Origin: Gemmatimonadales bacterium
GTDB taxonomy: Bacteria > Gemmatimonadota > Gemmatimonadetes > Gemmatimonadales > GWC2-71-9
Assembly: GCA_035553475.1 (NCBI GenBank)
Contig: DATNDQ010000035.1
Coordinates: forward strand, 7,075-71,074
Reading direction: 5' to 3'
Length of the DNA: 64,000 nucleotides
A program made the translations under genes and the position numbers. This document shows, piece by piece, positions 1-64,000 of this stretch. The notes below the pieces were generated by a model. That model was not told the DNA's origin. It searched no databases and worked only from the letters and a program-made list of their open reading frames with translations. How positions within the stretch are numbered: the stretch's first letter is position 1; every line of letters begins with the position of its first letter.

Positions 1-626
1 CCCGGAAGGTCACGTTCGGAAGCCAAGCGGGCGAACCGGCGTTCTACCTCCTGAATCAATCGGGGTTCGACCGGACCATTCCGGCAAAGCCGCTGTCGCA
101 GCAGCTCGAAGTGCTGCGCGAGTACACCGACAAGAACGGCAATGCGGTCTCGAGCGTCGGTCTCGGAGACGAGATCCAGGTGCACCTCAAGTTCCGCGCG
201 CTGGGCAAGAACTCGGGTGCGTCGGTGGCCCTCGTTGACCTCCTGCCCGGCGGATTCGAAATCGTCGAGGATGGCGGGCGGGCCCAACAGCCCCCGGCGG
301 TGGTTTTCAGCCGGCCGCCAGACTCGACCTCGGCCGACGCGGAAGGTGAGGGGGGAGAGGATGGAGACGCCGGGTCCCCGGAACTCGCCTGGACCCCGCC
401 CTTCGGAGAAGTCGTGGGGAACTGGTCGCCAGAGTACGTGGAGGCGCGTGAGGACCGCGTCGTTGTGTACGGGTTCGCGGAGCAGAACATCCAGGAGTTC
501 GTCTACACGATCAAGGCGACGGCCGCGGGGTCATTCGCGGTGCCTCCCGCTTTCGGCGAGGGCATGTACGACCGGGGGGTGAAGGCCTGGTCGCAGGCAG
601 GCCGGATGGTGGTGAAGCCGCGGTGA
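1..626 (+). CDS. alpha-2-macroglobulin family protein (YfhM-like), C-terminal fragment; the 5' end lies upstream of the window
   Basis: The frame is open from the window edge (codon phase from nt 3) to TGA 624-626. The sequence ...LEVLREYTDKNG..GDEIQVHLKFRA..LVDLLPGGFEIVED..FVYTIKATAAGSFAVPPAFGEGMYDRG resembles the C-terminal domain of bacterial A2M. Its stop overlaps the GTG of the downstream PBP1C gene (GTGA), which is the conserved yfhM-pbpC pairing. Confidence 0.75.
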   Translation, partial: RKVTFGSQAGEPAFYLLNQSGFDRTIPAKPLSQQLEVLREYTDKNGNAVSSVGLGDEIQVHLKFRALGKNSGASVALVDLLPGGFEIVEDGGRAQQPPAVVFSRPPDSTSADAEGEGGEDGDAGSPELAWTPPFGEVVGNWSPEYVEAREDRVVVYGFAEQNIQEFVYTIKATAAGSFAVPPAFGEGMYDRGVKAWSQAGRMVVKPR

Positions 627-2956
627 GCCGGGTGCGCCGGGGAGTTCTAGCCATCATCGTGGCGCTCGTCCTGTTCTGGGCGTTCCCTCGGGTCGTCCCC
701 CACGCTTCACTCCGGGCGCGCGTGCCGACGTCGACGGCGGTGTACGATGCCGGAGGGCGCCTCTTGCGGTTGACCTTGGCGCCTGATGGTCAGTACCGCG
801 TGTGGGTGCCTCTCGAGCGGATCTCCCCGCTCCTGATCGACGCCACGCTGCTGCAAGAGGACCGGCACTTCCGCTGGCATCCGGGCGTCGACCCAACCGC
901 ACTGGTTCGTGCGGCGTGGCACTCGTACGTCAGCCGGGACCGGCGCGAAGGCGGATCCACGCTCACCATGCAGCTCGCCCGGATTCTCTATGGGATCCAA
1001 TCCTCCTCCCTGAGTGGCAAGATCGATCAGATCGCGCACGCATTCTGGCTCGAGCTGCGCTACACCAAGCGGGAGATTCTCGAGGCGTACCTCAACGTCG
1101 CTCCGTATGGGGGGAACATCCAAGGGGCGTCCGCGGCGAGCCTCATCTACTTCGAAAAAGATCCGGGGCGGCTCACATTGGCCGAGGCCCTGACACTGGC
1201 GGTTCTGCCTCAGAACCCGGTGCGCCGGGGACCCGGGGCAGGTCCCTTGGCGCAGACGACTCTGCGAATCGCGCGCGACGACCTCTACAGCCGGTGGCGC
1301 CAGCACCATGCGGCGGCGCCGGGAGAGGCCGAGGCGCTGCGGCTGCCTGCCCGAATCGCATCGCCCGCGGATCTGCCCTTTGGCGCGCCGCACTTCGTGA
1401 ACACCGTACTGGCTCAGGATGCCGGGAGCTCTGAGATCAAGACCACGTTGGACCGGCACCTGCAGAACCTCCTGGAGCGGCAGGTGCGTGGGTACGTCGC
1501 CGGTCAGGCGCGTCTGGGCGTGCACAATGCGGCGGCGATGATCGTCGATTCCCGCACGATGACCGTCAGAGCCCTAGTCGGTTCCGCTGATTTCTTCAAC
1601 GCTGGAATCGAAGGGCAGGTGAACGGGACCCAGGCCAAGCGGTCGCCGGGATCTACGCTGAAACCGTTCATCTATGGACTGGGGATCGACCAGGGCGTGA
1701 TCCATCCCATGACGGTGCTCAAGGACGCTCCCTCCGCGTTCGGCGCGTACAGTCCGGAGAACTTCGATGGACGCTTCGTGGGGCCGCTGACGGCGCAGGA
1801 CGCGTTGATTCGCAGCCGGAACATCCCCGCCGTATACGTCGCCTCCCAGCTGTCGAAGCCCGATCTCTACGATGTTCTGTCGATGGCCGGCGTGTCGGGT
1901 CTGCAGGCGAAGCAGCACTACGGACTGGCCCTCGTGCTTGGGGGCGGCGAGCTCACCATGGAAGAGTTGGTCTCCCTGTACGGCGCGTTGAGCAACGAGG
2001 GAGTGGTTCAGCCGGTGCGGTACCGGGTTGATCAACCGGAGGGCAGGGGAGTGCCGGTGCTCAGCCCTGAGGCCGCGTGGGTGACGCTCGACATGCTCAA
2101 GGCCAATCCACGGCCCGATGCGCCAGTGGCCGCCACTCCGGCACGGCTCCCCGTGTACTGGAAGACCGGGACCTCGTACGGATTCCGGGACGCGTGGACC
2201 GTGGGCATCTTCGGCCCATACGTCCTCGCCGTGTGGGTCGGGAACTTCGATGGCCAAGGGAACCCGGCGTTTGTCGGCGTCCAGATGGCGGCTCCCCTCT
2301 TTTTCCGGGTGGTCGATGCCGTCGAAGCGCTCGAGCCGTCACTCGGTGAGCCACCGCGCACTTTTCCTTCCCATCTGACGCGCGTCGATGTGTGCGCCGC
2401 GTCCGGGGACCTGCCGAACGCCGAATGTCCCCGGACCGTGCGGACGTGGTTCATCCCCGGCAAGTCTCCCATTCGAGTCAGCACACTGCACCAGGCCTTG
2501 CTGATCGACGACCGCACGGGCCTGCGGGATTGCCCGCCGTATACCGCGGGGACCGCGCATCGCGTCATCTACGAAATGTGGAGCTCCGACATGGCGCGGC
2601 TCTTTCAGGAAGCGGGACTGCCACGCCGGACTCCGCCGCCATTCGATCCGCGCTGCGAAACGCACGTTGCCGACAACTCCGCCGGGATCCCGCCACAAAT
2701 CACGTCGCCCCTTCGTGGCGTGACGTACTCGCTCCGGGCCCGCCGTCTCGGCGCCGAGACCATCACGCTCCGCGCGACGGCCAGCGGCGGGGTACACGCG
2801 GTGTACTGGTTCGTGGGCTCGAGCTTCATCGGGACCTCCGCGCCCGGAGCCACCGTGGGATGGCGCCCGGACGTCGCGGGGTCATTTGTCGTGCGGGCGG
2901 TCGATGACCAGGGCCAGGCGGATAGCCGGATGGTCGAGGTGGCGATCGTTCCCTGA
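623..2956 (+). CDS. pbpC: penicillin-binding protein 1C (bifunctional glycosyltransferase/transpeptidase)
   Basis: 777 aa with an N-terminal TM anchor. GT51 motifs are present (EDRHFRWHPGVDP, GGSTLTMQLAR). Transpeptidase motifs are present: SxxK (GSTLKPFIY), SxN (SRNIPAV) and KTG (KTGTSYGFRDAW). There is an extra C-terminal beta domain typical of PBP1C. The gene is translationally coupled to the A2M gene. Confidence 0.9.
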   Translation: MSRVRRGVLAIIVALVLFWAFPRVVPHASLRARVPTSTAVYDAGGRLLRLTLAPDGQYRVWVPLERISPLLIDATLLQEDRHFRWHPGVDPTALVRAAWHSYVSRDRREGGSTLTMQLARILYGIQSSSLSGKIDQIAHAFWLELRYTKREILEAYLNVAPYGGNIQGASAASLIYFEKDPGRLTLAEALTLAVLPQNPVRRGPGAGPLAQTTLRIARDDLYSRWRQHHAAAPGEAEALRLPARIASPADLPFGAPHFVNTVLAQDAGSSEIKTTLDRHLQNLLERQVRGYVAGQARLGVHNAAAMIVDSRTMTVRALVGSADFFNAGIEGQVNGTQAKRSPGSTLKPFIYGLGIDQGVIHPMTVLKDAPSAFGAYSPENFDGRFVGPLTAQDALIRSRNIPAVYVASQLSKPDLYDVLSMAGVSGLQAKQHYGLALVLGGGELTMEELVSLYGALSNEGVVQPVRYRVDQPEGRGVPVLSPEAAWVTLDMLKANPRPDAPVAATPARLPVYWKTGTSYGFRDAWTVGIFGPYVLAVWVGNFDGQGNPAFVGVQMAAPLFFRVVDAVEALEPSLGEPPRTFPSHLTRVDVCAASGDLPNAECPRTVRTWFIPGKSPIRVSTLHQALLIDDRTGLRDCPPYTAGTAHRVIYEMWSSDMARLFQEAGLPRRTPPPFDPRCETHVADNSAGIPPQITSPLRGVTYSLRARRLGAETITLRATASGGVHAVYWFVGSSFIGTSAPGATVGWRPDVAGSFVVRAVDDQGQADSRMVEVAIVP

Positions 2957-3107
2957 CCCTCCAAATGGGCGCGCGTCCACTGCGAGCCGTCGCGGCTTCC
3001 GGGCGGTCCGCCGAAGCCCGGATTGAGGTTCGCCAGGCGGGCCTCTAGGCTACGGTTCAATGACAATTCCGTGTCCGAAACCGGCCAGCCTGAGGCGGAC
3101 CGCTGGG

Positions 3108-3113
3108 TACCAT
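3108..3113 (+). promoter_or_regulatory. -10-like hexamer TACCAT 6 nt upstream of the ATG (possible leaderless transcript of ada-alkA)
   Basis: TACCAT-tgaccc-ATG; no Shine-Dalgarno sequence lies between the box and the start codon. Confidence 0.3.
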
Positions 3114-3119
3114 TGACCC

Positions 3120-4556
3120 ATGACTCCGATCTCCAGCTCCCCCTCACTGGATCCCCTCGTCTGCGCCCGGGCCGTTGGCGCCCGGGACCCGCGGTTCGAC
3201 GGGCTCTTCTTCGTGGGCATCATCACGACCGGCATCTACTGCCGGCCCGTATGTCCCTCCCGCGCCGCCAGCCAGAAAAACCGGCGGTTCTTCGCCTCGG
3301 CCGCGTCCGCTGAGCTCGCGGGGTACCGGCCCTGTCTCCGCTGCCGGCCCGAGCTGGCACCGGGGCTGGCGGTGATCGACTCCGTGCCGCGGCTCGCGCA
3401 GGTCGCGGTGCGCCGCATCGCCGCGGGCGCCCTGAACGGCCACGGCGTGCCTGAGCTTGCCCGGGACCTGGGCGTCAGTGCGCGCCACCTCCGTCGCGCC
3501 CTGGAGCGCGAAGTGGGCGCCTCGCCCGTCGAGCTTGCGCAGACGCACCGCCTCCTCCTCGCCAAGCAGCTTCTGGCCGACACGGCGCTGCCGGTGACGC
3601 GCGTGGCGTACGCGGCGGGCTTCCAGAGTCTGCGCCGGTTCAACACGGTGTTCCGCGAGCGGTACCGGATGTCTCCGACGACCATACGCCGGCGGATTCG
3701 CACGACGCAGGACGCTCCGGAGCCGGTGGACAACGACGGTTTTGGAGCGTCAGCCGTGCGCCTGGTCCTGGCTTATCGCGCGCCGCTGGCCTGGGATGTT
3801 CTGCTCGATCAGTTGCGCCAGGATGCGTTGCCCGGGGTGGAGTCGGTTGCCGGCACGCGGTACACGCGGGCCGTGCGCGTGGGCAAGCACACGGGTCTGG
3901 TGTCGGTGGAGCCGCTCCCCGGCCACCCGCAGGTGCGAGTCACACTATCGGCCACGCTGCTCCCGGTGCTGATGGAGATCCTCGCCCGTTTGCGGCAGGT
4001 GTTCGACCTGGATGCGGAGCCCGATGTCGTGGATGATTGGCTCGCCCGAACGGACCTGGCACCGCTCGTGGCACGGCATCGCGGCCTCCGCATCCCCGGT
4101 GCACTGGACGGATTCGACGCCGCGCTGCGGCTGGTGCTCGAGGGCAGTGGGGTCGGGGGGAGAGTGGCGCAGGACCTGGGTGAGCCGATCGCCAGCGGTG
4201 ACGAATCGCTCAACCGGTTGGCGCCCTCCGCCGACCGCGTCGCCGACGCCGGTGCTCCTCGACTTGTGGCCCTCGGCCTTTCGCCCAGGCGGGCGGAAAC
4301 GCTGGCGGCCCTGGCCCGCGCGGTGGCGGACGGCACTCTGCGTCTCGAGCCGGGACGCGAGGTGGCACCGATCCGTGACGCGCTCCTGGCCATCCCCGGA
4401 GTGCAGGAGCCCCTGGCCGCCGGGATCCTGCTCCGCGCCCTGCATTGGCCCGACGCGTTTCCGATGGCCGGATCGCGCGAGCTTCTGGCACGCGCGGAAC
4501 AATGGCGGCCTTGGCGGGGGTACGCGGCGTTGCACCTCCGACTGGCAGCATCGTGA
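3120..4556 (+). CDS. alkA: Ada-type Zn methylphosphotriester domain + AraC HTH + AlkA DNA-3-methyladenine glycosylase II fusion
   Basis: 478 aa. It has an Ada Cys4 site (GIYCRPVCPSR ... YRPCLRCRPE) and AraC HTH repeats (LARDLGVSARHLRRALERE; VTRVAYAAGFQSLRRFNTVFRERYRMSP). The C-terminal region resembles the AlkA N-domain plus an HhH-GPD fold. Confidence 0.85.
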   Translation: MTPISSSPSLDPLVCARAVGARDPRFDGLFFVGIITTGIYCRPVCPSRAASQKNRRFFASAASAELAGYRPCLRCRPELAPGLAVIDSVPRLAQVAVRRIAAGALNGHGVPELARDLGVSARHLRRALEREVGASPVELAQTHRLLLAKQLLADTALPVTRVAYAAGFQSLRRFNTVFRERYRMSPTTIRRRIRTTQDAPEPVDNDGFGASAVRLVLAYRAPLAWDVLLDQLRQDALPGVESVAGTRYTRAVRVGKHTGLVSVEPLPGHPQVRVTLSATLLPVLMEILARLRQVFDLDAEPDVVDDWLARTDLAPLVARHRGLRIPGALDGFDAALRLVLEGSGVGGRVAQDLGEPIASGDESLNRLAPSADRVADAGAPRLVALGLSPRRAETLAALARAVADGTLRLEPGREVAPIRDALLAIPGVQEPLAAGILLRALHWPDAFPMAGSRELLARAEQWRPWRGYAALHLRLAAS

Positions 4557-4578
4557 ACGCCCTCTCAAGGAGAGACCC

Positions 4579-4953
4579 ATGAGTCTTGTTCGTCAGAGCA
4601 GTGTCCCCGCTCCCGCAACTCCCACCCCCTCCTTCGTGAAGCGCTTCGACACTCCCGAACGTTCGGTTGGATTCGGGGATGGACGGCTGGACATCATCAG
4701 CATCGGTCGCCGGCAGGTGGGCAAGGGATCGTTCGCGCCAGGATGGAAGTGGACTCCGGCACCGGGCGTGAAGTCGGGCGGGTTCACCGGTGTCGTTCTC
4801 TCCGGCCGGGCCAAGGTGCAGACGAAGGGCGGCGAGACCGCCGATCTCACGCCTGGCGACTTCTTCATGGTGACGCCGGAAGACGAGTGCTGGGTGGTGG
4901 GAGTGCGTCCCTGCGAGATTCTCTACCTCGACGGCATCGATGCGCTGAGCTAG
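4579..4953 (+). CDS. cupin domain protein (124 aa)
   Basis: ATG 4579 follows an AAGGAGAG Shine-Dalgarno sequence. A single cupin barrel signature is present (GVVLSGRAKVQTKGGETADLTPGDFFMVTPEDECWVV). The longer 4012 start in the ORF track overlaps alkA in another frame and was trimmed. Confidence 0.6.
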   Translation: MSLVRQSSVPAPATPTPSFVKRFDTPERSVGFGDGRLDIISIGRRQVGKGSFAPGWKWTPAPGVKSGGFTGVVLSGRAKVQTKGGETADLTPGDFFMVTPEDECWVVGVRPCEILYLDGIDALS

Positions 4954-4960
4954 GGATCAG

Positions 4961-4991
4961 GGTCAGGGGCCAGGGCTTCGAACCCCTGACC
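4961..4991. terminator. bidirectional hairpin between convergent cupin and MFS genes
   Basis: ggtcagggg (4961-4969) pairs perfectly with cccctgacc (4983-4991). The flanking cccctgac repeat allows a longer alternative stem. Confidence 0.5.
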
Positions 4992-5004
4992 CCTGACCCC
5001 TATC

Positions 5005-6258
5005 TCAGTTCGTCAAACTGACCGGAGGGGCGTGATCCGCGATCCGGTCGAGCCGCCGCAGCTGGGGGATGACGACGGCGATCGAGCTGACCACCAGGAT
5101 AGGCACGAATCCCCCCAGCACGACTGCGGGCACGGCGCCCAGGAGCCGGGCCGCCACGCCTGACTCGAATCCCCCGATTTCATTCGACGACCCGATGAAT
5201 ATCGCGTTCACCGCCGCCACCCGGCCGAGCAGGTGCCGGGGCGTGAGCGTCTGCAGCAAGGTGGATCGGAGCACCACGCTGATGTTGTCGAATACGCCCG
5301 AGAGCAGGAGCAGGGCTACGGAGAGGGCGAAATTCCGGGACACACCGAACGCCGAGATGCAGAGGCCGTAGAGCGTGACGGAGACGAGCATCACCCGCCC
5401 CATCCGGCGCACGAGAGGCTTGTACGCCTGATAGACGGACATCAGCACCGATCCCGCGGCGGGGGCGGCGCGGAGAATCCCCAGGCCAGTCGCCCCCACG
5501 TGGAGAATGTCGGTCGCGAAGATCGGCAGCAGGGCCTCGGCGCCGGCGAACAGCACGGAGAACAAATCGAGGAGTTGGGCGCCCAGGAGCACCGGCTGGG
5601 TGAGCAGGAAACGCACGCCCATCAGGAACTCCCGGACGTTCGCCGCGGGCACGTTTCCGTGCGGATGGGGGTGTGGACCGACGCGGAAGAGCGCGATCCA
5701 GGCCGTGATCAAGAGCACCGCCGCGGCGCCGTAGGCGAACGAGGGACCGCCGATCGCCACCGCGATGCCGCCGAGGGCGGGGCCGATGACGGCGGCGGAT
5801 TGCCAGACTGACGACCGCCAGGTGATGGAGTTCGCGTACAGCTCGCGAGGGACGAGGTCCGCCGACAGGGCGGTGCGCGTGGGCTGCAGGTAACTGCGGG
5901 CGATCCCGGACACGAAGATCACCGAGTAGATGATCCAGGCCGTGCCGGGGCGCACCAATCCCAGCCATGTCACCAGGAAAAGGGTCGTACTGCAGGCGAC
6001 CAGGACGGCCAGCCCGGCCAGAGAGAGCCGGCGACGGTCCACCCGGTCCGCGAGGTGGCCGGCCGGCAGGGCGAACGCGATGAAGGGCAGGGCCTCCGCC
6101 AGACCGACGATACCGAGTGCGAGCGGGTCGCGGGTGACGATGTAGATCTGCCAGCCCACGGCCACGGTCTGCATCATCGTGGCCAGGGTCTGCGTGGCCA
6201 GGAAACCGATGAAGCGCCGGAAGTCGGGGATGCGCAGGGACGCGTACGGATCCGTCAT
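5005..6258 (-). CDS. MFS transporter (417 aa from ATG 6258)
   Basis: The protein is hydrophobic throughout with about 12 TM segments. It has an MFS motif-A-like loop (GHLADRVDRRRL) and the N-terminus MTDPYASLRIPDFRRFIGF. The GTG at 6282 was rejected because it lies inside the upstream terminator hairpin. Confidence 0.85.
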   Translation of the reverse strand: MTDPYASLRIPDFRRFIGFLATQTLATMMQTVAVGWQIYIVTRDPLALGIVGLAEALPFIAFALPAGHLADRVDRRRLSLAGLAVLVACSTTLFLVTWLGLVRPGTAWIIYSVIFVSGIARSYLQPTRTALSADLVPRELYANSITWRSSVWQSAAVIGPALGGIAVAIGGPSFAYGAAAVLLITAWIALFRVGPHPHPHGNVPAANVREFLMGVRFLLTQPVLLGAQLLDLFSVLFAGAEALLPIFATDILHVGATGLGILRAAPAAGSVLMSVYQAYKPLVRRMGRVMLVSVTLYGLCISAFGVSRNFALSVALLLLSGVFDNISVVLRSTLLQTLTPRHLLGRVAAVNAIFIGSSNEIGGFESGVAARLLGAVPAVVLGGFVPILVVSSIAVVIPQLRRLDRIADHAPPVSLTN

Positions 6259-6272
6259 GGCCGCGAACGTTA

Positions 6273-6304
6273 AGGGCCCCACCGCCTTTCGGCGATGGGG
6301 CCCT
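6273..6304 (-). terminator. intrinsic-terminator-like hairpin after propeller gene 1
   Basis: 14-bp stem with a 4-nt loop. The single plus-strand mismatch becomes a G-U wobble in the minus-strand RNA, which favours function on the minus strand. It lies 23 nt downstream of the 6327 stop. Confidence 0.6.
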
Positions 6305-6326
6305 CAACCTTCATGACGCTCGACGC

Positions 6327-8315
6327 TTACTTGCCGGCGAGGTCCTTCACCGACTGAATGAGCGTCTGCACCTTGGCGGCATCGCTCGAGCCGGCCGCGT
6401 CACCCTGCAGCTGGGTGGCGATCAGGTTCAGCATCCCCTGCCGGCTGGCGCCCGACGAGCCCTCGGCCTTCTTGAGGCCTTCGCGCACCGCCGCAATCCG
6501 GGCGGCGGGGAGTCCGCCCGAACGCTCGAGCTGATCCACGTACGCGCCGGAGAGCGCGAACGACGCGGGCCAGACGAACTTCCGCTGTCCCTGCGTATTC
6601 CACTGGTCGAAGTGGACGCTCTTCGCGGCGTCGATCTCGTTCTGCGAGATGAAGCCGGAGGGCTGGAGCGCGAAGATGTCCAGGCCGCGCGAGATCTCGG
6701 AGCTGACGATCACGCCGTTGTACCAGTAGGCCGACCAGGTGCCGCCGCCCGCCAGCCGGGTCGAGTCGACCGGGCCGTAGTCGAAGAAGGCGATCTCCTG
6801 CGGGTGAGACGCATTGGTCCAGTCGAAGACCGACACGCCGCCCTGATACCAGGACTGCACCATGACGTCCCGGCCCGGGATCGGAATCAGCGAGCCGTTG
6901 TGGGCCACGCAATTCTCGTTCTCGGTCTGGATGGCGGGCATCTTGTAATAGCTCTGGAACGTGAGCTGGTTGTTGCTGATCGTGAAGATCGCGTCGGCGC
7001 CCCACTCCTTCGGATCCTTGGCGCGGCACTTCGGACCGCCACCGCCGCCCCACTCATCCGAGAAGAGCACCTTGGTCCCGTCGTTGTTGAACGTGGCCGA
7101 GTGCCAGTAGGAGAAGTTCGAGTCGTCCACGGCCGCGACGCGGTACGGATGCGCGGGGTCCTGGATGTTGAGGAGCAAACCGTAGCCCTCGCAGGCGCCA
7201 CCCGCGTATCCCACCTGGGCGTACACGGTGATGTCATGGCACTGGGTCGGTCCCGGCGGGGGGCCTGAGCCTTCCTTCTGCTGCCGGCGCCCGACCATCT
7301 TGTCGACCATCCCCTGGATGGCTCCCCGCAGGGCGGTGCTGTCCGCCGTGGACGCAGTGGTGCCGCCGTGCGTCTTGGCGATGCTGTCCAGCATCGGCTT
7401 GATCATGCGGTCGGGCAGCACGAACGGGTTTCCGAAGACCGTGACGACGTACTTGCCCTGCGCCTTGGCCTTGTCCAGCGCGTCCTTGTCGGCGGCGGAC
7501 ATGCCGTGCGTCGGGGGCGCGGTCAGGTCGTGGAAGATCCGGGGGGAGCTGACGATCGCGGCCTGCTCCGGATGGGCGAGCGGGACCTTGATCACTTCGA
7601 TCCGGAAGAGTGAGGTGGTCGAGTCTTCGCTCGGCTGGGCGTTGCTGCATCCCGCCAGCTCGTGGGGCGAGCGGGCCGGGGCGGAGCCGGAGATGTAGAC
7701 GTAGACGTTGTCCGGATCCTTCGGATCGGCGAGCACGGTGTGGGTGTGCGAGCCGCGGCAGGTCTGGACGTTGGCGATGTACTTGGGCGTCGTGATGTCG
7801 GAGATGTCGAAGATGCGGAGTCCCCGCAGGCGCTCCTGGCTCACGGTGTCCTTGATGCCTCCGGAGCCGCAGTCGAGCCGGCCGCCGTTCCCCTCACCCG
7901 AGACGAACAGCAGGTTCTTGTAGACGGAGACGTCACTCTGGGATGCGGGGCACGCTTCCTTGGTGTGGAGCGTCGGCGCCGCCGGATTCGAGATATCCCA
8001 GACCTGGTATCCGTTGTAGCTGCCCTGGATCACGTAGTTCCCCGTGAAGGCCAGGTCGGAGTTGGTGCTGTTCAGGAACACCGAGTCGGGGGAGTGCGTG
8101 TGCGATACCACCCGGAGATTCCAGGCCGCTTCGCCCGCGTTCCAGAGGCCGGCCTTCAGCCCCTCACGCGGGTCCGGGTTCGGGTGCACCCGGCTCATGT
8201 CGGTTGCCGGCACCGGGACGCCGTACGGCACCGGATGCGAGCAGGCCGCCACCAGGCCCAGGACGACGGCCGCGGCGGTCAGACGGGGTGAAATACGGTG
8301 AGGCGTGACGCGCAT
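6327..8315 (-). CDS. secreted LVIVD-repeat beta-propeller lipoprotein, function unknown (paralog 1, 662 aa)
   Basis: A lipobox is present (VLGLVAAC). LVIVD-like blade motifs are present (GYQVWDISNPAAP, GLRIFDISDITTP, GLLLNIQDPAHP, GVSVFDWTNASHP, GLDIFAL). It shares invariant Cys/His motifs with the 9791-11779 paralog. Start set at ATG 8315 (MRVTPHRISPRL...). Confidence 0.75.
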   Translation of the reverse strand: MRVTPHRISPRLTAAAVVLGLVAACSHPVPYGVPVPATDMSRVHPNPDPREGLKAGLWNAGEAAWNLRVVSHTHSPDSVFLNSTNSDLAFTGNYVIQGSYNGYQVWDISNPAAPTLHTKEACPASQSDVSVYKNLLFVSGEGNGGRLDCGSGGIKDTVSQERLRGLRIFDISDITTPKYIANVQTCRGSHTHTVLADPKDPDNVYVYISGSAPARSPHELAGCSNAQPSEDSTTSLFRIEVIKVPLAHPEQAAIVSSPRIFHDLTAPPTHGMSAADKDALDKAKAQGKYVVTVFGNPFVLPDRMIKPMLDSIAKTHGGTTASTADSTALRGAIQGMVDKMVGRRQQKEGSGPPPGPTQCHDITVYAQVGYAGGACEGYGLLLNIQDPAHPYRVAAVDDSNFSYWHSATFNNDGTKVLFSDEWGGGGGPKCRAKDPKEWGADAIFTISNNQLTFQSYYKMPAIQTENENCVAHNGSLIPIPGRDVMVQSWYQGGVSVFDWTNASHPQEIAFFDYGPVDSTRLAGGGTWSAYWYNGVIVSSEISRGLDIFALQPSGFISQNEIDAAKSVHFDQWNTQGQRKFVWPASFALSGAYVDQLERSGGLPAARIAAVREGLKKAEGSSGASRQGMLNLIATQLQGDAAGSSDAAKVQTLIQSVKDLAGK

Positions 8316-8374
8316 GGTGTTGATCCTTGGGAACGGTGTGGATCCAATTGACGGCAACAAACCTCGGCTCACTG

Positions 8375-9040
8375 CTAGTTTCCGCTCAAGATGTCGTCGA
8401 CCACCAGCATCTTCTCCATCCGGGCGATCTCCGTGGTCTGGTCCACGTTGATCCCGGACGCCAGCTTGAAGACGATATCGTCCTGTGCAGCTCCTTCGGA
8501 CGCGAACAGATCCTTCACCATCTGCACCGCGCCCTTGTGATGCTGGATCATGTCCTGCAGGAACAGACGGTCGAAGTCCGCGCCCTTCGCGGCGTGGAGC
8601 GTGGCCATCTGCTCGGGGGTGAGCATTCCGGGCATGAGCATGTTCTGCATCGTGCCGTTCATCATCATCGGCATGCCGGCGGCTCGGGGCTCGGGGATCG
8701 GTTGATTCCGATCGCGCAACCAGCCCTGGATGATCCGGATCTCATCTCGTTGCGCATTGATGATGCGCCCGCAGAGGACCTTGACTTCGGGTCCCGCCTG
8801 ATTCGAATCCGCCCAGTTGGCCATGACGATGGCCTGCGCGTGGTGGTAGATCATCCCGGACAGGAAGTCGATGTCCGCCTTCACGTACGGTTTCCGGGCG
8901 CTGTCGGCGCGGGCGCGGACGATAGCCGCGGCCTCACCCTGAGGGGGGTCTACGTAGGTCGGGGAATGATTGGCAGCGCAGGCCGCCACCGCGGCCAAGG
9001 CGAAGGCACCGGCCAGGCGGCCACAAAAGGACGTGTTCAT
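8375..9040 (-). CDS. DUF305 family lipoprotein (221 aa)
   Basis: ATG 9040 is preceded by GAGGAG. It has a lipobox (LAAVAAC), two DUF305 HH motifs (MIYHHAQAIVM, MIQHHKGAVQM) and a Met-rich loop (GMPMMMNGTMQNMLMPGM). The 343-aa ORF-track version was trimmed. Confidence 0.85.
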   Translation of the reverse strand: MNTSFCGRLAGAFALAAVAACAANHSPTYVDPPQGEAAAIVRARADSARKPYVKADIDFLSGMIYHHAQAIVMANWADSNQAGPEVKVLCGRIINAQRDEIRIIQGWLRDRNQPIPEPRAAGMPMMMNGTMQNMLMPGMLTPEQMATLHAAKGADFDRLFLQDMIQHHKGAVQMVKDLFASEGAAQDDIVFKLASGINVDQTTEIARMEKMLVVDDILSGN

Positions 9041-9190
9041 CTCTGTACTGCTCCTCGCAACATGGAACCCGGTCGGGCCGGGGGCGGCTCCCGGTCCGGT
9101 GAAGGTGGACAAGATGCGTCCTGGGACGCTGGGGCGGAAGGTCACCCCGGCGGGATGGATGGGGACGGTTCCGTTTCCAGTGCGACGCTG

Positions 9191-9196
9191 TAGAAT
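9191..9196 (+). promoter_or_regulatory. extended -10-like box TGTAGAAT upstream of the second DUF305 gene
   Basis: gcTGtAGAAT lies 13 nt upstream of ATG 9210, inside the 169-bp divergent intergenic region. This implies a very short leader. Confidence 0.4.
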
Positions 9197-9209
9197 CCTA
9201 CCGGCTACC

Positions 9210-9794
9210 ATGACCACCCGCCGCTCATTCCTCTCTATCGCACTGCTGGCCGGTTGCCTGGGCGCGGCCTCACTCCAGGGCCAGGGAGCCCAAGCGCCCA
9301 CAGGGCCGTCGGACGCCGATGTGGCCTTCATGTCCGGCATGATCGGGCACCACGCCCAGGCCGTGCTCATGGCCGGGTGGGCCGAGAGCCACGGGGCCTC
9401 CCCCACGGTTCAGACGTATTGCCGCAAGGTCGTGGTTTCGCAGCGGGATGAGATCGGCCTGATGAAGCGCTGGCTCCAGGATCACCACGAGGCCCTCCCG
9501 GACACCACCCTGATGTACGGACGGTCCATGCCCGGGATGGGGCCGATGCTGATGCCCGGCATGCTCACCGCGGCGCAGCTCGCGCAACTCGACAGTGCGC
9601 GCGGGTCCGACTGGGATCACCTGTTCCTCGAGGACATGATCCGGCATCATCAGGGCGCCATCGAAATGGTCCGGCAACTCTTCAATACGCCGGGCGGCGG
9701 CAAGGGGATCGTGTTCCAGTTTGCCACCGATGTCTCGGCCGATCAGACCGCGGAAATCACGCGGATGCGGCAGATGTTGATCACGCTTCCGTGA
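9210..9794 (+). CDS. DUF305 family lipoprotein (194 aa)
   Basis: It has a lipobox (IALLAGC), HH motifs (MIGHHAQAVLM, MIRHHQGAIEM) and a Met-rich loop (SMPGMGPMLMPGM). Its stop overlaps the GTG of the next gene. Confidence 0.85.
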   Translation: MTTRRSFLSIALLAGCLGAASLQGQGAQAPTGPSDADVAFMSGMIGHHAQAVLMAGWAESHGASPTVQTYCRKVVVSQRDEIGLMKRWLQDHHEALPDTTLMYGRSMPGMGPMLMPGMLTAAQLAQLDSARGSDWDHLFLEDMIRHHQGAIEMVRQLFNTPGGGKGIVFQFATDVSADQTAEITRMRQMLITLP

Positions 9795-11779
9795 CGTCAC
9801 CTTCCACCCCGGAGTTTCCTGTGCTCTCTGGTTCTTTCATTCACCGCGTGATCCTGGCCGCCGGGTTTTCGTTCGTGGCCGTCGCCGCGAATGCCCAGGC
9901 GCCGTCCCCCGATCCACGGGTCGGGCTGAAGGCCGGTATCTACAATGCGCAGGAGGCGCTCTGGAACATGCGCCTCGTGTCCGCGACCAAGCGCCCCGAC
10001 GCGTTCGTGATCGACTCCGCGCCCGGCGATTTCAACTACATCGATTCCGACCTGGCCTTCGACGGCAAGTATGTCATCCAGGGGAATTTCCACGGTGTGC
10101 TGATCTGGGACGTGAGCCAGCCCGCGCATCCGGTGCTCGTCACCGCGATGCCGTGCCCCGGGTTCCAGAATGACGTCTCGGTGTACGGGCATCTGCTCTT
10201 CACGTCGGTCGAATCGACGGACAGCCACAAGGACTGCGGCGGTGCGCGCATCGCCGACACCGTCAGCGCCGACCGGGTGCGAGGCGTCCGCATCTTCGAC
10301 ATCTCGGACATCAAGAGTCCGAAGCTCCTCACGAACGTGCAGACGTGCCGGGGCTCCCACACCCACACCCTGGTCACCAGCCCCGCGGACAAGGACAACA
10401 TCTACGTCTATGTCTCGGGCTCGTCTCCCGTCCGCTCACCCAACGAGCTGGCCGGTTGCTCGGGGATGACGCCGGACAAGGATCCGAACAGCGAGCTCTT
10501 CCGCATCGAGGTGATTCAGGTCCCCTTGGCGCACCCCGAGCAGGCGAAGGTCGTCAGCAAGCCCGACATTCTCGCGGGGCTCACGCAGGCGGGCACCCAT
10601 CCCGAGGCGGCGACCGACCTCGCCAAGCAGCAGGCGCGCGTGGATTCGGTGCGCGCGGCCGGCGGGTTCATCGCCAAGGTCGAGGGCCGGGACGTGATCA
10701 TCGGCGGCCGGTTCCTCAAGATGCAGCTCGACAGCATCGTGAAGGCCCGCGGCGGCACCGGTGACCCGACGGCTGCCGATACGGCGACCTTCCGCACCAA
10801 CATGCAAGCCATCGTCGACAAGATCGTCGGCGCGGACAACACGCAGGGTCCGCGGCCGGGCCCCGTGCAGTGCCACGACATCACGGTGTATCCCGCCATC
10901 GGCATGGCGGGGGGTGCGTGCGGCGGCTACGGCCTCCTCCTCGACATCAAGGATCCGGCGCACCCGCGGCGCATTGCGGCCGCGGCGGACTCGAACTTCG
11001 CCTTCTGGCATTCGGCGACGTTCTCGAACGATGGGTCCATGGTGCTGTTCACCGACGAGTGGGGCGGGGGACTGGCGCCGCGCTGCCGCGCCACCGACGA
11101 CCCGAAGTGGGGCGCGGACGCCCTGTTCCGGATCAAAGACTCGACGCTCGCCTTCCAGAGCTATTTCAAGATGCCCGCCGCTCAGACGGAGCAGGAGAAC
11201 TGCGTCGCCCATAACGGGTCGCTGGTGCCCGTGCCGGGCCGCACCATCATGGTCCAGGGCTGGTACCAGGGGGGCATTTCGGTGTTCGACTGGACCGATC
11301 CGGCCCATCCCAAGGAGATCGCCTACTTCGACCGTGGTCCCATGGACTCGACCAAGCTGGTGAACGCCGGCTCCTGGTCCGCCTACTGGTACAACGGGAT
11401 GATCGTGAGCTCGGAGATCGGCCGCGGGCTCGACATTCTGGAGCTCCTGCCGAACGATCTGCTCACCCAGAACGAGATCGACGCGGCCAAGCTCGTGCAC
11501 GTGACTCAGCAGAACGTGCAGGATCAGCAACGGATCGTGTGGCCCAACAGCCCGGTGGTGGCCCAGGCATACCTGGACCAGTTGGCCCGGTCCGGGATGA
11601 CCTCCAAGCAGGTGACCGACACCCGTTCCGCCCTGGCCAGGGCTGAAAAAGCGACCGGCGCGGCCCGGAAGACGGCCCTGACCAAGCTGGCGTCCCAGCT
11701 CAACAGCTCGGCGGCGGCCTCAGGCGACCCGGCGAAGGTGCAGGCTCTGGCCTCGGTGATCGGCGCCCTGGCCAAGTAG
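9791..11779 (+). CDS. secreted LVIVD-repeat beta-propeller protein, function unknown (paralog 2, 662 aa)
   Basis: It has a signal peptide (..FVAVAANA-QA) and the same blade motifs and Cys/His motifs as paralog 1 (QTCRGSHTHT, QCHDITVY, FWHSATF, ENCVAHNGS). It overlaps the DUF305 gene by 4 nt. Confidence 0.75.
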   Translation: MTSPSTPEFPVLSGSFIHRVILAAGFSFVAVAANAQAPSPDPRVGLKAGIYNAQEALWNMRLVSATKRPDAFVIDSAPGDFNYIDSDLAFDGKYVIQGNFHGVLIWDVSQPAHPVLVTAMPCPGFQNDVSVYGHLLFTSVESTDSHKDCGGARIADTVSADRVRGVRIFDISDIKSPKLLTNVQTCRGSHTHTLVTSPADKDNIYVYVSGSSPVRSPNELAGCSGMTPDKDPNSELFRIEVIQVPLAHPEQAKVVSKPDILAGLTQAGTHPEAATDLAKQQARVDSVRAAGGFIAKVEGRDVIIGGRFLKMQLDSIVKARGGTGDPTAADTATFRTNMQAIVDKIVGADNTQGPRPGPVQCHDITVYPAIGMAGGACGGYGLLLDIKDPAHPRRIAAAADSNFAFWHSATFSNDGSMVLFTDEWGGGLAPRCRATDDPKWGADALFRIKDSTLAFQSYFKMPAAQTEQENCVAHNGSLVPVPGRTIMVQGWYQGGISVFDWTDPAHPKEIAYFDRGPMDSTKLVNAGSWSAYWYNGMIVSSEIGRGLDILELLPNDLLTQNEIDAAKLVHVTQQNVQDQQRIVWPNSPVVAQAYLDQLARSGMTSKQVTDTRSALARAEKATGAARKTALTKLASQLNSSAAASGDPAKVQALASVIGALAK

Positions 11780-11802
11780 CCTCTTCAGCGGGCGGTTTGC
11801 GG

Positions 11803-11830
11803 ACGGCCCCACCCAGGCGGGTGGGGCCGT
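11803..11830 (+). terminator. intrinsic terminator after propeller gene 2
   Basis: A perfect 12-bp stem (acggccccaccc / gggtggggccgt) with a 4-nt loop, followed by tccgtttcgt. Confidence 0.7.
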
Positions 11831-11922
11831 TCCGTTTCGTGCAACAGGGAAAGGGGAGGCTCCGTATGAAGGACGGACGACGCATATTCCCGTTGTTCCC
11901 CGAACCCCAGAGGCTCTGCGAC

Positions 11923-14900
11923 ATGAAGCGCATCATCGCCCTCTCCTTCGCCGTCGTTTCACTCACAGCTACACGCGCCGCGGGGCCCGACTCGTTGTCG
12001 GGTGGCCTGGCGTGGCGCAACATCGGTCCACTCCGTGCGGGACGCGTCTCCGCGGTCTCCGGCGCGGTCGGCGAGGCTGGCGTGTTCTACGCCGGGTTCC
12101 CGACCGGAGGTCTGTGGAAGACATCCAACGCGGGTGTCACGTGGGATCCCATATTCGACGACGTCACGAGCACGTCCTCCATCGGCGCCGTGCAGGTCGC
12201 GCCGTCGGACACCAACGTGGTCTACGTCGGTACCGGCGACATGCCGACCGGCGGCAATATCAATGAAGGGGACGGCGTCTATAAGTCGACCGATGCCGGC
12301 AAGACCTGGCAGCACATCGGTCTCGAAGACTCCCGCCAGATCCCCTCGATTCTCGTCGATCCCAAAGACCCCAACCTCGTGCTCCTCGCCGCGCAGGGAA
12401 ACCGCTATGCCAAGGGCGGCTCGCGTGGCGTCTACCGGAGCACCGACGGCGGGAAGACGTGGAGCAAGACACTCGACACCGGCGATTCGATCGGCGTGGA
12501 GCGGCTTGCCTGGGCGAACGACGCGCCGAGCACCGTGCTGGCGGCGACTGACTTGCACTACGTCAACGTGAACGCCGCCTTCGGCGGCGGCGGTCGCGGG
12601 AACCCCAACGCGCCGACCGCGACGATGCTCTACAAGTCGACCGATCAGGGCATCACCTGGCAGCAGCTGACGGGTGGCGGCTTGCCGCGCCTGTTCGGCC
12701 GCATGTCGGTGGCCGTGGCTCAGCATACGAATGGCCAGCGGATGTACATCATCGGGAACTTCGGCCTCTACCGGTCCGATGATGGTGGCGCCAACTGGCG
12801 TCAGATGGATGCGGGGGACCGCCGGATCGGGAATGGGCAGGGCGGCTACAACTGCGGCGTCTACGTCAGCTCGTCGAATCCCGACGTCGTGATCACGATC
12901 AACACGTCGAGCTACATTTCGCGGGACGGCGGCAGCACCTTCACCGGCTTCAAGGGCGCCCCGGGCGGTGACGATCCGCAGCAGCTCTGGATCGACCCCA
13001 CCGACGGCTCGCGCATGCTCCTCGGCTTGGACCAGGGCGCGACGGTGACGCTCGATGGCGGGCGCACGTGGAGTCCCTGGTACAATCAGTCCACCGAGCA
13101 GGTCTACCACATCTCGTCGGACAACTCGTTCCCGTACTGGGTCTACGCGTCGCAGCAGGACGCCGGGGCCATTCGGGTCCGGAGCCGCGGCAACTACGGC
13201 GAGATCGGACCGCTGGACTGGAGTCCGACGGGCGGGTGGGAGTGGGGCACCGACGTCGTCGATCCACTGAACAACAACGTTCTCTACGCCTCCGGCTCGG
13301 GCATCCAGAAGATCACGTTCCCGTCGGAACAGATCTCGAACGTCAGCCCGGCCACCGATCCGAATTCACAGCTGCGCACGAACGCCGACAACCCGCTGGC
13401 GTTCGCGCCCTGGGACCAGCACAAGCTCTTCGCCGGGTTCCAGTACCTGCTGTCGAGCACCGACGGCGGGATGCACTGGAAGAAGATCAGCCCGAACCTG
13501 GGCTATCCGAAGGGCGTCACCCCGCCCCCGGATACCGCCACGCCGAAGCCGGGCTCGCCGCGCGGCGGGACCATCCAGTCTCTCTCGCCGTCGACGGCGG
13601 CGCGAGGTGTGATCTGGGTCGGTACGACCAACGGACTGATCAAGGTCACGCGGGACGAGGGCGTCACCTGGAGTGACGCGTCGATCCCGAATCTCCCGGA
13701 CTCCAACCGGACCGCCGTGCAGATGGTCGAGGCGTCGCATTTCAACGCCGGTGAAGCGTACGCGGCGCTCGATGCCCACAACCTGGGAGACTATCAGCCC
13801 CAGCTGTACCGCACCCGGGACTACGGGAAGACGTGGACCAAGATCGTGACCGGGCTCCCCACCGGGCAGATCGGCGGCTCGTTCACGCACCTGATCCGGG
13901 AAGACACCAAGAAGGACGGGCTGCTGTTCGCCGGCACCGAGAGCGGGATGTACGTCTCGTTCGACGACGGTGATCACTGGCAGTCGCTGCAGCTGAACCT
14001 CCCCACGACGTCCTACCGGGACGGGTTCATCAAGGGGAACGATCTCGTGGTCGGGACCTACGGCCGCGGCATCTGGATCCTCGACGACATCTCCCCCCTC
14101 CGGCAGATGACCGGCTCGGCACCCGCGGAGGCGGTGAAGCTCTTCCAACCCGGTGACGCAATCCGCATTCGGCGGAACGTGAACCAGGACACGCCGATGC
14201 CGCCCGAAGTCCCGCATTCGGACAACGCACCCGATGGAGCGCTGATCACGTACTACCTGGCCTCCGCTCCCTCAGGCACCATCACGCTCGACGTTCTGGA
14301 CTCGAGCGGGGCGGTGGTGCGCCACATGTCGAGCGCGCCGATCACGCCGGTCAAGGAGGCCGCGACGCCTCCCAACCCGAGCTTCTGGCTCGCGACGCCG
14401 GAGCCGATGCCGGCCAAGGCCGGGTTGAACCGGATCAACTGGGATATCCGGTACGACGATCCGCCGGCGTTCAATCACAGCTGGGAGATCAACGCGAATG
14501 CCGGCAAGACGCCGGCCTCGCCCGAAGGTCCGCTGGCGTTGCCGGGTGTCTACACGCTGAAACTCACCGTGGACGGCAAGAGCTACACGCAGAAGGTCAC
14601 GGTGCGGGATGATCCGCGTTCCCCTGCCACCGCGCTCGCACTGCGCGAGATGCATGGGCTGCACATGAAGATCCTGGCGGGGCTGTCGGAGTCGTGGAAT
14701 GGCTACCAGCAGGCGAACGCCATTCGCACCGGCCTCGAGGCGGATACCGGCTCGAGCGTGGCGGAGGTCGCTTCGGCGGCGAAGTCGTTGCTGGCGCGGA
14801 TCGATACTGTGGCCGGCTCCCTGGGCGGTCCCTCGGGCTTCTTCTTCCGCCGCTCCACGTCGCCGAATTTCGTCGGCGTCAACGGCGCGCTGGTCCGTCA

Positions 14901-15204
14901 GCTCAATCAGCTGGAGATGGGTGATGGCGCACCGACCCCGGGCGACCTCGCGGATTACGAGGGGAGCTGCTCGGATCTCAGCAAGTCGGTGACCGCGTGG
15001 CGCACGATCAGCGACAAGGACCTGGTCGCCTTCAACGCCGTGCTCACCAAGAACAGCATGAAGCCGGTGGCGGGCGATCCGCCGGCGCTCAGGGCTCCGA
15101 CGTGTGCCGCCGCTGCGAAGGGTGGCGCGGCCGCGAAGAAAGCCCGGACGAACACGGTCGAGCAGGACGAAGACCGCGATCCGGACGAACCGCCGAGCGA
15201 GTAA
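11923..15204 (+). CDS. BNR/Asp-box repeat, sortilin/VPS10 (GH74-like) double beta-propeller protein, secreted (1093 aa)
   Basis: A signal peptide is present (MKRIIALSFAVVSLTATRA). Eleven SxDxGxTW-type Asp-boxes are present (STDAGKTWQH, STDGGKTWSK, STDQGITWQQ, SDDGGANWRQ, TLDGGRTWSP, STDGGMHWKK, TRDEGVTWSD, TRDYGKTWTK, SFDDGDHWQS and others). Confidence 0.8.
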   Translation: MKRIIALSFAVVSLTATRAAGPDSLSGGLAWRNIGPLRAGRVSAVSGAVGEAGVFYAGFPTGGLWKTSNAGVTWDPIFDDVTSTSSIGAVQVAPSDTNVVYVGTGDMPTGGNINEGDGVYKSTDAGKTWQHIGLEDSRQIPSILVDPKDPNLVLLAAQGNRYAKGGSRGVYRSTDGGKTWSKTLDTGDSIGVERLAWANDAPSTVLAATDLHYVNVNAAFGGGGRGNPNAPTATMLYKSTDQGITWQQLTGGGLPRLFGRMSVAVAQHTNGQRMYIIGNFGLYRSDDGGANWRQMDAGDRRIGNGQGGYNCGVYVSSSNPDVVITINTSSYISRDGGSTFTGFKGAPGGDDPQQLWIDPTDGSRMLLGLDQGATVTLDGGRTWSPWYNQSTEQVYHISSDNSFPYWVYASQQDAGAIRVRSRGNYGEIGPLDWSPTGGWEWGTDVVDPLNNNVLYASGSGIQKITFPSEQISNVSPATDPNSQLRTNADNPLAFAPWDQHKLFAGFQYLLSSTDGGMHWKKISPNLGYPKGVTPPPDTATPKPGSPRGGTIQSLSPSTAARGVIWVGTTNGLIKVTRDEGVTWSDASIPNLPDSNRTAVQMVEASHFNAGEAYAALDAHNLGDYQPQLYRTRDYGKTWTKIVTGLPTGQIGGSFTHLIREDTKKDGLLFAGTESGMYVSFDDGDHWQSLQLNLPTTSYRDGFIKGNDLVVGTYGRGIWILDDISPLRQMTGSAPAEAVKLFQPGDAIRIRRNVNQDTPMPPEVPHSDNAPDGALITYYLASAPSGTITLDVLDSSGAVVRHMSSAPITPVKEAATPPNPSFWLATPEPMPAKAGLNRINWDIRYDDPPAFNHSWEINANAGKTPASPEGPLALPGVYTLKLTVDGKSYTQKVTVRDDPRSPATALALREMHGLHMKILAGLSESWNGYQQANAIRTGLEADTGSSVAEVASAAKSLLARIDTVAGSLGGPSGFFFRRSTSPNFVGVNGALVRQLNQLEMGDGAPTPGDLADYEGSCSDLSKSVTAWRTISDKDLVAFNAVLTKNSMKPVAGDPPALRAPTCAAAAKGGAAAKKARTNTVEQDEDRDPDEPPSE

Positions 15205-15218
15205 GGGAGGTTTGAAAA

Positions 15219-15254
15219 CAAGAACCCCGCCTCATCATCGAGGCGGGGTTCTTG
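15219..15254. terminator. bidirectional intrinsic terminator
   Basis: A perfect 15-bp stem (caagaaccccgcctc / gaggcggggttcttg) with a 6-nt loop and a T-rich 3' flank. It lies between convergent genes ending at 15204 and 15265. Confidence 0.75.
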
Positions 15255-15264
15255 TTTCCTGTTC

Positions 15265-17535
15265 CTAGTACAGGATGTCGTACGCGAGCCGGAATCCACG
15301 CCCTGGCTGGGGCACGAAGTCCTTGATCACCGAGAGATTGTCCCGGTACACCGTATTGAGGAGGTTCTCACAGTTCAGGGTGATCTGTGACGTCATGTCG
15401 CCGCTCGTGAGCCGCATGCCTACGCCCAGATCCATCACAGCGTATCCTGCCGTCGGCGTGTCTCCATCACCCAGACGGGTCTGCCGTGCCGCCATCCGGA
15501 CCTGTACCGAGCCCGTGTAGATGGAGCCCTCGTACGTCGCCCGGATCAACCCGCGGAGTGGCGGGATGAAGGGAAGGGGCACGTTCAGGTGGGTGTCCTG
15601 GGCGTTGACGTAGTCGGTGTGGGCGTCGAACAGGAGGGAGCGGGTGGCCGCGACGCTCACGCTGGCCTCGAATCCCATCAGCCGGGCGTTGGTCGCGGCA
15701 AACTGGCGGACCGGGAATCCCTGGATCGTGTCGCCGCGCAGGAAGCCGTAGATGTAGTTGGAGATGAAGTTGACGTACGGCGAAAGCGTGAACGCGGCCC
15801 GGCCGAACTCTCCACGCAGGGACGCATCGACGCCAAGGCCGGCCTCGGGCCTCAGCGTCGCCGTGCCAACTGAGTACGTGCCGCTTGGGGCGTCCAGTCC
15901 GTTGGCGAAGAGCTCCTGAACCGTGGGGGCCCGGAACGACCGCGCGATAGAAAAAGATCCGGAGAGGCCCGTGGCGAGTTGCCGGACGGCACCGAGGGAC
16001 GCGGTGAAGGCGTTGGAATTCCGGGAATCGGTCAGCGTCTGGAAGACCGAGTCCGTCGAATAGGGATTGGGATGGGTGGAGATGTGGTTGTAGTCGTACC
16101 GCAGGCCCGCTTGCAGCCTGGTCCCCGGCGCCACCAGGTACTCCTCGAACACATACCCAGCGAGCCCCGTGGTCGTCGAGTTGGGGCCGAGCGGCTGGTC
16201 GCCGGAGATGTCGAGCTTCTGGTAGTCGGTCCAGATGCCCACCGTGCCGGTCCACCGTCCGACGGTGGGTTGCAGGAGCTGGAGGGTCGCGTTGAACTCG
16301 CGCTTGTGGAAATGATTGGCCTGGGGATCGGAGACGCCGGTCGAGTCCTGGGCGGTCGGAAACTCCGAATGCGTGTAGTCGTTGTAGGCGGCGTTGAGCT
16401 TGGCGCGCTCGAACAGGGTGCCGCCGGTATTGAAGAGCCCGCGCAATTCGAACGTGCTGCGTTGTTGCGCGATCCGCGATGTCGTCGGCGGCACGGTGGC
16501 CCAGTTGGGATTCGGAGGCACGCCCGGGATGCCGTAATTCATGGCGTACCGGTTTCCCCCGATGCCGATCATGCCGAACGCGCCCTGGTACGAATAGCCG
16601 GCACCGCCTTCCGCGGAGTGATCGAACGATTGCGGGAGACGATCCAGATCGAACACGGCGCCGGTGCCGGGGTCGGTGTACGTGCCGGCCGGGATCCGGA
16701 TGGCGTTCGCGTGGAGCCCGCCGACGGCCATCCGGAACGCCGATCCCCCCGACGTGAAGACGTCATTCGTGTAACCCGCGACCTGTTCGTTGACGCTGTT
16801 GCCTTCGACCGCGGCGTTCCCTGATACGGTGCGGTCACTTGCGGTGGGGACCAGGTTCGTCACGATGTTCACCAGTCCGCCGATGGTATTCGGTCCGTAC
16901 AGGATGCTGGCGGGGCCCCGGACTACGTCCACCTGGGCGATGCTCAAGGCGTCGATGGGGGTGGCATGGGCCGGATCGTACGTCGCGATGTCCCCCATCC
17001 GGAGTCCGTTTTCCAGCACCAGGACCTCGTTGTCGCCGAGGCCCCGGAGGATGGGACGATTGGGGGCCGAACCGTTCCCGCGCACCGCCACACCCGGGAG
17101 ATCGCCGAGCTTGTCGGCGAACGTCATGCCGGGGCTCCGGGCCAGATCGAGCCGGGATTTCGAGTCGACCGCCTGGTACTGGTCATTCGCCGAGCGGGCT
17201 ACCGGGGCGGCCGAGACGACGATTTCGGGGAGGGGGATGGGGGACGGATGGAGCGCAAAGTCCACGGTCAGATCGGCTCCTGCGCTTTTCACGGTGTCGA
17301 TCACCGGGGCGTATCCCGGGAGTCCGACGTACACCCGGTAGACACCTGCCGGCACGCGCTCGAACCGGTAATCCCCCTTGGCCCCGGTGAGCTGGGTGCG
17401 ATCGAGCTCGAGCAGCCGGACCGTGGCTCCATTCAGCGGTCCCTGCTCGCCCTTCACTGTGCCTTGAATGGACTGGGCGGCCGCGGGGGACGCGAGCAGC
17501 GCCAAGGCCAAGAAGTGCCTGATTTGCGGGGACAA
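15265..17535 (-). CDS. TonB-dependent receptor with N-terminal carboxypeptidase-regulatory-like domain
   Basis: 756 aa with a signal peptide. A CarboxypepD_reg-like domain is present (GTVKGEQGPLNGATVRLLE..GDYRFERVPAGVYRVYVGLPGY), along with a plug region (VVRGPASILYGPNTIGGLVNIVT) and a beta-barrel ending ...RGFRLAYDILY. The apparent start is TTG. Confidence 0.9.
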   Translation of the reverse strand: MSPQIRHFLALALLASPAAAQSIQGTVKGEQGPLNGATVRLLELDRTQLTGAKGDYRFERVPAGVYRVYVGLPGYAPVIDTVKSAGADLTVDFALHPSPIPLPEIVVSAAPVARSANDQYQAVDSKSRLDLARSPGMTFADKLGDLPGVAVRGNGSAPNRPILRGLGDNEVLVLENGLRMGDIATYDPAHATPIDALSIAQVDVVRGPASILYGPNTIGGLVNIVTNLVPTASDRTVSGNAAVEGNSVNEQVAGYTNDVFTSGGSAFRMAVGGLHANAIRIPAGTYTDPGTGAVFDLDRLPQSFDHSAEGGAGYSYQGAFGMIGIGGNRYAMNYGIPGVPPNPNWATVPPTTSRIAQQRSTFELRGLFNTGGTLFERAKLNAAYNDYTHSEFPTAQDSTGVSDPQANHFHKREFNATLQLLQPTVGRWTGTVGIWTDYQKLDISGDQPLGPNSTTTGLAGYVFEEYLVAPGTRLQAGLRYDYNHISTHPNPYSTDSVFQTLTDSRNSNAFTASLGAVRQLATGLSGSFSIARSFRAPTVQELFANGLDAPSGTYSVGTATLRPEAGLGVDASLRGEFGRAAFTLSPYVNFISNYIYGFLRGDTIQGFPVRQFAATNARLMGFEASVSVAATRSLLFDAHTDYVNAQDTHLNVPLPFIPPLRGLIRATYEGSIYTGSVQVRMAARQTRLGDGDTPTAGYAVMDLGVGMRLTSGDMTSQITLNCENLLNTVYRDNLSVIKDFVPQPGRGFRLAYDILY

Positions 17536-17708
17536 ACGGGGCTCCGTGTCATTGGTTCGGAACTAGGGGCGTCGTTTCAATACGGTCGCGAGTCGGCGCA
17601 TGTTGCGCAACCCTTTCGGGGGTCCGGCCATCTCACCGGATGGACACGAAACTCAAGGCTTGTGTCCCCCGTCTTCCTCTATAACCTGAGCACCCCGAGG
17701 CGCCGACG

Positions 17709-20198
17709 ATGCGCAGTATCCGGTTGGCATTCCGGACCCTGTTTCGGACTCCATTCGTCACCACCATCGCCGTGCTCTCCTTGGCCCTCGGCATCGGCGC
17801 CAACGCGGCCATCTTTTCGCTCTTCGACCAGATCCTGCTCCGGCCCCTGCCGGTGCGGGAGCCCGACAAGCTCGTCAACCTGGGCAATCCTGGTCCCAAG
17901 CCCGGCTCGCAGTCGTGCGGTCAGGCGGGGGACTGTGACGTGGTCTTCAGCTACCGGATGTTCCGGGACCTCGAGCAGCGGCAGACGGTGTTCACGGGGA
18001 TCGCGGCGCACGACCGCTTCGGGGTGAGCGTCGTTTACAACAACCAGCCCCTCACCGGAGACGGCATGTACGTCTCCGGTTCGTATTTCCCGACCCTCGG
18101 GGTGCGGCCGGCCCTCGGACGGCTCCTGTCCGAATCCGACGACCAGAGCATCGGAACCAACTTCGTGGCGGTGCTCTCCTACGCGTACTGGCAGTCGAAG
18201 CTGGGTGGCGATCGGGACGTCCTCGGCAAGTCCATCATCGTGAACGGTCAGCAGCTCACCATCCTCGGCGTCGCGGCCGAGGGGTTCGACGGGACGACGC
18301 TCGGCGTGCGCCCGATGGTCTTCGTTCCCATCAGCATGCGTGGGCTCCTGACCACCGGATTCCGGGGCTTCGAGAACCGCCGGAGCTACTGGATCTATCT
18401 CTTTGCCCGCCTGAAACCGGGCATGACGATCCAGCAGGCGAGTGTCGGCATCAACGGGGTCTACCACTCGATCGTCAACGACGTCGAGGCGCCCCTCCAG
18501 ACGGGGATGAGCGACGCGACCCTGGCACGGTTCCGGGACAAGAAGCTGGAGCTGGAACCGGGATGGCGCGGCCAGAGCTCCATGCACAAGGAAGCCAAGA
18601 CGCCCCTCATGATGCTGTTCAGCGTCACCGGGATCGTCCTCCTGATCGCCTGCGCCAACATCGCCAACCTGCTCCTGGCCCGCGGGGCAGGGCGGTCGAT
18701 GGAGATGGGGATGCGGCTGGCGATCGGCGCGAGCCGGTGGCAGCTGATTTCGCAGCTGCTCCTGGAATCGGTCGTCCTGGCTTCCCTCGGGGGGGTGGCG
18801 AGTCTGATCGTCGCCAAATGGACGCTGTCCGGCATCTCGTCGCTTCTCCCGTCCGACGGCAACGACATTCTTCAGTTCACGCTGCAACCCGCCGTGCTGC
18901 TCTTCTCCGCCGGACTGGCGATCGTGACCGGCATCGCCTTCGGGCTGTTCCCGGCCTGGCACAGCACCCGGGGCGAATTGGTGACCACCATCCGCGCCAA
19001 CGCCGGACACATCTCGGGCGCCAGGGCGGCCGCGCGCTTCCGGGCGACGCTGGTGACGCTGCAGATCTCGCTCGCGACCGCGCTGCTCATCGCGGCGGGT
19101 CTCTTCATGAAGAGTCTGGTGAACGTGACCAAAGTCGATCTGGGTGTGCACGTCGACAGCGTCATCACCTTCGGACTGTCTCCGGAGCAGGCCGGATACG
19201 ACAGCACCCGGGCGCTGCAGTACTATGCGCGCGTCGAGGAGGCCCTCGGCGCGATTCCCAGTGTGACCTCCGTGACCTCGTCCCTCGTGGCCCTGATCGC
19301 CGGTAACAACTGGGGGAACGACGTCAAGGTGCAGGGCTTCCAGTCGGGACCGGACGTCGACGCGAACTCCCGCTTCAACGCGATCAGTCCGAATTACTTC
19401 GCGACCTTCGGCGTGCAGCTCATCGGCGGGCGAGAATTCACCGCGGCGGACCGCCGTGGGGCACCACAGGTCGCGATCGTGAATCAGGCCTTTGCGAAGA
19501 AGTTCAATCTCGGGAACGACGCCGTGGGGAAATTCATGTCCGAGGGCGGGGACACGCTGAACATCCAGATCGTCGGGCTCGTACCGGACGTGAAGTATTC
19601 CGACGTGAAGAAACCCGTGCCCCCGGTCTTCTATCTCCCGTGGCGGCAGGACAGCCACATGCCGTTCATGAATTTCTACGTGCGCACGCCGCAGCCGGAG
19701 ACGGTGCTGCGCACGGTGACGGGCATCATCCGCAAGATCGACCCGGGCGTACCGGTGGAGGATCTGAAGACCATGCCCCAGCAGATCCGGGACAACATCT
19801 TCCTGGATCGCATGATCTCGATTCTCTCGGCGGCCTTCGCGGTATTGGCGACGCTCCTGGCGGCGATCGGTCTCTATGGAGTGCTGGCCTACTCGGTCGC
19901 CCAGCGCACCCGGGAGATCGGCGTCCGCATGGCCTTGGGCGCCGATGCGGGGCGGGTCCGGGTCATGGTACTTCGGCAGGTGGGCGGCATGATGGTGGTC
20001 GGCGGGATCATCGGGCTTGCCGGCGCCCTTGGACTCGGGAAGGCCGCGAGCTCACTCCTGTTCGGACTGAAGGGCTCCGACCCCATCGTCTTCGGGTTGT
20101 CCCTGATCGTGCTGGCGTTCGTGGCCTTCGGGGCGGGGTACGTCCCGGCCCGCCGGGCGTCTGAAGTGGACCCCATTCAGGCACTTCGCTACGAATAA
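17709..20198 (+). CDS. ADOP-family duplicated orphan ABC permease (two MacB/FtsX-like halves)
   Basis: 829 aa. The N-terminus MRSIRLAFRTLFRTPFVTTIAVLSLALGIGANAAIFSLFDQILLRPLPV is the family signature. It contains two FtsX-type 4-TM modules. No ATPase gene is adjacent. Confidence 0.9.
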   Translation: MRSIRLAFRTLFRTPFVTTIAVLSLALGIGANAAIFSLFDQILLRPLPVREPDKLVNLGNPGPKPGSQSCGQAGDCDVVFSYRMFRDLEQRQTVFTGIAAHDRFGVSVVYNNQPLTGDGMYVSGSYFPTLGVRPALGRLLSESDDQSIGTNFVAVLSYAYWQSKLGGDRDVLGKSIIVNGQQLTILGVAAEGFDGTTLGVRPMVFVPISMRGLLTTGFRGFENRRSYWIYLFARLKPGMTIQQASVGINGVYHSIVNDVEAPLQTGMSDATLARFRDKKLELEPGWRGQSSMHKEAKTPLMMLFSVTGIVLLIACANIANLLLARGAGRSMEMGMRLAIGASRWQLISQLLLESVVLASLGGVASLIVAKWTLSGISSLLPSDGNDILQFTLQPAVLLFSAGLAIVTGIAFGLFPAWHSTRGELVTTIRANAGHISGARAAARFRATLVTLQISLATALLIAAGLFMKSLVNVTKVDLGVHVDSVITFGLSPEQAGYDSTRALQYYARVEEALGAIPSVTSVTSSLVALIAGNNWGNDVKVQGFQSGPDVDANSRFNAISPNYFATFGVQLIGGREFTAADRRGAPQVAIVNQAFAKKFNLGNDAVGKFMSEGGDTLNIQIVGLVPDVKYSDVKKPVPPVFYLPWRQDSHMPFMNFYVRTPQPETVLRTVTGIIRKIDPGVPVEDLKTMPQQIRDNIFLDRMISILSAAFAVLATLLAAIGLYGVLAYSVAQRTREIGVRMALGADAGRVRVMVLRQVGGMMVVGGIIGLAGALGLGKAASSLLFGLKGSDPIVFGLSLIVLAFVAFGAGYVPARRASEVDPIQALRYE

Positions 20199-20202
20199 GC
20201 CT

Positions 20203-20223
20203 GACACCTGAGACCCAGGTGTC
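20203..20223 (+). terminator. short hairpin after the ADOP permease gene
   Basis: gacacctg-agacc-caggtgtc forms an 8-bp perfect stem. There is no U-tract. Confidence 0.35.
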
Positions 20224-20331
20224 GACCGGCGGGGGGTGGGTGCTTCGGGGCGCCTGCCCCCTGTCGATTTTGGGCCCCTCCGTTCGACTACTCCGTGACC
20301 ATAGCTTTTCACCTTCACTGGGGAGCGGACG

Positions 20332-20679
20332 ATGAAATACCTCTGTCTCATCTATCAGGACGAGAAGGCCCGCCAGGCGATGCTGCAGGCCGACGCGGAC
20401 AAGATGCATGCCGAGTACTTCTCCTTCACCGACGACATCAAGAAGAGCGGACACTACCTGGGCGGGAACGCGCTCCAGCCCACGGCAACGGCCACGACGG
20501 TCCGGGTGCGGAACGGCCGAACCGCGGCAACCGACGGGCCCTTTGCCGAGACCAAGGAGCAGCTGGCGGGATACTACCTGGTCGAGGCCACGGATCTGAA
20601 CGACGCCATCCAGGTGGGTTCGCGCATTCCCGGCGCGCGCTTCGGCAGCATCGAAGTCCGGCCCATCTGGGAGATGTGA
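20332..20679 (+). CDS. YCII/DGPF-domain protein
   Basis: 115 aa with a GGGGAG Shine-Dalgarno sequence. It carries a YciI-like signature (MKYLCLIYQDE...DGPFAETKEQLAGYYLVEA..). Confidence 0.85.
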   Translation: MKYLCLIYQDEKARQAMLQADADKMHAEYFSFTDDIKKSGHYLGGNALQPTATATTVRVRNGRTAATDGPFAETKEQLAGYYLVEATDLNDAIQVGSRIPGARFGSIEVRPIWEM

Positions 20680-20685
20680 GGATCT

Positions 20686-21945
20686 GTGAGCGATCCGGTC
20701 GAGGCGGTGCGGGAGATGGTGGACACGGCCTACCGCACCGACTCGCGCCGGGTCCTCGCGACACTCATTCGTCTGCTCGGGGATTTCGACCTCGCCGAGG
20801 AGGCGCTGCATGACGCGTTCGCGGCGGCGCTCGAGCAGTGGCCGTCCGGAATTCCCGCGAATCCGCGGGCCTGGCTGGTCTCGGCGGGGCGCTTCCGGGC
20901 GATCGACCGGCTGCGGCGCGAATCCGCCTTCGACGCGTCGCGCGCCGCGATCGTGGACCAGCTGGGCCCCGCCACCGTGCCTGCGCCCGACGTGAACGAC
21001 GAAGAGCTCGAGGACGACCGCCTCCGGCTCATCTTCACCTGTTGTCACCCCGCGCTCCCCCGCGAGGCGCAGCTCGCGCTGACCCTGCGCGAGGTCTGCG
21101 GTCTGACGACCGAGGAGATTGCCCGGGCCTATCTCACGGGGGCCCCGACCGTGGCGCAACGCATCGTGCGCGCCAAGAACAAGATCAGGGACACGGGGAT
21201 CCCGTATCAGGTCCCGTCGCGCCTCGACCTGCCCGATCGGCTCGATGCCGTTCTTCAGGTCATCTACCTGGTGTTCAACGAAGGGTATTCCGCTTCGACC
21301 GGTCCGACGGCCGTCCGGGCCGATCTCTCCTCCGAAGCGATTCGCCTCGGTCGCCTGCTCAGCGACCTCTTGCCTGACCCCGAGGTGCTCGGTCTGCTCG
21401 CGCTCATGCTCCTGCACGACTCGCGCCGGGCGACGCGTACGTCCTCCGATGGAGATCTGGTTCTCCTGGAGGACCAGGACCGCTCGCGCTGGGACCGGCA
21501 ACAGATCGCTGAAGGGTGCGGTCTGGTGGACCGGGCGCTGGGGTTGCGGCGGGTAGGTCCGTACGTCCTCCAGGCCGCCATTGCCGCGCTCCACGCGCAG
21601 GCGACGCATCCGCAGGATACGGATTGGAACGAGATCGTTGGGCTCTACGACGTGCTGTTGCGGGTGGAGCCGACCGCGGTGGTTGAGTTGAACCGTGCGG
21701 CGGCCGTGGCGATGCGGGATGGCCCCGGCGCGGGGCTGGATCTCATTGACGCCATCCTCGCGCGCGGGGACCTGGCCGACTACCCGCTGGCCCACGCGGC
21801 CCGCGGGGAGCTGCTCCGCCGGTTGCATCGGAACGCCGAGGCGGCCGGGGCCTACCGGGCCGCGCTCGACCGCTCTACGCAGGAGCCCCAGCGGCGTCTC
21901 CTCGAAGCACGCCTGGCGGCGGTTCGGTCTCCCGACCAATCCTGA
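20686..21945 (+). CDS. ECF-type sigma-70 factor with long C-terminal TPR-like extension (ECF42-like)
   Basis: 419 aa. Sigma region 2 (LIRLLGDFDLAEEALHDAFAAALEQW) and region 4 HTH (LTLREVCGLTTEEIARAYLTGAPTVAQRIVRAKNKI) are present, followed by a helical extension of about 200 aa. It lies directly downstream of a YCII gene. Confidence 0.8.
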   Translation: MSDPVEAVREMVDTAYRTDSRRVLATLIRLLGDFDLAEEALHDAFAAALEQWPSGIPANPRAWLVSAGRFRAIDRLRRESAFDASRAAIVDQLGPATVPAPDVNDEELEDDRLRLIFTCCHPALPREAQLALTLREVCGLTTEEIARAYLTGAPTVAQRIVRAKNKIRDTGIPYQVPSRLDLPDRLDAVLQVIYLVFNEGYSASTGPTAVRADLSSEAIRLGRLLSDLLPDPEVLGLLALMLLHDSRRATRTSSDGDLVLLEDQDRSRWDRQQIAEGCGLVDRALGLRRVGPYVLQAAIAALHAQATHPQDTDWNEIVGLYDVLLRVEPTAVVELNRAAAVAMRDGPGAGLDLIDAILARGDLADYPLAHAARGELLRRLHRNAEAAGAYRAALDRSTQEPQRRLLEARLAAVRSPDQS

Positions 21946-21980
21946 ACGCCCGAGCGCCTGTTCTTACGACGCGCCCCGGC

Positions 21981-21986
21981 TAGAAT
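21981..21986 (+). promoter_or_regulatory. -10-like hexamer TAGAAT 8 nt upstream of the ATG (possible leaderless transcript)
   Basis: TAGAAT-gcaccgct-ATG(21995); no Shine-Dalgarno sequence. Confidence 0.4.
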
Positions 21987-21994
21987 GCACCGCT

Positions 21995-23311
21995 ATGGAT
22001 CAGACCCCAGCGGGCGGAACGGCTGGAGAACTGCAGGCGGCGGCGCTCCTGGCGGCGATCACCCTGGGGCTCGCCGTGCTCTGCGTCTTCCTCTACCGCC
22101 GGTACCGGAAGCCCTTCCTCATTTGGTGGGTGGCGGCGTGGGGTCTGTACCTGATTCGCGGCGTCGTGATCGGGGCGTTTCTCATCACCCGAGAACGCCC
22201 GCTGCTCTATCTCCACCAGGTAGTGACGGGATGGACGGCCCTGGCGCTGCTCGCGGCGGCTCTCGTGTTCACGCGCCCGCGCCAGTGGCGCCGCGGCTAC
22301 GTGGTGGCGATCCTGCTTCCGGTGATCTGGGCGTACGTCACGATCTACGTATTGAACAACTTCCTCCTGGCTGCGGGCCCCACGGTGCTGCTCTTGAGCG
22401 GCGTCACACTCTGGACGGGATGGATCTTTGCGCGTCACTGGCGAAACGTCCGCGCACCGGGTGCCGGCATGCTGGCCGCGACGTTCTGCCTCTGGAGCCT
22501 GCATCACCTCGACTACCCGATCCTTCGCGCCCGCGGCGCCTGGAGTCCCTGGGGATATTACCTCGACATTCTGTTCCTGCTCGCCACGGGGGCGGGGATC
22601 CTGGTTCTGGTCGAAGATGAATTGCGATCGGAGCACGCGGATCTTACCGGACGTCTGGCCCGTTTGTCCGCGGGTCTCCTCGAGCAGTATGAAGCCGAGC
22701 GGCGCCGGTTGTCCCTGGAGCTGCACGACGAGACCGCGCAGGTGTTCACGGCCGTGAAGCTCCAGCTCGGAGTCCTGCGCGAGCGATCAGACCGGGCGCT
22801 GACGCCGGCGCTCACGGAGATCGACGGCTTGATCGACACCGGTATCCAGAGCATCCGGCGCGTCACCAACCAACTGCGGCCCTCCCTCCTGGATGACCTG
22901 GGTCTCCTGCCCGCCTTGCGGTCATTGGGGGACGACTTCGTCGAGCGCTCGGGTGTCCGGCTCACCATCGAAGCCCCACCGACGGTTCCGGAGGTTTCGG
23001 CGCGCGCGGAGCTCGCGCTCTTCCGCGCCATGCAGGAGGCGCTCGCGAATGTGGTCCGTCACGCCGGGGCGACCCACGTCCGGGTCGGAGTCATTCCGGA
23101 CGGCCCGCGCCTCGCCTTGGAGGTGGAGGACGACGGACGGGGACTCCCTGCCGGCTTCGACCTTGAGCGGGGTGAGCGCGAGGGGCATCTGGGGCTCGCC
23201 GGGATGCGCGAGCGCATGTCGGCCCTCGAAGGGGAGTTCTTCATCCGGGCCACCGCCACGGGAGGTACCCTGGTGCGGGTGGCCGTTCCTTGCGCGTTGG
23301 AGCCGGCGTGA
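21995..23311 (+). CDS. membrane-embedded sensor histidine kinase (HisKA_3 / NarL-partner type)
   Basis: 438 aa from ATG 21995. The N-terminal block has multiple TM segments. It has an H-box (LSLELHDETAQVFTAV) and HATPase motifs (EALANVVRHAGA, VEDDGRGLP, GHLGLAGMRERM). The ORF-track 21695 start overlaps the sigma gene and was trimmed. Confidence 0.85.
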   Translation: MDQTPAGGTAGELQAAALLAAITLGLAVLCVFLYRRYRKPFLIWWVAAWGLYLIRGVVIGAFLITRERPLLYLHQVVTGWTALALLAAALVFTRPRQWRRGYVVAILLPVIWAYVTIYVLNNFLLAAGPTVLLLSGVTLWTGWIFARHWRNVRAPGAGMLAATFCLWSLHHLDYPILRARGAWSPWGYYLDILFLLATGAGILVLVEDELRSEHADLTGRLARLSAGLLEQYEAERRRLSLELHDETAQVFTAVKLQLGVLRERSDRALTPALTEIDGLIDTGIQSIRRVTNQLRPSLLDDLGLLPALRSLGDDFVERSGVRLTIEAPPTVPEVSARAELALFRAMQEALANVVRHAGATHVRVGVIPDGPRLALEVEDDGRGLPAGFDLERGEREGHLGLAGMRERMSALEGEFFIRATATGGTLVRVAVPCALEPA

Positions 23312-23967
23312 ATCCCATTCGCGTGTTGGTCGCCGACGACCATTCGGTGGTGCGGGAAGGCCTGCGCCACGTCCTCGCCGGCGTGCCGGAGCTGACGGTG
23401 GTGGGGGAAGCCGGAACGGGGCCTGACGCGATGGCCCTCGCGGCCACGGCGCGGCCCGACGTCGTCCTGCTCGATCTGACGATGCCCGGCGCCGGCGGGC
23501 TCGAGGTCCTCCGGCATCTGCGGGCGACATTGCCCGAAATCCGGGTGCTCATCCTGTCCGTGCACGACGACCCGGAATACGTGCTCGAAAGCGTTCGGGC
23601 AGGTGCGCACGGGTACTTGCGGAAGGACTCGAGTCCGGCAGAGATCCGCCAGGCGATCCGGGCGGTGCACGCGGGTGACGCCTACTTCTCGCCGCCGGTC
23701 GCGCGTCACCTCACCACGGCGCTGCGGGACGGGGCGCTGCCCGCGCAACCCGAGGCCGGTCTCGGCGAACTTACGTCCCGGGAGCGTGAGGTCCTGGTCC
23801 GGGTCGCACGCGGGTTGACCAATCGTGAAACGGCGGCGGAGCTCGGCATCAGCGTCCGGACGGTGGAAGCGCACCGGGATTCGCTCATGCGCAAGCTGCG
23901 GATTCACACCGTCGCGGGACTGACGCGCTTCGCCATCGCCCAGGGACTCTTGCCCGCCTCTCAGTAG
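23308..23967 (+). CDS. NarL/LuxR-family response regulator
   Basis: A REC domain is present (IRVLVADDHSVVREG..VVLLDLTMPG), followed by a LuxR HTH (LTSREREVLVRVARGLTNRETAAELGISVRTVEAHR). A GTGA overlap links it to the kinase gene. Confidence 0.9.
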   Translation: MNPIRVLVADDHSVVREGLRHVLAGVPELTVVGEAGTGPDAMALAATARPDVVLLDLTMPGAGGLEVLRHLRATLPEIRVLILSVHDDPEYVLESVRAGAHGYLRKDSSPAEIRQAIRAVHAGDAYFSPPVARHLTTALRDGALPAQPEAGLGELTSREREVLVRVARGLTNRETAAELGISVRTVEAHRDSLMRKLRIHTVAGLTRFAIAQGLLPASQ

Positions 23968-24013
23968 CAGTACGGTGGTAGGATTTCGAATGGTTTGCGA
24001 GGCGCGAGCGGCC

Positions 24014-24019
24014 TAAAAT
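24014..24019 (+). promoter_or_regulatory. -10-like hexamer TAAAAT 6 nt upstream of the hemA ATG (possible leaderless heme operon mRNA)
   Basis: TAAAAT-cgcgcc-ATG(24026); no Shine-Dalgarno sequence. Confidence 0.45.
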
Positions 24020-24025
24020 CGCGCC

Positions 24026-25348
24026 ATGTCGTTGTCCTGCATCGGGATCAACTACCGCACCGCATCCGTTTCCCAGCGTGAGCGACTCGCCCTCGGCGTC
24101 GACGCCCAGCGGCGCTGGTTGAACGCTCCCGAGACTGTCGCCCGTCGCGAACGGGCGGGCATCACTGAAGTCACCGTCCTGTCCACCTGCAATCGCACCG
24201 AGCTCTACGCGGCGCACAGCGCGCCTCCATCTCCGGATCTCCTCGGCGACCTCTTTTCCTCACTCGCCGGCCTGCCGGTGGGTGACGTCGCGCCCCATCT
24301 CTACGAATTCATCGGCCCAGACGCGCTCCGGCATCTGTTCGGCGTAGCCTCCGGACTCGATTCCATGGTGCTCGGCGAGGCCGAGATACAGGGACAGGTG
24401 CGGACGGCCCGAGAAGTCGCCTGCGGTGAGGGGGCCGCCGGCCCCGTCCTCGATGCGGCGTTCCGGGCCGCCGTGCAGGCCGGGCGGCGGGCACGAGCCG
24501 AAACCGGGATCTGCCGGCTCCCCGGAAGTGTGGCGACGGAGGCCGTCCGGCTCCTGACGTCCGTCGCCGGCCCGCTCGAGCACATGTCCCTCCTGATCGT
24601 CGGTACCGGGAAAATGGGCCGGGTGGTGGGCGAGACGTTCCGAAGCCGTGGCGGGCGACGGATCGCGGTGATCAGCCGCACGCGAGAGCACGCGGACGAG
24701 CTGGCCAGGGAATGGAGCGGCGTCGCGCTGCCCTGGCACGAACTCCCCGCTGCCGTGCGCGCCGCGGATGTGATTCTCTCGTCGACCGGCGCACCACATG
24801 CCGTGCTGACGCGGGAGCTCGTCGACCAGGCCATCGGACCCCGGGGCGACGGCCGGCGGCGGGTGATCGTGGACATCGCGGTTCCCCGTGACGTGGAACC
24901 CGCCGTGGGATCGGCGCCGGGCGTCGCGCTTTACGACATCGACGACCTCCAGCTCCGGGTCGGAGAGAACCTGGAGCTCCGCGGCCGTGAGGTGCCCGCC
25001 GTGCAGCGAATCGTCGAAGAGGAAGTGCAGCGCTTCGACGCGTGGCTCCGGTCCTGGAGACTGCGCCCCGTGCTCACGGGCATGCATGCCCGGGGTGAGG
25101 CCATCCGGCAGCGGGAAGTAGCACGCATGCTCCACCGCCTGGGCCCCGTGCCCTCAGAAATTCGCGAGCAGATCGAGTCGTTCTCCCGGACACTCGTCAA
25201 TCAGCTGCTCGATGCGCCCAGCCGGCGCCTTCGAGAGGCGGGCGATCCATCCCGCGCCGAAACGTTCGGAGCCGTCACCCGCGAGCTGTTCGGCCTCGAC
25301 GGCCAGCACGACCGCGAGCAGGATGATTCGAACGCGGAGGTGGCGTGA
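24026..25348 (+). CDS. hemA: glutamyl-tRNA reductase
   Basis: 440 aa. The N-terminus is IGINYRTASVSQRE. The catalytic Cys motif (VLSTCNRTELY) and an NADPH GxGxxG motif (VGTGKMG) are present. Confidence 0.92.
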   Translation: MSLSCIGINYRTASVSQRERLALGVDAQRRWLNAPETVARRERAGITEVTVLSTCNRTELYAAHSAPPSPDLLGDLFSSLAGLPVGDVAPHLYEFIGPDALRHLFGVASGLDSMVLGEAEIQGQVRTAREVACGEGAAGPVLDAAFRAAVQAGRRARAETGICRLPGSVATEAVRLLTSVAGPLEHMSLLIVGTGKMGRVVGETFRSRGGRRIAVISRTREHADELAREWSGVALPWHELPAAVRAADVILSSTGAPHAVLTRELVDQAIGPRGDGRRRVIVDIAVPRDVEPAVGSAPGVALYDIDDLQLRVGENLELRGREVPAVQRIVEEEVQRFDAWLRSWRLRPVLTGMHARGEAIRQREVARMLHRLGPVPSEIREQIESFSRTLVNQLLDAPSRRLREAGDPSRAETFGAVTRELFGLDGQHDREQDDSNAEVA

Positions 25349-26274
25349 CCGCGGGACTGGTCACGCTTCGCGCGGGAACGCGCGCGTCGGCACTGGCGCG
25401 GTGGCAGACGACCCGCGTAAGCGAAGCTCTGGAGCGGCTCACGGGCGTTCCCTCGCATCCGATCGTGATCTCCACGACCGGCGATCGCGCGCTCGATATC
25501 CCGCTTCCCGCGCTCGGCGGGAAGGGCGCGTTCACCGAAGAGCTGGAGCAGGCGCTGCGTGAGGGGCGCATCGACTTTGCCGTTCACTCCCTCAAGGATC
25601 TTCCGGTGGACGACCCGGAGGGGATCACGGTGGCCGCAATCCTCTCCCGTGACGATCCGCGCGACGTGGTGATCGCGCGGAACGCCCGGTCCCTCGCGGA
25701 GCTTCCTTCCGGTGCGGTCGTCGGCACGTCCAGCAATCGGCGCATGGCGCAGATCGCCGCTCTCCGGCCCGACGTGGTGATCCGGCCGCTGCGGGGGAAT
25801 GTCGATACCAGGGTCAGGAAAGCGCTCGAGGGAGAGTACGACGCGATCGTCATCGCGGCGGCGGGGGTTCACCGCCTCGGACTCACTGCCCGCATCACCG
25901 AATACCTCCCGTTCCATCAGATGCTGCCGGCCCCCGGACAGGGAGCCTTGGCGGTGCAGTGCCGGGCCGACGATGACGCGGTCCGGACGCTATTGATGGT
26001 GCTCGACGATCCCGCGGTCCGAGTCCCGACCACCGCCGAACGAGCATTCCTGTCCGGCCTCGGTGGCGGATGTGCGGCACCCATCGCTGCGTTGGGCGAG
26101 TCGTTCGAGGGCGAAGGACGCCGGCAGCTCCGCCTCACGGGACTGGTGGCGTCCCTGGACGGGCGTCGGGTGGTGCGGGCGACCCTCGAAGGCGAATGGA
26201 ATGGCGGCGAGGCTCTGGCGCAGGCGCTCGCCGATCGGGTGACCGCCAGCGGTGCCAGAGCGTTGCTCCCATGA
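25345..26274 (+). CDS. hemC: hydroxymethylbilane synthase (porphobilinogen deaminase)
   Basis: 309 aa with RAGTRASALARWQT, HSLKDLP, RGNVDTRVRK and a cofactor Cys region (GGGCAAPIAA). A GTGA overlap links it to hemA. Confidence 0.92.
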   Translation: MTAGLVTLRAGTRASALARWQTTRVSEALERLTGVPSHPIVISTTGDRALDIPLPALGGKGAFTEELEQALREGRIDFAVHSLKDLPVDDPEGITVAAILSRDDPRDVVIARNARSLAELPSGAVVGTSSNRRMAQIAALRPDVVIRPLRGNVDTRVRKALEGEYDAIVIAAAGVHRLGLTARITEYLPFHQMLPAPGQGALAVQCRADDDAVRTLLMVLDDPAVRVPTTAERAFLSGLGGGCAAPIAALGESFEGEGRRQLRLTGLVASLDGRRVVRATLEGEWNGGEALAQALADRVTASGARALLP

Positions 26275-27014
26275 GCGGTCCCCGGGTGCTCGTCACCAGG
26301 CCGCGCGCCCAATCGGGAGACCTCGTCACCGCGCTCGAATCGTGGGGAGCGCGGGCGGTGCTCTTCCCGACGGTCGAGATTCTGGCGCCGCGAGACTCCG
26401 CCGCCATCGACCGTGCCGTGATTCGTTTGCCGGACTACGACTGGGTGGTCTTCACCAGTGCCAACGCCGTCGAAGCCACGTTCGACCGGGTGGGAGGGGC
26501 CCCTCTGCAGGGCCCCAGGATTGCGGCCGTGGGCCCGGCCACGGCGGCTGAGATCAGACGCCGCGGGGCGCGAGCGGACTTCGTGCCTTCGGAATACCTG
26601 AGTGCCCGGTTGGGCCTTGAGCTTCCGGACGTCGACGGACGGACGGTGCTTGTTCCGCAGGGGGATCAGGCGGGAACGGCACTCCTCGACGCGCTGATGG
26701 CGCGCGGCGCGCGGGTCGATGTCGTCGAAGCCTACCGGACCGCACCCCCCGAACGTCCAGATCCGGAAACGCTGGCCGAACTCGCCGTCGGTGTCGATGC
26801 TGCGATCTTCACCAGCGGATCGGCCGTACGCCACCTGTTCGCGCTCCTGGGAGATGACGGGGCGCACCTGGCCCTGAGGGGTGCGGTGATTGCCTGCATC
26901 GGCCCCGTCACCGCGGGGGTGGCGCGCGCGCTGGGGCTCGAGGTTCACGTCGAACCCGCGGAGCACACGGTCCCCGCCGTCGCGGAAGCCCTCCGCGTGC
27001 GTCTCGCCGCGTGA
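26271..27014 (+). CDS. hemD: uroporphyrinogen-III synthase
   Basis: 247 aa from ATG 26271 (ATGA overlap with hemC). It has a HEM4-like sequence (VLVTRPRAQSGDL.., VVFTSANAV, IFTSGSAV). Confidence 0.85.
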   Translation: MSGPRVLVTRPRAQSGDLVTALESWGARAVLFPTVEILAPRDSAAIDRAVIRLPDYDWVVFTSANAVEATFDRVGGAPLQGPRIAAVGPATAAEIRRRGARADFVPSEYLSARLGLELPDVDGRTVLVPQGDQAGTALLDALMARGARVDVVEAYRTAPPERPDPETLAELAVGVDAAIFTSGSAVRHLFALLGDDGAHLALRGAVIACIGPVTAGVARALGLEVHVEPAEHTVPAVAEALRVRLAA

Positions 27015-28012
27015 TTCGCCTGCGCCGGCTCCGTGCGTCCCCGGGGCTTCGGAACCTGGTGCGGGAAACGCGACTCGATCCCGCTCAGCTCATCTATCCG
27101 CTGTTCGTCACCGCGGCGTCGAACGAGCCACATCCGATCGCGTCCATGCCCGGTGTGTCACAGTGGCCAATCGCGCAGGTCGCCGCTCAGGCTGAGGCCG
27201 CGTATCGCGCGGGGCTCGGCGCGATTCTGCTCTTCGGCATTCCGCGCACCAAGGATGCGACCGGCACCGGGAGCTTCGACGACCACGGCGTGATCCAGGA
27301 CGCGGTGCGTGCGATCAAGATGGCGGTCCCCGATCTGCCGGTGATCACCGACGTCTGCCTGTGCGAATACACCGACCACGGCCATTGCGGGGTGCTGAAC
27401 GGCGCCGGGAAGGGGCGGGCGCATCCCGAGCTTCCCGAAGGCTACGTCTTGAACGACGAGAGCGTGGAGATTCTCAAGCGTGTCGCGGTCTCGCACGCGC
27501 GGGCGGGCGCGGACGTGGTAGCACCATCCGCCATGCTCGACGGGATGGTCTCCGGGATTCGCGCGGCGCTCGATCAGAGCGCGTTTGGCCACGTGCCGGT
27601 GCTCTCGTATTCCGCGAAGTTCGCGTCCGCCTTCTACGGCCCCTTTCGCGAGGCGGGCGGGGGAGCGCCGAGGCAGGGGGACCGGCAGTCACACCAGCTC
27701 GATATCGCGAACGGACGCGAGGCACTCCGGGAGTCCGCGGTCGACGTGGACGAGGGGGCCGATCTCCTGATGGTGAAGCCGGCGCTCGCGTACCTGGACG
27801 TGCTTCGCGATACGCGGGTGCGCTTTCCCGATCATCCGCTGGTCGCCTACAACGTCAGTGGTGAGTACGCGATGGTGAAAGCCGCGGCGGAGCGCGGATG
27901 GCTCGACGAGCGCCGGGCGGTGCTGGAACACCTGACGGCGATGCGCCGGGCCGGTGCCGATCTGATCATCACCTATCATGCGCGCGACGCCGCGCGATGG
28001 CTGACGGAGTAG
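27011..28012 (+). CDS. hemB: porphobilinogen synthase (ALA dehydratase), Zn-type
   Basis: 333 aa. A Cys-rich Zn site (DVCLCEYTDHGHCG) and an active-site Lys region (LMVKPALAYLD) are present. A GTGA overlap links it to hemD. Confidence 0.92.
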   Translation: MIRLRRLRASPGLRNLVRETRLDPAQLIYPLFVTAASNEPHPIASMPGVSQWPIAQVAAQAEAAYRAGLGAILLFGIPRTKDATGTGSFDDHGVIQDAVRAIKMAVPDLPVITDVCLCEYTDHGHCGVLNGAGKGRAHPELPEGYVLNDESVEILKRVAVSHARAGADVVAPSAMLDGMVSGIRAALDQSAFGHVPVLSYSAKFASAFYGPFREAGGGAPRQGDRQSHQLDIANGREALRESAVDVDEGADLLMVKPALAYLDVLRDTRVRFPDHPLVAYNVSGEYAMVKAAAERGWLDERRAVLEHLTAMRRAGADLIITYHARDAARWLTE

Positions 28013-28016
28013 CCCC

Positions 28017-28706
28017 ATGGCCGAAGAAACCCACCGGACCTTCAATCATTTCTCCCTCCTGCGGTTCGACGCGCAGTACTGGAGGCAGGAGCCAAAGGTC
28101 CGCCGTCAGGCGGTCGGTACGGCCCTGGAGGTCCTTCGGGGAGGAGTTGACGCCCTTCATCTATATCAGACGTTCGGGGTCGAGGCGGGCACCGATCTCC
28201 TGGTCTGGTCTGCCGTGGATGACGGAGATCCGGCGGTCCCCGCTCGCTTCTTCCCGCACCTGGGGCGGGCGTTGGCTCCGATCCGTGAGCTCATCACCCT
28301 GACCACGGCGCTCTGGGGCTTCACGCAACCGTCGCAGTACACCAAGACCAGGAGCCGACAGGAGATCGATCCGTTCACCGCGGAGCGGTCACCGTACCTC
28401 GTGATGTATCCGTTCACGAAGACCTCCGACTGGTATCAGAAGAGCCGGGAGGAGCGGCGCGACATCATGCTGGAGCACATCAAGCTCGGGAAACAGTACG
28501 AAGACATCACTCAGCTGCTCCTCTATTCCACCGGACTTCAGGACCAGGAGTTCGTGGTGGTGTACGAAACGGCCGATCTGACGCGTTTCTCGAATCTGGT
28601 GACGGAGCTCCGCAGTACACAGGGAAGGCCCTTCACCGAACGGGACACTCCGCTGCATGCCGCCGTCCATCAGGTCGACTGGAGCACCGCCTCGCAATGG
28701 CTGTGA
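28017..28706 (+). CDS. hemQ: chlorite-dismutase-family coproheme decarboxylase (HemQ/ChdC)
   Basis: 229 aa with a Dyp/Cld-like fold sequence (..YLVMYPFTKTSDWYQKSREERRDIMLEHIKLG..EFVVVYETADL..). It sits between hemB and hemE in the heme operon. Confidence 0.8.
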   Translation: MAEETHRTFNHFSLLRFDAQYWRQEPKVRRQAVGTALEVLRGGVDALHLYQTFGVEAGTDLLVWSAVDDGDPAVPARFFPHLGRALAPIRELITLTTALWGFTQPSQYTKTRSRQEIDPFTAERSPYLVMYPFTKTSDWYQKSREERRDIMLEHIKLGKQYEDITQLLLYSTGLQDQEFVVVYETADLTRFSNLVTELRSTQGRPFTERDTPLHAAVHQVDWSTASQWL

Positions 28707-29740
28707 CCGTTCCCAGCACCTCCACACTGCTCGCCGCGGCGCGGCGCGAACCTGGCCGCTCGACGCCGGTCTGGTTCATGCGCCAGGCCGGGCGGTATCT
28801 CCCCGAGTACCGCGCGATTCGCGAAAAGCATTCCTTGCTCGAGATCTGCGCCAACCCGCAGCTGGCCACCGAGGTCACGCTGCAACCCGTGTGGCGGTTG
28901 GGAGTGGACGCCGCGATCGTCTTCGCCGATATCCTCCTGCCGCTGGTCCCGATGGGGCTCGATCTCGCCTTCGTGGAGGGCGAAGGGCCCGTCTTGCGAA
29001 ACCGCATCCGCGGTCCGGCCGATGTCACCCGCCTGGTGGACATCAACGTGGCCAATGCGCTCGCCCCGGTGGCCGAGACGGTGAGGCTGGTGCGGGGGGC
29101 CTTGCCGCCGGCCATTCCGGTCATCGGATTTGCCGGGGCGCCGTTCACGGTTGCTTCGTACGCGATCGAGGGTGGGTCGTCCCGTCACTTCGTCGAGACC
29201 AAGCGGTTGATGTACGAGCATCCGGACGCCTGGAACGCATTGCTCTCCAAACTGGTGCGGGTGCTGGGGGAGTACCTCGCCGCGCAGGTGGGGGCAGGGG
29301 CCGAAATCCTTCAGGTCTTCGACAGCTGGGTCGGCGTGCTGAACGCGGACGATTATCGACGCTACGTCCTCCCCCATACCCGCGCCTTGTTTACCCAGCT
29401 GGGCCTCCTCGGTGTACCGGTGATCCACTTCGGTGTGAACACGGGTGAGTTGCTGCCCCTGCTCGTGCAGGCGGGGGGGGACGTCATCGGCCTGGACTGG
29501 CGGATCGGTCTCGATGACGGATGGAAACGCATCGGGTTCGACCATGGAGTGCAGGGGAACCTGGACCCCGTCGCGCTGTTCGCCCCGCCTGCCGAGCTCG
29601 AGGCGCGGGTCCACGACATCATCGCGCGGGCCGAGGGTCGTCCGGGGCACATCTTCAACCTTGGCCACGGGGTCTTGCCGACGACGCCCGTCGATGCCGT
29701 ACGCCGGGTCGTGGACCTGGTACACACGCTGACGGCATGA
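28697..29740 (+). CDS. hemE: uroporphyrinogen decarboxylase
   Basis: 347 aa with the URO-D signature PVWFMRQAGRYLPEYR. It overlaps hemQ by 10 nt. Confidence 0.92.
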   Translation: MAVTVPSTSTLLAAARREPGRSTPVWFMRQAGRYLPEYRAIREKHSLLEICANPQLATEVTLQPVWRLGVDAAIVFADILLPLVPMGLDLAFVEGEGPVLRNRIRGPADVTRLVDINVANALAPVAETVRLVRGALPPAIPVIGFAGAPFTVASYAIEGGSSRHFVETKRLMYEHPDAWNALLSKLVRVLGEYLAAQVGAGAEILQVFDSWVGVLNADDYRRYVLPHTRALFTQLGLLGVPVIHFGVNTGELLPLLVQAGGDVIGLDWRIGLDDGWKRIGFDHGVQGNLDPVALFAPPAELEARVHDIIARAEGRPGHIFNLGHGVLPTTPVDAVRRVVDLVHTLTA

Positions 29741-30666
29741 GCGAGTCGTTCGGCGTTCTCGTCATGGCGTACGGAGGCCCCGATGCATTGAGCGACGTCG
29801 AGCCCTATCTGCTCGACGTTCGAGGGCACCGGCCCACACCGGGCCACGTCGTGGAGGAAGTCCGAAGCCGCTACGCCGCGATCGGCGGGAGATCGCCCAT
29901 TCTCGAACGCACGCGGGCCCAGGCGCGGGGACTGCAGGAGGCCCTGACGGCGCGGGGCCGGTCCGTGCCGGTGGCCGTCGGAATGCGGCACTGGAAGCCG
30001 CGGATCGCCGCCGGACTCGACCAGCTTCGGGCCCGTGGGGTCGAGCACGTGGTAGGACTCGTTATGGCGCCGCACTACTCCCGGATGTCCGTCGAGCTCT
30101 ACTTCCGGAAGGTCGACGAGGATCTGCAAGCGCTCTCGTTCGTTGGCATTGCGGATTGGCATCTGCTCCCCGGATACGTCACCGCGGCCGCGGATCGCGT
30201 GCGGGACGCACTGGAGCGCTTTCCGGCGGACTCCCGCCACGACATCCCGGTCATCTTCTCGGCCCACAGCCTGCCGCAGCGCATTCTTGAGGCCGGGGAT
30301 CCATATCCCGATCAGCTGGCGGCGTCCATGCGGGCCATCGTCGCACGACTCGGAAACGGCGGGCTCCGCCACCTGTTCGCGTTTCAATCGGCGGCCCTGA
30401 CCCCGGACCCGTGGCTCGGGCCTGACGTGGGGACGGTCCTGAAGCAGCTGGCCGATGCCGGGGAACGCAACGTCGTTGTCGCGCCCATCGGCTTCACGTG
30501 CGAGCACGTGGAAGTGCTCTACGACCTCGATGTGGAGCTGAGGCGCCAAGCCGGGGAGCTGGGAGTGCACCTCGAGCGGGCGGGCATGGTCAACGACGAC
30601 CCGCTCATGATGGCGGGGCTGGCCGATCTGGTGCTCGATGCTGCGCGACGCGAGGGGTGGTCATGA
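29737..30666 (+). CDS. hemH: ferrochelatase (probably coproporphyrin ferrochelatase, CpfC)
   Basis: 309 aa from ATG 29737 (ATGA overlap), with VLVMAYGGPD, FSAHSLPQRIL and GFTCEHVEVLYDLD. Confidence 0.9.
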   Translation: MSESFGVLVMAYGGPDALSDVEPYLLDVRGHRPTPGHVVEEVRSRYAAIGGRSPILERTRAQARGLQEALTARGRSVPVAVGMRHWKPRIAAGLDQLRARGVEHVVGLVMAPHYSRMSVELYFRKVDEDLQALSFVGIADWHLLPGYVTAAADRVRDALERFPADSRHDIPVIFSAHSLPQRILEAGDPYPDQLAASMRAIVARLGNGGLRHLFAFQSAALTPDPWLGPDVGTVLKQLADAGERNVVVAPIGFTCEHVEVLYDLDVELRRQAGELGVHLERAGMVNDDPLMMAGLADLVLDAARREGWS

Positions 30667-32030
30667 CGCACGTGGCGGTGATTGGGGGGGGCATCGCCGG
30701 CCTCGCGGCTGCGCAGCGACTGGTCGAGGCGCAGGTCTCCTGCACCGTGATCGAGCGGGATCATCGGCCCGGCGGGAAGATCGTCAGCCGGTTGGTTGGG
30801 GGCTTCCTGGTGGAGGGTGGCCCCGACTGTTTCCTCTCGTCCAAGCCCGGGGCCGTCGCATTGGCGCGGTCTCTCGGGATCGACGGTCTCCTCCAGGGGA
30901 CTGACCCCGCGCACCGTGGGACGTTCGTCAAGCGTCAGGGCCGCCTCCACCCGCTTCCGGAGGGCATCACCGGACTCGTTCCGTCGCGCATCGCTCCGTT
31001 GCTTACCACCCGCCTCCTCTCTCCCGCCGGCCGGATCCGGGCGGGACTCGAGGCATTCGTGCCACGTGGCGGGGGCGGGGATGAGAGCATCGCCCAGTTC
31101 GCGTCCCGGCGGTTCGGGCTCGAAGCCTATCAGTGGGTCGTGGAGCCGCTGCTTTCGGGAGTCTACGCCGGAGATGGGGAGCGGCTCTCGCTGTCGGCGA
31201 CCTTCCCCCAACTCGCGCGCGCGGAACGCGATGCGGGAGGGGTGCTGCGTTCGACCTGGCGGAAGCGCGGTGGCCCGCCGGGAGAGCGGGGTGGATTCCT
31301 GTCGTTTCCGGACGGCGTCGAGCAGTTGGTCCGTTCGACGGTGGCCAGACTTCCGGCCCAGACCCTGCAGCTGGGCGTCGGTGTGCGGAACGTCACGATG
31401 GAGGGCGGCACCTTCCGCATCCGGTGCGACGACGGAAACACCAACGCCTTCGACCAGGTCATTCTCGCCACCCCGGCATATGTCACTGCCGAGCTCGTCG
31501 AGGATCTGAATCCGTCACTCTCCATCGAGTTGTCCCGGATCCCCTTCGTGTCCTCGGCCACGGTCACGCTGGGCTACACCGACGCACCGGCATTCGGGGG
31601 ATCGGGGTACGTGTGCCCCCGGGCGGAAGGTGGAGCCGCGGTGGCGGTGACCTGGTCGTCCAACAAGTACCGGGGACGTGCCCCGGCCGGCGGTGCCTTG
31701 GTGCGGGTTTTCCTTGGGCGAGCGGGAGACGAAGGGTGGGTCGACGAAGCGGATGAGGCGCTGATCGCTGAGGCGCGCCGCGAACTGGAGAGGGTCTGTG
31801 GGGTCGTGCAGGAGCCGGCGCTGGCGCGGGTGTTCCGTTGGTCCCGGGGGCTTCCACAGTACGTGATCGGCCATCTCGACCGAATCGAGCGGATCACGGC
31901 CCTGTTGCACGGCGTGCCGGGTCTGCATGTCGCGGGAGCGTCGTACCGGGGAGTCGGCATCCCGGATTGCATCACCTCCGGATGGGCCGCCGCCGACCAG
32001 GTCCTTCGCTCCCTGCGGGTCCCCGTCTGA
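30663..32030 (+). CDS. hemY: HemY-type protoporphyrinogen/coproporphyrinogen III oxidase (CgoX)
   Basis: 455 aa from ATG 30663 (ATGA overlap). It has the FAD fingerprint [14 protein letters not shown] and the C-terminal motif [13 protein letters not shown]. Confidence 0.88.
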
Positions 32031-33310
32031 CCCACTCTCGTTCGGCGCTCCTCTTTGAACGGGCGCAGAGACTGTTTCCGGGAGGCGTGAACTCTCCTGT
32101 CCGTGCCTTTCGCGCGGTAGGCGGGCAGCCCGTGTTTCTCGCTCGCGGTTCGGGTGCCACGGTGCAAGACGTCGACGGACGGAGCTACATCGACTACGTC
32201 CTGTCGTGGGGTCCGCTGATCCTCGGCCACGCGCATCCGTTGGTGGTGCGCGCGGTGCAGCAGGCGGCACTCGAGGGCACCAGTTTCGGCGCGCCGAACC
32301 CCCGCGAAGTCGAGCTTGGGGAGCTGATCAAGAAACGGATGCCCGCCCTCGAGCTGATGCGGTTCGTAAACTCGGGCACGGAAGCGGTGATGAGCGCGTT
32401 GCGCGTCGCGCGCGCGTTCACCGGCCGCTCCAAGATTCTCAAGTTTGAAGGCTGTTACCATGGACACGCGGACGGCCTCCTGGTGAAGGCGGGGTCCGGC
32501 GTCGCCACCTTGGCGCTTCCTGACTCGCCGGGCGTACCCAGCGCGACGGCCGCCGACACGCTGGTGGTGCCGTACAACGACCTGCCGGCGGTAGACCGGA
32601 TAATGAAGGAACATGGCAAGACCATTGCCGCGGTCATCGTCGAGCCGGTGGCGGGGAACATGGGCGTGGTTCCGCCCGGGCCCGGATTCCTCGAAGGACT
32701 TCGGGATCTCACGCGGTCGGCCGGCGCCTTGTTGATCTTCGATGAGGTGATGACCGGATTTCGCGCGCATCCGTCGGGCGTGCAGGGGATGACGGGTGTC
32801 ACGCCCGACGTCACCACGCTCGGCAAGATCATCGGCGGTGGCTTGCCCGTGGGAGCCTACGGCGGCCGCCGTGAGGTCATGGAGCTCGTAGCGCCAGCCG
32901 GTCCCGTGTATCAGGCCGGCACGCTCTCCGGAAATCCGCTGGCGATGGCCGCCGGGCTCGCGACGCTCGCTGAGCTCGGTCGCCCCGGCGTCTGGGATGC
33001 CATCGCCAAGACCACCGCGGACCTCGTCGAGGGCCTGAACCAGGCGGCGCAATCGGCCGGCGTACCCTGCGCCGTCAACCGGGTGGGCGCGATGTTCACT
33101 CTGTTCTTCACCGATCACCCGGTCCGCAGCTGGGGTGAGGCTCGGCGCTCCGATGTGGGCCGTTTCGGAGCGTTCTTCAGATCGCTCCTGCAGGACGGCG
33201 TGTACTGGGTGCCTTCGCAGTTCGAGGCCGCCTTCCTGTCCGCCGCGCACGGCCAAGGCGAAATCGACCGAACGGTGGATGCGGCTCGCCGGGCGCTGCG
33301 CGCCATCTGA
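31982..33310 (+). CDS. hemL: glutamate-1-semialdehyde 2,1-aminomutase (start uncertain: ATG 31982 or CTG 32027)
   Basis: It contains [11 protein letters not shown] and a PLP-Lys region ([17 protein letters not shown]). The only in-frame canonical start is ATG 31982, which overlaps hemY by 49 nt. A CTG at 32027 would form a CTGA junction and give a typical N-terminal length. Confidence 0.88.
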
Positions 33311-33352
33311 CGCCTACCTGACGGACGAAGCGACGTCCGGTCCGGCTGACAT

Positions 33353-33358
33353 TAGATT
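33353..33358 (+). promoter_or_regulatory. -10-like hexamer TAGATT 6 nt upstream of the ATG (possible leaderless transcript)
   Basis: TAGATT-cgccgc-ATG(33365); no Shine-Dalgarno sequence. Confidence 0.45.
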
Positions 33359-33364
33359 CGCCGC

Positions 33365-34030
33365 ATGCGCGTACTCGTGGTCGAGGACGATCCCCAGCTC
33401 GCCGCACTCCTTCGCGAGGGATTGCGGGAGCAGCGGATCGATCCGGTTCTCGCAACGACGTTCGCCGAGGGACTCGAACGGGGCAGGGGCACCGATTTCG
33501 ACGTCGTGATCCTCGATGTCCGGCTCCCTGGCGGCACGGGATTCGACCTCTGCCGGCGCCTGCGGGATGAGGGCGTCGCGGCGCCCGTCCTGATGCTGAC
33601 CGCACTCGACGCCGTCGACGATCGCGTCCGCGGTCTGGAGGCGGGGGCGGACGACTATCTCACCAAGCCCTTCGACTTCCGCGAGCTCGTCGCACGGATC
33701 AAGGCCCTGGCCCGTCGCCGCCCGTCGGTCGCCCCGGCCGTTCACAAGATTGCCGACCTGACCGTCGACCTCTCTGCGCGCACGGTCTCGCGCGCGGGCA
33801 AGGCGATCACCCTCACGGTCAAGGAATTCGCGCTTCTCGAGCTCTTCGTACTGCACACGGGTGCGGTGGTGGACCGGGCGGCGATCACGGCGCACGTCTG
33901 GGATGACAACCACGATCCATTCGCCAATGTGCTCGACGTCCTGATCCGGCGGCTCCGCGCGAAGATCGACGATCCGTTCACCCCCAAGCTGATCGCCACC
34001 GTTCGTGGGGCCGGATACCGCCTCGGATGA
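33365..34030 (+). CDS. OmpR-family response regulator
   Basis: 221 aa with a REC domain (MRVLVVEDDPQL..VVILDVRLPG..) and a winged-helix domain (LTVKEFALLELFVLHTG..VRGAGYRL). Confidence 0.9.
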   Translation: MRVLVVEDDPQLAALLREGLREQRIDPVLATTFAEGLERGRGTDFDVVILDVRLPGGTGFDLCRRLRDEGVAAPVLMLTALDAVDDRVRGLEAGADDYLTKPFDFRELVARIKALARRRPSVAPAVHKIADLTVDLSARTVSRAGKAITLTVKEFALLELFVLHTGAVVDRAAITAHVWDDNHDPFANVLDVLIRRLRAKIDDPFTPKLIATVRGAGYRLG

Positions 34031-35295
34031 AGCCGCTCACCCGCCTGCGGCTGCAGCTCACGCTGTGGTACGCCGGCGTCCTCATGCTCATTCTCCTGGT
34101 ACTGGGATTCGGACTCTTCCGCGCCATCCGGCACCAGATCTCCCGCCAGCTCGACCTGTCCCTCGAAGCGGCGGCCCACTCCCTCGAGCAGGCGGCGCGG
34201 GTTCGTGAGGTCGAGCGGGCCCAGACGCGCGGTCCGGTCGCCGACGCGGTGGAGGAGCTCCACATCCCCGATCGCACGCTCTACTTCTTCGATTCGGCAG
34301 GCGGCGCGATCATCCCGTCCACGGTGCCCCCTGAGATGGCCAGCGTGGCCCGGCGAGCGGCGCAGACGGGAAGTGTGAACCTGACGATCGACGGGCCCGG
34401 GGATCACGACACGCGCGTGCATGCCGAGCGGTTCACCGGAGGCGCGGGGACCGGGTACGTGGCGCTCGCCACCGCCGATCGCGTCGAGCTCGAAGACCAG
34501 TACGCTTCGCTCATCGAGACGCTCGCCGCCGGCGCCCTCGCCGCGCTGGTGCTGGTGGCCGCCGGCGGCTGGTTCCTGGTCCGGCAGTCCACCGCGCCTA
34601 TCGAACGCTCGATGGATCGCATGCGGCGGTTCATGGCCGATGCCGCGCACGAGCTGCGCACGCCCGTCACGATCCTGCGCACTCGCGCCGACCTCGCCCT
34701 CGATCAGGCCCGTGACCCCGAGCGGGACGCGGCTCTCCTGAAGGCCGTGGCGCGGGAAGCGGGGAGGATCGGGGCGATCGTCGGCGACTTGCTCACGCTG
34801 GCCCGAGCCGATGCGGGCGAACGTCCGTTGGCGCAGGAGCGCGTGTTTCTGGACGACCTGGCAGCGGATACGGTGAACGATCTGCGTCCCCTCGCCGACC
34901 GCCGCGGGGTGACGGTCGCCGTCGGGTCGTTCGAGGAATGCGCCGTCCGCGGGGATCCCGTCCCGTTGCGGCAGCTGCTTCGGATCCTCCTCGACAACGC
35001 GATCAAGTTCACGCCGGCGGGTGGGCGGGTACGCATCGATGCGGGTGTCGAGAACGGAACGCCGACGGTGCGGGTCGTGGATACCGGGATCGGGATTCCG
35101 GCTGACCAACTGCCGCACGTGTTCGAGCGCTTCTACCGCGGTGAGCATGCCCGTCGCGCCGGAGAAGGGAACGAGGGGGCCGGCCTGGGTCTCGCCATCG
35201 CGCGCTGGATCGCTGACGCCCATCAAGCGAGGATCGACATCTCCTCGAACGGCTCCGGTACCGAAGTCGTCGTGCGGTTTCCCGCCGAGGTGTAA
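34027..35295 (+). CDS. sensor histidine kinase (two TM segments, periplasmic loop, HisKA + HATPase_c)
   Basis: 422 aa with an H-box (FMADAAHELRTPVTIL), an N-box (LLDNAIKFTP) and G-boxes (VVDTGIGIP, GAGLGLAIARW). An ATGA overlap links it to the response regulator gene. Confidence 0.9.
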   Translation: MKPLTRLRLQLTLWYAGVLMLILLVLGFGLFRAIRHQISRQLDLSLEAAAHSLEQAARVREVERAQTRGPVADAVEELHIPDRTLYFFDSAGGAIIPSTVPPEMASVARRAAQTGSVNLTIDGPGDHDTRVHAERFTGGAGTGYVALATADRVELEDQYASLIETLAAGALAALVLVAAGGWFLVRQSTAPIERSMDRMRRFMADAAHELRTPVTILRTRADLALDQARDPERDAALLKAVAREAGRIGAIVGDLLTLARADAGERPLAQERVFLDDLAADTVNDLRPLADRRGVTVAVGSFEECAVRGDPVPLRQLLRILLDNAIKFTPAGGRVRIDAGVENGTPTVRVVDTGIGIPADQLPHVFERFYRGEHARRAGEGNEGAGLGLAIARWIADAHQARIDISSNGSGTEVVVRFPAEV

Positions 35296-35332
35296 GCCTC
35301 CCGTAAGGGGAAACGGGTAGCTTGCGGGCCCT

Positions 35333-36526
35333 ATGCGCCCGGTCCTGGTTTTCCCGTTGTTCCTCTGTTCCGCCCTACCGGCGCAGACGCCTCGCGCGGT
35401 GTCCCGTGCGGATGCGATCGCGCTCGCGGCGGCGCACGGACCACGCGCCGCCACCGCACGTGCCGACTCGGCCGCCGCGTACGGCGACCTCGCGGCCGCG
35501 CGGGCGTTCGCGAACCCTTCGTTCTCGGCCACCTACACGAAATCGGTACCGCGGTACCACTACATCTTCGATATACCGATCGATTGGCCGTGGCTGCGCG
35601 CGCCGCGCGTCGGCGCCGCCGGAGCGGGAGCGGAGGCGGCGCGTGCACGCTTCGCCTTCGAAGTCGCGGCGGTACGTTTCGACGCCGATACGGCCTACAC
35701 AGTCGCGCTCGCGGCCCAGGCTCATGCCCGGCTGTCCCGCCGGACGGCCGGCGACGCCGACTCACTCTTGCGGGTGGCGCGTCTCAGACGGGATGCCGGG
35801 GACGCGAGCGAGATGGATACTCGGCTGGCGGAGATCAACGCGGGGGAGCTGGCCAACAGCGCGGCCGAGGACTCGCTCGCGGCCGTCGCGGCGCTGGTGA
35901 ACCTGCAACTCGTCATGGGGCTTTCCGGTGACTCGGCCGTGGGGCTGAGCGATTCTCTCCAGTTTCCCGACACGGCCGGGGACCAGGTGCCCTCGGCACC
36001 GCTGTCGGTCCTCGAGGCGCAAGCTGAGCTGACGGCGGCTGAACGGTCGCTCACGTTCGCGAAATCCGCGAATCTCCTTTCCCCGAGCTTTCAGGTGGGT
36101 GTCGAACGGGGCGACCCGACCGGGTCGGAGCCCGGCGCGCTCCCGACCTTCGGAATTGCTCTTCCCCTGCCGCTCTTCAACTGGAATGGTGGCGCGATCA
36201 CGCGCGCGCGGGCCGAGCGGGACGCGGCGCAGATCCGTCTCGATGCGACGCGGCGCGCCGCGGCCGCCGAACGAGCCCGCGCGGTTGGAGAGCGTTCGGT
36301 GGCCCTGACCCGAGCCCACCGGGATGCGGGTCTGGTGGCGAGCGCGGATTCGGTGGCCGCGATGTTCCTCAAGGCCTACGGTGAGGGAGCCGTTTCCTTG
36401 CCAGAGGTACTGGAGGCGCAGCGCAACGCGCGTGAGGCCTTGGGCCGCTACGTGGACGATCTGGCGCTGGCCAATACGGCCGTAGGACTGGTCAAACTCC
36501 TCGATGCGACCCGGGAGCATCCGTGA
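35333..36526 (+). CDS. TolC/CzcC-family outer-membrane efflux protein
   Basis: 397 aa with a signal peptide and an OEP-type two-repeat helical sequence. It is the first gene of a three-gene efflux operon. Confidence 0.8.
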   Translation: MRPVLVFPLFLCSALPAQTPRAVSRADAIALAAAHGPRAATARADSAAAYGDLAAARAFANPSFSATYTKSVPRYHYIFDIPIDWPWLRAPRVGAAGAGAEAARARFAFEVAAVRFDADTAYTVALAAQAHARLSRRTAGDADSLLRVARLRRDAGDASEMDTRLAEINAGELANSAAEDSLAAVAALVNLQLVMGLSGDSAVGLSDSLQFPDTAGDQVPSAPLSVLEAQAELTAAERSLTFAKSANLLSPSFQVGVERGDPTGSEPGALPTFGIALPLPLFNWNGGAITRARAERDAAQIRLDATRRAAAAERARAVGERSVALTRAHRDAGLVASADSVAAMFLKAYGEGAVSLPEVLEAQRNAREALGRYVDDLALANTAVGLVKLLDATREHP

Positions 36527-37548
36527 AACGTCTCGTGACACTGCTGGTCCTGATCGCGGCCTGCCACGGCGGCGGACATGAGGGGGACCAGCCGCCGGCG
36601 GCCCCCGTCGCCACCGCGACGGTCCGCCAGGGGCCTTTCACGGAAATCGTGACCGCCATCGGAACGGTTGCGCCGCGGCCAGGTCGCTATGCCGAGCTGG
36701 CCGCTCCAGCGCCGACGCGCGTGGCGCGCATTCTTGTGACGCCGGGGCAGCGCGTCGCCGTGGGTGACACGCTCGTCGTGTTCGAGCAGGCGTCCTTCGA
36801 TGCCGCGGCGCACGCCGCCGACGTGGCCCTCGCGGCTGCCCAGCATGCCGCCGACCGCGCGAACCGGCTGGTGACAGCGGGGATACTGCCCAGGAAGGAC
36901 GCCGATCAGGCCGAGCTGGACCTGGCCGCGGCCCAAACGGCGGATGTTACGGCCCGTCGCAACGCGGATCTCGCGGCGCTGAAGTCCCCCATCGCGGGTG
37001 TGGTCACCCGGGTGAACGCGGTGATGGGAGCGTCCGCTGATCCGTCGCAACCGGTCGTTGCCGTGGCCGACCCCAATGCCCTCGATCTGGTGTTCGGTCT
37101 GTCGGTGGATGCCGCGGGCCACGTACACGCAGGGGACTCGCTGTTCGCCCTCGCCGGCGAGCAGGGCACGGGGGACACGCTGGGACCTGGTCGGGTGCAG
37201 GATGTCGGGGTCGCGGTCGACTCGGTCTCGAGGACGGTCACTGCTCGTGCCCACCTCACTCGCACCACGCGCGTGCTGCGCATCGGCGAAACGGTTTTCG
37301 CCCGCATTGCCGTCAAGACGACGCCGCATGCCACGCTCGTTCCTGAGGTTGCCCTGGTCCCGACGGGGGAGGGGTACCGCGTTTTCGTCGTGGACACCGC
37401 GGGGATCGCGCATGAGCGGGATGTGACGGTGGGTGGGCGCGCGGACGGCATGGCCGAGATCACCAGCGGACTCGCAGTGGGCGAAGTGGTGGTGTCCACC
37501 GGGGCGTACGGCGTCACGGACAGCGCCCGCGTCGCGAAAAAGTCGTGA
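36523..37548 (+). CDS. RND efflux periplasmic adaptor (MFP, HlyD/CzcB-like), lipoprotein
   Basis: 341 aa with a lipobox (LLVLIAAC) and lipoyl-like and beta-barrel segments (..VAVGDTLVVFE.., ..SPIAGVVTRVNA..). A GTGA overlap is present. Confidence 0.85.
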   Translation: MKRLVTLLVLIAACHGGGHEGDQPPAAPVATATVRQGPFTEIVTAIGTVAPRPGRYAELAAPAPTRVARILVTPGQRVAVGDTLVVFEQASFDAAAHAADVALAAAQHAADRANRLVTAGILPRKDADQAELDLAAAQTADVTARRNADLAALKSPIAGVVTRVNAVMGASADPSQPVVAVADPNALDLVFGLSVDAAGHVHAGDSLFALAGEQGTGDTLGPGRVQDVGVAVDSVSRTVTARAHLTRTTRVLRIGETVFARIAVKTTPHATLVPEVALVPTGEGYRVFVVDTAGIAHERDVTVGGRADGMAEITSGLAVGEVVVSTGAYGVTDSARVAKKS

Positions 37549-40500
37549 AGCTGTTCGACGTCCTGGCGCATCAGCGCCGGCTGATCCTCTTGATCGTCGG
37601 GCTCCTGACCGCCGTCGGTGTCTGGTGCGCGCTCCGGCTTCCCTCCGCGATCTATCCCGAGCTCCAGTTCGAGCGCGTCCAGGTAGTCATCCAAGGGTCG
37701 GCCCTGGGTGCGCGACAGATGGTGTTCTCGGTCACCCGGCCGGTGGAAGAGGCGGTGAGCGTCGTCCCGGGCGTGGTCCGGGTCGATTCCCGCACCATCC
37801 GTGGCGCCCTCGAGATGTCGATCTATTTCGCCCCCCGCACCAACATGGTGAACGCGCTCTCGCTGGTTCGAGCCCGCGTCAGCCAGGTGCAGGGCGACCT
37901 GCCTCAGGGACTCGATATCCAAATCGAGCAGATGACGCCGTCCCTGTTCCCCATCCTGTCCTATACAGTAGAAGGGGGAGACCCGGCGACGCTCTACGAC
38001 ATCGCCCGCTACCAGATCAAGCCCATCTTGTCGCGAATCCCCGGCGTCGCGCGTGTGGAGGTGCAGGGCTCCGATATCCACGAGGTCGAGGTCGTCGCGG
38101 ACCCGTCCCGCCTCGCCGGCCTGGGCATGACCTACGACGACATCGCGAACGCCATTCGGAAGGCGACGACCGTCTCCGCGGTGGGCCGAGTGGCGCGGGA
38201 CTACCGGCAGTATCTCGTCGTGACGGATGTGGAGGCGCATACCCCCGAGGATATCGGGGCTGTGGTGCTGTCCAACGGCCTCCGGGTCCGGGACGTGGCG
38301 TCTGTTTCCCTGGGCACCGAAGACAAGGTCAGCATCATCGCCGGTGACGGGAAGCCCGCCGCGCAGATCAGCGTGACTCGGCAGCTGGGCGGGAACAGCA
38401 TCGCGATCGCCGACAGCGTCGCTGGCGCGTTCCGCGGACTCCAGAGTGACCTGCCTCCCGGGGTCCAGGTGAAGGCGGTCTACGATCAGGCCTCCCTGGT
38501 GCGGGACGCGGTACACGGCGTGCGGGACGCGATGCTGATCGGCGCGATCCTCGCCGTCATCGTCCTCTTCCTGTTCCTCCGGCACGGACGCATCACGGCC
38601 ATCAGCGCGACCAGCATTCCGCTCACCCTGATCATCACCGTCGCGGCCATGCGGGCGCTCGGTCAGACGTTCAATCTCATGACGCTCGGCGCCATGGCGA
38701 TCGCCATCGGCCTGGTGATCGACGACGCGGTGGTCATTACCGAGAACATCGCGCGCCATCTGGCGACCGGCGTGGAGCGGCACGTCGCGATCAGGGAGGC
38801 GGTCGCGGAGCTGGTGTGGCCCGTCACGACCTCCACCATCACCACCGTGGTGGTCTTCCTGCCGCTCGGCCTCCTCACCGGCGTGGTCGGCCAGTTCTTC
38901 GCGGCCCTGGCGACGACGCTGACCTGCGCGGTGCTCATCTCGCTCGGGCTGGCGCTCACGATCATTCCCTTGCTTGCGAATGAATTGGTCACCACGGAGG
39001 AAGCGGCACCGTCGGGCGCCGGATCGGTCCTCGACAAAGTCTCCCATGCCCTCAACCGGTTGACCGCCTGGTACGGCGACACGCTTGGCAAGGCGTTGCA
39101 CCACCCCCGCCGGGTGGTGGGCGCGCTGGTCGTACTGGCGGTCCTGGGCGTCGTCGGCTACGAGGTCACCGGCACGGGATTTCTGCCCGAAATGGACGAA
39201 GGCGCTTTTGTGCTGGACTACTTCACGCCCGGGGGAACGGCGCTGGCTGAGACGGACCGGGAGGTGCGAGTGGCGGAGGGGATCCTGGCCCGGACGCCGG
39301 AGATTACCGGCACCTCGCGCCGTACCGGAGCGGAGCTGGGATTGTTCGCGACCCTGCAGAATTCCGGAGACATCGTCGCCCGGCTGAAGCCCGCGAATGA
39401 GCGGGACCGGGACATCTTCGCGGTGATGAACGCTGAACGGGATTCGATCAGTGCCGCGGTGCCGCGACTGCACATCGAGTTCGTCCAGATCCTCTCGGAC
39501 GTCATCAATGACCTGGCCGGCGCGGCCAAGCCCGTCGAGATCAAGCTCTTCGGCGAAAACCTCGACACGCTCGAAGCGTATGCACATCGCCTCGAGCCCA
39601 AGCTGTCCGCCGTTGCCGGTCTCGAGGACTTCTACAACGGCGTGAGTGAACCTTCGGCCGAGCTGATGCTCAAGGTGCGCTCGGCGGACGCAGCCCGCGT
39701 GGGCCTGACGCCGGCGGACGTCGGTGATGGGGTGCAGGGGGCGTTGCTTGGCGTGCCGGCGGGCGAAATACACACCGAGGACCGCCCGATCGCGGTGCGG
39801 GTGCGGGCACCCGATGACGTCCGCTACGATCTGACCAGGCTTGCGAGCCTGCCGATCCTGGGAGCCCACGCGACCCGGCCCACACCGCTGGGAGCGCTCG
39901 CCGACTTCCAGCCGGTGGACTCCCGCGCCGAGCTGTTACGGGAGAATCAACAGCAGATGATCGACATCAACGCGGATGTCGATACGCGATCCCTGGGTGA
40001 CGTCATGGGGGACGTGCGCAAGATCCTGGCGTCGGAGCCGGCTCCCGCCGGAGTCCGGGTCGTGATCGGAGGCCAGTATGCGAACCAGCAGGAGGCATTC
40101 GCCGCCCTCCTGGTGGTCCTGGGTCTCGCGACGCTCTCCGTGGTGGCCGTGATGGTGGTGCAGTTCGAGTCGTTCCTCGAGCCCCTCATCGTCCTGGCGG
40201 TGGCACCGGTCTCGTTCACGGGCGGCCTCGCGGCACTGCTGGTCACCGGGACCGACCTGAATGTCTCCTCGATGATGGGATTCATACTTCTGGTGGGGCT
40301 GATCGTGAAAAACGGCATCATCCTGCTCGACTTCACGAGGCTGCGCATGCGGCGGGATGGCCTGAATCTCGAAACCGCCCTCCGGGATGCCGCGCGCGTG
40401 CGCCTTCGTCCCATTCTGATGACGACCCTCTGCACCCTCTTCGGTCTGCTTCCGCTGGCCCTGGGCCTCGGGGCGGGGAGCGAGTTGCAACGGCCATTGG

Positions 40501-40610
40501 CCCTCACCGTGATCGGGGGCCTCGCGCTTTCGACGCCGATCACGCTGTACGCCGTTCCCGCGCTGCTGGTCGCCATTCGCGGCGGGGGGGCGACGCTCTC
40601 GCGAGCCTAG
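37545..40610 (+). CDS. RND efflux permease (AcrB/CzcA/CusA superfamily)
   Basis: 1021 aa with 12-TM, two-large-loop architecture. Conserved TM4 residues are present (AIGLVIDDAVVITENI). A GTGA overlap is present. Confidence 0.92.
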   Translation: MKLFDVLAHQRRLILLIVGLLTAVGVWCALRLPSAIYPELQFERVQVVIQGSALGARQMVFSVTRPVEEAVSVVPGVVRVDSRTIRGALEMSIYFAPRTNMVNALSLVRARVSQVQGDLPQGLDIQIEQMTPSLFPILSYTVEGGDPATLYDIARYQIKPILSRIPGVARVEVQGSDIHEVEVVADPSRLAGLGMTYDDIANAIRKATTVSAVGRVARDYRQYLVVTDVEAHTPEDIGAVVLSNGLRVRDVASVSLGTEDKVSIIAGDGKPAAQISVTRQLGGNSIAIADSVAGAFRGLQSDLPPGVQVKAVYDQASLVRDAVHGVRDAMLIGAILAVIVLFLFLRHGRITAISATSIPLTLIITVAAMRALGQTFNLMTLGAMAIAIGLVIDDAVVITENIARHLATGVERHVAIREAVAELVWPVTTSTITTVVVFLPLGLLTGVVGQFFAALATTLTCAVLISLGLALTIIPLLANELVTTEEAAPSGAGSVLDKVSHALNRLTAWYGDTLGKALHHPRRVVGALVVLAVLGVVGYEVTGTGFLPEMDEGAFVLDYFTPGGTALAETDREVRVAEGILARTPEITGTSRRTGAELGLFATLQNSGDIVARLKPANERDRDIFAVMNAERDSISAAVPRLHIEFVQILSDVINDLAGAAKPVEIKLFGENLDTLEAYAHRLEPKLSAVAGLEDFYNGVSEPSAELMLKVRSADAARVGLTPADVGDGVQGALLGVPAGEIHTEDRPIAVRVRAPDDVRYDLTRLASLPILGAHATRPTPLGALADFQPVDSRAELLRENQQQMIDINADVDTRSLGDVMGDVRKILASEPAPAGVRVVIGGQYANQQEAFAALLVVLGLATLSVVAVMVVQFESFLEPLIVLAVAPVSFTGGLAALLVTGTDLNVSSMMGFILLVGLIVKNGIILLDFTRLRMRRDGLNLETALRDAARVRLRPILMTTLCTLFGLLPLALGLGAGSELQRPLALTVIGGLALSTPITLYAVPALLVAIRGGGATLSRA

Positions 40611-40670
40611 ACCTGCGCCCCGCCGTCCTCTAGGTTAGTCCGTACGACCAACTCTCTACGAGAGAGGCGA

Positions 40671-42608
40671 GTGTCTATGGTGCAACCGAAGAACGCCCAT
40701 GGATATGTCCGGTTGACGGAGCCGCTGGTTCGCGACGGAGGGACGCTGCGTCCCGCGACGTGGACCGAGGCCCTCGATCGGGCGGCCGAGGGGTTCCGGC
40801 GGAATCTGAAACCCGGACCCAACCGGCTGGGCATCTTCAGCTGTTCCAAGTCCACCAACGAGATGAATTACCTCGCCGGGAAACTGGCGCGGGTGGCCTT
40901 CGGAACGCACAACATCGACAGCTGCAACCGAACGTGACACGCTCCTAGCGTCGTCGGTCTGGCGACGGTGTTCGGTGCGGGTGGGGGAACCACCTCGTAC
41001 CAGGAGGTGGAAGAAGCCGAGGTCCTGTTCCTCTGGGGCGCGAATGCCCGGGAGAACCACCCGATCTTCTTCCATCACGTGCTCAAGGCGGTGCACCGGG
41101 GGGCTCGGCTCTATGCCGTGGACCCGCGGCGGACGACGTCCGCCCAATGGGCGGACCGCTGGCTGGGCCTCCACGTGGGCTCGGACATCGCCCTCGCCAA
41201 TGCGATGGCACGCGTCATCATTCACGCCGGTCTCGCCGACGAACAGTTCATCAAGAACGCGACCACGGGATTCGAGGAGTACCGGAAGTGCGTCGAGGCG
41301 TATCCGCTCGAGCGTGCGGAGCAGCTGACGGGCGTCCCGGCCGCGGCCATCGAAGAAGCGGCGCTGACCTATGCGCGCGCCAGACGCGCGGTCATCTGCT
41401 GGACGCTGGGGATTACCGAGCACCACAATGCGGTCGACAATGTGTTCGCGCTCATCAATCTGTCACTGCTCACCGGGCACGTGGGCCGGTACGGTTCGGG
41501 CGTGAGCCCGCTCCGCGGCCAGAACAACGTGCAGGGGGGCGGCGACATGGGTGCCATCCCCAACAAGTTCGTCGGGTTCCAGGAGATCCGGGACGCCTCG
41601 ATTCGGGGACGGTTCGAACAGGCGTGGGGTGTCACGCTCCAGCCGGATCACGGGTGGACCATCACGCAGATGTTCGAGGCCATGGACCATGGTGAGCTCA
41701 CCGGGCTCTACGTCATCGGTGAGAACCCGGCCCAGTCGGAAGCCGATCAGCACCGCACGCAACGCCTGCTCGACGGACTCGATCACCTCGTGGTGCAGGA
41801 CATCTTCCTGACCAAGACGGCGGAGATGGCCGATGTCGTGCTCCCCGCGGTCGCGACCTGGTGTGAAGGGGAAGGGACCGTTACCAACAGCGAGCGCCGG
41901 GTGCAGCGAGTGCGGCCGGCGCTGACCCCGCCGGGCGATGCCCGGGACGAGCTGTGGATCCTGGCGCAGATCGCGAAGCGCATGGGATACGATTGGGGTG
42001 AACCCACCGCACAATCGGTGTGGGAAGAAGTGAGAACGCTGGCGCCCGAGATGTTCGGGGGGATGAGCTACGAGCGCCTGGAGGCGCTGGGTGGCATCCA
42101 GTGGCCCTGCCCGGACGAGTCTCATCCGGGCTCGCTCTTCCTGCATGAACGCCTGTGGGCCGAACCGCGCGGCGGACCCGCGGCGCCATTCGCCGTGGTG
42201 GAGCACGATCCGCCGGTCGAGGCACCCGACGCCGAGTATCCGTTCGTCCTGACAACAGGACGCCGCCTCGATTCGTACAACACCGGGGTGCAGACGATGG
42301 GGTACGCCTCGCCGCTGCGCCGGCCGGAGGCGCTCGACATGTCTCCCGAGGATGCGGCGGAGATGGGGCTCGCCGAGGGAGATTCGGTGACGATCGCTTC
42401 GCGGCGCGGGAGCGTGACGGCCCCCGTGCACGTAGAACCGGGACTCCGTCCGGGATTGGTCTTCATGACGTTGCATAACCAGGATGACGTGCGGGTGAAC
42501 TTGCTCACCATCGACGCGACCGATCCACGGTCGGGAACCGCCGAGTTCAAGGCCTGCGCGGTGCGCGTGACGCCCGCCGCGACGGCGGCAGCCGTCGCGA
42601 GCCACTGA
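40671..42608 (+). CDS. fdhA: formate dehydrogenase catalytic (Mo/W-bisPGD) subunit; selenocysteine encoded by TGA 40935-40937; lacks the N-terminal Fe-S domains
   Basis: ORFs 40671-40937 and 40968-42608 are in the same frame, separated only by one TGA. The context NIDSCNRT-U-HAPSVVGL matches the FdhF-type motif CARV-U-HGPSVAGL. Downstream motifs are present (RGQNNVQGGGDMGA, VVQDIFLTKTAEMADVVLP, EFKACAVRV). The protein begins at the position that follows the MopB 4Fe-4S domain in fused enzymes. Confidence 0.85.
40938..40972 (+). promoter_or_regulatory. SECIS-like stem-loop directing Sec insertion at UGA 40935
   Basis: An 11-nt spacer (cacgctcctag) precedes the stem cgtcgtc(40949-55)/gacggtg(40964-70), which includes G-U pairs. 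The apical sequence is ggtctggc and contains GGUCUG, as I recall for the E. coli fdhF SECIS. Confidence 0.6.
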
Positions 42609-42614
42609 GGTCCA

Positions 42615-44486
42615 GTGGATCTTCATCTCCGCGATGCCACGCCGACGGAAGCAGAGCGGGCTGCCATCGATGGCGTCCTGGGCGCGCCGGCGTCCGGATG
42701 GGATGGTGGAGAGCGCGTGGCGGGCCGCGACGGTCACCTGGCCATCGGCGGGCATGAGGCCCGCGCCCGCCGCCACCTGCTGCTTCCCGCCCTGCACGCA
42801 GTTCAATCCCGAACCGGTTGGCTCTCCGAAGGGGCTCTCAACTACCTGAGCGCGCGCCTGACCGTGCCGCTGGCCGAGATCTGGGGCGTGGTGACGTTCT
42901 ACGCGCTCCTGCCGACGCATCCCCGTCCACCGCGGGTGCTCCATGTCTGCGACGACATCGCCTGCCGCATGCGGGGAGCCAACGGGATCTGCGAGCGGCT
43001 GGAGCATGACGTCGGCCAGCCCGTGACGGAGGCCGGTCATGGAGAGACTTCCGAGGCCAGGGACCCCGGCGAGCACGGCTGGTTGCGGAGTCCCTGCCTG
43101 GGATTGTGCGACCAGGCTCCGGCGGCCCTGCTCACCGTCGCGGACGAAAAGCCGATCGAGCGTCTCCTCGGGAACGTGACGCCGACCGGCGCCGTGGTCG
43201 CACTCCGTGGCGTGATCCCCGATGAGCTGCGTGCCAGGCTTCCCCAGAAGGGGACGCCCGGTCTCACCTTGCTCGCTCGGGTGGGCGTCGTAGATCCCGC
43301 CAGTCTTCGCGCGTATCAGGGTGCCGGCGGGTACCGGGCGCTGGCAAAAGCGTTCGAGCTCAAGCCCGAGGGCGTGATCAACGAGATGATCGCGTCCAAG
43401 CTCATGGGGCGCGGCGGCGCGGCGTTTCCGACCGGCCGGAAGTGGGACGCGGTGGCCAAGCAGGGGGCCCGGCCGCACTACGTGATCTGCAACGCGGACG
43501 AATCGGAGCCGGGCACGTTCAAAGACCGGGTCCTGATGGAAGAAGATCCGTTCGCGATCGTCGAGGCCGTCACGATCGCCGGGTATGCGGTGGGCGCGGC
43601 ACAGGGCTACATCTACATCCGGGGCGAGTACCCACTCGCCATTCGCCGCGTGCAAGGGGCGATCGATCAGGCACGTCAGGCGGGGCTGCTCGGTCCGTCG
43701 GTGATGGGGAAGGGGTTCGCGTTCGACGTCGAGATCAGGAAGGGCGCGGGCGCCTATATCTGCGGGGAAGAGACCGCGATCTTCAACTCCATCGAGGGGT
43801 ACCGCGGCGAGCCGCGCAACAAGCCGCCCTTCCCGGTGGCCGTGGGGTTGTTTCGCAAGCCCACACTCGTCAACAACGTCGAGACGCTGGCCAACGTCCC
43901 CGCGATCGTTCTCGAAGGCGGCGCGGCGTTCGCGAAGGTTGGGACCCCGGACTCGACCGGTCCCAAGCTCTTCTGCGTTTCCGGAGCACTCAAGAACCCC
44001 GGCGTCTATGAGGTGCCCTTCGGCACCACGTTGCACCAGCTCATGGCCCTCGCGGGCGGGTCCATGGAAGGCCGGCCCCTGCAGGCGATTCTCCTGGGCG
44101 GTGCCGCCGGGATGTTCGTCCCCGGGAACACTCCCGACATCCCCCTGACCTTCGAAGGCGCGCGTGCGGCCGGCGTCACCCTCGGCTCCGGCGTCGTGAT
44201 GGCGTTCGATGATCAGGTCGACATGAAGGACACGCTCCTGCGCATCGCCGCGTTCTTCCGTGACGAGTCGTGCGGGCAGTGCGTCCCCTGCCGGGTGGGC
44301 ACCGTGCGCCAGGAAGAGGCGCTGCACCGCCTCGTGGCGAACAAGCCGCTCGGCTCCGCGGCTCAGGAGCTCGTCTTGCTGGAGGAGATCGGGGCGGGGA
44401 TGAAGGACGCATCCATCTGTGGGCTGGGACAGACGGCTTACAGCGCGGTGGAATCGGCGGTGAAGCGCCTGAAGGTATTCCAATGA
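42615..44486 (+). CDS. NuoE-like + NuoF-like fusion (NAD(H)/FMN/Fe-S diaphorase subunit of formate dehydrogenase; FdsG-FdsB equivalent)
   Basis: 623 aa. NuoE 2Fe-2S cysteines are present (HVCDDIACRMRG ... SPCLGLCDQAPA). NuoF FMN/NADH motifs (GRGGAAFPTGRKW, ADESEPGTFKDR) and the 4Fe-4S motif (ESCGQCVPCRVG) are present. Confidence 0.88.
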   Translation: MDLHLRDATPTEAERAAIDGVLGAPASGWDGGERVAGRDGHLAIGGHEARARRHLLLPALHAVQSRTGWLSEGALNYLSARLTVPLAEIWGVVTFYALLPTHPRPPRVLHVCDDIACRMRGANGICERLEHDVGQPVTEAGHGETSEARDPGEHGWLRSPCLGLCDQAPAALLTVADEKPIERLLGNVTPTGAVVALRGVIPDELRARLPQKGTPGLTLLARVGVVDPASLRAYQGAGGYRALAKAFELKPEGVINEMIASKLMGRGGAAFPTGRKWDAVAKQGARPHYVICNADESEPGTFKDRVLMEEDPFAIVEAVTIAGYAVGAAQGYIYIRGEYPLAIRRVQGAIDQARQAGLLGPSVMGKGFAFDVEIRKGAGAYICGEETAIFNSIEGYRGEPRNKPPFPVAVGLFRKPTLVNNVETLANVPAIVLEGGAAFAKVGTPDSTGPKLFCVSGALKNPGVYEVPFGTTLHQLMALAGGSMEGRPLQAILLGGAAGMFVPGNTPDIPLTFEGARAAGVTLGSGVVMAFDDQVDMKDTLLRIAAFFRDESCGQCVPCRVGTVRQEEALHRLVANKPLGSAAQELVLLEEIGAGMKDASICGLGQTAYSAVESAVKRLKVFQ

Positions 44487-45436
44487 CCGCCACCCACGCA
44501 GGGCCCCTCATTCCGCTGGGCGGACCACGCCGCGACGTCGAGCTGACCATCGACGGGAAAGCGGTAACGGTGCCGGAAGGCACCACCATCCTCGATGCCT
44601 GCGCCCGGCTCGACCAGACCCTGCCGACGCTGTGCTACCTCGAGACCCTGCATCCGGTGAACGCATGCCGGGTGTGCGTAGTGGAGGTTGAGGGCTCGCG
44701 CGTGCTGGTCCCGGCGTGCTCGCGCGCGGTCGAGGCCGGCATGAAGGTGCGGACCAACACGACGCGCGTGAAGCACAGCCGCAAGATGGTCCTCGAGTTC
44801 CTCGCCTCGTCCGTGGATCTGTCCACCACCCCGCATGTATCGGACTGGCTCTCCGAATACGGTGCCCGGCCCGACCGGTATGGTCCTCCCGACCACCCCG
44901 GCGCAGATGGTGACCGTGACTCCCGTTCTCCGGGGCATCACGAGCCCCCGCGGAACGGTGTCGCGGCCACCGTCGCACAGCCGATGAAGGTCGACAACGA
45001 TCTCTACGTCCGCGACTACGCGAAGTGCATCCTCTGCTACAAGTGCGTCGAAGCGTGCGGCGTGGACTATCAGAACACCTTCGCGATCGCCGTCGCGGGG
45101 CGGGGCTTCGACGCGCGTATCTCGACGGAGTTCGCCGTGGAGCTGCCGGAATCAGCGTGCGTCTACTGCGGCAACTGCATCGCCGTATGCCCCACCGGTG
45201 CGCTGATGTTCAAGACCGAGCGCGATCACCGGGATGCGGGCACCTGGGACGAAAGCCGTCAGCACGTAACCGAGACCATCTGCCCCTACTGCGGCGTCGG
45301 CTGCACGCTGGAGCTCCACGTCCAGGACAACGAGATCGTCCGGGTCACGTCTCCCCTCGACCATTCGATCACCCGGGGCAACCTCTGCATCAAGGGCCGC
45401 TTCGGTTGGCGGTACGTGCAGAACCGCCGTGACTGA
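44483..45436 (+). CDS. NuoG-like Fe-S module = detached N-terminal part of the formate dehydrogenase alpha subunit (2Fe-2S, His/Cys 4Fe-4S, 2x ferredoxin 4Fe-4S, MopB 4Fe-4S)
   Basis: 317 aa from ATG 44483 (ATGA overlap). Motifs include LTIDGKAVTVPEGTTILDAC..LCYLETLHPVNACRVCVVEV, CILCYKCVEACG, CVYCGNCIAVCPTGA and CPYCGVGCTLELHV..GNLCIKGRFGWRYV. The protein stops exactly where the Mo domain would begin. Confidence 0.85.
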   Translation: MTATHAGPLIPLGGPRRDVELTIDGKAVTVPEGTTILDACARLDQTLPTLCYLETLHPVNACRVCVVEVEGSRVLVPACSRAVEAGMKVRTNTTRVKHSRKMVLEFLASSVDLSTTPHVSDWLSEYGARPDRYGPPDHPGADGDRDSRSPGHHEPPRNGVAATVAQPMKVDNDLYVRDYAKCILCYKCVEACGVDYQNTFAIAVAGRGFDARISTEFAVELPESACVYCGNCIAVCPTGALMFKTERDHRDAGTWDESRQHVTETICPYCGVGCTLELHVQDNEIVRVTSPLDHSITRGNLCIKGRFGWRYVQNRRD

Positions 45437-46289
45437 CCGCATCCCGCCGGCCCTTTCCGCGGAGCACCCGCTGTTCGGCCTCGGCTACACGGAGCCGGTG
45501 CGAGAGCGGGAGTACACCAGGCTCGAGGGCGGGCAGCGGAGTGAGCAAGCCCCGGTCGCGGAAGAAGTCCCCATTGCCTTCATCTATAACGGCCGCCCCC
45601 ATGTGGTCATGATGGGGACTCCCGCGGACCTCGAAGACTTCGCCGTCGGGTTCTCGCTGACGGAGGAGATCGTCCCACAGGTGTCCGACCTGTCCCGCAT
45701 CGAGGTCGTTCGTCACGCGCAGGGGATCGAGTTGCAGCTCACGATCCCCGAGGATGCGGGGAAGCGCCTCGAGTCCCGCGGCCGGCAACTGGTGGGGCAG
45801 ACGGGGTGCGGCCTGTGCGGCGTCGAGACGGTCGCCGAAGCCCTGCGACCGCCGCGCGAGCTACCCGTAGGGCGGCCGCCCGTCCCGCGGCACGCGCTCT
45901 GGCGTGCCGAGGAGATCCTGCCTGAGCTGCAGCAGTGGAATCGGGAGACCGGGGCGCTGCACGCGGCGGCGTGGGTGAGCGATGCGGGAGCCCCCGAAGT
46001 GGTGCGCGAGGATGTCGGCCGGCACAACGCGCTGGACAAAGTGATCGGTGCGCTGGCGCGCAGCGGCCGCCGTGCCGATGAGGGATTCCTGCTGGTGACG
46101 AGCCGGGCGAGTTACGAAATGGTCCAGAAGGCGACGGTAGCGGGGGCGAGGATGCTGGCGGCGGTGTCCCGGCCGACGGGACTGGCGGTTCGCCTGGCGG
46201 AGGCGAGCGGCCTGACGCTGGTAGCACTGCTTCGGGGCCGGACGGCCAACGTGTACGCCCACCCCGAGGGACTTACCGGCCCGGATTAG
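45429..46289 (+). CDS. fdhD: formate dehydrogenase accessory sulfurtransferase FdhD
   Basis: 286 aa with the catalytic loop GQTGCGLCGVE and the motif DVGRHNALDKVIG. It starts with GTG and overlaps the upstream gene by 8 nt. Confidence 0.9.
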   Translation: MTDRIPPALSAEHPLFGLGYTEPVREREYTRLEGGQRSEQAPVAEEVPIAFIYNGRPHVVMMGTPADLEDFAVGFSLTEEIVPQVSDLSRIEVVRHAQGIELQLTIPEDAGKRLESRGRQLVGQTGCGLCGVETVAEALRPPRELPVGRPPVPRHALWRAEEILPELQQWNRETGALHAAAWVSDAGAPEVVREDVGRHNALDKVIGALARSGRRADEGFLLVTSRASYEMVQKATVAGARMLAAVSRPTGLAVRLAEASGLTLVALLRGRTANVYAHPEGLTGPD

Positions 46290-46815
46290 TCCCCGTCAGC
46301 TGCTTCATGCGTTCCTTCCGGTCCTCCTCCGCCTGCTTCCGCTGATCGCTGCGCCAATCCTTGTAATCCTTGAAGTGCGGCTTTGTGAAGATCTTCTTGA
46401 CCCGGTCGTCGAAATGGTCGTCTTCCTTGGCCAGCCGGTCGCCAAGATGCCGCAACATGGGGAAGTAGGCGCGAGCGGACTCGCGGTCTCCCGACTGCCA
46501 GAGCTGGTCGATGTGCTGACGCACGGCGGTCGCCGTGTCGCGCAAGGCCTTGGTCGCCACCATGAACGAATCGTAGGCCACCCGGTAGGCTTTCCCTTCG
46601 GCGGTATCCAGCTCGAACCGGTCGATCACGAAGTCCGGGATGGCGGGTCCCGCCAGATCTTCGGGCGAGGGAAGGGGATCCATGATGGTCGTCGGACGGG
46701 GCGTGTCTCCCATTCCCGACCGCCCGGTCCCATTCCCCACGCCACCCGTGCCGTACGGAGACTGGGCGACTGCCGGGGCCGAGAGCAACAGCATGAACGC
46801 GATGATCCGCCGCAT
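46273..46815 (-). CDS. secreted helical hypothetical protein
   Basis: 180 aa with a signal peptide (MRRIIAFMLLLSAPAVA-QS), a GAGGAGG Shine-Dalgarno sequence and a TAGATT -10-like box upstream. The C-terminal half is charged and helical. It is divergent from the ECF sigma operon. Its 3' end overlaps fdhD by 17 nt. Confidence 0.6.
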   Translation of the reverse strand: MRRIIAFMLLLSAPAVAQSPYGTGGVGNGTGRSGMGDTPRPTTIMDPLPSPEDLAGPAIPDFVIDRFELDTAEGKAYRVAYDSFMVATKALRDTATAVRQHIDQLWQSGDRESARAYFPMLRHLGDRLAKEDDHFDDRVKKIFTKPHFKDYKDWRSDQRKQAEEDRKERMKQLTGTNPGR

Positions 46816-46861
46816 GGAATCCTCCTCTCGCTAATCTACACCGCTCACCCCTGGAGGGTGG

Positions 46862-46889
46862 TCAACCGCAGGGTGCGGGTCCCCGTAAG
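46862..46889 (+). promoter_or_regulatory. ECF-type promoter candidate (TCAACC-N16-CGTAAG) upstream of the ECF sigma gene
   Basis: It has an AAC core at -35 and a CGT core at -10 with a 16-nt spacer, about 30 nt upstream of ATG 46920. This is the classic autoregulatory layout. Confidence 0.4.
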
Positions 46890-46919
46890 TGTGGTGTGAC
46901 CGCCAGGGCCCGAGGGGTG

Positions 46920-47480
46920 ATGCCGGATCCGAGTCCGGAAGATGAAAGGGCGATCGTTGCGCGGGCTCGGACTGGAGACCGCGAAGCGTTCGGCTCGCTC
47001 GTGGACCTCTATCAGGACGCCGTACGCCGGGTGACCAGGGCGGTCCTGCACGACGCCGAAGAGGCGGACGATGCGGCGCAGGACGCGTTCCTGTCGGCCC
47101 TGACCAAGCTCGCGCAGTATGACCCGGGACGGCCCTTTCGGCCCTGGCTCATGCGCATCGCGGCGAACGTGGCCATCGACCGGAAGCGCCGCCGGCAAGT
47201 GCGTCGGGGCCAACCCCTGGCGCCCGAAGCGCAGTCGCACGAACCGTCTCCGCAGCTGCACGCGGAACGGACCGCCCTCCGGGAGAAGCTCGAGGAAGCG
47301 ATGAGGCATTTGCCGGAGCGGTACCGCGTGGCGCTGGTTCTGTACGACGTAGAAGGCTATTCGCATCCGGAGATCGCCGAGATTCTCGGCATCCCGGTCG
47401 GCACGGTGCGGTCCGCGGTATTTCATGCCCGGCGGACGCTACGTCCCCTGTTGGAGGGGTGGAGGGAGGGGGGTTCATGA
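46920..47480 (+). CDS. ECF sigma-70 family factor
   Basis: ATG 46920 follows GAGGGG; the ORF track's GTG 46896 is also possible. Region 2 (DREAFGSLVDLYQDAVRRVTRAVLHDAEEADDAAQDAFL) and region 4 (LPERYRVALVLYDVEGYSHPEIAEILGIPVGTVRSAVFHARR) are present. Confidence 0.88.
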   Translation: MPDPSPEDERAIVARARTGDREAFGSLVDLYQDAVRRVTRAVLHDAEEADDAAQDAFLSALTKLAQYDPGRPFRPWLMRIAANVAIDRKRRRQVRRGQPLAPEAQSHEPSPQLHAERTALREKLEEAMRHLPERYRVALVLYDVEGYSHPEIAEILGIPVGTVRSAVFHARRTLRPLLEGWREGGS

Positions 47481-47839
47481 TTCTCGAGTTCGATTCGCAC
47501 GATGCTCCGACAGATCCCAAGGTCAAGGCTGCGCTCGAGTGGATGCTGCCGGTGACCGGGCGAGAGGAATTCCGCGCCCAGGTGATTGCCCGGGCCCAGG
47601 ACCTGCGAGTGCGTCCCCTCAGCACCCTGGATCGCTGGGCGCGCCCGGCGCTCGCGGCCGCCGCCACGATCGCGCTGGCGGCGTGGGTGGCCGGCGGTCT
47701 GCTCGAGCCCGCGTCCACGGACACCCTCTCGCTGGACGGCGCCATGGTGAGCTCGGCCACCGGGAGCCCGCCCTCGGCCTTCATTGCCTCCCCGCGCCCA
47801 CCTGACGCCGACGCCATCGCCGGGCTGGTGACGCCATGA
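47477..47839 (+). CDS. putative anti-sigma factor (single TM)
   Basis: 120 aa with an ATGA overlap with the sigma gene. A central TM segment is present (PALAAAATIALAAWVAGGLL). The assignment is positional only. Confidence 0.5.
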   Translation: MILEFDSHDAPTDPKVKAALEWMLPVTGREEFRAQVIARAQDLRVRPLSTLDRWARPALAAAATIALAAWVAGGLLEPASTDTLSLDGAMVSSATGSPPSAFIASPRPPDADAIAGLVTP

Positions 47840-48264
47840 CCGGACTCCCGGTGCAGAGCGGCCGCGGTTCACGTGGCTGGGTCCTGGCGGCCTTCCTCGT
47901 CACGTTCCTGGCGGGTGCGGCAGTCGATCACGGCGTGATTGTCTGGAGACACCGCCACGATCCGATCATGTTCCGGCGCCCCATCGGTCGTCCTGACATG
48001 GTGTCCGGACTCACGAGGGAACTCGATCTCTCGCCGGTCCAACAGGACTCGGCCCGGGCGATTTTCGCGCGCCATCGCTGCGACCTGCGGGGCATCTGGC
48101 AGGCGGCGCACCCGAGGTTCGATTCTTTGCGGGTTCGTGTGGACTCGGAGCTCTCGGCGGTCCTCAATCCCGATCAGCGCGCCAAGTTTCTGCGGCTTGC
48201 CGGTCGCCATGATCACCGGCCGCCGCCTCCAATGGCCGCCGACTCGGGGTGTGCCGGCTCCTGA
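47836..48264 (+). CDS. Spy/CpxP-like periplasmic protein (LTxxQ-type motifs), membrane anchored
   Basis: 142 aa with an ATGA overlap, an N-terminal TM segment and LTxxQ-like repeats (LDLSPVQQDSARAIF, LNPDQRAKFLRL). Confidence 0.6.
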   Translation: MTGLPVQSGRGSRGWVLAAFLVTFLAGAAVDHGVIVWRHRHDPIMFRRPIGRPDMVSGLTRELDLSPVQQDSARAIFARHRCDLRGIWQAAHPRFDSLRVRVDSELSAVLNPDQRAKFLRLAGRHDHRPPPPMAADSGCAGS

Positions 48265-48336
48265 CGGGCACACCCTCCCGAACTGGTGGTCCTTCGGCGA
48301 CGTTGTAGTCGGGAATGGGCCACTTCGGGAGCTGAC

Positions 48337-49242
48337 ATGGATGTGTTCGTCACCGGTGCCAGTGGGTACGTAGGAGGCGCAGCGGCTCGCGCCCTGCGGC
48401 GCGCCGGTCATCGGGTCTTCGGGTTGGTGCGGGGGGACCTGAAGGCGCGCGCCCTCGAATCCCATGAAATCATCCCCGTCATCGGTGATCTCGCCGATCC
48501 CACTACCTACACAAGCGCCGCGGCGCGTTGCGCCGTGGTCGTCCACGCCGCCTTCGACGACAAGTCCCGGGGCATCCCGAAAGACCGCGCGGCTGTGGAG
48601 GGCCTGCTCGAGGCCACTCGTCGGGGAGGGGGCGCGCAGGCCCGGACCTTCATCTACACCAGCGGCGTGTGGGTCCACGGGGACACGCGTGGCGCAGTCG
48701 TGGACGAGACCTCTCCACTCGATCCCCTCCCGTTGGTTTCCTGGCGGCCGCCCCATGAGACGCTCGTCCTCGAAGCCCAGGGAGTATGTGGCATCGTCCT
48801 GCGCCCGGGGTGCGTCTACGGCGGTTTGGGAGGGATGCCCGGTCAATGGTTCGCCTCCGCGGCGGAAGGTCTGCCACCCGAGATCGTGGGCGACGGGGCG
48901 AACCGCTGGGCCCTTGTGCACATCGAGGACCTTGGCGAAGCCTATCGCCTGGCTGCCGAAAGCGGGCTGGCTCGGGAAGTGTTCGACGTGGTAGAGCGCT
49001 CCGCCGAAACTGTCCGTGAGATGGCGGTGGCCGCAGCTCGCGCGGCGGGGTTGAGCGGCGAGATCCGTTCGCGGCCGCTCATCGATGCGCGGAAGTCGTT
49101 GGGGCCCTATGCGGACGCGCTCGCGGCGGACCAACGGATTGACGGCAGCAAGGCCGAGCGGCTGTTGGGGTGGCGTCCCCGGCATCGTGGTTTCGTGGCC
49201 GAAGCGGATGCCTTCTATGCAGCCTGGAGGGCCGCCCGATGA
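48337..49242 (+). CDS. NAD-dependent epimerase/dehydratase family protein
   Basis: 301 aa from ATG 48337, with a Rossmann motif (MDVFVTGASGYVGGAAARAL). Confidence 0.8.
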   Translation: MDVFVTGASGYVGGAAARALRRAGHRVFGLVRGDLKARALESHEIIPVIGDLADPTTYTSAAARCAVVVHAAFDDKSRGIPKDRAAVEGLLEATRRGGGAQARTFIYTSGVWVHGDTRGAVVDETSPLDPLPLVSWRPPHETLVLEAQGVCGIVLRPGCVYGGLGGMPGQWFASAAEGLPPEIVGDGANRWALVHIEDLGEAYRLAAESGLAREVFDVVERSAETVREMAVAAARAAGLSGEIRSRPLIDARKSLGPYADALAADQRIDGSKAERLLGWRPRHRGFVAEADAFYAAWRAAR

Positions 49243-50207
49243 AAGCGGTCAGAATCGAGACGCATGGTGGACCTGAGGTGCTGCGGCTGGTCGAGCTTCC
49301 CACGCCGAAACCGGGACCTGGGCAGGTACTGGTGGGCATCGAGGCGGTTGGCCTGAACTTCATCGATACCTACCAGCGCAGCGGGTTGTATCAGCTCGCG
49401 CTCCCCGCGGTACTGGGGCAGGAGGGGGCGGGGCGCGTGGTCAGCCTCGGCGCCGATGTGAAGACGCTCAAGGTGGGCGACCGTGTGGCATTCGCCCACG
49501 TCATGGGGGCGTACGCCGACAGTGTCGTCATTGCAGCGGACCGCCTGGTGCCGGTGCCCGATGGGGTCACCAGCCAGATCGCTGCGGCCGTGTTGCTCCA
49601 AGGGATGACCGTGCAATACCTGGTCACCGACACATTCGGATTGAAGCCGGGCCACACCTGCCTGATCCATGCTGCGGCCGGGGGCGTCGGCTTGCTTCTG
49701 ATCCAAGTCGCCAAGCTCAAGGGCGCGACTGTCATCGGCACTGTCTCGACGCCTGAGAAGGCCGAGCTGGCCCGGAGCGCCGGTGCCGACCATGTGATCA
49801 ACTACAGCAAGGAGGACTTTGAGCCGGCGGTGAGGCACCTGACGGGCGGGCGCGGGGTGCAGGTTGTCTACGATTCGGTTGGTAAGACGACGTTTGCGAA
49901 GAGCTTGAACGTTCTGGCGCCTCGCGGGATGCTGGTGACCTTCGGCCAGTCGAGTGGCGCCGTCCCCCCGTTTGATCCTTTACTGCTCAGCCAGCGGGGC
50001 TCGCTCTTTCTTACCCGACCCGTGCTCGGCCACTACATCGCGACGCGAGATGACCTGCTGGCGAGGGCGAACGAAACGCTCGGGTGGGTCGCCGGCGGAC
50101 GGCTGAAGGTGCGGATCGATTCCGAGTATCCGCTGGCGGCCGTGGCGGATGCACACCGGAGGCTCGAGTCGCGGCAGTCGGCAGGGAAAATACTTCTGAT
50201 CCCGTAA
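49239..50207 (+). CDS. qor: NADPH:quinone oxidoreductase (zeta-crystallin/Qor type MDR)
   Basis: 322 aa with an ATGA overlap. The sequence GGPEVLRLVELPTPKPGPGQVLV..AVGLNFIDTYQRSGLY..LGQEGAGRV and the motif AAAGGVG are present. Confidence 0.85.
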   Translation: MKAVRIETHGGPEVLRLVELPTPKPGPGQVLVGIEAVGLNFIDTYQRSGLYQLALPAVLGQEGAGRVVSLGADVKTLKVGDRVAFAHVMGAYADSVVIAADRLVPVPDGVTSQIAAAVLLQGMTVQYLVTDTFGLKPGHTCLIHAAAGGVGLLLIQVAKLKGATVIGTVSTPEKAELARSAGADHVINYSKEDFEPAVRHLTGGRGVQVVYDSVGKTTFAKSLNVLAPRGMLVTFGQSSGAVPPFDPLLLSQRGSLFLTRPVLGHYIATRDDLLARANETLGWVAGGRLKVRIDSEYPLAAVADAHRRLESRQSAGKILLIP

Positions 50208-50253
50208 GCCGATCCCCTAGCGCGAATGACGTTCGCTCCTACATTGGGGGGCC

Positions 50254-50520
50254 GTGGATACCAATCGGGAACGCCGCCGCAGCCAGAATGACCGCCGCGT
50301 CTTCGAGCGCCGGCGGAAGCTGGACCGCCGTTCGGGGGGCCATGCGCGCCACTCAATCGGGACGACGGTAGAGTCCGCCCGCGAGCACATCCGCAACGCG
50401 ATTCAGATTTTCAAACGAATCGGACACGGGGAGGCGCCGGCGGAGTGGACCTCCGATGCCGACGCCGCCATCAACCGCCTGACCCGCGCCCTCGCCGATC
50501 TGGACGCCGGCCGGATCTAG
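50254..50520 (+). CDS. small Arg-rich hypothetical protein (88 aa)
   Basis: A GTG start is preceded by TACATT 8 nt upstream. The N-terminus carries repeated (E/D)RR units (RERRRSQNDRRVFERRRKLDRRSGG) and the C-terminus is helical. No homology was recognised. Confidence 0.35.
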   Translation: MDTNRERRRSQNDRRVFERRRKLDRRSGGHARHSIGTTVESAREHIRNAIQIFKRIGHGEAPAEWTSDADAAINRLTRALADLDAGRI

Positions 50521-50529
50521 CCGCCGGCG

Positions 50530-51138
50530 TTACTTCGCCGCGGCGAACCGCCGCGCGACCTCAGGCCAATTCACGACGTTCCACCACGCCCCGATGTAAT
50601 CGGGCCGGCGGTTCTGGTATTTCAGGTAGTAAGCGTGCTCCCACACGTCGAGGCCCAGGATCGGCGTCTTGCCGTCCATCACCGGGCTGTCCTGATTCGC
50701 GCTGCTCGAGATCTCGACCTTCCCGCCGGCCGCGGTGAGCCAGGCCCACCCGCTGCCGAAGCGCGTCGTGCCGGCCGCCGCGAACGCTTCCTTGAACTTC
50801 GCGAAGTCTCCGAACGCCTTCTTGATGGCGTCCGCGAGTGCGCCGGTGGGCTCGCCGCCGGCCTTCGGGGCCATCACCGTCCAGAACAGCGAGTGATTGT
50901 GGTGCCCGCCCGCGTTGTTGCGGACCGCGGTGCGGATATCGTCAGGAACCGAGGCAATGCCCTTCAGCAGGTCGTCGAGGCTCTTGTTGTGGAGCTCGGG
51001 GTGCTTGTCGAGGGCGGCGTTCAGATTGTTGACGTACGCCTGATGATGCTTGCCGTGGTGGATCTGCATGGTCTGCGCGTCGATATGGGGTTCGAGCGCG
51101 GCGAAGTCGTAGGGAAGGGCGGGCAACGTGTGGGGCAT
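50530..51138 (-). CDS. sodA: Mn-type superoxide dismutase
   Basis: 202 aa from ATG 51138, with GGAG upstream. Motifs include [41 protein letters not shown], the Mn-type ANQDSP and [18 protein letters not shown]. The 375-aa ORF-track version was trimmed. Confidence 0.92.
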
Positions 51139-51237
51139 ACGAGTCGTCACTCCAAAGTGGGGTCGAGCGGATCGGGTTGACTGAGAAAGGTAACACCCCC
51201 CGGTTGCCCCCGGTTCCGGGACCCACGAGTTTCCAGC

Positions 51238-51705
51238 ATGGCCGACGCGAAGCCCAGGATTGGAGCACCCGCACCCGAGTTTACCCTGTCGTCCACCGCC
51301 GGACGCGACGTTTCTCTCGGCGAGTTCCGGGGGAAGAAAAACGTGCTGCTCGCGTTTTTCCCCTTGGCGTTCACCAGCACCTGCACGGCCGAGATGTGCG
51401 CGTTCACCGATGACTTCGAAAAGTTCGCGTCGGCCGGCACGGTGGTACTTCCCATCAGCATCGATTCCGTGCCGACGCTCAAGGAATACAAGGCGAAGTA
51501 CGCGATGAAGGTGGACCTGCTCTCGGATTTCAGACGAGAGGTGTCCCGCCGCTACGATGTGCTCATCGAGGAGAAGTTCTTTTCCAAGCGGGCCTACTTC
51601 CTGATCGATCGCGCGGGCGTCCTCCGCTGGACGCACACGGAAGCCGAGCTGGGACACCGACGGGAGGACACCGAGCTCCTGGCGCAGATCGCCGCTCTGG
51701 GCTGA
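51238..51705 (+). CDS. peroxiredoxin, AhpE-like subfamily
   Basis: 155 aa with the sequence [28 protein letters not shown] containing the peroxidatic Cys. It is divergent from sodA. Confidence 0.85.
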
Positions 51706-51711
51706 CCGTCC

Positions 51712-53154
51712 TCAGTTGGGGAGGGGAATCAGGGCGGGCGTGGTCTTGAGAGGAACGGGGACGGCGAGTCCCAGCTGGCCCGAGGTGCCTTCACCCCAGC
51801 AATAGACGTGGCCGTCGGCGGTCATCGCGCAGACATGAGACGCGCCGGCCGCGATGGCGGTGAAGTGTTGACCGCCTTGCACCAGCGTCGGGGTCGATCG
51901 ATCGGTCTGTGTGCTGTCGCCCACCTGTCCGTTGTCGTTCGCACCCCAGCAGTAGGCCGATCCGCTGGTCGCCAATCCGCACGTGAAATCACTCCCCAGC
52001 GTCAGGACCGTGAACGACGGGCCCGACACCATCACCGGAGCGACCAGCGCACTATCCGGCGCCCCGGTGCCGGATTCTCCCCGCTGGTTGGATCCCCAGC
52101 AGTACGCGACCCCTGAGCTCAGTCCGCAGGTGTGATTACCTCCAGCCGCCAGGAGGTCGAACACCATCGACGTGCGCACCGAGTCGGGTTCCGTCTGCCC
52201 GGTCGTGGAAGAATCACCCAGCTGCCCGAGTGCATTCGCGCCCCAGCACAGGACCGCTCCGGTGCTGGTCTGCGCGCAGGTGTGTGAGGCGCCGGCCACG
52301 ATGGCCGTGACGGCACGCCCTTCGGCTGTGAGCGTCGGGACGTTCCGGCTGGTGGTGTCGCCCACGCCGAGCTCGCCCGAGCTGTTGCGACCCCAGCACT
52401 CGGCCACGTGTGTAGCCGTCAGCGCGCACGTATGATCTCCGCCGGCGGTCACCCCGACGAAATCAAATGGGGCCGTCGCCGTCGCGGGGAATGAAGTCCC
52501 GCCGGTCGTGCCAAATCCCAGCTGACCGAAGGTATTGTCACCCCAGCAGCGCATCTCGAAGTCCGTGCCGGAGCCGCACGTGTGCGTGTCTCCCGCGGCG
52601 ATCGTTTGAAACACGGCGCCTGACGCGATGGCCGTCGGGGCGGGCCGTTCCAGCACCTGCGGCTGGACGCCGAGTTGTCCTCCGTGGTCGGCGCCCCAGC
52701 AGTACACGCGGTGATTGGTGCCGATCGCGCAGCTGTGGGTCCCGCCCGACGCGATGCTCTGGTAAACGGTGCGCACGACGCGGATGCGGGTGGAATCCTT
52801 CAGGCCCGCCGTGCTCACCCGGACCATCGTGGTCCCGGAGTCGACGGCGATGGCGCGCCCGTTCGGGTCGATCGTGACCACGTTCGAGTCATCCACAGAC
52901 CACGTGACCGTCGTCACCAACGGCTGGCCCGCACTGTCCTTCACCGTGGCCAGCATCTGCAGGGTATCGTCCGCGAACAGGTTTGCGGAGTCAGGGCGGA
53001 GGGTCAGCGTCTTCGGTGCGTCGGTCGGAGTCGTGCCGCCGGTCGGCGGAGGCGGCGTGAACGGCGAGTCGCAAGCCGCGAGGATGACCAGGAGGACGAT
53101 CGGGGACGGTCGCACAGGTGCAGGGATATACCCCGCCGGCCTTGAGGGTGCCAA
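51712..53154 (-). CDS. lipoprotein with Big_2-like domain and seven RCC1-type repeats (beta-propeller)
   Basis: A lipobox is present (LVILAAC). There are seven repeats of H(T/S)C....CWG.N..GQLG (for example HTCALTATHVAECWGRNSSGELG). Confidence 0.8.
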   Translation of the reverse strand: MAPSRPAGYIPAPVRPSPIVLLVILAACDSPFTPPPPTGGTTPTDAPKTLTLRPDSANLFADDTLQMLATVKDSAGQPLVTTVTWSVDDSNVVTIDPNGRAIAVDSGTTMVRVSTAGLKDSTRIRVVRTVYQSIASGGTHSCAIGTNHRVYCWGADHGGQLGVQPQVLERPAPTAIASGAVFQTIAAGDTHTCGSGTDFEMRCWGDNTFGQLGFGTTGGTSFPATATAPFDFVGVTAGGDHTCALTATHVAECWGRNSSGELGVGDTTSRNVPTLTAEGRAVTAIVAGASHTCAQTSTGAVLCWGANALGQLGDSSTTGQTEPDSVRTSMVFDLLAAGGNHTCGLSSGVAYCWGSNQRGESGTGAPDSALVAPVMVSGPSFTVLTLGSDFTCGLATSGSAYCWGANDNGQVGDSTQTDRSTPTLVQGGQHFTAIAAGASHVCAMTADGHVYCWGEGTSGQLGLAVPVPLKTTPALIPLPN

Positions 53155-53179
53155 CTGGCGCGAGGCCTGAGGCGGTCAC

Positions 53180-53185
53180 TAGTTT
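53180..53185 (+). promoter_or_regulatory. -10-like hexamer TAGTTT 6 nt upstream of the ATG (possible leaderless ABC operon mRNA)
   Basis: TAGTTT-ctttca-ATG(53192); no Shine-Dalgarno sequence. Confidence 0.4.
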
Positions 53186-53191
53186 CTTTCA

Positions 53192-54259
53192 ATGTCCGCC
53201 GTCGCTCTCCGCGGAGTGACCAAGACCCTCGACTCCGCTTCTGCCCCCATCCTGGATCAGGTGTCGCTCGAGATCGCCGATGGGGAGTTTCTGACTCTTC
53301 TCGGACCCTCGGGCGGCGGCAAGACGACACTGCTCCGCTGCGTCGCGGGGCTCGAGCAGCCCACCGCCGGCGACGTGGTGATCGGCGATCAAGTCGTGAC
53401 CCGGTCACCTCCGGCGGCGCGGGACGTCGCGATGGTGTTCCAGGCGCAGGCGCTGTACCCCCATCTGACGGTCCGCGGGAATCTCGCGTTCCCCCTGGAA
53501 GTGCGGGGGGCCGGCCGCGCACTCATCTCGCGAAAAGTGCTGGCGCTGGCCGAGAATCTCGGACTCGAGCGCATGCTGGACCGGCGGCCCGCGAGCCTCT
53601 CCGGCGGTGAGCAGCAGCGCGTGGCCCTGGCGCGGGCGCTGGTCCGCGATCCGAAGGTCCTCCTGCTCGACGAACCGCTGGCGCATCTCGACCCGGTGTC
53701 ACGGGCGGATCTCGCCGCGGCCATCGCCCGGTGGCACACCGAGCGTCCGGTGACGACGCTGCACGTGACCCAGGACCTGACCGAGGCCTTCACGCTGGCG
53801 CGGCGTGTGGCCGTGCTCGATGGCGGCCGAATCCGGCAGACGGGCACGCCCCGCGACGTCTACCTGGCTCCCGCCGACACCCAGGTGGCCCGGATGATGG
53901 GCCGGCCGGGGATGAACGTGCTGGGCGGTACCGCCCACCACCTCAAGGCGGGGACCGAAGTCCAGTGCGGGCCGCTGCTCATCCCGGTCCCCCTCCGGGA
54001 ATACGAGGGCCAGATCACGATCGGTGTCCGTCCTGAGAACGTTTCGATCGGGCCCCCCGGGCGCGGGATGGGCGATGCGACGGCGCGGCTGATCGAGCCA
54101 TCGGGGCCCGACACCCTGCTGCATCTCGACACCGGCGAAGGCGTGATCGTCGCCCGGATTCCGGGTTTCCTGGACGTGACGCCCGGGACGCCGGTGGGCG
54201 TGACGTTCGACGTCACGCAGCTCCACTTCTTCGACTCGTCCGGCAAGCGACTCTCATGA
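53192..54259 (+). CDS. ABC transporter ATP-binding protein (MalK/UgpC-like, with C-terminal TOBE-type domain)
   Basis: 355 aa with Walker A (GPSGGGKTT), the ABC signature (LSGGEQQRVALARAL) and Walker B (LLLDEPL). Confidence 0.9.
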   Translation: MSAVALRGVTKTLDSASAPILDQVSLEIADGEFLTLLGPSGGGKTTLLRCVAGLEQPTAGDVVIGDQVVTRSPPAARDVAMVFQAQALYPHLTVRGNLAFPLEVRGAGRALISRKVLALAENLGLERMLDRRPASLSGGEQQRVALARALVRDPKVLLLDEPLAHLDPVSRADLAAAIARWHTERPVTTLHVTQDLTEAFTLARRVAVLDGGRIRQTGTPRDVYLAPADTQVARMMGRPGMNVLGGTAHHLKAGTEVQCGPLLIPVPLREYEGQITIGVRPENVSIGPPGRGMGDATARLIEPSGPDTLLHLDTGEGVIVARIPGFLDVTPGTPVGVTFDVTQLHFFDSSGKRLS

Positions 54260-56025
54260 CGCGCATCACGCTGTTCCGCTGGGCAGCGGGGTGCGCCGCG
54301 GTGCTGTCCGTCGCGTCGGCGTACCTGGCCACGGCGGGTTCCCGTCGCCTGGCCGAGCGGCGGTATGCGGAGCGGACGGCGGCGAGCGCGGCCGCGTACC
54401 TCGCCCGGGTGTCCACGCCGAAGGGCGTGCAGCCCGTCCCGCTCGATCCCGCGGCCTTTCTCAGGAGAGTCCGGGTCCTCGCCACGCTCCCTGACTGGTC
54501 CCCGGACGTCGAGGTGTACTTCGGCACCGCGCCGCTGGTACATGCCACCGAGCCCTCGCTCCCGCTCTCCACGATCGCCTCCCTGGCAGGCCAAGACTCA
54601 CCAGAATGGTTTTCGGGTGGGGCCTACGCGCCGATCCCCGGACCCACGCCGGGGCGGGTGGTCGGCGTGGTTCGCGTGCGCCCGCACCTCCCGGGTGATG
54701 CGACCGCACCGTGGCTGCTGGGGCTTCTGGGGCTCACGGCATTGCTCGGCGCCGTCGCCGCGACGCAGCTTCGGCGGCGCCGCTGGGCCCGCTGGCTCGG
54801 TGCCTACGCGCTGAGCGCCCTCGCGTTCGGTGGCGTCGCGGCGAGTGCCGCCCACGCGGCCCTGAGGACGTCTACCATCCAATGGCTGCAGGAAACGGCG
54901 GTTCTGATCGAGGACGCGGGAAGCCGGTTGCAGCACACGCCCACGTCGGCGCTGGCGGAGACGTTCAAAGCGATGGCCGCCGACGGGACGCTGACTCCGG
55001 ACACGTCTTCCGATCCGGTGCTCGAGCGCGCCTTGGCCGGCACCCGTCCGGGATCGCCGCTGCCGATCTGGTTGGGGGGCGGGCGTTGGCTCTCGCTCCA
55101 ACCGCCCCCGGAAGACTGGGTGGTGACGGCACGTCACGCGGTGGCGGGCACCGCCGCGCTGGCGGGCACGATCCTGCTCATCGCGCTCTCCTGGGGTGCG
55201 GGCGATCGTGCCCATCCCGGACGGATCGAGGAGACGCTTTCGGCGTGGATGTTCCTCGCTCCCGCAGGCGCCCATCTCGCCGCGCTGACCATCGCGCCAC
55301 TCGGCGTCCTCCTCTGGGTGGCGATGCATCACTGGGACCTGACCACTGGCGGGGGGGCGTTCGTCGGGCTCGCCAATGTCGCTGACGTGCTCTCCCATGC
55401 GGACACGTGGAGCGCGCTTGGACGCACGGCCCTCTTCGCCTTGCACGCGCCGGTGGTCACTGCCATCGCGCTGTTCCTCGCGCTGATGGCCCGTCGAGCG
55501 CCGACCCCATTGGTCCGGGTGCTGCTGGTGGTGCCTCCGTTCGCGTCCGTCGCCGCGGCCGGACTCATCTGGAAGAACGGCCTCGCGGCGTGGGGACTCT
55601 TCTCGGACCCCTGGTCCGCACTCTGGACGCTCGTGGTGATCGCCGCGGTGCTGCAGATCGGGTATCAGGTGCCGGCGTTCCTCGCGGGCCTCGACCGCAT
55701 TCCGGGCGTGCTCTGGGACGCCGCCGTGCTCGACGGCGCCAGTGCGTGGACCCGGTTCCGCCGAATTACCGAACCGCTCCTCCGGCCCGTGACCTTCAGC
55801 ATCCTGCTGACCGGAATCGTGGTGGCGGTGCAGGGATTCACGCTCGCGTTCGTCACCGGTCCCAACGCCCCCGATCTGGCCGCCCTTCACCTCTATCAGC
55901 TCGGCTGGCGACAGGGACGTCTCGATCTCGCCGCGGCACTCGCGGTCCTCCTGGCGGTCGGGCTCGCGGTCTTCGCGGCCCTTCAGGTCCGCATCTGGGG
56001 CCGGGGGGTGATCGATGAGACGTAA
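54256..56025 (+). CDS. ABC sugar-type permease (MalF/BPD_transp_1 core) with an N-terminal extension of about 320 aa carrying 4 extra TM segments
   Basis: 589 aa. The canonical core starts near aa 325 (IEETLSAWMFLAPAGAHL...). An EAA-like loop is present (DAAVLDGASAWTRFRRITEPLLRP). An ATGA overlap links it to the ATPase gene. Confidence 0.8.
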   Translation: MTRITLFRWAAGCAAVLSVASAYLATAGSRRLAERRYAERTAASAAAYLARVSTPKGVQPVPLDPAAFLRRVRVLATLPDWSPDVEVYFGTAPLVHATEPSLPLSTIASLAGQDSPEWFSGGAYAPIPGPTPGRVVGVVRVRPHLPGDATAPWLLGLLGLTALLGAVAATQLRRRRWARWLGAYALSALAFGGVAASAAHAALRTSTIQWLQETAVLIEDAGSRLQHTPTSALAETFKAMAADGTLTPDTSSDPVLERALAGTRPGSPLPIWLGGGRWLSLQPPPEDWVVTARHAVAGTAALAGTILLIALSWGAGDRAHPGRIEETLSAWMFLAPAGAHLAALTIAPLGVLLWVAMHHWDLTTGGGAFVGLANVADVLSHADTWSALGRTALFALHAPVVTAIALFLALMARRAPTPLVRVLLVVPPFASVAAAGLIWKNGLAAWGLFSDPWSALWTLVVIAAVLQIGYQVPAFLAGLDRIPGVLWDAAVLDGASAWTRFRRITEPLLRPVTFSILLTGIVVAVQGFTLAFVTGPNAPDLAALHLYQLGWRQGRLDLAAALAVLLAVGLAVFAALQVRIWGRGVIDET

Positions 56026-56923
56026 CTGGGGCACCTGGGGCGCTACCCTGGTGGCGGGCTTCAGCGCCCTGGTGCTCGCGGTTCCCGTCCTGTACGAGAT
56101 ATCGGTTTCCTTGATGACGCCGGTCGAATCGCGGGCGTTACCTCCGGCGGCGGTCCCCATCGACCCGCAATTCGCGAACTACCTCACGGGGTGGAATGGC
56201 ATCGGTGCAGGCGGGCTGCTGTTCACGACGGCTCTCCTCGCCGTACTCGCGGCCGCGCTCCAGATCCTGACCGGTGCTGCGGCGGCGTTCGCGCTGGCGC
56301 GGCTGCGGTTCCCGGGACGGCGAACGATTATCCGTGGCGTGATCGTGCTTGCGGCGATTCCGTCGATCGTCCTCCTGGTGCCGCGGTATGTCATGGTGGA
56401 TGCGTGGGGATGGTCCGACGAGTTCACCGGCCTCGCGGCGCCGGCGCTCGTGTCCGCGGGCGCGGTGCTCTTCCTTTATCAGGTGTTCCGGGCGCTCCCA
56501 CGGGGTCCCGAAGAGGCGGCGCGTCTCGATGGGGCGGGGCACTGGCGCGTGTTTTCCCGCGTCGTCGTCCCTCAGGCACGTCCGGCGCTGGCGGTCGTCG
56601 CGGGCTTCGCCATTCTTGCGCAGTGGCGGGGGTTGCTCTGGCCCTTGGTGGTGTCGCACCGCGCCGGGCCCGAGGTGGCGGAGCAGGGGCTCGCGCGCCG
56701 GCTGGTGGAGGGCGCGTCCGGTCTCAGTGTGCCGGAGCTCCTGGCGGTTGGAGTCACCATCGCGGTCCCCGCCATGGCGATCGCGGCTTGCGTGGCCCTA
56801 GCGCGCGCCCGGACGGCCACCGCGGCGCGACGGACGGCTCTGACGGGTGGCTCGCTTGAACGACACGTTCCAGCTGAAGTCTCCCCGCTCACCCCCGGGC
56901 CATTCGAGCACCAGATACTCTGA
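56015..56923 (+). CDS. ABC sugar-type permease (MalG-like)
   Basis: 302 aa with an EAA loop (EEAARLDGAGHWRVFSRVVVPQARP). The last ~40 codons have low GC3 and overlap the convergent gene. Confidence 0.8.
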   Translation: MRRNWGTWGATLVAGFSALVLAVPVLYEISVSLMTPVESRALPPAAVPIDPQFANYLTGWNGIGAGGLLFTTALLAVLAAALQILTGAAAAFALARLRFPGRRTIIRGVIVLAAIPSIVLLVPRYVMVDAWGWSDEFTGLAAPALVSAGAVLFLYQVFRALPRGPEEAARLDGAGHWRVFSRVVVPQARPALAVVAGFAILAQWRGLLWPLVVSHRAGPEVAEQGLARRLVEGASGLSVPELLAVGVTIAVPAMAIAACVALARARTATAARRTALTGGSLERHVPAEVSPLTPGPFEHQIL

Positions 56924-58876
56924 ATCGAGCACCCGCACCGTTCCGGGCCGGTCCCCCGTGAGCGCATCCGCCGTCCACCCCCTCGCCGCGATCGTGACAC
57001 CGTAGGGGCGACCGTCGAGCTTCACCGCCCGCCCACTCAGGGTCTGCGCTTTGCCATCCCAGTGTTCGTCCTGAAGATCGACACACCCCTGCGCCACGTG
57101 GCGGGTGGTCCCGATGACCAGCGGGTGATCGGCGCGCGGGCGCAATCCAAGGACCAGGCAGTCGTGGGCCTCGAGGGTGACGTGCAGCGGATCGGTGGCC
57201 GGGAGGGGCGAGTCGTTCCACACGTCGTACCCCGTGTGTGCCGCCGGCGCGAGGCCAAGGTCGGCGAAGCGGACCGAGCGGTCGACGTTCTGGTCGGTCC
57301 AGTTGGCCAGCATCACCGTGGACCACTCCCCTGACCGCGCCACCCAGACCGAAGAGCCGTTCAAGGCGTCGACGGGGCGTCCGGCGACCGGAGCCGGGGG
57401 CACGGCCCGTCGCACGAGGTCGACCTGGGCGTCGGGAATGTCCAGGACGTCGGCGGTGAAGGTCGTGGCGGCGCCGGTCACGGCGGCGAGACTCAACTGG
57501 GTTCGCGTTTCCACGAGTGACAGCGGATACCCCAGCGTGATCGCGCCGGGGTCATTCAGCCACCACGCGCGATGGTAGTAGCTTCGCAACCCGGCATTGT
57601 TCGCCATGTCGGTGACGGCCTTCCAGCCCGGCGCCGGGTCGGAGCCCACGCGGACCACGTCCAGCGTGCCCGTTTGCGGAACGACCGACGCGCTCCAGAT
57701 AGTCGCGGAGCCCGCGCCATCGTGAATCGCGGCCAGTCCGGCGCGGAGGCCTTCGAGGTTGGGCAGGACCGCGTCGAGTCCATGGAGGATCAACGCGTCG
57801 TATCCCCAGTCCTTCACGGCGACCCGGGCGCCCTCGCGCAGCTGATCGATCGTGGGATCGGCGCCAGTGAAGGGCGCCCACGATCCGGCCGCCAAGAGGC
57901 CGGCGGCGTGAATTTGATCGGTGCACCAGCGATGACCGCGCGGAGACCCATCACCCGGGCCGTACGCGACGTACTTCGCGAAGCGCGGGTCGAACAGATT
58001 CGCGGCGCGGCCCAGGATGTCGACCAAGTCATCCCCGCGGCCCTGCGAACCGGAGAGCCAGAGTCCGGCGGGCGGCTCGAGAGTCGCCAGGAGGTCCCGA
58101 TCGCCGGCCGTGGGCGCGCAGGCCGCGGTCAGGGCCGCCACGCCGTCTCCATGCGGGTGGTAGCAGATCGTGACGGTCGCGGCGTCGCCGGCGGTTGATA
58201 CGGGTCGGGCGGCGGCCCAGAGACTGTCCAGCGCCAGCTGGTCGCCGTTTGTGGACGCCTGGAAGACTCCCGCGCCGGCCGGATCCTGGATGAGGCCCAA
58301 TGCGCGCACGCCGTTCGACGTCCGGCGGGTCAGCGCCAGTGACCCCGTCGACCGTATTTCCGAGTGCGACGGGGCCACACGGGGCGTCCGTTCGTCGACC
58401 TGGACGAGCAAGTCGCCCGCCCCGGGGACCATGTGGTCGACGGGGAAGGAGGCCCAGGCGACTCCACCGACCGCCGGCAGGCTCGTGTCCGGGTAGATTC
58501 GGATGCTGATCCGGGCCCGCGGCACCGTCGCCGAGGGCTCCACCAGGAAAGTGGCCTCGACGAAGATCCCGGCTCCACGGCCGCGGATCACCGTCGACTC
58601 TCCTCTCACGGGGTTGCCGGCCTGCAGGGAGACGTCGTCCAGGTCTCCGAGAGTCAGCATCCGGTCACTGAAGTGGACACCGGCGGGAGTGAAGGGGAGA
58701 AGGGGAACGGCGGGGCCATCCCCATGGTACCACAACGACCATCGGTGCCGGTTGTCGAACTCGAACGACAGACGGCCGGGTGTCTCTTCGAATGTCCATC
58801 CGGTGGATGGACGCAGCGGAACCAGCAACGATCCGGAGGCAGCTCCGGACAGGAGGACGAAGGTGCGGCGGTTCAT
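56798..58876 (-). CDS. Tat-exported putative glycoside hydrolase (melibiase/alpha-galactosidase-like, weak assignment)
   Basis: 692 aa from ATG 58876 with a twin-arginine signal (MNRRTFVLLSGAASG). Segments are reminiscent of clan GH-D (VKDWGYDALILHGLD; AWWLNDPGAI). High GC3 runs throughout. The upstream 140 codons in the ORF track are antisense to a real plus-strand gene. Confidence 0.5.
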   Translation of the reverse strand: MNRRTFVLLSGAASGSLLVPLRPSTGWTFEETPGRLSFEFDNRHRWSLWYHGDGPAVPLLPFTPAGVHFSDRMLTLGDLDDVSLQAGNPVRGESTVIRGRGAGIFVEATFLVEPSATVPRARISIRIYPDTSLPAVGGVAWASFPVDHMVPGAGDLLVQVDERTPRVAPSHSEIRSTGSLALTRRTSNGVRALGLIQDPAGAGVFQASTNGDQLALDSLWAAARPVSTAGDAATVTICYHPHGDGVAALTAACAPTAGDRDLLATLEPPAGLWLSGSQGRGDDLVDILGRAANLFDPRFAKYVAYGPGDGSPRGHRWCTDQIHAAGLLAAGSWAPFTGADPTIDQLREGARVAVKDWGYDALILHGLDAVLPNLEGLRAGLAAIHDGAGSATIWSASVVPQTGTLDVVRVGSDPAPGWKAVTDMANNAGLRSYYHRAWWLNDPGAITLGYPLSLVETRTQLSLAAVTGAATTFTADVLDIPDAQVDLVRRAVPPAPVAGRPVDALNGSSVWVARSGEWSTVMLANWTDQNVDRSVRFADLGLAPAAHTGYDVWNDSPLPATDPLHVTLEAHDCLVLGLRPRADHPLVIGTTRHVAQGCVDLQDEHWDGKAQTLSGRAVKLDGRPYGVTIAARGWTADALTGDRPGTVRVLDSEYLVLEWPGGERGDFSWNVSFKRATRQSRPSRRGGRPGAR

Positions 58877-59423
58877 GGCGGCAATGTTCTCTGTCGGCGC
58901 TCTTTTGTCTACGTCATTGGCGTCCCAGTCGTGGCTCTCCCTCGGACTGGCGGCCACCCTGGGTGGCGGGTGGCAGATCGAAGGCGGCGATATCGGGTTG
59001 ACGCAGCACACGAAGTTCGGCCCCTTCCGCGGCGTCGGGGAAACCCTGCGCCTTGGGTCCTTCGTGGACGAGGGCGCGATCATTGGGGGCGCCCGTGGGA
59101 TCGTCGGCGGCCTCGCCCTGTCCGCGCGCACCGGCATGCTCTCGATCGCCACTATGGGGAGTGAGACCAACACCAGCACGCTCGGGGCGGACCTGACCCT
59201 CGAGGCGGCCGGCACGCTGGGCTCGAACTCTCCGTTTCCACAGGGGAGTGCCTGGCTCTCGATGTCCGTGCTCCCCGGGCTGCGCTTCGGCACCAACGAC
59301 GGTGCGAGCTACGTCATCGTCGGGGGCCCGACGGTTTTCTGGGGGCGGGGCCACGCCGACGTCCACGCATTTCTCGGGATTCGCTTCGAGACCCCGCTGG
59401 CGAGGGGCGGAACCCGGTCCTAG
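58875..59423 (+). CDS. small Gly-rich secreted protein, possible outer-membrane beta-barrel (start GTG 58863, ATG 58875 or ATG 58884)
   Basis: High GC3 in this frame. With the GTG start the N-terminus is (M)RRFMAAMFSVGALLSTSLA-SQ, which is signal-peptide-like. Alternating hydrophobic strands are present (ADLTLEAAG, AWLSMSVLPGLRFG, SYVIVGGPTVFWG, VHAFLGIRFE). Confidence 0.55.
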   Translation: MAAMFSVGALLSTSLASQSWLSLGLAATLGGGWQIEGGDIGLTQHTKFGPFRGVGETLRLGSFVDEGAIIGGARGIVGGLALSARTGMLSIATMGSETNTSTLGADLTLEAAGTLGSNSPFPQGSAWLSMSVLPGLRFGTNDGASYVIVGGPTVFWGRGHADVHAFLGIRFETPLARGGTRS

Positions 59424-59435
59424 CTTAGCGGCCTG

Positions 59436-60980
59436 ATGGCCGCACCCATTCCCCTCACACAGCTCCCCGGCCTCCAGGTCATCGCCGAGATCTCGGCGAT
59501 GCTGGGGAGCGGGTTGGACACCGACGACACGCTCACGTCGGTTCTCAGCACGCTCAGGTCCCGGCTCAACATCCAGGTCTGCCGCTTGTGGCTGCGGGGG
59601 CCCGACGGCGTGTCGTACGCCACGAGTCCCGGATCCACGGAGCTTCTGCCCGGGGAGCGCGAAAGCAATCCGGTGGAGAACTGGATCAAGGGCGGGCCTA
59701 CGCGGACCGCGCGGGGGCTCGGTACGCTGGTCCGGCTCCCGCTGCTGCACGATGAGGTCCCCTTCGGCGCCCTCGAAGCCGTGGTGCCCACGGGACCCAC
59801 CGAGCACATGGCGCACGCGGTGCTCAGTGTGGTGGCCGGAATTCTCGCGCCCTTGCTCGCTGCCACTGAGCTCTCGCAGGATCTCGCCTCCGAGGTCGCC
59901 GCGCGGACCCGCGAACTCGAGGCCCAGCGCAACTTCGCGGCGCGGATCATCGATTCACTCCCGGTGGGACTCTACGTGATCGATTCGGAGTACACGATCC
60001 GTGCCTGGAACCGGAAACGGGAAAGCGGCACGCAGGGCGTCGCGCGGGAGGACGCGGTGGGGCGCATGGTCTTCGACGTCCTGGACCGCCAGCCGCGCGA
60101 CCTCCTGAAGCGTGAGTTCGACCGGGTGTTCGAAACCGGGGAAATTCAGCAGGTCGAAATGGAGTCGCAGGCCACGCGGGACGCGCGGTATTACCGGATC
60201 ACGAAGATCCCCATGCGCATCGCGTCCGATGACCAAATCACCCACGTCATCACCATCGGTGAGGACGTGACGGAGTGGCGCGAAGCGCAACACCGCCTGG
60301 CCCAGACCGAGAAGCTCGCGGCCATCGGCCAGCTGGCGGCCGGCGTGATGCACGAGATCAATAATCCGCTGGCCACGATTCTGGCGTGCGCGGAAGCGCT
60401 CAAGCTACGGGACGACGGATCGCCGCGCGGAGACGAGTATCTCGAGATCATCGACAAGGAAGTGCAGCGCTGCCGCCGGATCATCGACCGGTTGCTCGAT
60501 TTTTCCCGCCCGCGCACCGCCGAGAAACGGGTGGTGGACATCAACGACGTCATCGAGCAGACCCTGTTCCTCCTCAAGCACCACGAACGGTTCAAACGGA
60601 TGGTGGTCAACCGCGAGTTCACAGAGGGGCTGCCGACGTTCCCGGCGGACCCGGAACGCCTGATCCAGAGCTTCATGGCCCTGTTGCTCAACGCGATGGA
60701 CGCGATGAACCAACGCGGGTCCTTGACCGTACGGTCCGGCATGAACCCGGACCGCCATGACGAGATCGTGATCGAGTTCATCGATCGCGGCGTGGGGATC
60801 AAAAAGGAAGAGCTGTCCAAGATCTTCGAGCCCTTTTTCACCACCAAGCCCCAGGGGCGAGGCACGGGCCTCGGTCTCTCGATCTGCTACGGCATCATCG
60901 CCGACCATCGCGGCCGCATCGAAGTGGAAAGCCAGATCGGCGTCGGATCCACCTTCAAAGTGTTCCTGCCCGTCGCATGA
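59436..60980 (+). CDS. cytoplasmic GAF-PAS sensor histidine kinase
   Basis: 514 aa with no TM segment. It has a GAF-like N-terminal domain, a PAS domain (IIDSLPVGLYVIDSEYTIRAWN), an H-box (AAGVMHEINNPLATI) and HATPase motifs (LLNAMDAM, IDRGVGI, GTGLGLSICYGI). Confidence 0.88.
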   Translation: MAAPIPLTQLPGLQVIAEISAMLGSGLDTDDTLTSVLSTLRSRLNIQVCRLWLRGPDGVSYATSPGSTELLPGERESNPVENWIKGGPTRTARGLGTLVRLPLLHDEVPFGALEAVVPTGPTEHMAHAVLSVVAGILAPLLAATELSQDLASEVAARTRELEAQRNFAARIIDSLPVGLYVIDSEYTIRAWNRKRESGTQGVAREDAVGRMVFDVLDRQPRDLLKREFDRVFETGEIQQVEMESQATRDARYYRITKIPMRIASDDQITHVITIGEDVTEWREAQHRLAQTEKLAAIGQLAAGVMHEINNPLATILACAEALKLRDDGSPRGDEYLEIIDKEVQRCRRIIDRLLDFSRPRTAEKRVVDINDVIEQTLFLLKHHERFKRMVVNREFTEGLPTFPADPERLIQSFMALLLNAMDAMNQRGSLTVRSGMNPDRHDEIVIEFIDRGVGIKKEELSKIFEPFFTTKPQGRGTGLGLSICYGIIADHRGRIEVESQIGVGSTFKVFLPVA

Positions 60981-61645
60981 AAGTCCTGGTCGTCGAGGAC
61001 GACAAGACCGTCGGCCAGTACGTGAAACGCGGACTGGGCGAGGCGGGATATCAGACGGATCTCGTCGCCGACGGGGAGGAGGGGCTCCGGCTCGGGTCGA
61101 GCGGCCACTACGACCTGATCGTCCTCGATCTGCGCCTGCCCAAGCTCACCGGGCCCGAGGTGCTTCGGACGTTGCGCGACCGGGGGTTGTCGGTGCCGGT
61201 CCTGGTGCTCACCGCCCAGGACGCCGTCGACCACAAGGTGCAGGCGTTGCGGGCCGGTGCCGACGACTACGTCACCAAGCCCTTTGCGCTCGAGGAGCTC
61301 CTGGCGCGGGTTGAAGCGCTGGGCCGGCGGCCGAAAGAGATCGCCTCGCCCTCTCTCAAGATCGCCGATCTGGTCCTCGATACCGGTGCGCGGGAAGTGA
61401 AGCGGGCAGGAAAGCCCATCGAGCTGACACCCAAGGAGTACTCGGTTCTCGAGTACCTGGTGCGGCACCAGGGGCGGGTGATGTCTCGCACCCTCATCAC
61501 CGAGTACGCGTGGGACTACCATTTCGATCCCGGCACCAACATCGTGGACGTCGTGATCACCCGGCTCCGGAAGAAGATCGACCAGGGCCGGGAGCCCAAG
61601 CTCATTCATACCGTCCGCGGCGTCGGCTACGTGGTGAAGACGTAA
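60977..61645 (+). CDS. OmpR-family response regulator (CusR/CopR-like)
   Basis: 222 aa with an ATGA overlap with the upstream kinase gene. It contains MKVLVVEDDKTVGQYVKRGL..LIVLDLRLP..GADDYVTKPFALEELLARV and a winged helix. Confidence 0.9.
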   Translation: MKVLVVEDDKTVGQYVKRGLGEAGYQTDLVADGEEGLRLGSSGHYDLIVLDLRLPKLTGPEVLRTLRDRGLSVPVLVLTAQDAVDHKVQALRAGADDYVTKPFALEELLARVEALGRRPKEIASPSLKIADLVLDTGAREVKRAGKPIELTPKEYSVLEYLVRHQGRVMSRTLITEYAWDYHFDPGTNIVDVVITRLRKKIDQGREPKLIHTVRGVGYVVKT

Positions 61646-63088
61646 GTGCAGACCATCCGGGGCCGGCTCACCGCCTGGTACGCCACGGCGATGGCGCTGA
61701 CCCTCACCGCGTTCGCCAGCATCGTCTACGTCCAGGGCCGGAGCGCCTCGTACCAGGAGCTGGACCAGCGCATCCGCACCGAAGCCGATCAGACCAACGG
61801 CATTCTTTCCCAGATCTACGGCTCCGGCGGGCAGCTCATCCAGCGCGGCCCGAACGGCGGGTTCGTGCTCATGCCGCAGGTCGCCGCGACGCTCGAGCCG
61901 GTGCCGGGCTTCCTCCTCATCACCGCTGCCGACTCCACCGGGATCCTCTTCGCCTCGGCCGACGTGCGTGCCGGCACGTTCGCCACCCTCGAGCAGATCC
62001 ACCGGCTCGCGCGGACCGATACCGCCAATCACGCGGTGCGCACGGTGCGGATCGATCCCGATGGTCCCACGATCCGGTACGTGGTCCGGTCGGCAGAGGG
62101 AGGGCCGACGTTCGGTACCGTGCTCGCGGGCGCGAACGTCGCGCCGACGGAGCTGGGCGTGCAACAGCTCCTCACACCGATCGCGCTCGTCTTCCCGTTC
62201 AGCCTGCTGGTGGCGTGGCTGCTCGGGTCCTGGATCGCGCGGCGCGCGCTCGAGCCCCTGGATCAGATCATCACCGAGGTGGAGGAGATCTCGGACGGGC
62301 GGTCGCTGCACCGGCGGCTGGCACAGCCGATGGTCCGGGATGAATTCGGCCGGCTGGCGGAAACGCTGAATCAGATGATGGGACGTCTCGAGCGGACCTT
62401 CGTGGCCCTGCGGCGCTTTACCGCCGACGCGAGCCATGAGCTGAAGACTCCCCTCACCGTGCTCCGGGCCGGGGTCGAGCGGGCGGTGACTACGCCGAAC
62501 CTTCCGCAGGAAACGCTGGTCGTCCTGGAAGAGACGCTGCAGGAAGTGAACCGGATGACCGAGTTGGTAGACGCGCTGCTCACGCTCGCCCGGGCCGATG
62601 AAGGGCGGGCACCGCTCGCACGGGAGATGGTGGACTTGCGCGGGCTGGTCCACGAAGTCGAGGAGACGGCCGAGCTCCTGGCCGAACCCGGCGAAGTCCG
62701 GATCGAGATGGATGTCCCCGCGGAGCCCGTGATGCTCGAAGTGGACCGGACGCGGATCCGGCAACTCGTGATGAACCTGATGACCAATGCGGTGAAGTAC
62801 ACGCCGGCGGGGGGGCTGGTGAAAATCTCGCTCGCGGAGCAGCCGCAACGCGTGATCCTGGCGGTTTCCGACACCGGGATCGGCATCGCGCCGGGTGACC
62901 TTCCGCACATCTTCGACCGGTTCTACCGTGCCGAGTTCGCGCGGACCCGCACGGGGGAGCGCGCCGGGGCCGGGTTGGGGCTGGCGATTTGCCGGTGGAT
63001 CGCCGAGGCACATGGCGGGACCATCGAGGTACAGAGCCGGCCGGGGCGGGGGACCACCTTCACCGTGACCTTGCCCCGGGCCCTTTAG
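61646..63088 (+). CDS. membrane sensor histidine kinase (periplasmic domain + HAMP + HisKA + HATPase_c; CusS-like)
   Basis: 480 aa. The GTG start directly abuts the response regulator stop. It has two TM segments, a HAMP domain, an H-box (FTADASHELKTPLTVL) and HATPase motifs (MNLMTNAVKYTP, VSDTGIGI, GAGLGLAICRW). Confidence 0.9.
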   Translation: MQTIRGRLTAWYATAMALTLTAFASIVYVQGRSASYQELDQRIRTEADQTNGILSQIYGSGGQLIQRGPNGGFVLMPQVAATLEPVPGFLLITAADSTGILFASADVRAGTFATLEQIHRLARTDTANHAVRTVRIDPDGPTIRYVVRSAEGGPTFGTVLAGANVAPTELGVQQLLTPIALVFPFSLLVAWLLGSWIARRALEPLDQIITEVEEISDGRSLHRRLAQPMVRDEFGRLAETLNQMMGRLERTFVALRRFTADASHELKTPLTVLRAGVERAVTTPNLPQETLVVLEETLQEVNRMTELVDALLTLARADEGRAPLAREMVDLRGLVHEVEETAELLAEPGEVRIEMDVPAEPVMLEVDRTRIRQLVMNLMTNAVKYTPAGGLVKISLAEQPQRVILAVSDTGIGIAPGDLPHIFDRFYRAEFARTRTGERAGAGLGLAICRWIAEAHGGTIEVQSRPGRGTTFTVTLPRAL

Positions 63089-63187
63089 CCGCCCCTCACC
63101 AGCCTTTTATCCGTTTGTCATTCGCCCCCAATGAGGGGGTCACGCCGGGCTGGTACCATCGAATCGACCCTCTTCTGGAGCGTTTCG

Positions 63188-63844
63188 ATGTTCGACCGGT
63201 TCGGCGTTGGCGCCCCGTCGCCATTTGGCATCCGTGGGGGAGTCCTGGTGATTGCCGCGCACGTCGCCGTCATCGCTTACGGGCTGCGCGCGACGACTCG
63301 ACACGAAGACTCGCCTGACCCCATAGTCGTGGCACCGCTTGCGCCTTTCCATCAGCCCGAGCGGCTTGGCGCCACCGGAGTTGCACCTGTCGTCGAGGTG
63401 CCGGGCCCGATCGAGGTCAGCCTCCCGATCCCCCCGACGGTCCCCGTCACGATTTCCGGCGGACCGGTCGTGCCGTGGCCGATCGACACCACGAAATTGC
63501 TCGGCAGTCCGTCGGCACCGGATCTCGGCGGGGTGTACGACCCGCGCGTCGTCGAGCAGCAACCGGAGCTCCTGTCATCCCCGCCGCCCCGGTATCCGGA
63601 AGCTCTGCGGACGGCTCACATCGAAGGGGTCGTGGAAGTGCAGGGAGTGGTGGACACTCTGGGACATCTGGAGCCCAAGACGCTGCAGGTGATCGAGAGT
63701 CCGCATCCGGCGCTTTCGGCCTCGGCCATCGAATGTCTGGAACGGGCGGTGTTCCGCCCGGGACGCGTCGAAGGGCGTGCAGTTCGCGTTCTCGTGCGGA
63801 TCCCGGTGCAGTTCAGCATCGCGACGCGGCCAAGCGGGTTTTAA
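63188..63844 (+). CDS. TonB family energy transducer
   Basis: 218 aa from ATG 63188 (MFDRFGV...). It has a TM anchor (VLVIAAHVAVIAYG), a Pro-rich linker and a TonB_C domain (PPRYPEALRTAHIEGVVEVQGVVDTLGHLE..GRAVRVLVRIPVQFS). Confidence 0.85.
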   Translation: MFDRFGVGAPSPFGIRGGVLVIAAHVAVIAYGLRATTRHEDSPDPIVVAPLAPFHQPERLGATGVAPVVEVPGPIEVSLPIPPTVPVTISGGPVVPWPIDTTKLLGSPSAPDLGGVYDPRVVEQQPELLSSPPPRYPEALRTAHIEGVVEVQGVVDTLGHLEPKTLQVIESPHPALSASAIECLERAVFRPGRVEGRAVRVLVRIPVQFSIATRPSGF

Positions 63845-63925
63845 TCGTTTTGTAATGTCTTGCCCACTAGCGGGTAACCGGCGGCGGGTAGTATTTCCTT
63901 GGTCCTCCCATGGGAGACACGGTTC

Positions 63926-64000
63926 GTGTTCGATAATCTGATCGAGTCGAAGCGGAAGACGCAGAAGGGCCGCTTCATGGGCGTGGGTTTTGTCTCGGTG
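63926..64000 (+). CDS. second TonB-like protein, N-terminal fragment (continues beyond the window)
   Basis: GTG 63926 lies 9 nt after GGGAGA. The N-terminus (M)FDNLIESKRKTQKGRFMGVGFVSV has the form typical of TonB-like proteins in this lineage. Confidence 0.55.
   Translation, partial: MFDNLIESKRKTQKGRFMGVGFVSV

Follow-up and report, generated by a model that had tools for sequence, protein, structure and literature searches.

A predicted NAD-linked formate dehydrogenase of a Gemmatimonadales bacterium with a split and permuted alpha subunit

A four-gene operon in the genome of a Gemmatimonadales bacterium raises the question of whether the alpha subunit of a formate dehydrogenase (FDH) can be encoded by two genes placed in reversed order on either side of the beta subunit gene. 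The operon occupies positions 40677–46289 on the forward strand of the window, the whole stretch of 64,000 nucleotides analysed, and consists of genes for a catalytic subunit (CAT), a NuoE–NuoF fusion (EF), an Fe-S subunit (FES), and FdhD. An earlier note on this DNA had described gene order, coordinates, end sequences, and junctions correctly, and its labels agree with the Pfam domains. CAT and EF are separated by a 6-nt gap (42608/42615), FES starts inside an ATGA overlap (44483 versus the EF end at 44486), and FES and FdhD overlap by 8 nt (45429 versus the FES end at 45436). The GC content is even over the operon, with no compositional break, and the operon is flanked by ordinary chromosomal genes with synteny in a relative. 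We consider it likely that the operon encodes a cytoplasmic, selenocysteine (Sec)-containing Mo-/W-bisPGD NAD+ FDH with alpha made as two polypeptides, and that it is of the alpha–beta type represented by MeFDH1, the W-containing NAD+-dependent FDH1 (Fdh1A/Fdh1B) of Methylorubrum (Methylobacterium) extorquens AM1 (PDB 7E5Z, 7VW6).

The CAT gene (40677–42608, forward strand; 643 codons including Sec) encodes the Mo/W-bisPGD domains II–IV of a MopB FDH, with PF00384 at residues 12–435 (E 2e-68) and PF01568 at residues 523–628 (E 6e-28). The Pfam scan found no PF04879 in CAT, which lacks the FS0 [4Fe-4S] domain and any N-terminal Cys motif. The extent proposed earlier for the catalytic frame, 40671–42608, holds, but the frame is not an uninterrupted ORF, being crossed by a TGA at 40935–40937, and translation probably starts at the ATG at 40677, since homologues align from that residue and related genomes call the same start; the alternative is a GTG at 40671. 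CAT aligns to residues 307–933 of FdsA (6tg9_A, E 6e-126), 372–990 of MeFDH1 alpha (7e5z_A, E 2.5e-140), and 61–693 of Escherichia coli FdhH (1aa6_A). On the TIGR01591 profile it covers positions 52–672 and scores 655.4 bits, just under the cut-off of 666.25, as it has no counterpart to the first 51 profile positions. The TIGR01591 definition, which requires FS0 and the pterin domains in one polypeptide and a score above the cut-off, thus does not describe CAT, although the other features of an FdhF/FdsA-type alpha subunit, namely the pterin domains, the catalytic residues, and FdhD encoded alongside, are present.

The missing part is found in FES (44483–45436, forward strand; 317 aa), which matches the N-terminal third of a fused alpha subunit and ends in ...CPYCGVGCTLELHV...GNLCIKGRFGWRYVQNRRD followed by the stop codon, three residues beyond the end of homology. 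It contains PF13510, two ferredoxin-type Fer4 motifs, and PF04879 (261–314). The predicted ligands are C51/C62/C65/C79 for a [2Fe-2S] cluster, C182/185/188/192 and C226/229/232/236 for two ferredoxin-type [4Fe-4S] clusters, and C267/270/274/302, accompanied by K304, for the FS0 [4Fe-4S] cluster; all 16 cysteines are invariant in the alignment and fit one [2Fe-2S] and three [4Fe-4S] clusters. The A5 motif H-x3-C-x2-C-x5-C, present in more distant fused relatives, is absent from FES. The FS0 (MopB [4Fe-4S]) domain is thus encoded at 45263–45424 on the forward strand, at the 3' end of the FES gene and not at the 5' end of the CAT gene. FES aligns to residues 15–304 of FdsA (6tg9_A, E 3e-48) and 24–306 of 9wxb_B, and its residues 265–314 cover positions 1–50 of TIGR01591, which places it in the FDH family and not with an unrelated NuoG or hydrogenase subunit, the outcome that would have spoken against the original proposal. 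All of its best 120 database homologues are 301–391 aa long and have the identical domain set. FES and CAT are therefore adjoining, non-overlapping halves of one FdsA/FdhF-type alpha subunit cut at a domain boundary, as had been suggested.

The same arrangement was found in related genomes. The truncated Fe-S gene is present in 67 loci, all at least 53% identical, that represent nine phyla or more and include cultured Streptomyces and Amycolatopsis; in all but one of the 67 the gene ends 0–23 aa past FS0. Wherever a catalytic gene is adjacent, the order is CAT–EF–FES. The reversed order of the halves, with the diaphorase gene between them, is thus a conserved trait, and an FdhD gene adjoins the operon, on either strand, in many of these loci. 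The split loci are monophyletic in neighbour-joining trees of EF, CAT, and FES, which suggests a single origin of the layout. In the EF tree their nearest relatives are L068, L072, L078, and L079, a neighbouring lineage in which alpha is cut at a different boundary and FS0 resides on the catalytic protein.

One could hypothesise that EF–FES is a free-standing NAD(H)-linked module ending in an exposed [4Fe-4S] docking domain, with CAT as an exchangeable or loose partner that may also serve other redox partners. In two loci, L021 and L025, EF–FES stands without a CAT gene in the 7 kb and 3.6 kb upstream, respectively; linkage of the three genes is therefore not universal, and this counts against the explanation that we favour. 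Moreover, four loci (L007, L008, L051, and L071) have 0.9–2.4 kb inserted between operon genes, and the different placement of FS0 in the neighbouring lineage implies that the domain boundaries are evolutionarily flexible. However, CAT lies directly upstream of EF in about 50 of the approximately 52 loci with enough upstream sequence, the three trees recover the same clade, and in the window, where no second MopB gene was found, the genes are 6 nt apart or overlapping. We regard this alternative as unlikely and retain the reading as one FDH with a divided alpha subunit.

The EF protein (42615–44486, forward strand; 623 aa) combines NuoE-like [2Fe-2S] and NuoF-like FMN/NAD(H)/[4Fe-4S] domains (PF01257 at 51–173, PF01512 at 261–429, PF10531, and PF10589 at 540–618), and it matches both the NuoE and the NuoF models of NCBIfam. 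The separation of NuoE and NuoF in known FDHs had been offered as a contrast to this locus, but such a fusion is already known, since MeFDH1 beta unites FdsB and FdsG in one chain (PMC10869683). Matches in the PDB include FdsB and MeFDH1 beta (7e5z_B). For the NuoF part, the top matches are HydB and NfnB of bifurcating enzymes (E 7e-117, versus 1e-90 for FdsB); that HydB of bifurcating hydrogenases matches better than FdsB is a point against the favoured explanation, and one could propose that in place of a plain NAD+-reducing FDH the operon encodes a flavin-based electron-bifurcating complex, a ferredoxin- or hydrogenase-coupled one, or a CO2 reductase. This is very improbable: the additional C-terminal 2x[4Fe-4S] ferredoxin domain(s) that HydB-type subunits carry are absent from EF, which ends at residue 623 without a C-terminal ferredoxin extension, five residues past the end of PF10589, and neither the operon nor its flanks contain hydrogenase or ferredoxin genes. 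The split clade has hosts from many phyla, most of them aerobic soil lineages. In its cofactors the enzyme equals MeFDH1, which is non-bifurcating and lacks cluster A5 of RcFDH (PMC10869683).

The NAD+-linked, MeFDH1-like reading is also the one that comparison with characterised enzymes favours. In MeFDH1 electrons pass from the metal through A1, A2, A3, A4, and B1 to FMN (PMC10869683, PMC13397495). The Fe-S cluster set and the fused beta match, with one [2Fe-2S] and three [4Fe-4S] clusters plus bis-MGD in alpha, no A5, and apparently no FdsD, and MeFDH1 rather than FdsGBACD is therefore the closest characterised relative. The differences are that MeFDH1 is a heterodimer with a one-polypeptide alpha, whereas here two genes encode alpha and the cut separates A1 (FS0) from the pterin domains, that the order is permuted to CAT–beta–FES, and that the metal ligand is Cys in MeFDH1 and Sec here. 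With the NAD+-dependent Mo-FDHs of Rhodobacter capsulatus and Cupriavidus necator (FdsABGD/FdsGBACD; PDB 6TG9/6TGA) the operon shares the overall module plan and the FdhD/FdsC-type chaperone encoded alongside. In those enzymes, however, FdsG and FdsB are separate, FdsA forms a single chain whose metal ligand is Cys and which holds a fifth cluster, A5 (His-Cys3 [4Fe-4S]), and an FdsD subunit is present; the ORFs scanned beside our operon (46375–46896 on the forward and 46273–46815 on the reverse strand) have no match to any Pfam family. FdhD (45429–46289, forward strand; PF02634; TIGR00129, 179.9 bits against a cut-off of 140.9) is assigned by its homology families as a probable sulfurtransferase and bis-MGD insertion chaperone for FDH.

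Escherichia coli FdhF resembles CAT and FES in its U-H ... R residues, its SECIS element, and the lysine beside the last FS0 cysteine, which in the FdhH structure bridges cluster and pterin; it differs in having FS0 (residues 1–60) on the catalytic chain and in feeding a hydrogenase complex, not NAD+. In Hyl/Fdh and HDCR-type FDHs the NuoG-like Fe-S subunit is a protein of its own, and FS0 remains on an FdhF-like catalytic subunit. Like the neighbouring L068 group, they share with our locus the three-gene layout and an Fe-S chain apart from the catalytic protein, but the cut is one domain earlier, FS0 stays with the pterin domains, and the gene order is canonical. In formylmethanofuran dehydrogenase the MopB catalytic unit is likewise shared between two polypeptides, FwdB and FwdD; there the detached piece is domain IV at the C-terminus (the PF01568 part) instead of FS0 at the N-terminus, and the enzyme and its reaction are different ones. 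What is new here is the cut of alpha after the proximal [4Fe-4S] domain together with the gene permutation, and in the literature we found no description of the split, permuted layout or of any member of the clade.

The TGA interrupting the CAT frame was overlooked in the earlier note. It is codon 87 (40935–40937, forward strand) within the motif SCNRT-U-HAPSVVGL, at the metal-ligand Sec position of FdhF-type enzymes, and CAT would thus have a U87–H88 dyad and an Arg in SPLRGQNNVQG. The Sec/Cys–His dyad with a conserved Arg (C/U-H ... R-G-Q) characterises class I (PMC8808070), for which CAT qualifies. A TGA stands in the same alignment column in 39 split-clade loci, and the alternative is always Cys (TGC/TGT), as in the Actinomycetes isolates of Streptomyces, Amycolatopsis, Nonomuraea, and Sphaerisporangium. 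Downstream lies a putative SECIS hairpin (40950–40966, forward strand), the minimum free energy structure, with a 6-bp helix (40950–40955 with 40961–40966) and the loop GGUCU (40956–40960). Across the 39 sequences, 234 of 234 pair cells of the helix are paired; a single pair has changed at both positions and three at just one position, wobble changes included, and the loop is invariant, as in E. coli fdhF. The GGUCUG element occupies positions 22–27, at equal distance from the UGA in CAT and in E. coli fdhF, whose sequence was verified. The Cys-type homologues have GGC/GGG-CTG in place of the loop element and have lost the helix. Over the 55 nt that begin at the TGA, the sequence does not differ from that of L084 despite a dS of 0.25. 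These data indicate that the UGA is recoded as selenocysteine via an fdhF-type SECIS. Neither selA, selB, selC, selD nor a tRNA-Sec was found in the 64-kb window, so support for Sec decoding in this genome comes from comparison.

If the TGA were a real stop, the CAT gene would yield an 86-aa peptide and a truncated protein of 546 aa and would be inactive or degenerating; gene callers do split it there (the ORF list breaks 40671–42608 into 88 aa and 546 aa), and the window contains no Sec machinery. Given the exact active-site position of the TGA, the conserved hairpin with its compensatory change, and one frame through both parts with a dN/dS of 0.083 over its whole length, this is extremely improbable, and we keep to Sec. 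Relative to a 93%-identical genome, dN/dS is 0.089 for EF and 0.033 for FES, and all four genes lie within 0.03–0.09, compared with 0.05 for an AcrB control. Such values mean strong purifying selection on each of the four genes and indicate a functional operon rather than one in decay. It is hardly credible that the locus was misassembled or that it is a decaying copy of a gene still intact and fused elsewhere: the 64 kb seen would allow a fused copy in the rest of the genome, but over 50 independent assemblies, long-read complete chromosomes and isolate genomes of Streptomyces and Amycolatopsis among them, show the same order, which excludes misassembly, and the even composition, low dN/dS, and coupled junctions speak against both readings.

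Homology to MeFDH1, RcFDH, and FdhH suggests a three-protein complex working in the direction of formate oxidation, and homology likewise points to NAD+ as the acceptor. FdhD would sulfurate the cofactor and insert it into CAT, which would oxidise formate at the Sec-ligated metal centre. Electrons would cross the subunit interface to FS0 in the C-terminal domain of FES. From there they would run along the rest of FES, first its two ferredoxin-type [4Fe-4S] clusters and then its [2Fe-2S] cluster, and enter the NuoE–NuoF fusion, whose [4Fe-4S] cluster and FMN would hand them to NAD+. The layout could have arisen by tandem duplication of an ancestral beta–alpha operon followed by complementary truncations, from EF-[FES.CAT]-EF-[FES.CAT] to CAT-EF-FES, which would be the usual route of circular permutation, here acting on an operon.

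As a consequence, the cluster nearest the active site would be carried by a different protein than the catalytic one. That this is the first natural MopB-family enzyme with FS0 supplied in trans, and that the split is adaptive and not neutral, is a tentative and rather doubtful proposition. If true, an Fe-S-free Sec/pterin CAT could be matured by FdhD alone and then dock on a pre-assembled NAD(H)-linked Fe-S module; the catalytic unit would be exchangeable or regulatable, as the loci with an unlinked CAT may hint, and an adaptive split might add to oxygen tolerance in aerobic soil bacteria.

The operon is made up of four tightly packed frames on the forward strand: a Mo/W-bisPGD catalytic protein (CAT, 40671/40677–42608; Pfam Molybdopterin, PF00384, and Molydop_binding, PF01568), a NuoE-NuoF fusion forming the beta subunit, or diaphorase (EF, 42615–44486; 2Fe-2S_thioredx, Complex1_51K, SLBB, and NADH_4Fe-4S), a 317-aa Fe-S protein (FES, 44483–45436; Fer2_4, two ferredoxin-type 4Fe-4S motifs, and Molybdop_Fe4S4, PF04879), and FdhD (45429–46289; FdhD). 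A 6-nt gap separates CAT from EF, EF and FES share an ATGA overlap, and FES overlaps FdhD by 8 nt. The G+C content of the window is about 67%, with composition unbroken across the operon, and Gemmatimonadales genomes supply the best database matches. A scan of positions 40300–47000 revealed no promoter-like site, and terminator-like sites occurred there at chance level.

The Fe-S and catalytic frames, whose end sequences were correctly quoted in the earlier note, had been interpreted as the two halves of a single FdsA/FdhF-type alpha subunit, and the alignments bear this out. FES aligns end to end with residues 15–304 of Rhodobacter capsulatus FdsA (E = 3e-48) and 24–306 of 9wxb_B, and CAT aligns with FdsA 307–933, 9wxb_B 308–935, residues 372–990 of the alpha subunit of MeFDH1 (FDH1, the W-containing NAD+-dependent formate dehydrogenase of Methylorubrum extorquens), and E. 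coli FdhH 61–693. Positions 1–50 of the NCBIfam profile TIGR01591 fall on FES 265–314, and positions 52–672 on CAT 11–631. The profile and FdsA alignments are thus complementary and place the cut directly after the MopB proximal [4Fe-4S] domain (FS0, corresponding to cluster A1), with three extra residues on FES and about ten residues preceding the homology on CAT. In the alignment, FES carries 16 invariant cysteines in four motifs, assigned to the [2Fe-2S] cluster (C51, C62, C65, and C79), the first (C182, C185, C188, and C192) and second (C226, C229, C232, and C236) ferredoxin-type [4Fe-4S] clusters, and FS0 (C267, C270, C274, and C302, then K304). CAT contains U87-H88 and the arginine of the RGQ motif and has no Cys at its N-terminus. 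Matches in a 50%-identity representative library were chiefly metagenomic fragments with little information on architecture; the same library provided, as a contrast, N-terminal fragments of fused Sec-type alpha subunits ending in IDNCARL.

The coordinates of the catalytic frame (40671–42608) stand, but an in-frame TGA at 40935–40937, within the motif SCNRT-U-HAPSVVGL, had been overlooked; FdhF-type enzymes have their selenocysteine at this position, and the TGA would be read as Sec. A hairpin with a 6-bp helix (40950–40955 with 40961–40966) lies directly 3' of the TGA. Across the 39 related loci retaining the TGA, the helix is paired in 234 of 234 cells, one pair being altered on both sides (C-G to G-C) and three showing wobble changes, and the loop GGUCU is invariant, synonymous sites included. 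In E. coli fdhF, whose sequence was checked against 5,419 E. coli genomes, an identical GGUCUG is found equally far from the UGA. The Cys homologues (TGC/TGT) of Streptomyces, Amycolatopsis, Nonomuraea, and Sphaerisporangium have GGC/GGG-CTG there, and the helix is absent. The 55 nt from the Sec codon onwards (40935–40989) are identical in L084 (GCA_037025225.1), a syntenic relative 93% identical to the window, despite a dS of 0.25, an additional constraint beyond the protein code that fits a SECIS function. The Rfam scan of the window gave no match to a SECIS family; comparison of related loci established the SECIS instead. Neither tRNA-Sec nor sel genes were detected within the 64 kb.

The earlier note took the Fds system as its reference and regarded the NuoE-NuoF fusion as unusual. 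Cryo-EM of FDH1 from M. extorquens has revealed a beta subunit consisting of FdsB plus FdsG, so that the fusion was already known, and an electron relay running from W-bisMGD through A1, A2, A3, A4, and B1 to FMN, with the NuoE-type [2Fe-2S] cluster off the path (PMC10869683, PMC13397495). The window enzyme has exactly the same cofactor inventory and a fused beta subunit, and is therefore of the FDH1 type rather than the type of FdsABGD, the Mo enzyme of R. capsulatus (RcFDH). The His-Cys3 [4Fe-4S] motif (RcFDH cluster A5) is absent in the split clade and its nearest relatives; loss of this cluster was rejected as a trait peculiar to the split clade, since both these relatives and MeFDH1 likewise lack it (PMC10869683). 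HydB chains are the best PDB matches of EF, yet EF terminates just past its [4Fe-4S] domain, which speaks against bifurcation of the HydB kind.

GTDB was scanned with one genome for each species, and 80 loci were kept of 491 hits; three metagenome contigs reached via a homologue (L001–L003) brought the set to 83 loci. Of these, 70 contain a FES homologue whose aligned part is at least 53% identical. L064, L066, and L070, with FES fragments beside fdhD and without EF or CAT, were left out of the 70, and 67 remained. The FES frame ends 0–23 residues past FS0 in 66 of the 67 loci. In the exception, Nonomuraea sp. MG754425 (L032, 9001–10800), it continues for 319 codons past FS0, out of frame with the downstream fdhD, which reflects loss of the stop codon or an error in sequencing. 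The reversed order of the halves with the diaphorase gene between them, as described earlier for the window, recurs as CAT-EF-FES in every locus with a catalytic gene nearby. Upstream of two split-clade EF-FES pairs (L021, 7046–9819; L025, 3666–6424), no catalytic gene occurs for 7 kb and 3.6 kb, respectively, and the genes around them are unrelated (an Ig-like repeat protein, a T9SS-associated protein, and DUF2238); evidently, the catalytic gene can be unlinked or lost. Some Chloroflexota and Acidobacteriota loci carry insertions of 0.9–2.4 kb, located between CAT and EF in L007, L008, and L071 and between EF and FES in L051.

The 67 loci belong to Gemmatimonadota, Actinomycetota (Streptomyces scabiei, S. 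parvulus, Amycolatopsis azurea, A. eburnea, Nonomuraea, Acidimicrobiia, Gaiellaceae, and Solirubrobacteraceae), Acidobacteriota, including complete Bryobacterales chromosomes, Chloroflexota, Planctomycetota (Gemmata), Verrucomicrobiota, Armatimonadota, Eremiobacterota, and a 'delta proteobacterium' MAG. One contig labelled 'Candidatus Micrarchaeaceae archaeon' (L013, DATLRQ010000161.1) carries a bacterial split operon with 68% identity to the window, and its label most likely reflects misbinning, not an archaeal host. On separate neighbour-joining trees of EF, CAT, and FES, the split loci group together in a single clade free of fused sequences, and the mixing of phyla in this clade points to horizontal spread.

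In the lineage nearest on the EF tree, the alpha subunit is also split, one domain earlier and in canonical order: EF is followed by a 233–254-aa Fe-S protein and then by an FdhF-like protein retaining FS0 (L068, 8989–9690 and 9700–11856; L072, 8932–9696 and 9693–11855; L078, 2773–3525 and 3612–5702; L079, 6022–6759 onward). Neighbouring lineages thus divide the alpha subunit at two distinct boundaries. The first and second of these loci had been taken for fused alpha subunits, a reading rejected because tblastn had aligned through a stop codon and the ORFs show the split elsewhere. In more distant relatives with 36–38% identity (L073–L077 and L080–L083), EF is followed by a truly fused alpha subunit of about 900–946 codons.

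The dN/dS values calculated against the syntenic relative L084 were 0.083 for CAT, 0.089 for EF, 0.033 for FES, and 0.059 for FdhD, and 0.051 for the neighbouring AcrB gene used as a control. With these values and the split kept across loci, the claim of a working operon rather than decay holds, and both decay and misassembly are excluded.

Upstream of the operon are an RND efflux system (OEP, MFP, and AcrB; 35333–40610) and, farther upstream, a two-component system and a heme biosynthesis cluster on the forward strand (24026–33310) encoding glutamyl-tRNA reductase, porphobilinogen deaminase, ALA dehydratase, uroporphyrinogen decarboxylase, a protoporphyrinogen-oxidase-like flavoprotein, and a HemL-like class-III aminotransferase. 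Downstream of fdhD, two overlapping ORFs have no Pfam match: a 180-aa ORF on the reverse strand (46273–46815), which has a coding-like GC3 of 0.83 and is the one called in related genomes, and a forward-strand ORF (46375–46899). They are followed by genes for an ECF sigma factor, an epimerase, a Zn-dehydrogenase, superoxide dismutase, peroxiredoxin, an RCC1-repeat protein, and an ABC transporter. The ECF sigma factor gene (46896–47480) and a small following ORF are missing in L084 (window 46896–47839 versus L084 11333–11633), an indel of about 1.2 kb right downstream of the operon in otherwise syntenic genomes. The longest ORF of the Fe/Mn superoxide dismutase (50530–51657, reverse strand) is 375 aa, with domains at residues 176–370, and the related genome has it called as 202 aa; the long N-terminus is probably an artefact of first-start-codon choice. 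Among the related loci, none of the flanking genes of the window is conserved beside the operon in other phyla, and the unit is therefore CAT-EF-FES, often with FdhD.

The enzyme would be cytoplasmic, since CAT has no signal peptide. CAT would most likely oxidise formate at a Sec-ligated Mo or W centre, matured by FdhD, with electrons crossing a protein–protein interface to FS0 on FES, then passing through the two ferredoxin-type clusters to the [2Fe-2S] cluster, and from there via the [4Fe-4S] cluster and FMN of EF to NAD+. Most simply, the arrangement would have arisen when EF-[FES.CAT] was duplicated in tandem and the copies were then truncated in complementary ways to leave CAT-EF-FES; no intermediates of such a process were found among the loci.

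Altogether, the earlier observation is confirmed, and its interpretation is supported with three corrections, concerning the Sec codon, the FDH1 reference, and the known NuoE-NuoF fusion. What is new is the permuted gene order, together with a cut that parts A1 (FS0) from the pterin domains: a full-text literature search returned no description of this split, and we know of no characterised MopB enzyme with FS0 on a polypeptide other than that of the pterin domains. The Streptomyces coelicolor locus tags SCO6559–6562 matched no paper and were set aside.

Metal-dependent formate dehydrogenases are intensively studied catalysts of CO2 reduction. A natural and widely conserved enzyme that carries FS0 on a protein of its own would demonstrate that a non-covalent interface is tolerated in the first electron-transfer step and would supply a ready-made 'catalytic cassette plus diaphorase module' design. 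The split operon is broadly distributed and under selection, and it occurs in cultivable organisms, which makes the enzyme directly testable; Cys-type versions are available in cultivable Streptomyces and Amycolatopsis, among them S. scabiei ATCC 49173 (L040), S. parvulus JCM 4068 (L033), and A. azurea DSM 43854 (L016). ORF calling cuts this one alpha subunit into three pieces of 86, 546, and 317 aa, in databases the Fe-S piece goes by '2Fe-2S iron-sulfur cluster-binding protein' or 'YjgC', and CAT scores slightly under the TIGR01591 cut-off; surveys that need an intact FS0 or, like that of PMC8808070, demand an N-terminal Fe-S extension therefore miss or misfile the clade. The CAT-EF-FES arrangement represents a clean case of circular permutation at the operon level. 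Ecologically, the split clade is represented in Gemmatimonadota, Acidobacteriota, Actinomycetota, Chloroflexota, Planctomycetota, and Verrucomicrobiota, the phyla predominating in aerobic soils, a setting in which the oxidation of formate attracts interest.

Follow-up and report, generated by a model that had tools for sequence, protein, structure and literature searches.

Among bacterial selenoproteins, none is as widespread as FdhA (PMC13188914). Recoding of UGA as selenocysteine (Sec) of the kind found in formate dehydrogenases (FDHs) is well known, and it is routinely misread by gene callers as a broken gene. Several systems can be set beside the locus analysed here, which lies in a 64-kb stretch of DNA that we refer to throughout as the window. 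In E. coli FdhF, for instance, the fold and domains are those of the catalytic protein of our locus (PDB 1aa6, E = 3e-136), and a UGA is found at the homologous position and is likewise followed by His. The catalytic polypeptide here, however, is without the N-terminal [4Fe-4S] domain of E. coli FdhF, and its partner subunits are NAD-linked, whereas the partner of E. coli FdhF is the hydrogenase-3 complex.

A nearer comparison with regard to subunit composition is FdsABG(D), the NAD+-dependent Mo-FDH of Rhodobacter capsulatus and Cupriavidus necator (PDB 6TGA, 6VW7), which has the same cofactor-binding modules. FdsB and FdsG resemble the NuoF-like and NuoE-like parts encoded here, and a FdhD/FdsC-type gene is also present. 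FdsA, by contrast, is one polypeptide with a Cys at position 386, as compared to the two genes, permuted order and predicted Sec of our locus; furthermore, the equivalents of FdsG and FdsB are fused here and the analysis found no FdsD. Fused Sec-type FdsA-like FDHs of Desulfobacterota, Bacillota and other groups (L063-L081), 42-48% identical to ours, have the UGA at the same position, a GGUCU hairpin and NuoE/F-like partners, but these keep the canonical order, with the Fe-S part immediately ahead of the catalytic part and adjoining it, and the motif around the UGA is HCAR[LT]-U-H rather than the SCNRT-U-H found here.

The reading frame and active site of the catalytic gene

The first-pass annotation of this DNA had proposed that two open reading frames, 40671-40937 and 40968-42608, share one frame and are parted by a single TGA at the active-site position of an FDH. 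On re-reading the sequence this proves correct: the sole intervening stop is the TGA at 40935-40937 (+ strand), which lies in the stretch 40920-40980 in the codon context AGC TGC AAC CGA ACG TGA CAC GCT CCT AGC GTC GTC GGT CTG GCG ACG GTG and gives SCNRT*HAPSVVGL when translated across the TGA, and from 40677 to 42608 other in-frame stops and frameshifts are absent. We are highly confident that 40677-42608 (+ strand) is one intact gene of 643 codons, with its true stop at TGA 42606-42608 on the same strand, that it encodes the catalytic (Mo/W-bisPGD) part of the alpha subunit of a cytoplasmic NAD-linked Mo/W FDH of the FdsABG type, and that its in-frame UGA is decoded in a SelB-dependent manner as the metal-ligating Sec87, with the catalytic His88 next to it.

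Residue 140 of E. coli FdhF is Sec. Alignment arithmetic puts the TGA codon at this residue (1aa6) and at Cys386 of R. capsulatus FdsA, and thus at the catalytic Sec/Cys position that had been claimed for it. The protein further has Arg280 in an RGQ motif that is invariant in the alignment of homologues, and a U-H...RGQ active site is that of class I of PMC8808070. Pfam recognizes Molybdopterin (231 bits) and Molydop_binding (97.5 bits) domains; the PDB matches are FDHs, residues 11-633 corresponding to 307-933 of R. capsulatus FdsA; and its alignment with full-length Cys homologues is colinear. Against TIGR01591 (Fdh-alpha) it scores 655.4 bits over profile positions 52-672 only, and so does not reach the curated cut-off of 666.25. 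We attribute this shortfall to the gene being split and not to divergence, because positions 1-50 are supplied by a separate gene at 44483-45436, the C-terminal 50 residues of whose product match TIGR01591 positions 1-50 (54.2 bits).

The comparison of this codon among Cys- and Sec-containing homologues is likewise consistent with an active-site Sec. In 79 related loci, covering at least ten phyla, the orthologous codon is TGA in 62 and TGT or TGC in 17, and Cys is aligned to the UGA in the homologues P0068, P0101 and P0110. Public gene calls nonetheless divide the gene into fragments of 86 and 546 amino acids, just as had been predicted, and among its 120 best database homologues 116 show the same truncation. 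As FdhA is so widespread, and the SECIS described below is of the canonical FDH type, the recoding itself teaches nothing new; its value is practical and concerns annotation, a gene being rescued from its 86-aa/546-aa split. The Sec codon would also imply a Sec-decoding trait in this soil bacterium, which appears to be related to Gemmatimonadota.

The SECIS hairpin and the decoding of the UGA

Downstream of the UGA is a core SECIS hairpin at 40949-40967 (+ strand), a 19-nt RNA of sequence CGUCGUCGGUCUGGCGACG, in which the arms CGUCGUC (40949-40955) and GGCGACG (40961-40967) enclose the loop GGUCU (40956-40960). Counting from the UGA, the stem begins after 11 nt and the loop after 18 nt, the latter interval being 40938-40955. 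The first-pass annotation had placed the 5' arm and the 11-nt spacing correctly, but it had set the 3' arm, gacggtg, at 40964-40970 with a loop of ggtctggc, 3 nt off the conserved register. This +3 slide is the choice of single-sequence MFE folding; among the Sec homologues it leaves 77.5% of cells paired, compared to 94% for the register 40949-40955/40961-40967.

Computed folding of the site does yield a stable hairpin. The 61 nt from the TGA have an MFE of -29.2 kcal/mol (z = -2.2), a stability equalled by 6 of 200 shuffles, so that the single sequence gives modest support on its own; the free energy of the core hairpin is -9.2 kcal/mol alone and -10.6 kcal/mol in context. The comparative data, namely the TGA of the homologues, the covariation of the helix and a covariance model, are decisive. 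Every one of the 61 distinct Sec sequences is paired at all six inner pairs (100%), double (compensatory) changes occur at four pairs, one pair is found as CG, GC and UA, and the covariation score of the helix was reached by none of 500 shuffles. The same positions in the Cys forms are 65% paired and carry no signal, and conservation of the hairpin with covariation is thus confined to the TGA forms. Both of the G residues with which the loop begins are invariant (62/62 Sec loci), codon choice in the loop is frozen (GGT in 48/49, CTG in 49/49), and synonymous variation in the helix is suppressed. A covariance model built from distant homologues only (42-48% identity) finds 40935-40979 with 40.8 bits (E ~9e-8) as its sole significant match in the window, the next reaching 13.8 bits (E 1.1); Sec loci score 35-55 bits with this model and Cys loci 14-33 bits.

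With regard to described elements, the bSECIS consensus of PMC13188914 (Fig. 2A) describes a hairpin directly behind the UGA, with 4-16 bp in its upper stem and 3-9 nt in its apical loop, a G at one or both of the positions that open the loop, 16-37 nt from the UGA to the apical loop, and an MFE of -7.5 kcal/mol or lower; the hairpin at 40949-40967 agrees on all four counts, with a 5-nt loop on a 7-bp stem, GG, 18 nt and -9.2 kcal/mol. It also fits PMC4605307, which gives a stem of 6-8 bp and places the loop G some 20 nt away from the UGA. The MFE structures of the single sequence contain a possible extended lower stem at 40940-40979 (+ strand), which is not well conserved, its outer pairs differing among homologues. 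The E. coli fdhF SECIS presumably matches the one here in the distance of GGUCUG, which encodes Gly-Leu, from the UGA and in its 11-nt spacer to the stem. The helix here, however, has seven regular base pairs topped by a 5-nt loop, and is without the bulged U of E. coli, which we take to be a SelB determinant in that organism. Searches of Rfam gave no family match, either over the whole window at gathering thresholds or around the site at E up to 10; this is uninformative, since short in-ORF bacterial SECIS elements may lack representation there.

The Moorella thermoacetica fdhA SECIS has been crystallised with SelB winged-helix domains 3-4 (PDB 1WSU; cited in PMC4605307). Its GGUCU-type apical loop and C-G closing are shared by the hairpin here. 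The crystallised RNA, which we take to be GGCGUUGCCGGUCUGGCAACGCC, matches the GUUGCC-GGUCU-GGCAAC that is present in L057, L066 and L075, whereas the stem of the window, GUCGUC/GGCGAC with a U-G pair, is unlike this presumed Moorella stem. By analogy with what is established for bacterial Sec decoding, we envisage that SelB would bind the mRNA hairpin (a 7-bp stem and GGUCU loop, with the loop G 19-20 nt beyond the UGA) through its C-terminal winged-helix domains and, together with GTP, would compete with release factor 2 by delivering Sec-tRNA(Sec) when the UGA stands in the ribosomal A site. Selenium would thereby be incorporated and the full 643-residue protein made.

Such decoding would call for the sel machinery in the host. 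As the first-pass annotation had observed of selA, selB, selC and selD, the window holds none of these genes: we found no selA, selB, selD or tRNA-Sec in it, including by tblastn with approximate SelA, SelB and SelD queries, and none in bases 6874-84734 of the 84.8-kb metagenome contig to which it belongs (ERZ27256653 k141_421157). Among the orthologous loci, the same tblastn queries gave matches in L006, L030, L053 and L016, those in L006 and L030 being confirmed by Pfam; in these two loci, from two other phyla, SelA, SelB and SelD adjoin the orthologue, and tRNA-Sec adjoins it in L006, L030 and L041 (Rfam 60-78 bits). A tRNA-Sec candidate in L042, a 93-nt 'tRNA-Val' of ARAGORN, was rejected, as Rfam confirmed no tRNA there.

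It might be argued that the UGA is not, or not always, decoded as Sec, and that Cys, Trp or Ser is inserted by near-cognate read-through or from a mis-acylated tRNA(Sec), should the organism have no selenium or an incomplete sel machinery, the more so as none of this machinery was found in the window or on the stretch of contig read. We consider this very unlikely: the hairpin is of the SelB type and its GGUCU loop is strongly constrained in the lineage and its close relatives, a constraint expected only with SelB-dependent decoding, and orthologues in other phyla adjoin selABCD. Global reassignment of UGA was rejected, since TGA ends 14 of the window's 27 high-confidence ORFs, more than any other stop codon.

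Selection on both sides of the TGA

Purifying selection acts on the gene before and after the TGA alike: dN/dS is 0.10 in the comparison with L088 and 0.07 in that with L089, the upstream and downstream parts giving similar values. Over the four codons that follow the TGA (+1 to +4) the synonymous sites vary freely, with AGC/TCN serine switches among the changes, while the amino acids are invariant.

These observations bear on a further possibility, that the locus is two genes. Translation would stop at the TGA to leave an 86-residue peptide and restart at the in-frame GTG at 40968 to give a 546-residue protein, the two assembling non-covalently without Sec; this FDH is already split elsewhere into separately encoded parts, so fission is evidently tolerated in the family. 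The ten codons from the TGA to the GTG (HAPSVVGLAT), however, are invariant or nearly so in protein while varying at synonymous sites, and they include the catalytic His beside the metal ligand, a ligand that would itself be missing. Nor is a start codon at that place universal, the called fragments of the homologues beginning at different residues and being 524-569 aa long, and here both a spacer and a ribosome-binding site are absent. We regard this arrangement as extremely unlikely. Equally unlikely is the already contradicted reading of the locus as a pseudogene, in which a nonsense mutation from TGC or TGT to TGA struck a Cys-type FDH gene and the hairpin is coincidental: gene callers do give two fragments, Cys-type orthologues do exist and sel genes were not seen on the contig, but the TGA is found in 62 loci of many phyla and recurs in close relatives assembled independently from soil, the frame is otherwise free of stops and frameshifts, dN/dS downstream of the TGA is 0.07-0.10 over a dS of up to 0.85, and the hairpin is conserved and covaries in the TGA forms only.

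The relatives, moreover, show no pattern of a sense codon alongside a degraded copy here, which the first-pass annotation had thought would speak against recoding. An assembly error was likewise rejected, because independent assemblies have the same TGA.

A split and permuted alpha subunit

The single intact Sec gene favoured above lies in an operon. It is followed at 42717-44486 (+ strand) by a fusion of NuoE-like [2Fe-2S] and NuoF-like FMN/NAD(H) parts, HydB-like and equivalent to FdsG plus FdsB (Pfam 2Fe-2S_thioredx, Complex1_51K, SLBB and NADH_4Fe-4S; NCBIfam nuoF_fam and NuoE; PDB matches HydB and FdsB). Overlapping the stop of this fusion gene is the start of a separate gene at 44483-45436 (+ strand) for the NuoG-like Fe-S part of FDH alpha, a protein of 317 residues with a [2Fe-2S], two [4Fe-4S] and a C-terminal Molybdop_Fe4S4 domain (Pfam Fer2_4, Fer4_7, Molybdop_Fe4S4), residues 12-313 of which correspond to 15-304 of R. 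capsulatus FdsA. The gene at 45429-46289 (+ strand) encodes FdhD, the sulfurtransferase for FDH molybdenum cofactor maturation (Pfam FdhD-NarQ 233.7 bits; TIGR00129 above cut-off). A scan for the promoter and terminator of the operon gave nothing above chance.

All of the FdsABG-type modules (NuoF-like, NuoE-like, NuoG-like and catalytic) are therefore encoded in the operon, but the one-polypeptide FdsA and the gene order G-B-A of that type are not encountered here. FDH alpha is instead split and permuted, the gene order being catalytic part, NuoE/F fusion, Fe-S part and FdhD, and this permuted order is kept in 44/44 close relatives (at least 59% identity) with sufficient flanking sequence. 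The products of the three genes that follow, which are translationally coupled, probably complete the enzyme, in which electrons would pass from formate to NAD+ and the separate NuoG-like Fe-S protein would carry the [4Fe-4S] domain that is normally fused to the catalytic subunit.

In the literature we found no paper describing a split, permuted FDH alpha or a split FdsA, and nothing specific on selenium use in Gemmatimonadota. We suggest, tentatively and as something short of probable, that the locus belongs to a large undescribed clade of NAD-linked FDHs in which fission has occurred exactly between the [4Fe-4S] and molybdopterin domains and the halves are permuted around the NuoE/F gene. 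Such a clade would be predominantly of the Sec type and would extend across the soil phyla Gemmatimonadota, Eisenbacteria, Chloroflexota, Dormibacterota, Eremiobacterota, Acidobacteriota and Actinomycetota, which are usually regarded as aerobic or are little known for selenium use. The UGA and the split would together cause its members to be annotated near-uniformly as truncated 'molybdopterin oxidoreductase'. If this were true, selenium-dependent formate oxidation in soils would be systematically under-counted. The split, permuted alpha subunit also represents a modestly interesting natural experiment on where FDH can be cut, and there are cultured candidate hosts for a Sec-type NAD-linked FDH, for instance Actinomycetospora lemnae DW7H6 (L042, with a TGA-type orthologue) or, as a carrier of the more distant type, Niallia oryzisoli.

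Separately, a crude scan of the window for in-frame TGA codons with a coding signal on both sides, uninformative in that its filter missed the FDH site, returned one candidate, at 20677, which is probably two adjacent genes.

The in-frame TGA codon and its homologues

The window reads AGC TGC AAC CGA ACG TGA CAC GCT CCT AGC GTC GTC GGT CTG GCG ACG GTG TTC at approximately 40920-40975, and, as the first-pass annotation had it, the TGA at 40935-40937 is the sole stop between two ORFs in the same frame (40671-40937 and 40968-42608). Read through from ATG 40677, the gene specifies 643 residues with the site context SCNRT-U-HAPSVVGL. Our results support the interpretation of this TGA as the selenocysteine (Sec) codon of a formate dehydrogenase (FDH). 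Alignment arithmetic places it at residue 140 of E. coli FdhF, the selenocysteine of that enzyme, and at Cys386 of R. capsulatus FdsA (the alpha subunit of the FdsABG-type NAD-linked enzyme), so that the proposed likeness to the FDH Sec/Cys active site holds.

Splitting by gene callers, also anticipated, is widespread: 116 of the 120 best matches from a search of 5.8 billion proteins are only 524-569 aa long, cover 80-85% of the query and are cut at the same place, while of the four full-length proteins three have Cys at the site and one has Arg. A genomic scan limited to a single genome for each species gave 80 loci, and the motif could be located in 79 sequences (78 loci plus the window); aligned as the first-pass annotation had proposed, exactly the same codon is TGA in 62 and TGT/TGC in 17. 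TGA is found in, among others, Gemmatimonadota, Eisenbacteria, Chloroflexota, Actinomycetota, Acidobacteriota, Planctomycetota, Verrucomicrobiota, Methylomirabilota, Desulfobacterota and Bacillota; the Cys codons come mainly from Streptomyces, Nonomuraea, Amycolatopsis and Nocardiopsis. One ENA farmland contig (L087, positions 412-414; protein P0046) has CGA (Arg) in place of the TGA of other close homologues, but its hairpin is intact (GUCGUC-GGUCU-GACGAC). Either this Sec-type gene mutated very recently or the CGA is a base-calling error.

Immediately after the TGA, four codons specify an invariant His-Ala-Pro-Ser across the 49 closest Sec-type sequences, with all synonymous codons in use (for Ser, AGC/AGT as well as TCN), and there is therefore protein-level selection directly downstream of the "stop". 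TGA also ends 14 of the 27 high-confidence ORFs in the window, the FDH gene itself among them, and the codon is therefore not reassigned genome-wide. Two independently assembled relatives (L088 and L089), from forest and farmland soil metagenomes, have the TGA, hairpin and neighbouring genes in common with the window. Against L088 (dS 0.14) dN/dS is 0.10 for the whole gene, 0.11 upstream of the TGA and 0.10 downstream; against L089 (dS 0.85) the values are 0.07, 0.08 and 0.07. Taken together, these codon patterns, dN/dS values, relatives and stop usage exclude a pair of genes in which translation stops and restarts, and they likewise exclude a pseudogene, in which the TGA would be a disabling mutation. 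An assembly error is excluded by the same results, the TGA and hairpin being found in both relatives.

Elsewhere in the window, an in-frame TGA at 20677-20679 (SIEVRPIWEM*GSVSDPVEAV) has a high-GC3 coding signal on both sides, over 124 codons upstream and 421 downstream; this is most likely the junction of two same-frame neighbours, a YCII protein and then a sigma factor, and not a second Sec codon.

The SECIS hairpin

Folded alone, the window hairpin is only modestly better than shuffled sequence (z = -2.2; 6 of 200 shuffles fold equally well). It is the comparison with homologues that decides against chance. Every TGA locus has a helix at nucleotides 15-21/27-33 (U of UGA = 1) around a 5-nt loop that reads GGUCU in 60 of the 62 loci and GGGCU in the other two; in the window this conserved register corresponds to 40949-40955/40961-40967, with the loop at 40956-40960. 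Of the cells in the 62-sequence alignment 94% pair, the six inner pairs form in all 61 distinct Sec sequences, and four helix pairs show double-sided changes, one of them being C-G (45), G-C (13) or U-A (3); none of 500 shuffles reached the observed pairing and covariation values. Imposed on the 17 Cys loci, the Sec structure is 65% paired, no different from controls. The loop codons are frozen (Gly GGT in 48 of 49, Leu CTG in 49 of 49), but at the Gly codons six and eight places further on all four synonyms occur, the signature of an RNA constraint on top of the coding one.

The first-pass annotation was thus right about a hairpin downstream of the TGA, but its stem (cgtcgtc/gacggtg) is the single-sequence MFE register, whose 3' arm lies 3 nt further 3' and which pairs 77.5% of cells as compared to 94%; in the window the two registers are ~1.8 kcal/mol apart with outer pairs counted. 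In contrast to the E. coli fdhF element, which has a bulged U, the window SECIS is a regular stem. With a 5-nt loop beginning GG, a 7-bp stem, 18 nt from UGA to loop and an MFE of -9.2 kcal/mol, it agrees on all four counts with a bacterial model specifying a loop of 3-9 nt, a stem of 4-16 bp, a G within the first two bases of the loop, and 16-37 nt from UGA to loop with an MFE no higher than -7.5 kcal/mol (PMC13188914). It also fits, in stem length and loop G distance, the description of a 6-8 bp stem with a conserved loop G ~20 nt after the UGA (PMC4605307).

A covariance model was built from only the 14 remotest Sec-type homologues, which are 42-48% identical in protein sequence and differ in gene architecture. 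It matched the window at 40935-40979 (40.8 bits, E ~9e-8 in 1.2 Mb), and nothing else in the 64 kb exceeded 13.8 bits. Scores run from 35 to 55 bits for Sec-type loci and from 14 to 33 bits for Cys-type loci. By type, the window SECIS is a classical FDH element. The model also picked up, at 32.6 bits, another in-frame TGA (ENQARI*HSATV), that of a second FDH gene of the FdnG/FdoG-like kind in an actinomycete MAG locus (L018, 15470-15640).

The enzyme and its divided alpha subunit

In the 643-residue product Pfam finds a complete Molybdopterin domain that spans the TGA (residues 14-437) and, at 525-630, a Molydop_binding domain; the top solved-structure matches are formate dehydrogenases throughout: M. 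hungatei FdhA (7bkb), T. kivui HDCR FdhF (7qv7), M. extorquens FoDH1 (7e5z), E. coli FdhF (1aa6) and R. capsulatus FdsA (6tg9). Both the His beside the TGA and the RGQ arginine are present, and with these the enzyme falls into active-site class I, C/U-H...RGQ (PMC8808070).

The FDH gene (40677-42608), the catalytic part of the alpha subunit, is the first of an operon of overlapping or closely spaced genes, followed by a NuoE-like plus NuoF-like fusion (42717-44486), a NuoG-like Fe-S protein with a Molybdop_Fe4S4 domain at its end (44483-45436) and FdhD (45429-46289). The Fe-S and catalytic proteins tile R. capsulatus FdsA (15-304 and 307-933) and the TIGR01591 profile (1-50 and 52-672), and the alpha subunit is therefore cut cleanly between its [4Fe-4S] and molybdopterin domains; its halves lie on either side of the flavoprotein gene, in reverse order. 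This permuted order recurs in all 44 loci of at least 59% identity (range L002-L062, window excluded) whose sequence reaches the Fe-S gene, in many phyla and with Cys-type Streptomyces genes included; 13 others of that identity were too short or interrupted to count. At 42-48% identity, homologues show the canonical arrangement, with the two parts adjacent or fused. Because 50 residues are missing, the catalytic protein scores 655 bits, just below the TIGR01591 cut-off of 666, which probably explains names like "molybdopterin oxidoreductase family protein".

Compared to E. coli FdhF, the window enzyme has different partner subunits and a catalytic protein without the fused Fe-S domain; compared to FdsABG enzymes, it has Sec, a split and permuted alpha subunit and a fused gamma/beta subunit. 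Searches of the accessible literature found no description of this architecture, which is absence of evidence and not proof of novelty. The window FDH is a real member, ordinary in kind, of the best-known bacterial selenoprotein family; only the clade with the split subunit, and how widely it is spread among soil phyla, is modestly novel, and the practical lesson is to merge the two fragments and annotate a selenoprotein.

Selenocysteine machinery and neighbouring genes

As the first-pass annotation had remarked, the window holds no selA, selB, selD or tRNA-Sec by tRNA and protein searches, and no sel genes occur among the gene calls at bases 6874-84734 of the 84.8-kb ENA metagenome contig containing it. 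Other genomes lend indirect support, with such genes near the orthologous FDH gene: tRNA-Sec lies within a few kb in Chloroflexia (L006, 6952-7044), Thermoleophilaceae (L030, 15062-15151) and Geodermatophilaceae (L041, 9775-9866) MAGs, called by ARAGORN and confirmed by Rfam RF01852 at 60-78 bits. The Sec machinery adjoining the FDH operon in these MAGs is complete or partial: in the first two, SelA, SelB (with the SelB-specific winged-helix domain) and a SelD-type protein adjoin the FDH gene (L006 3646-8200; L030 5368-9175), while in L041 tRNA-Sec alone was seen. In Actinomycetospora lemnae DW7H6, a 93-nt ARAGORN "tRNA-Val (gac)" close to the FDH gene (L042, 7893-7985) is probably a false positive, as Rfam sees no tRNA there.

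The codon, structure, selection and linkage to sel genes in other genomes are direct observations. By analogy with the established bacterial mechanism, we infer that SelB would bind the hairpin downstream of the window UGA and selenium would be inserted there; Sec87 would then ligate Mo or W in a bis-PGD cofactor whose sulfuration would need FdhD.

Upstream, at 33365-40610, a two-component system precedes an RND efflux operon (outer-membrane factor, membrane-fusion protein, AcrB-type pump) that ends 66 nt before the FDH gene, a synteny common to L088 and L089. A contiguous haem biosynthesis cluster at 24026-33300 holds GluTR, PBG deaminase, HEM4 and ALAD together with a Chlor_dismutase-family protein (ChdC/HemQ-like), URO-D, ferrochelatase, an amine-oxidase-type protein (HemY-like) and an aminotransferase (HemL-like), a set that suggests the coproporphyrin-dependent pathway. 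The window opens (1-2956) with the end of a gene for a 1964-aa bacterial alpha-2-macroglobulin, which extends upstream on the contig (L082, 1613-9837), and then a PBP1c-type penicillin-binding protein, a known gene pairing.
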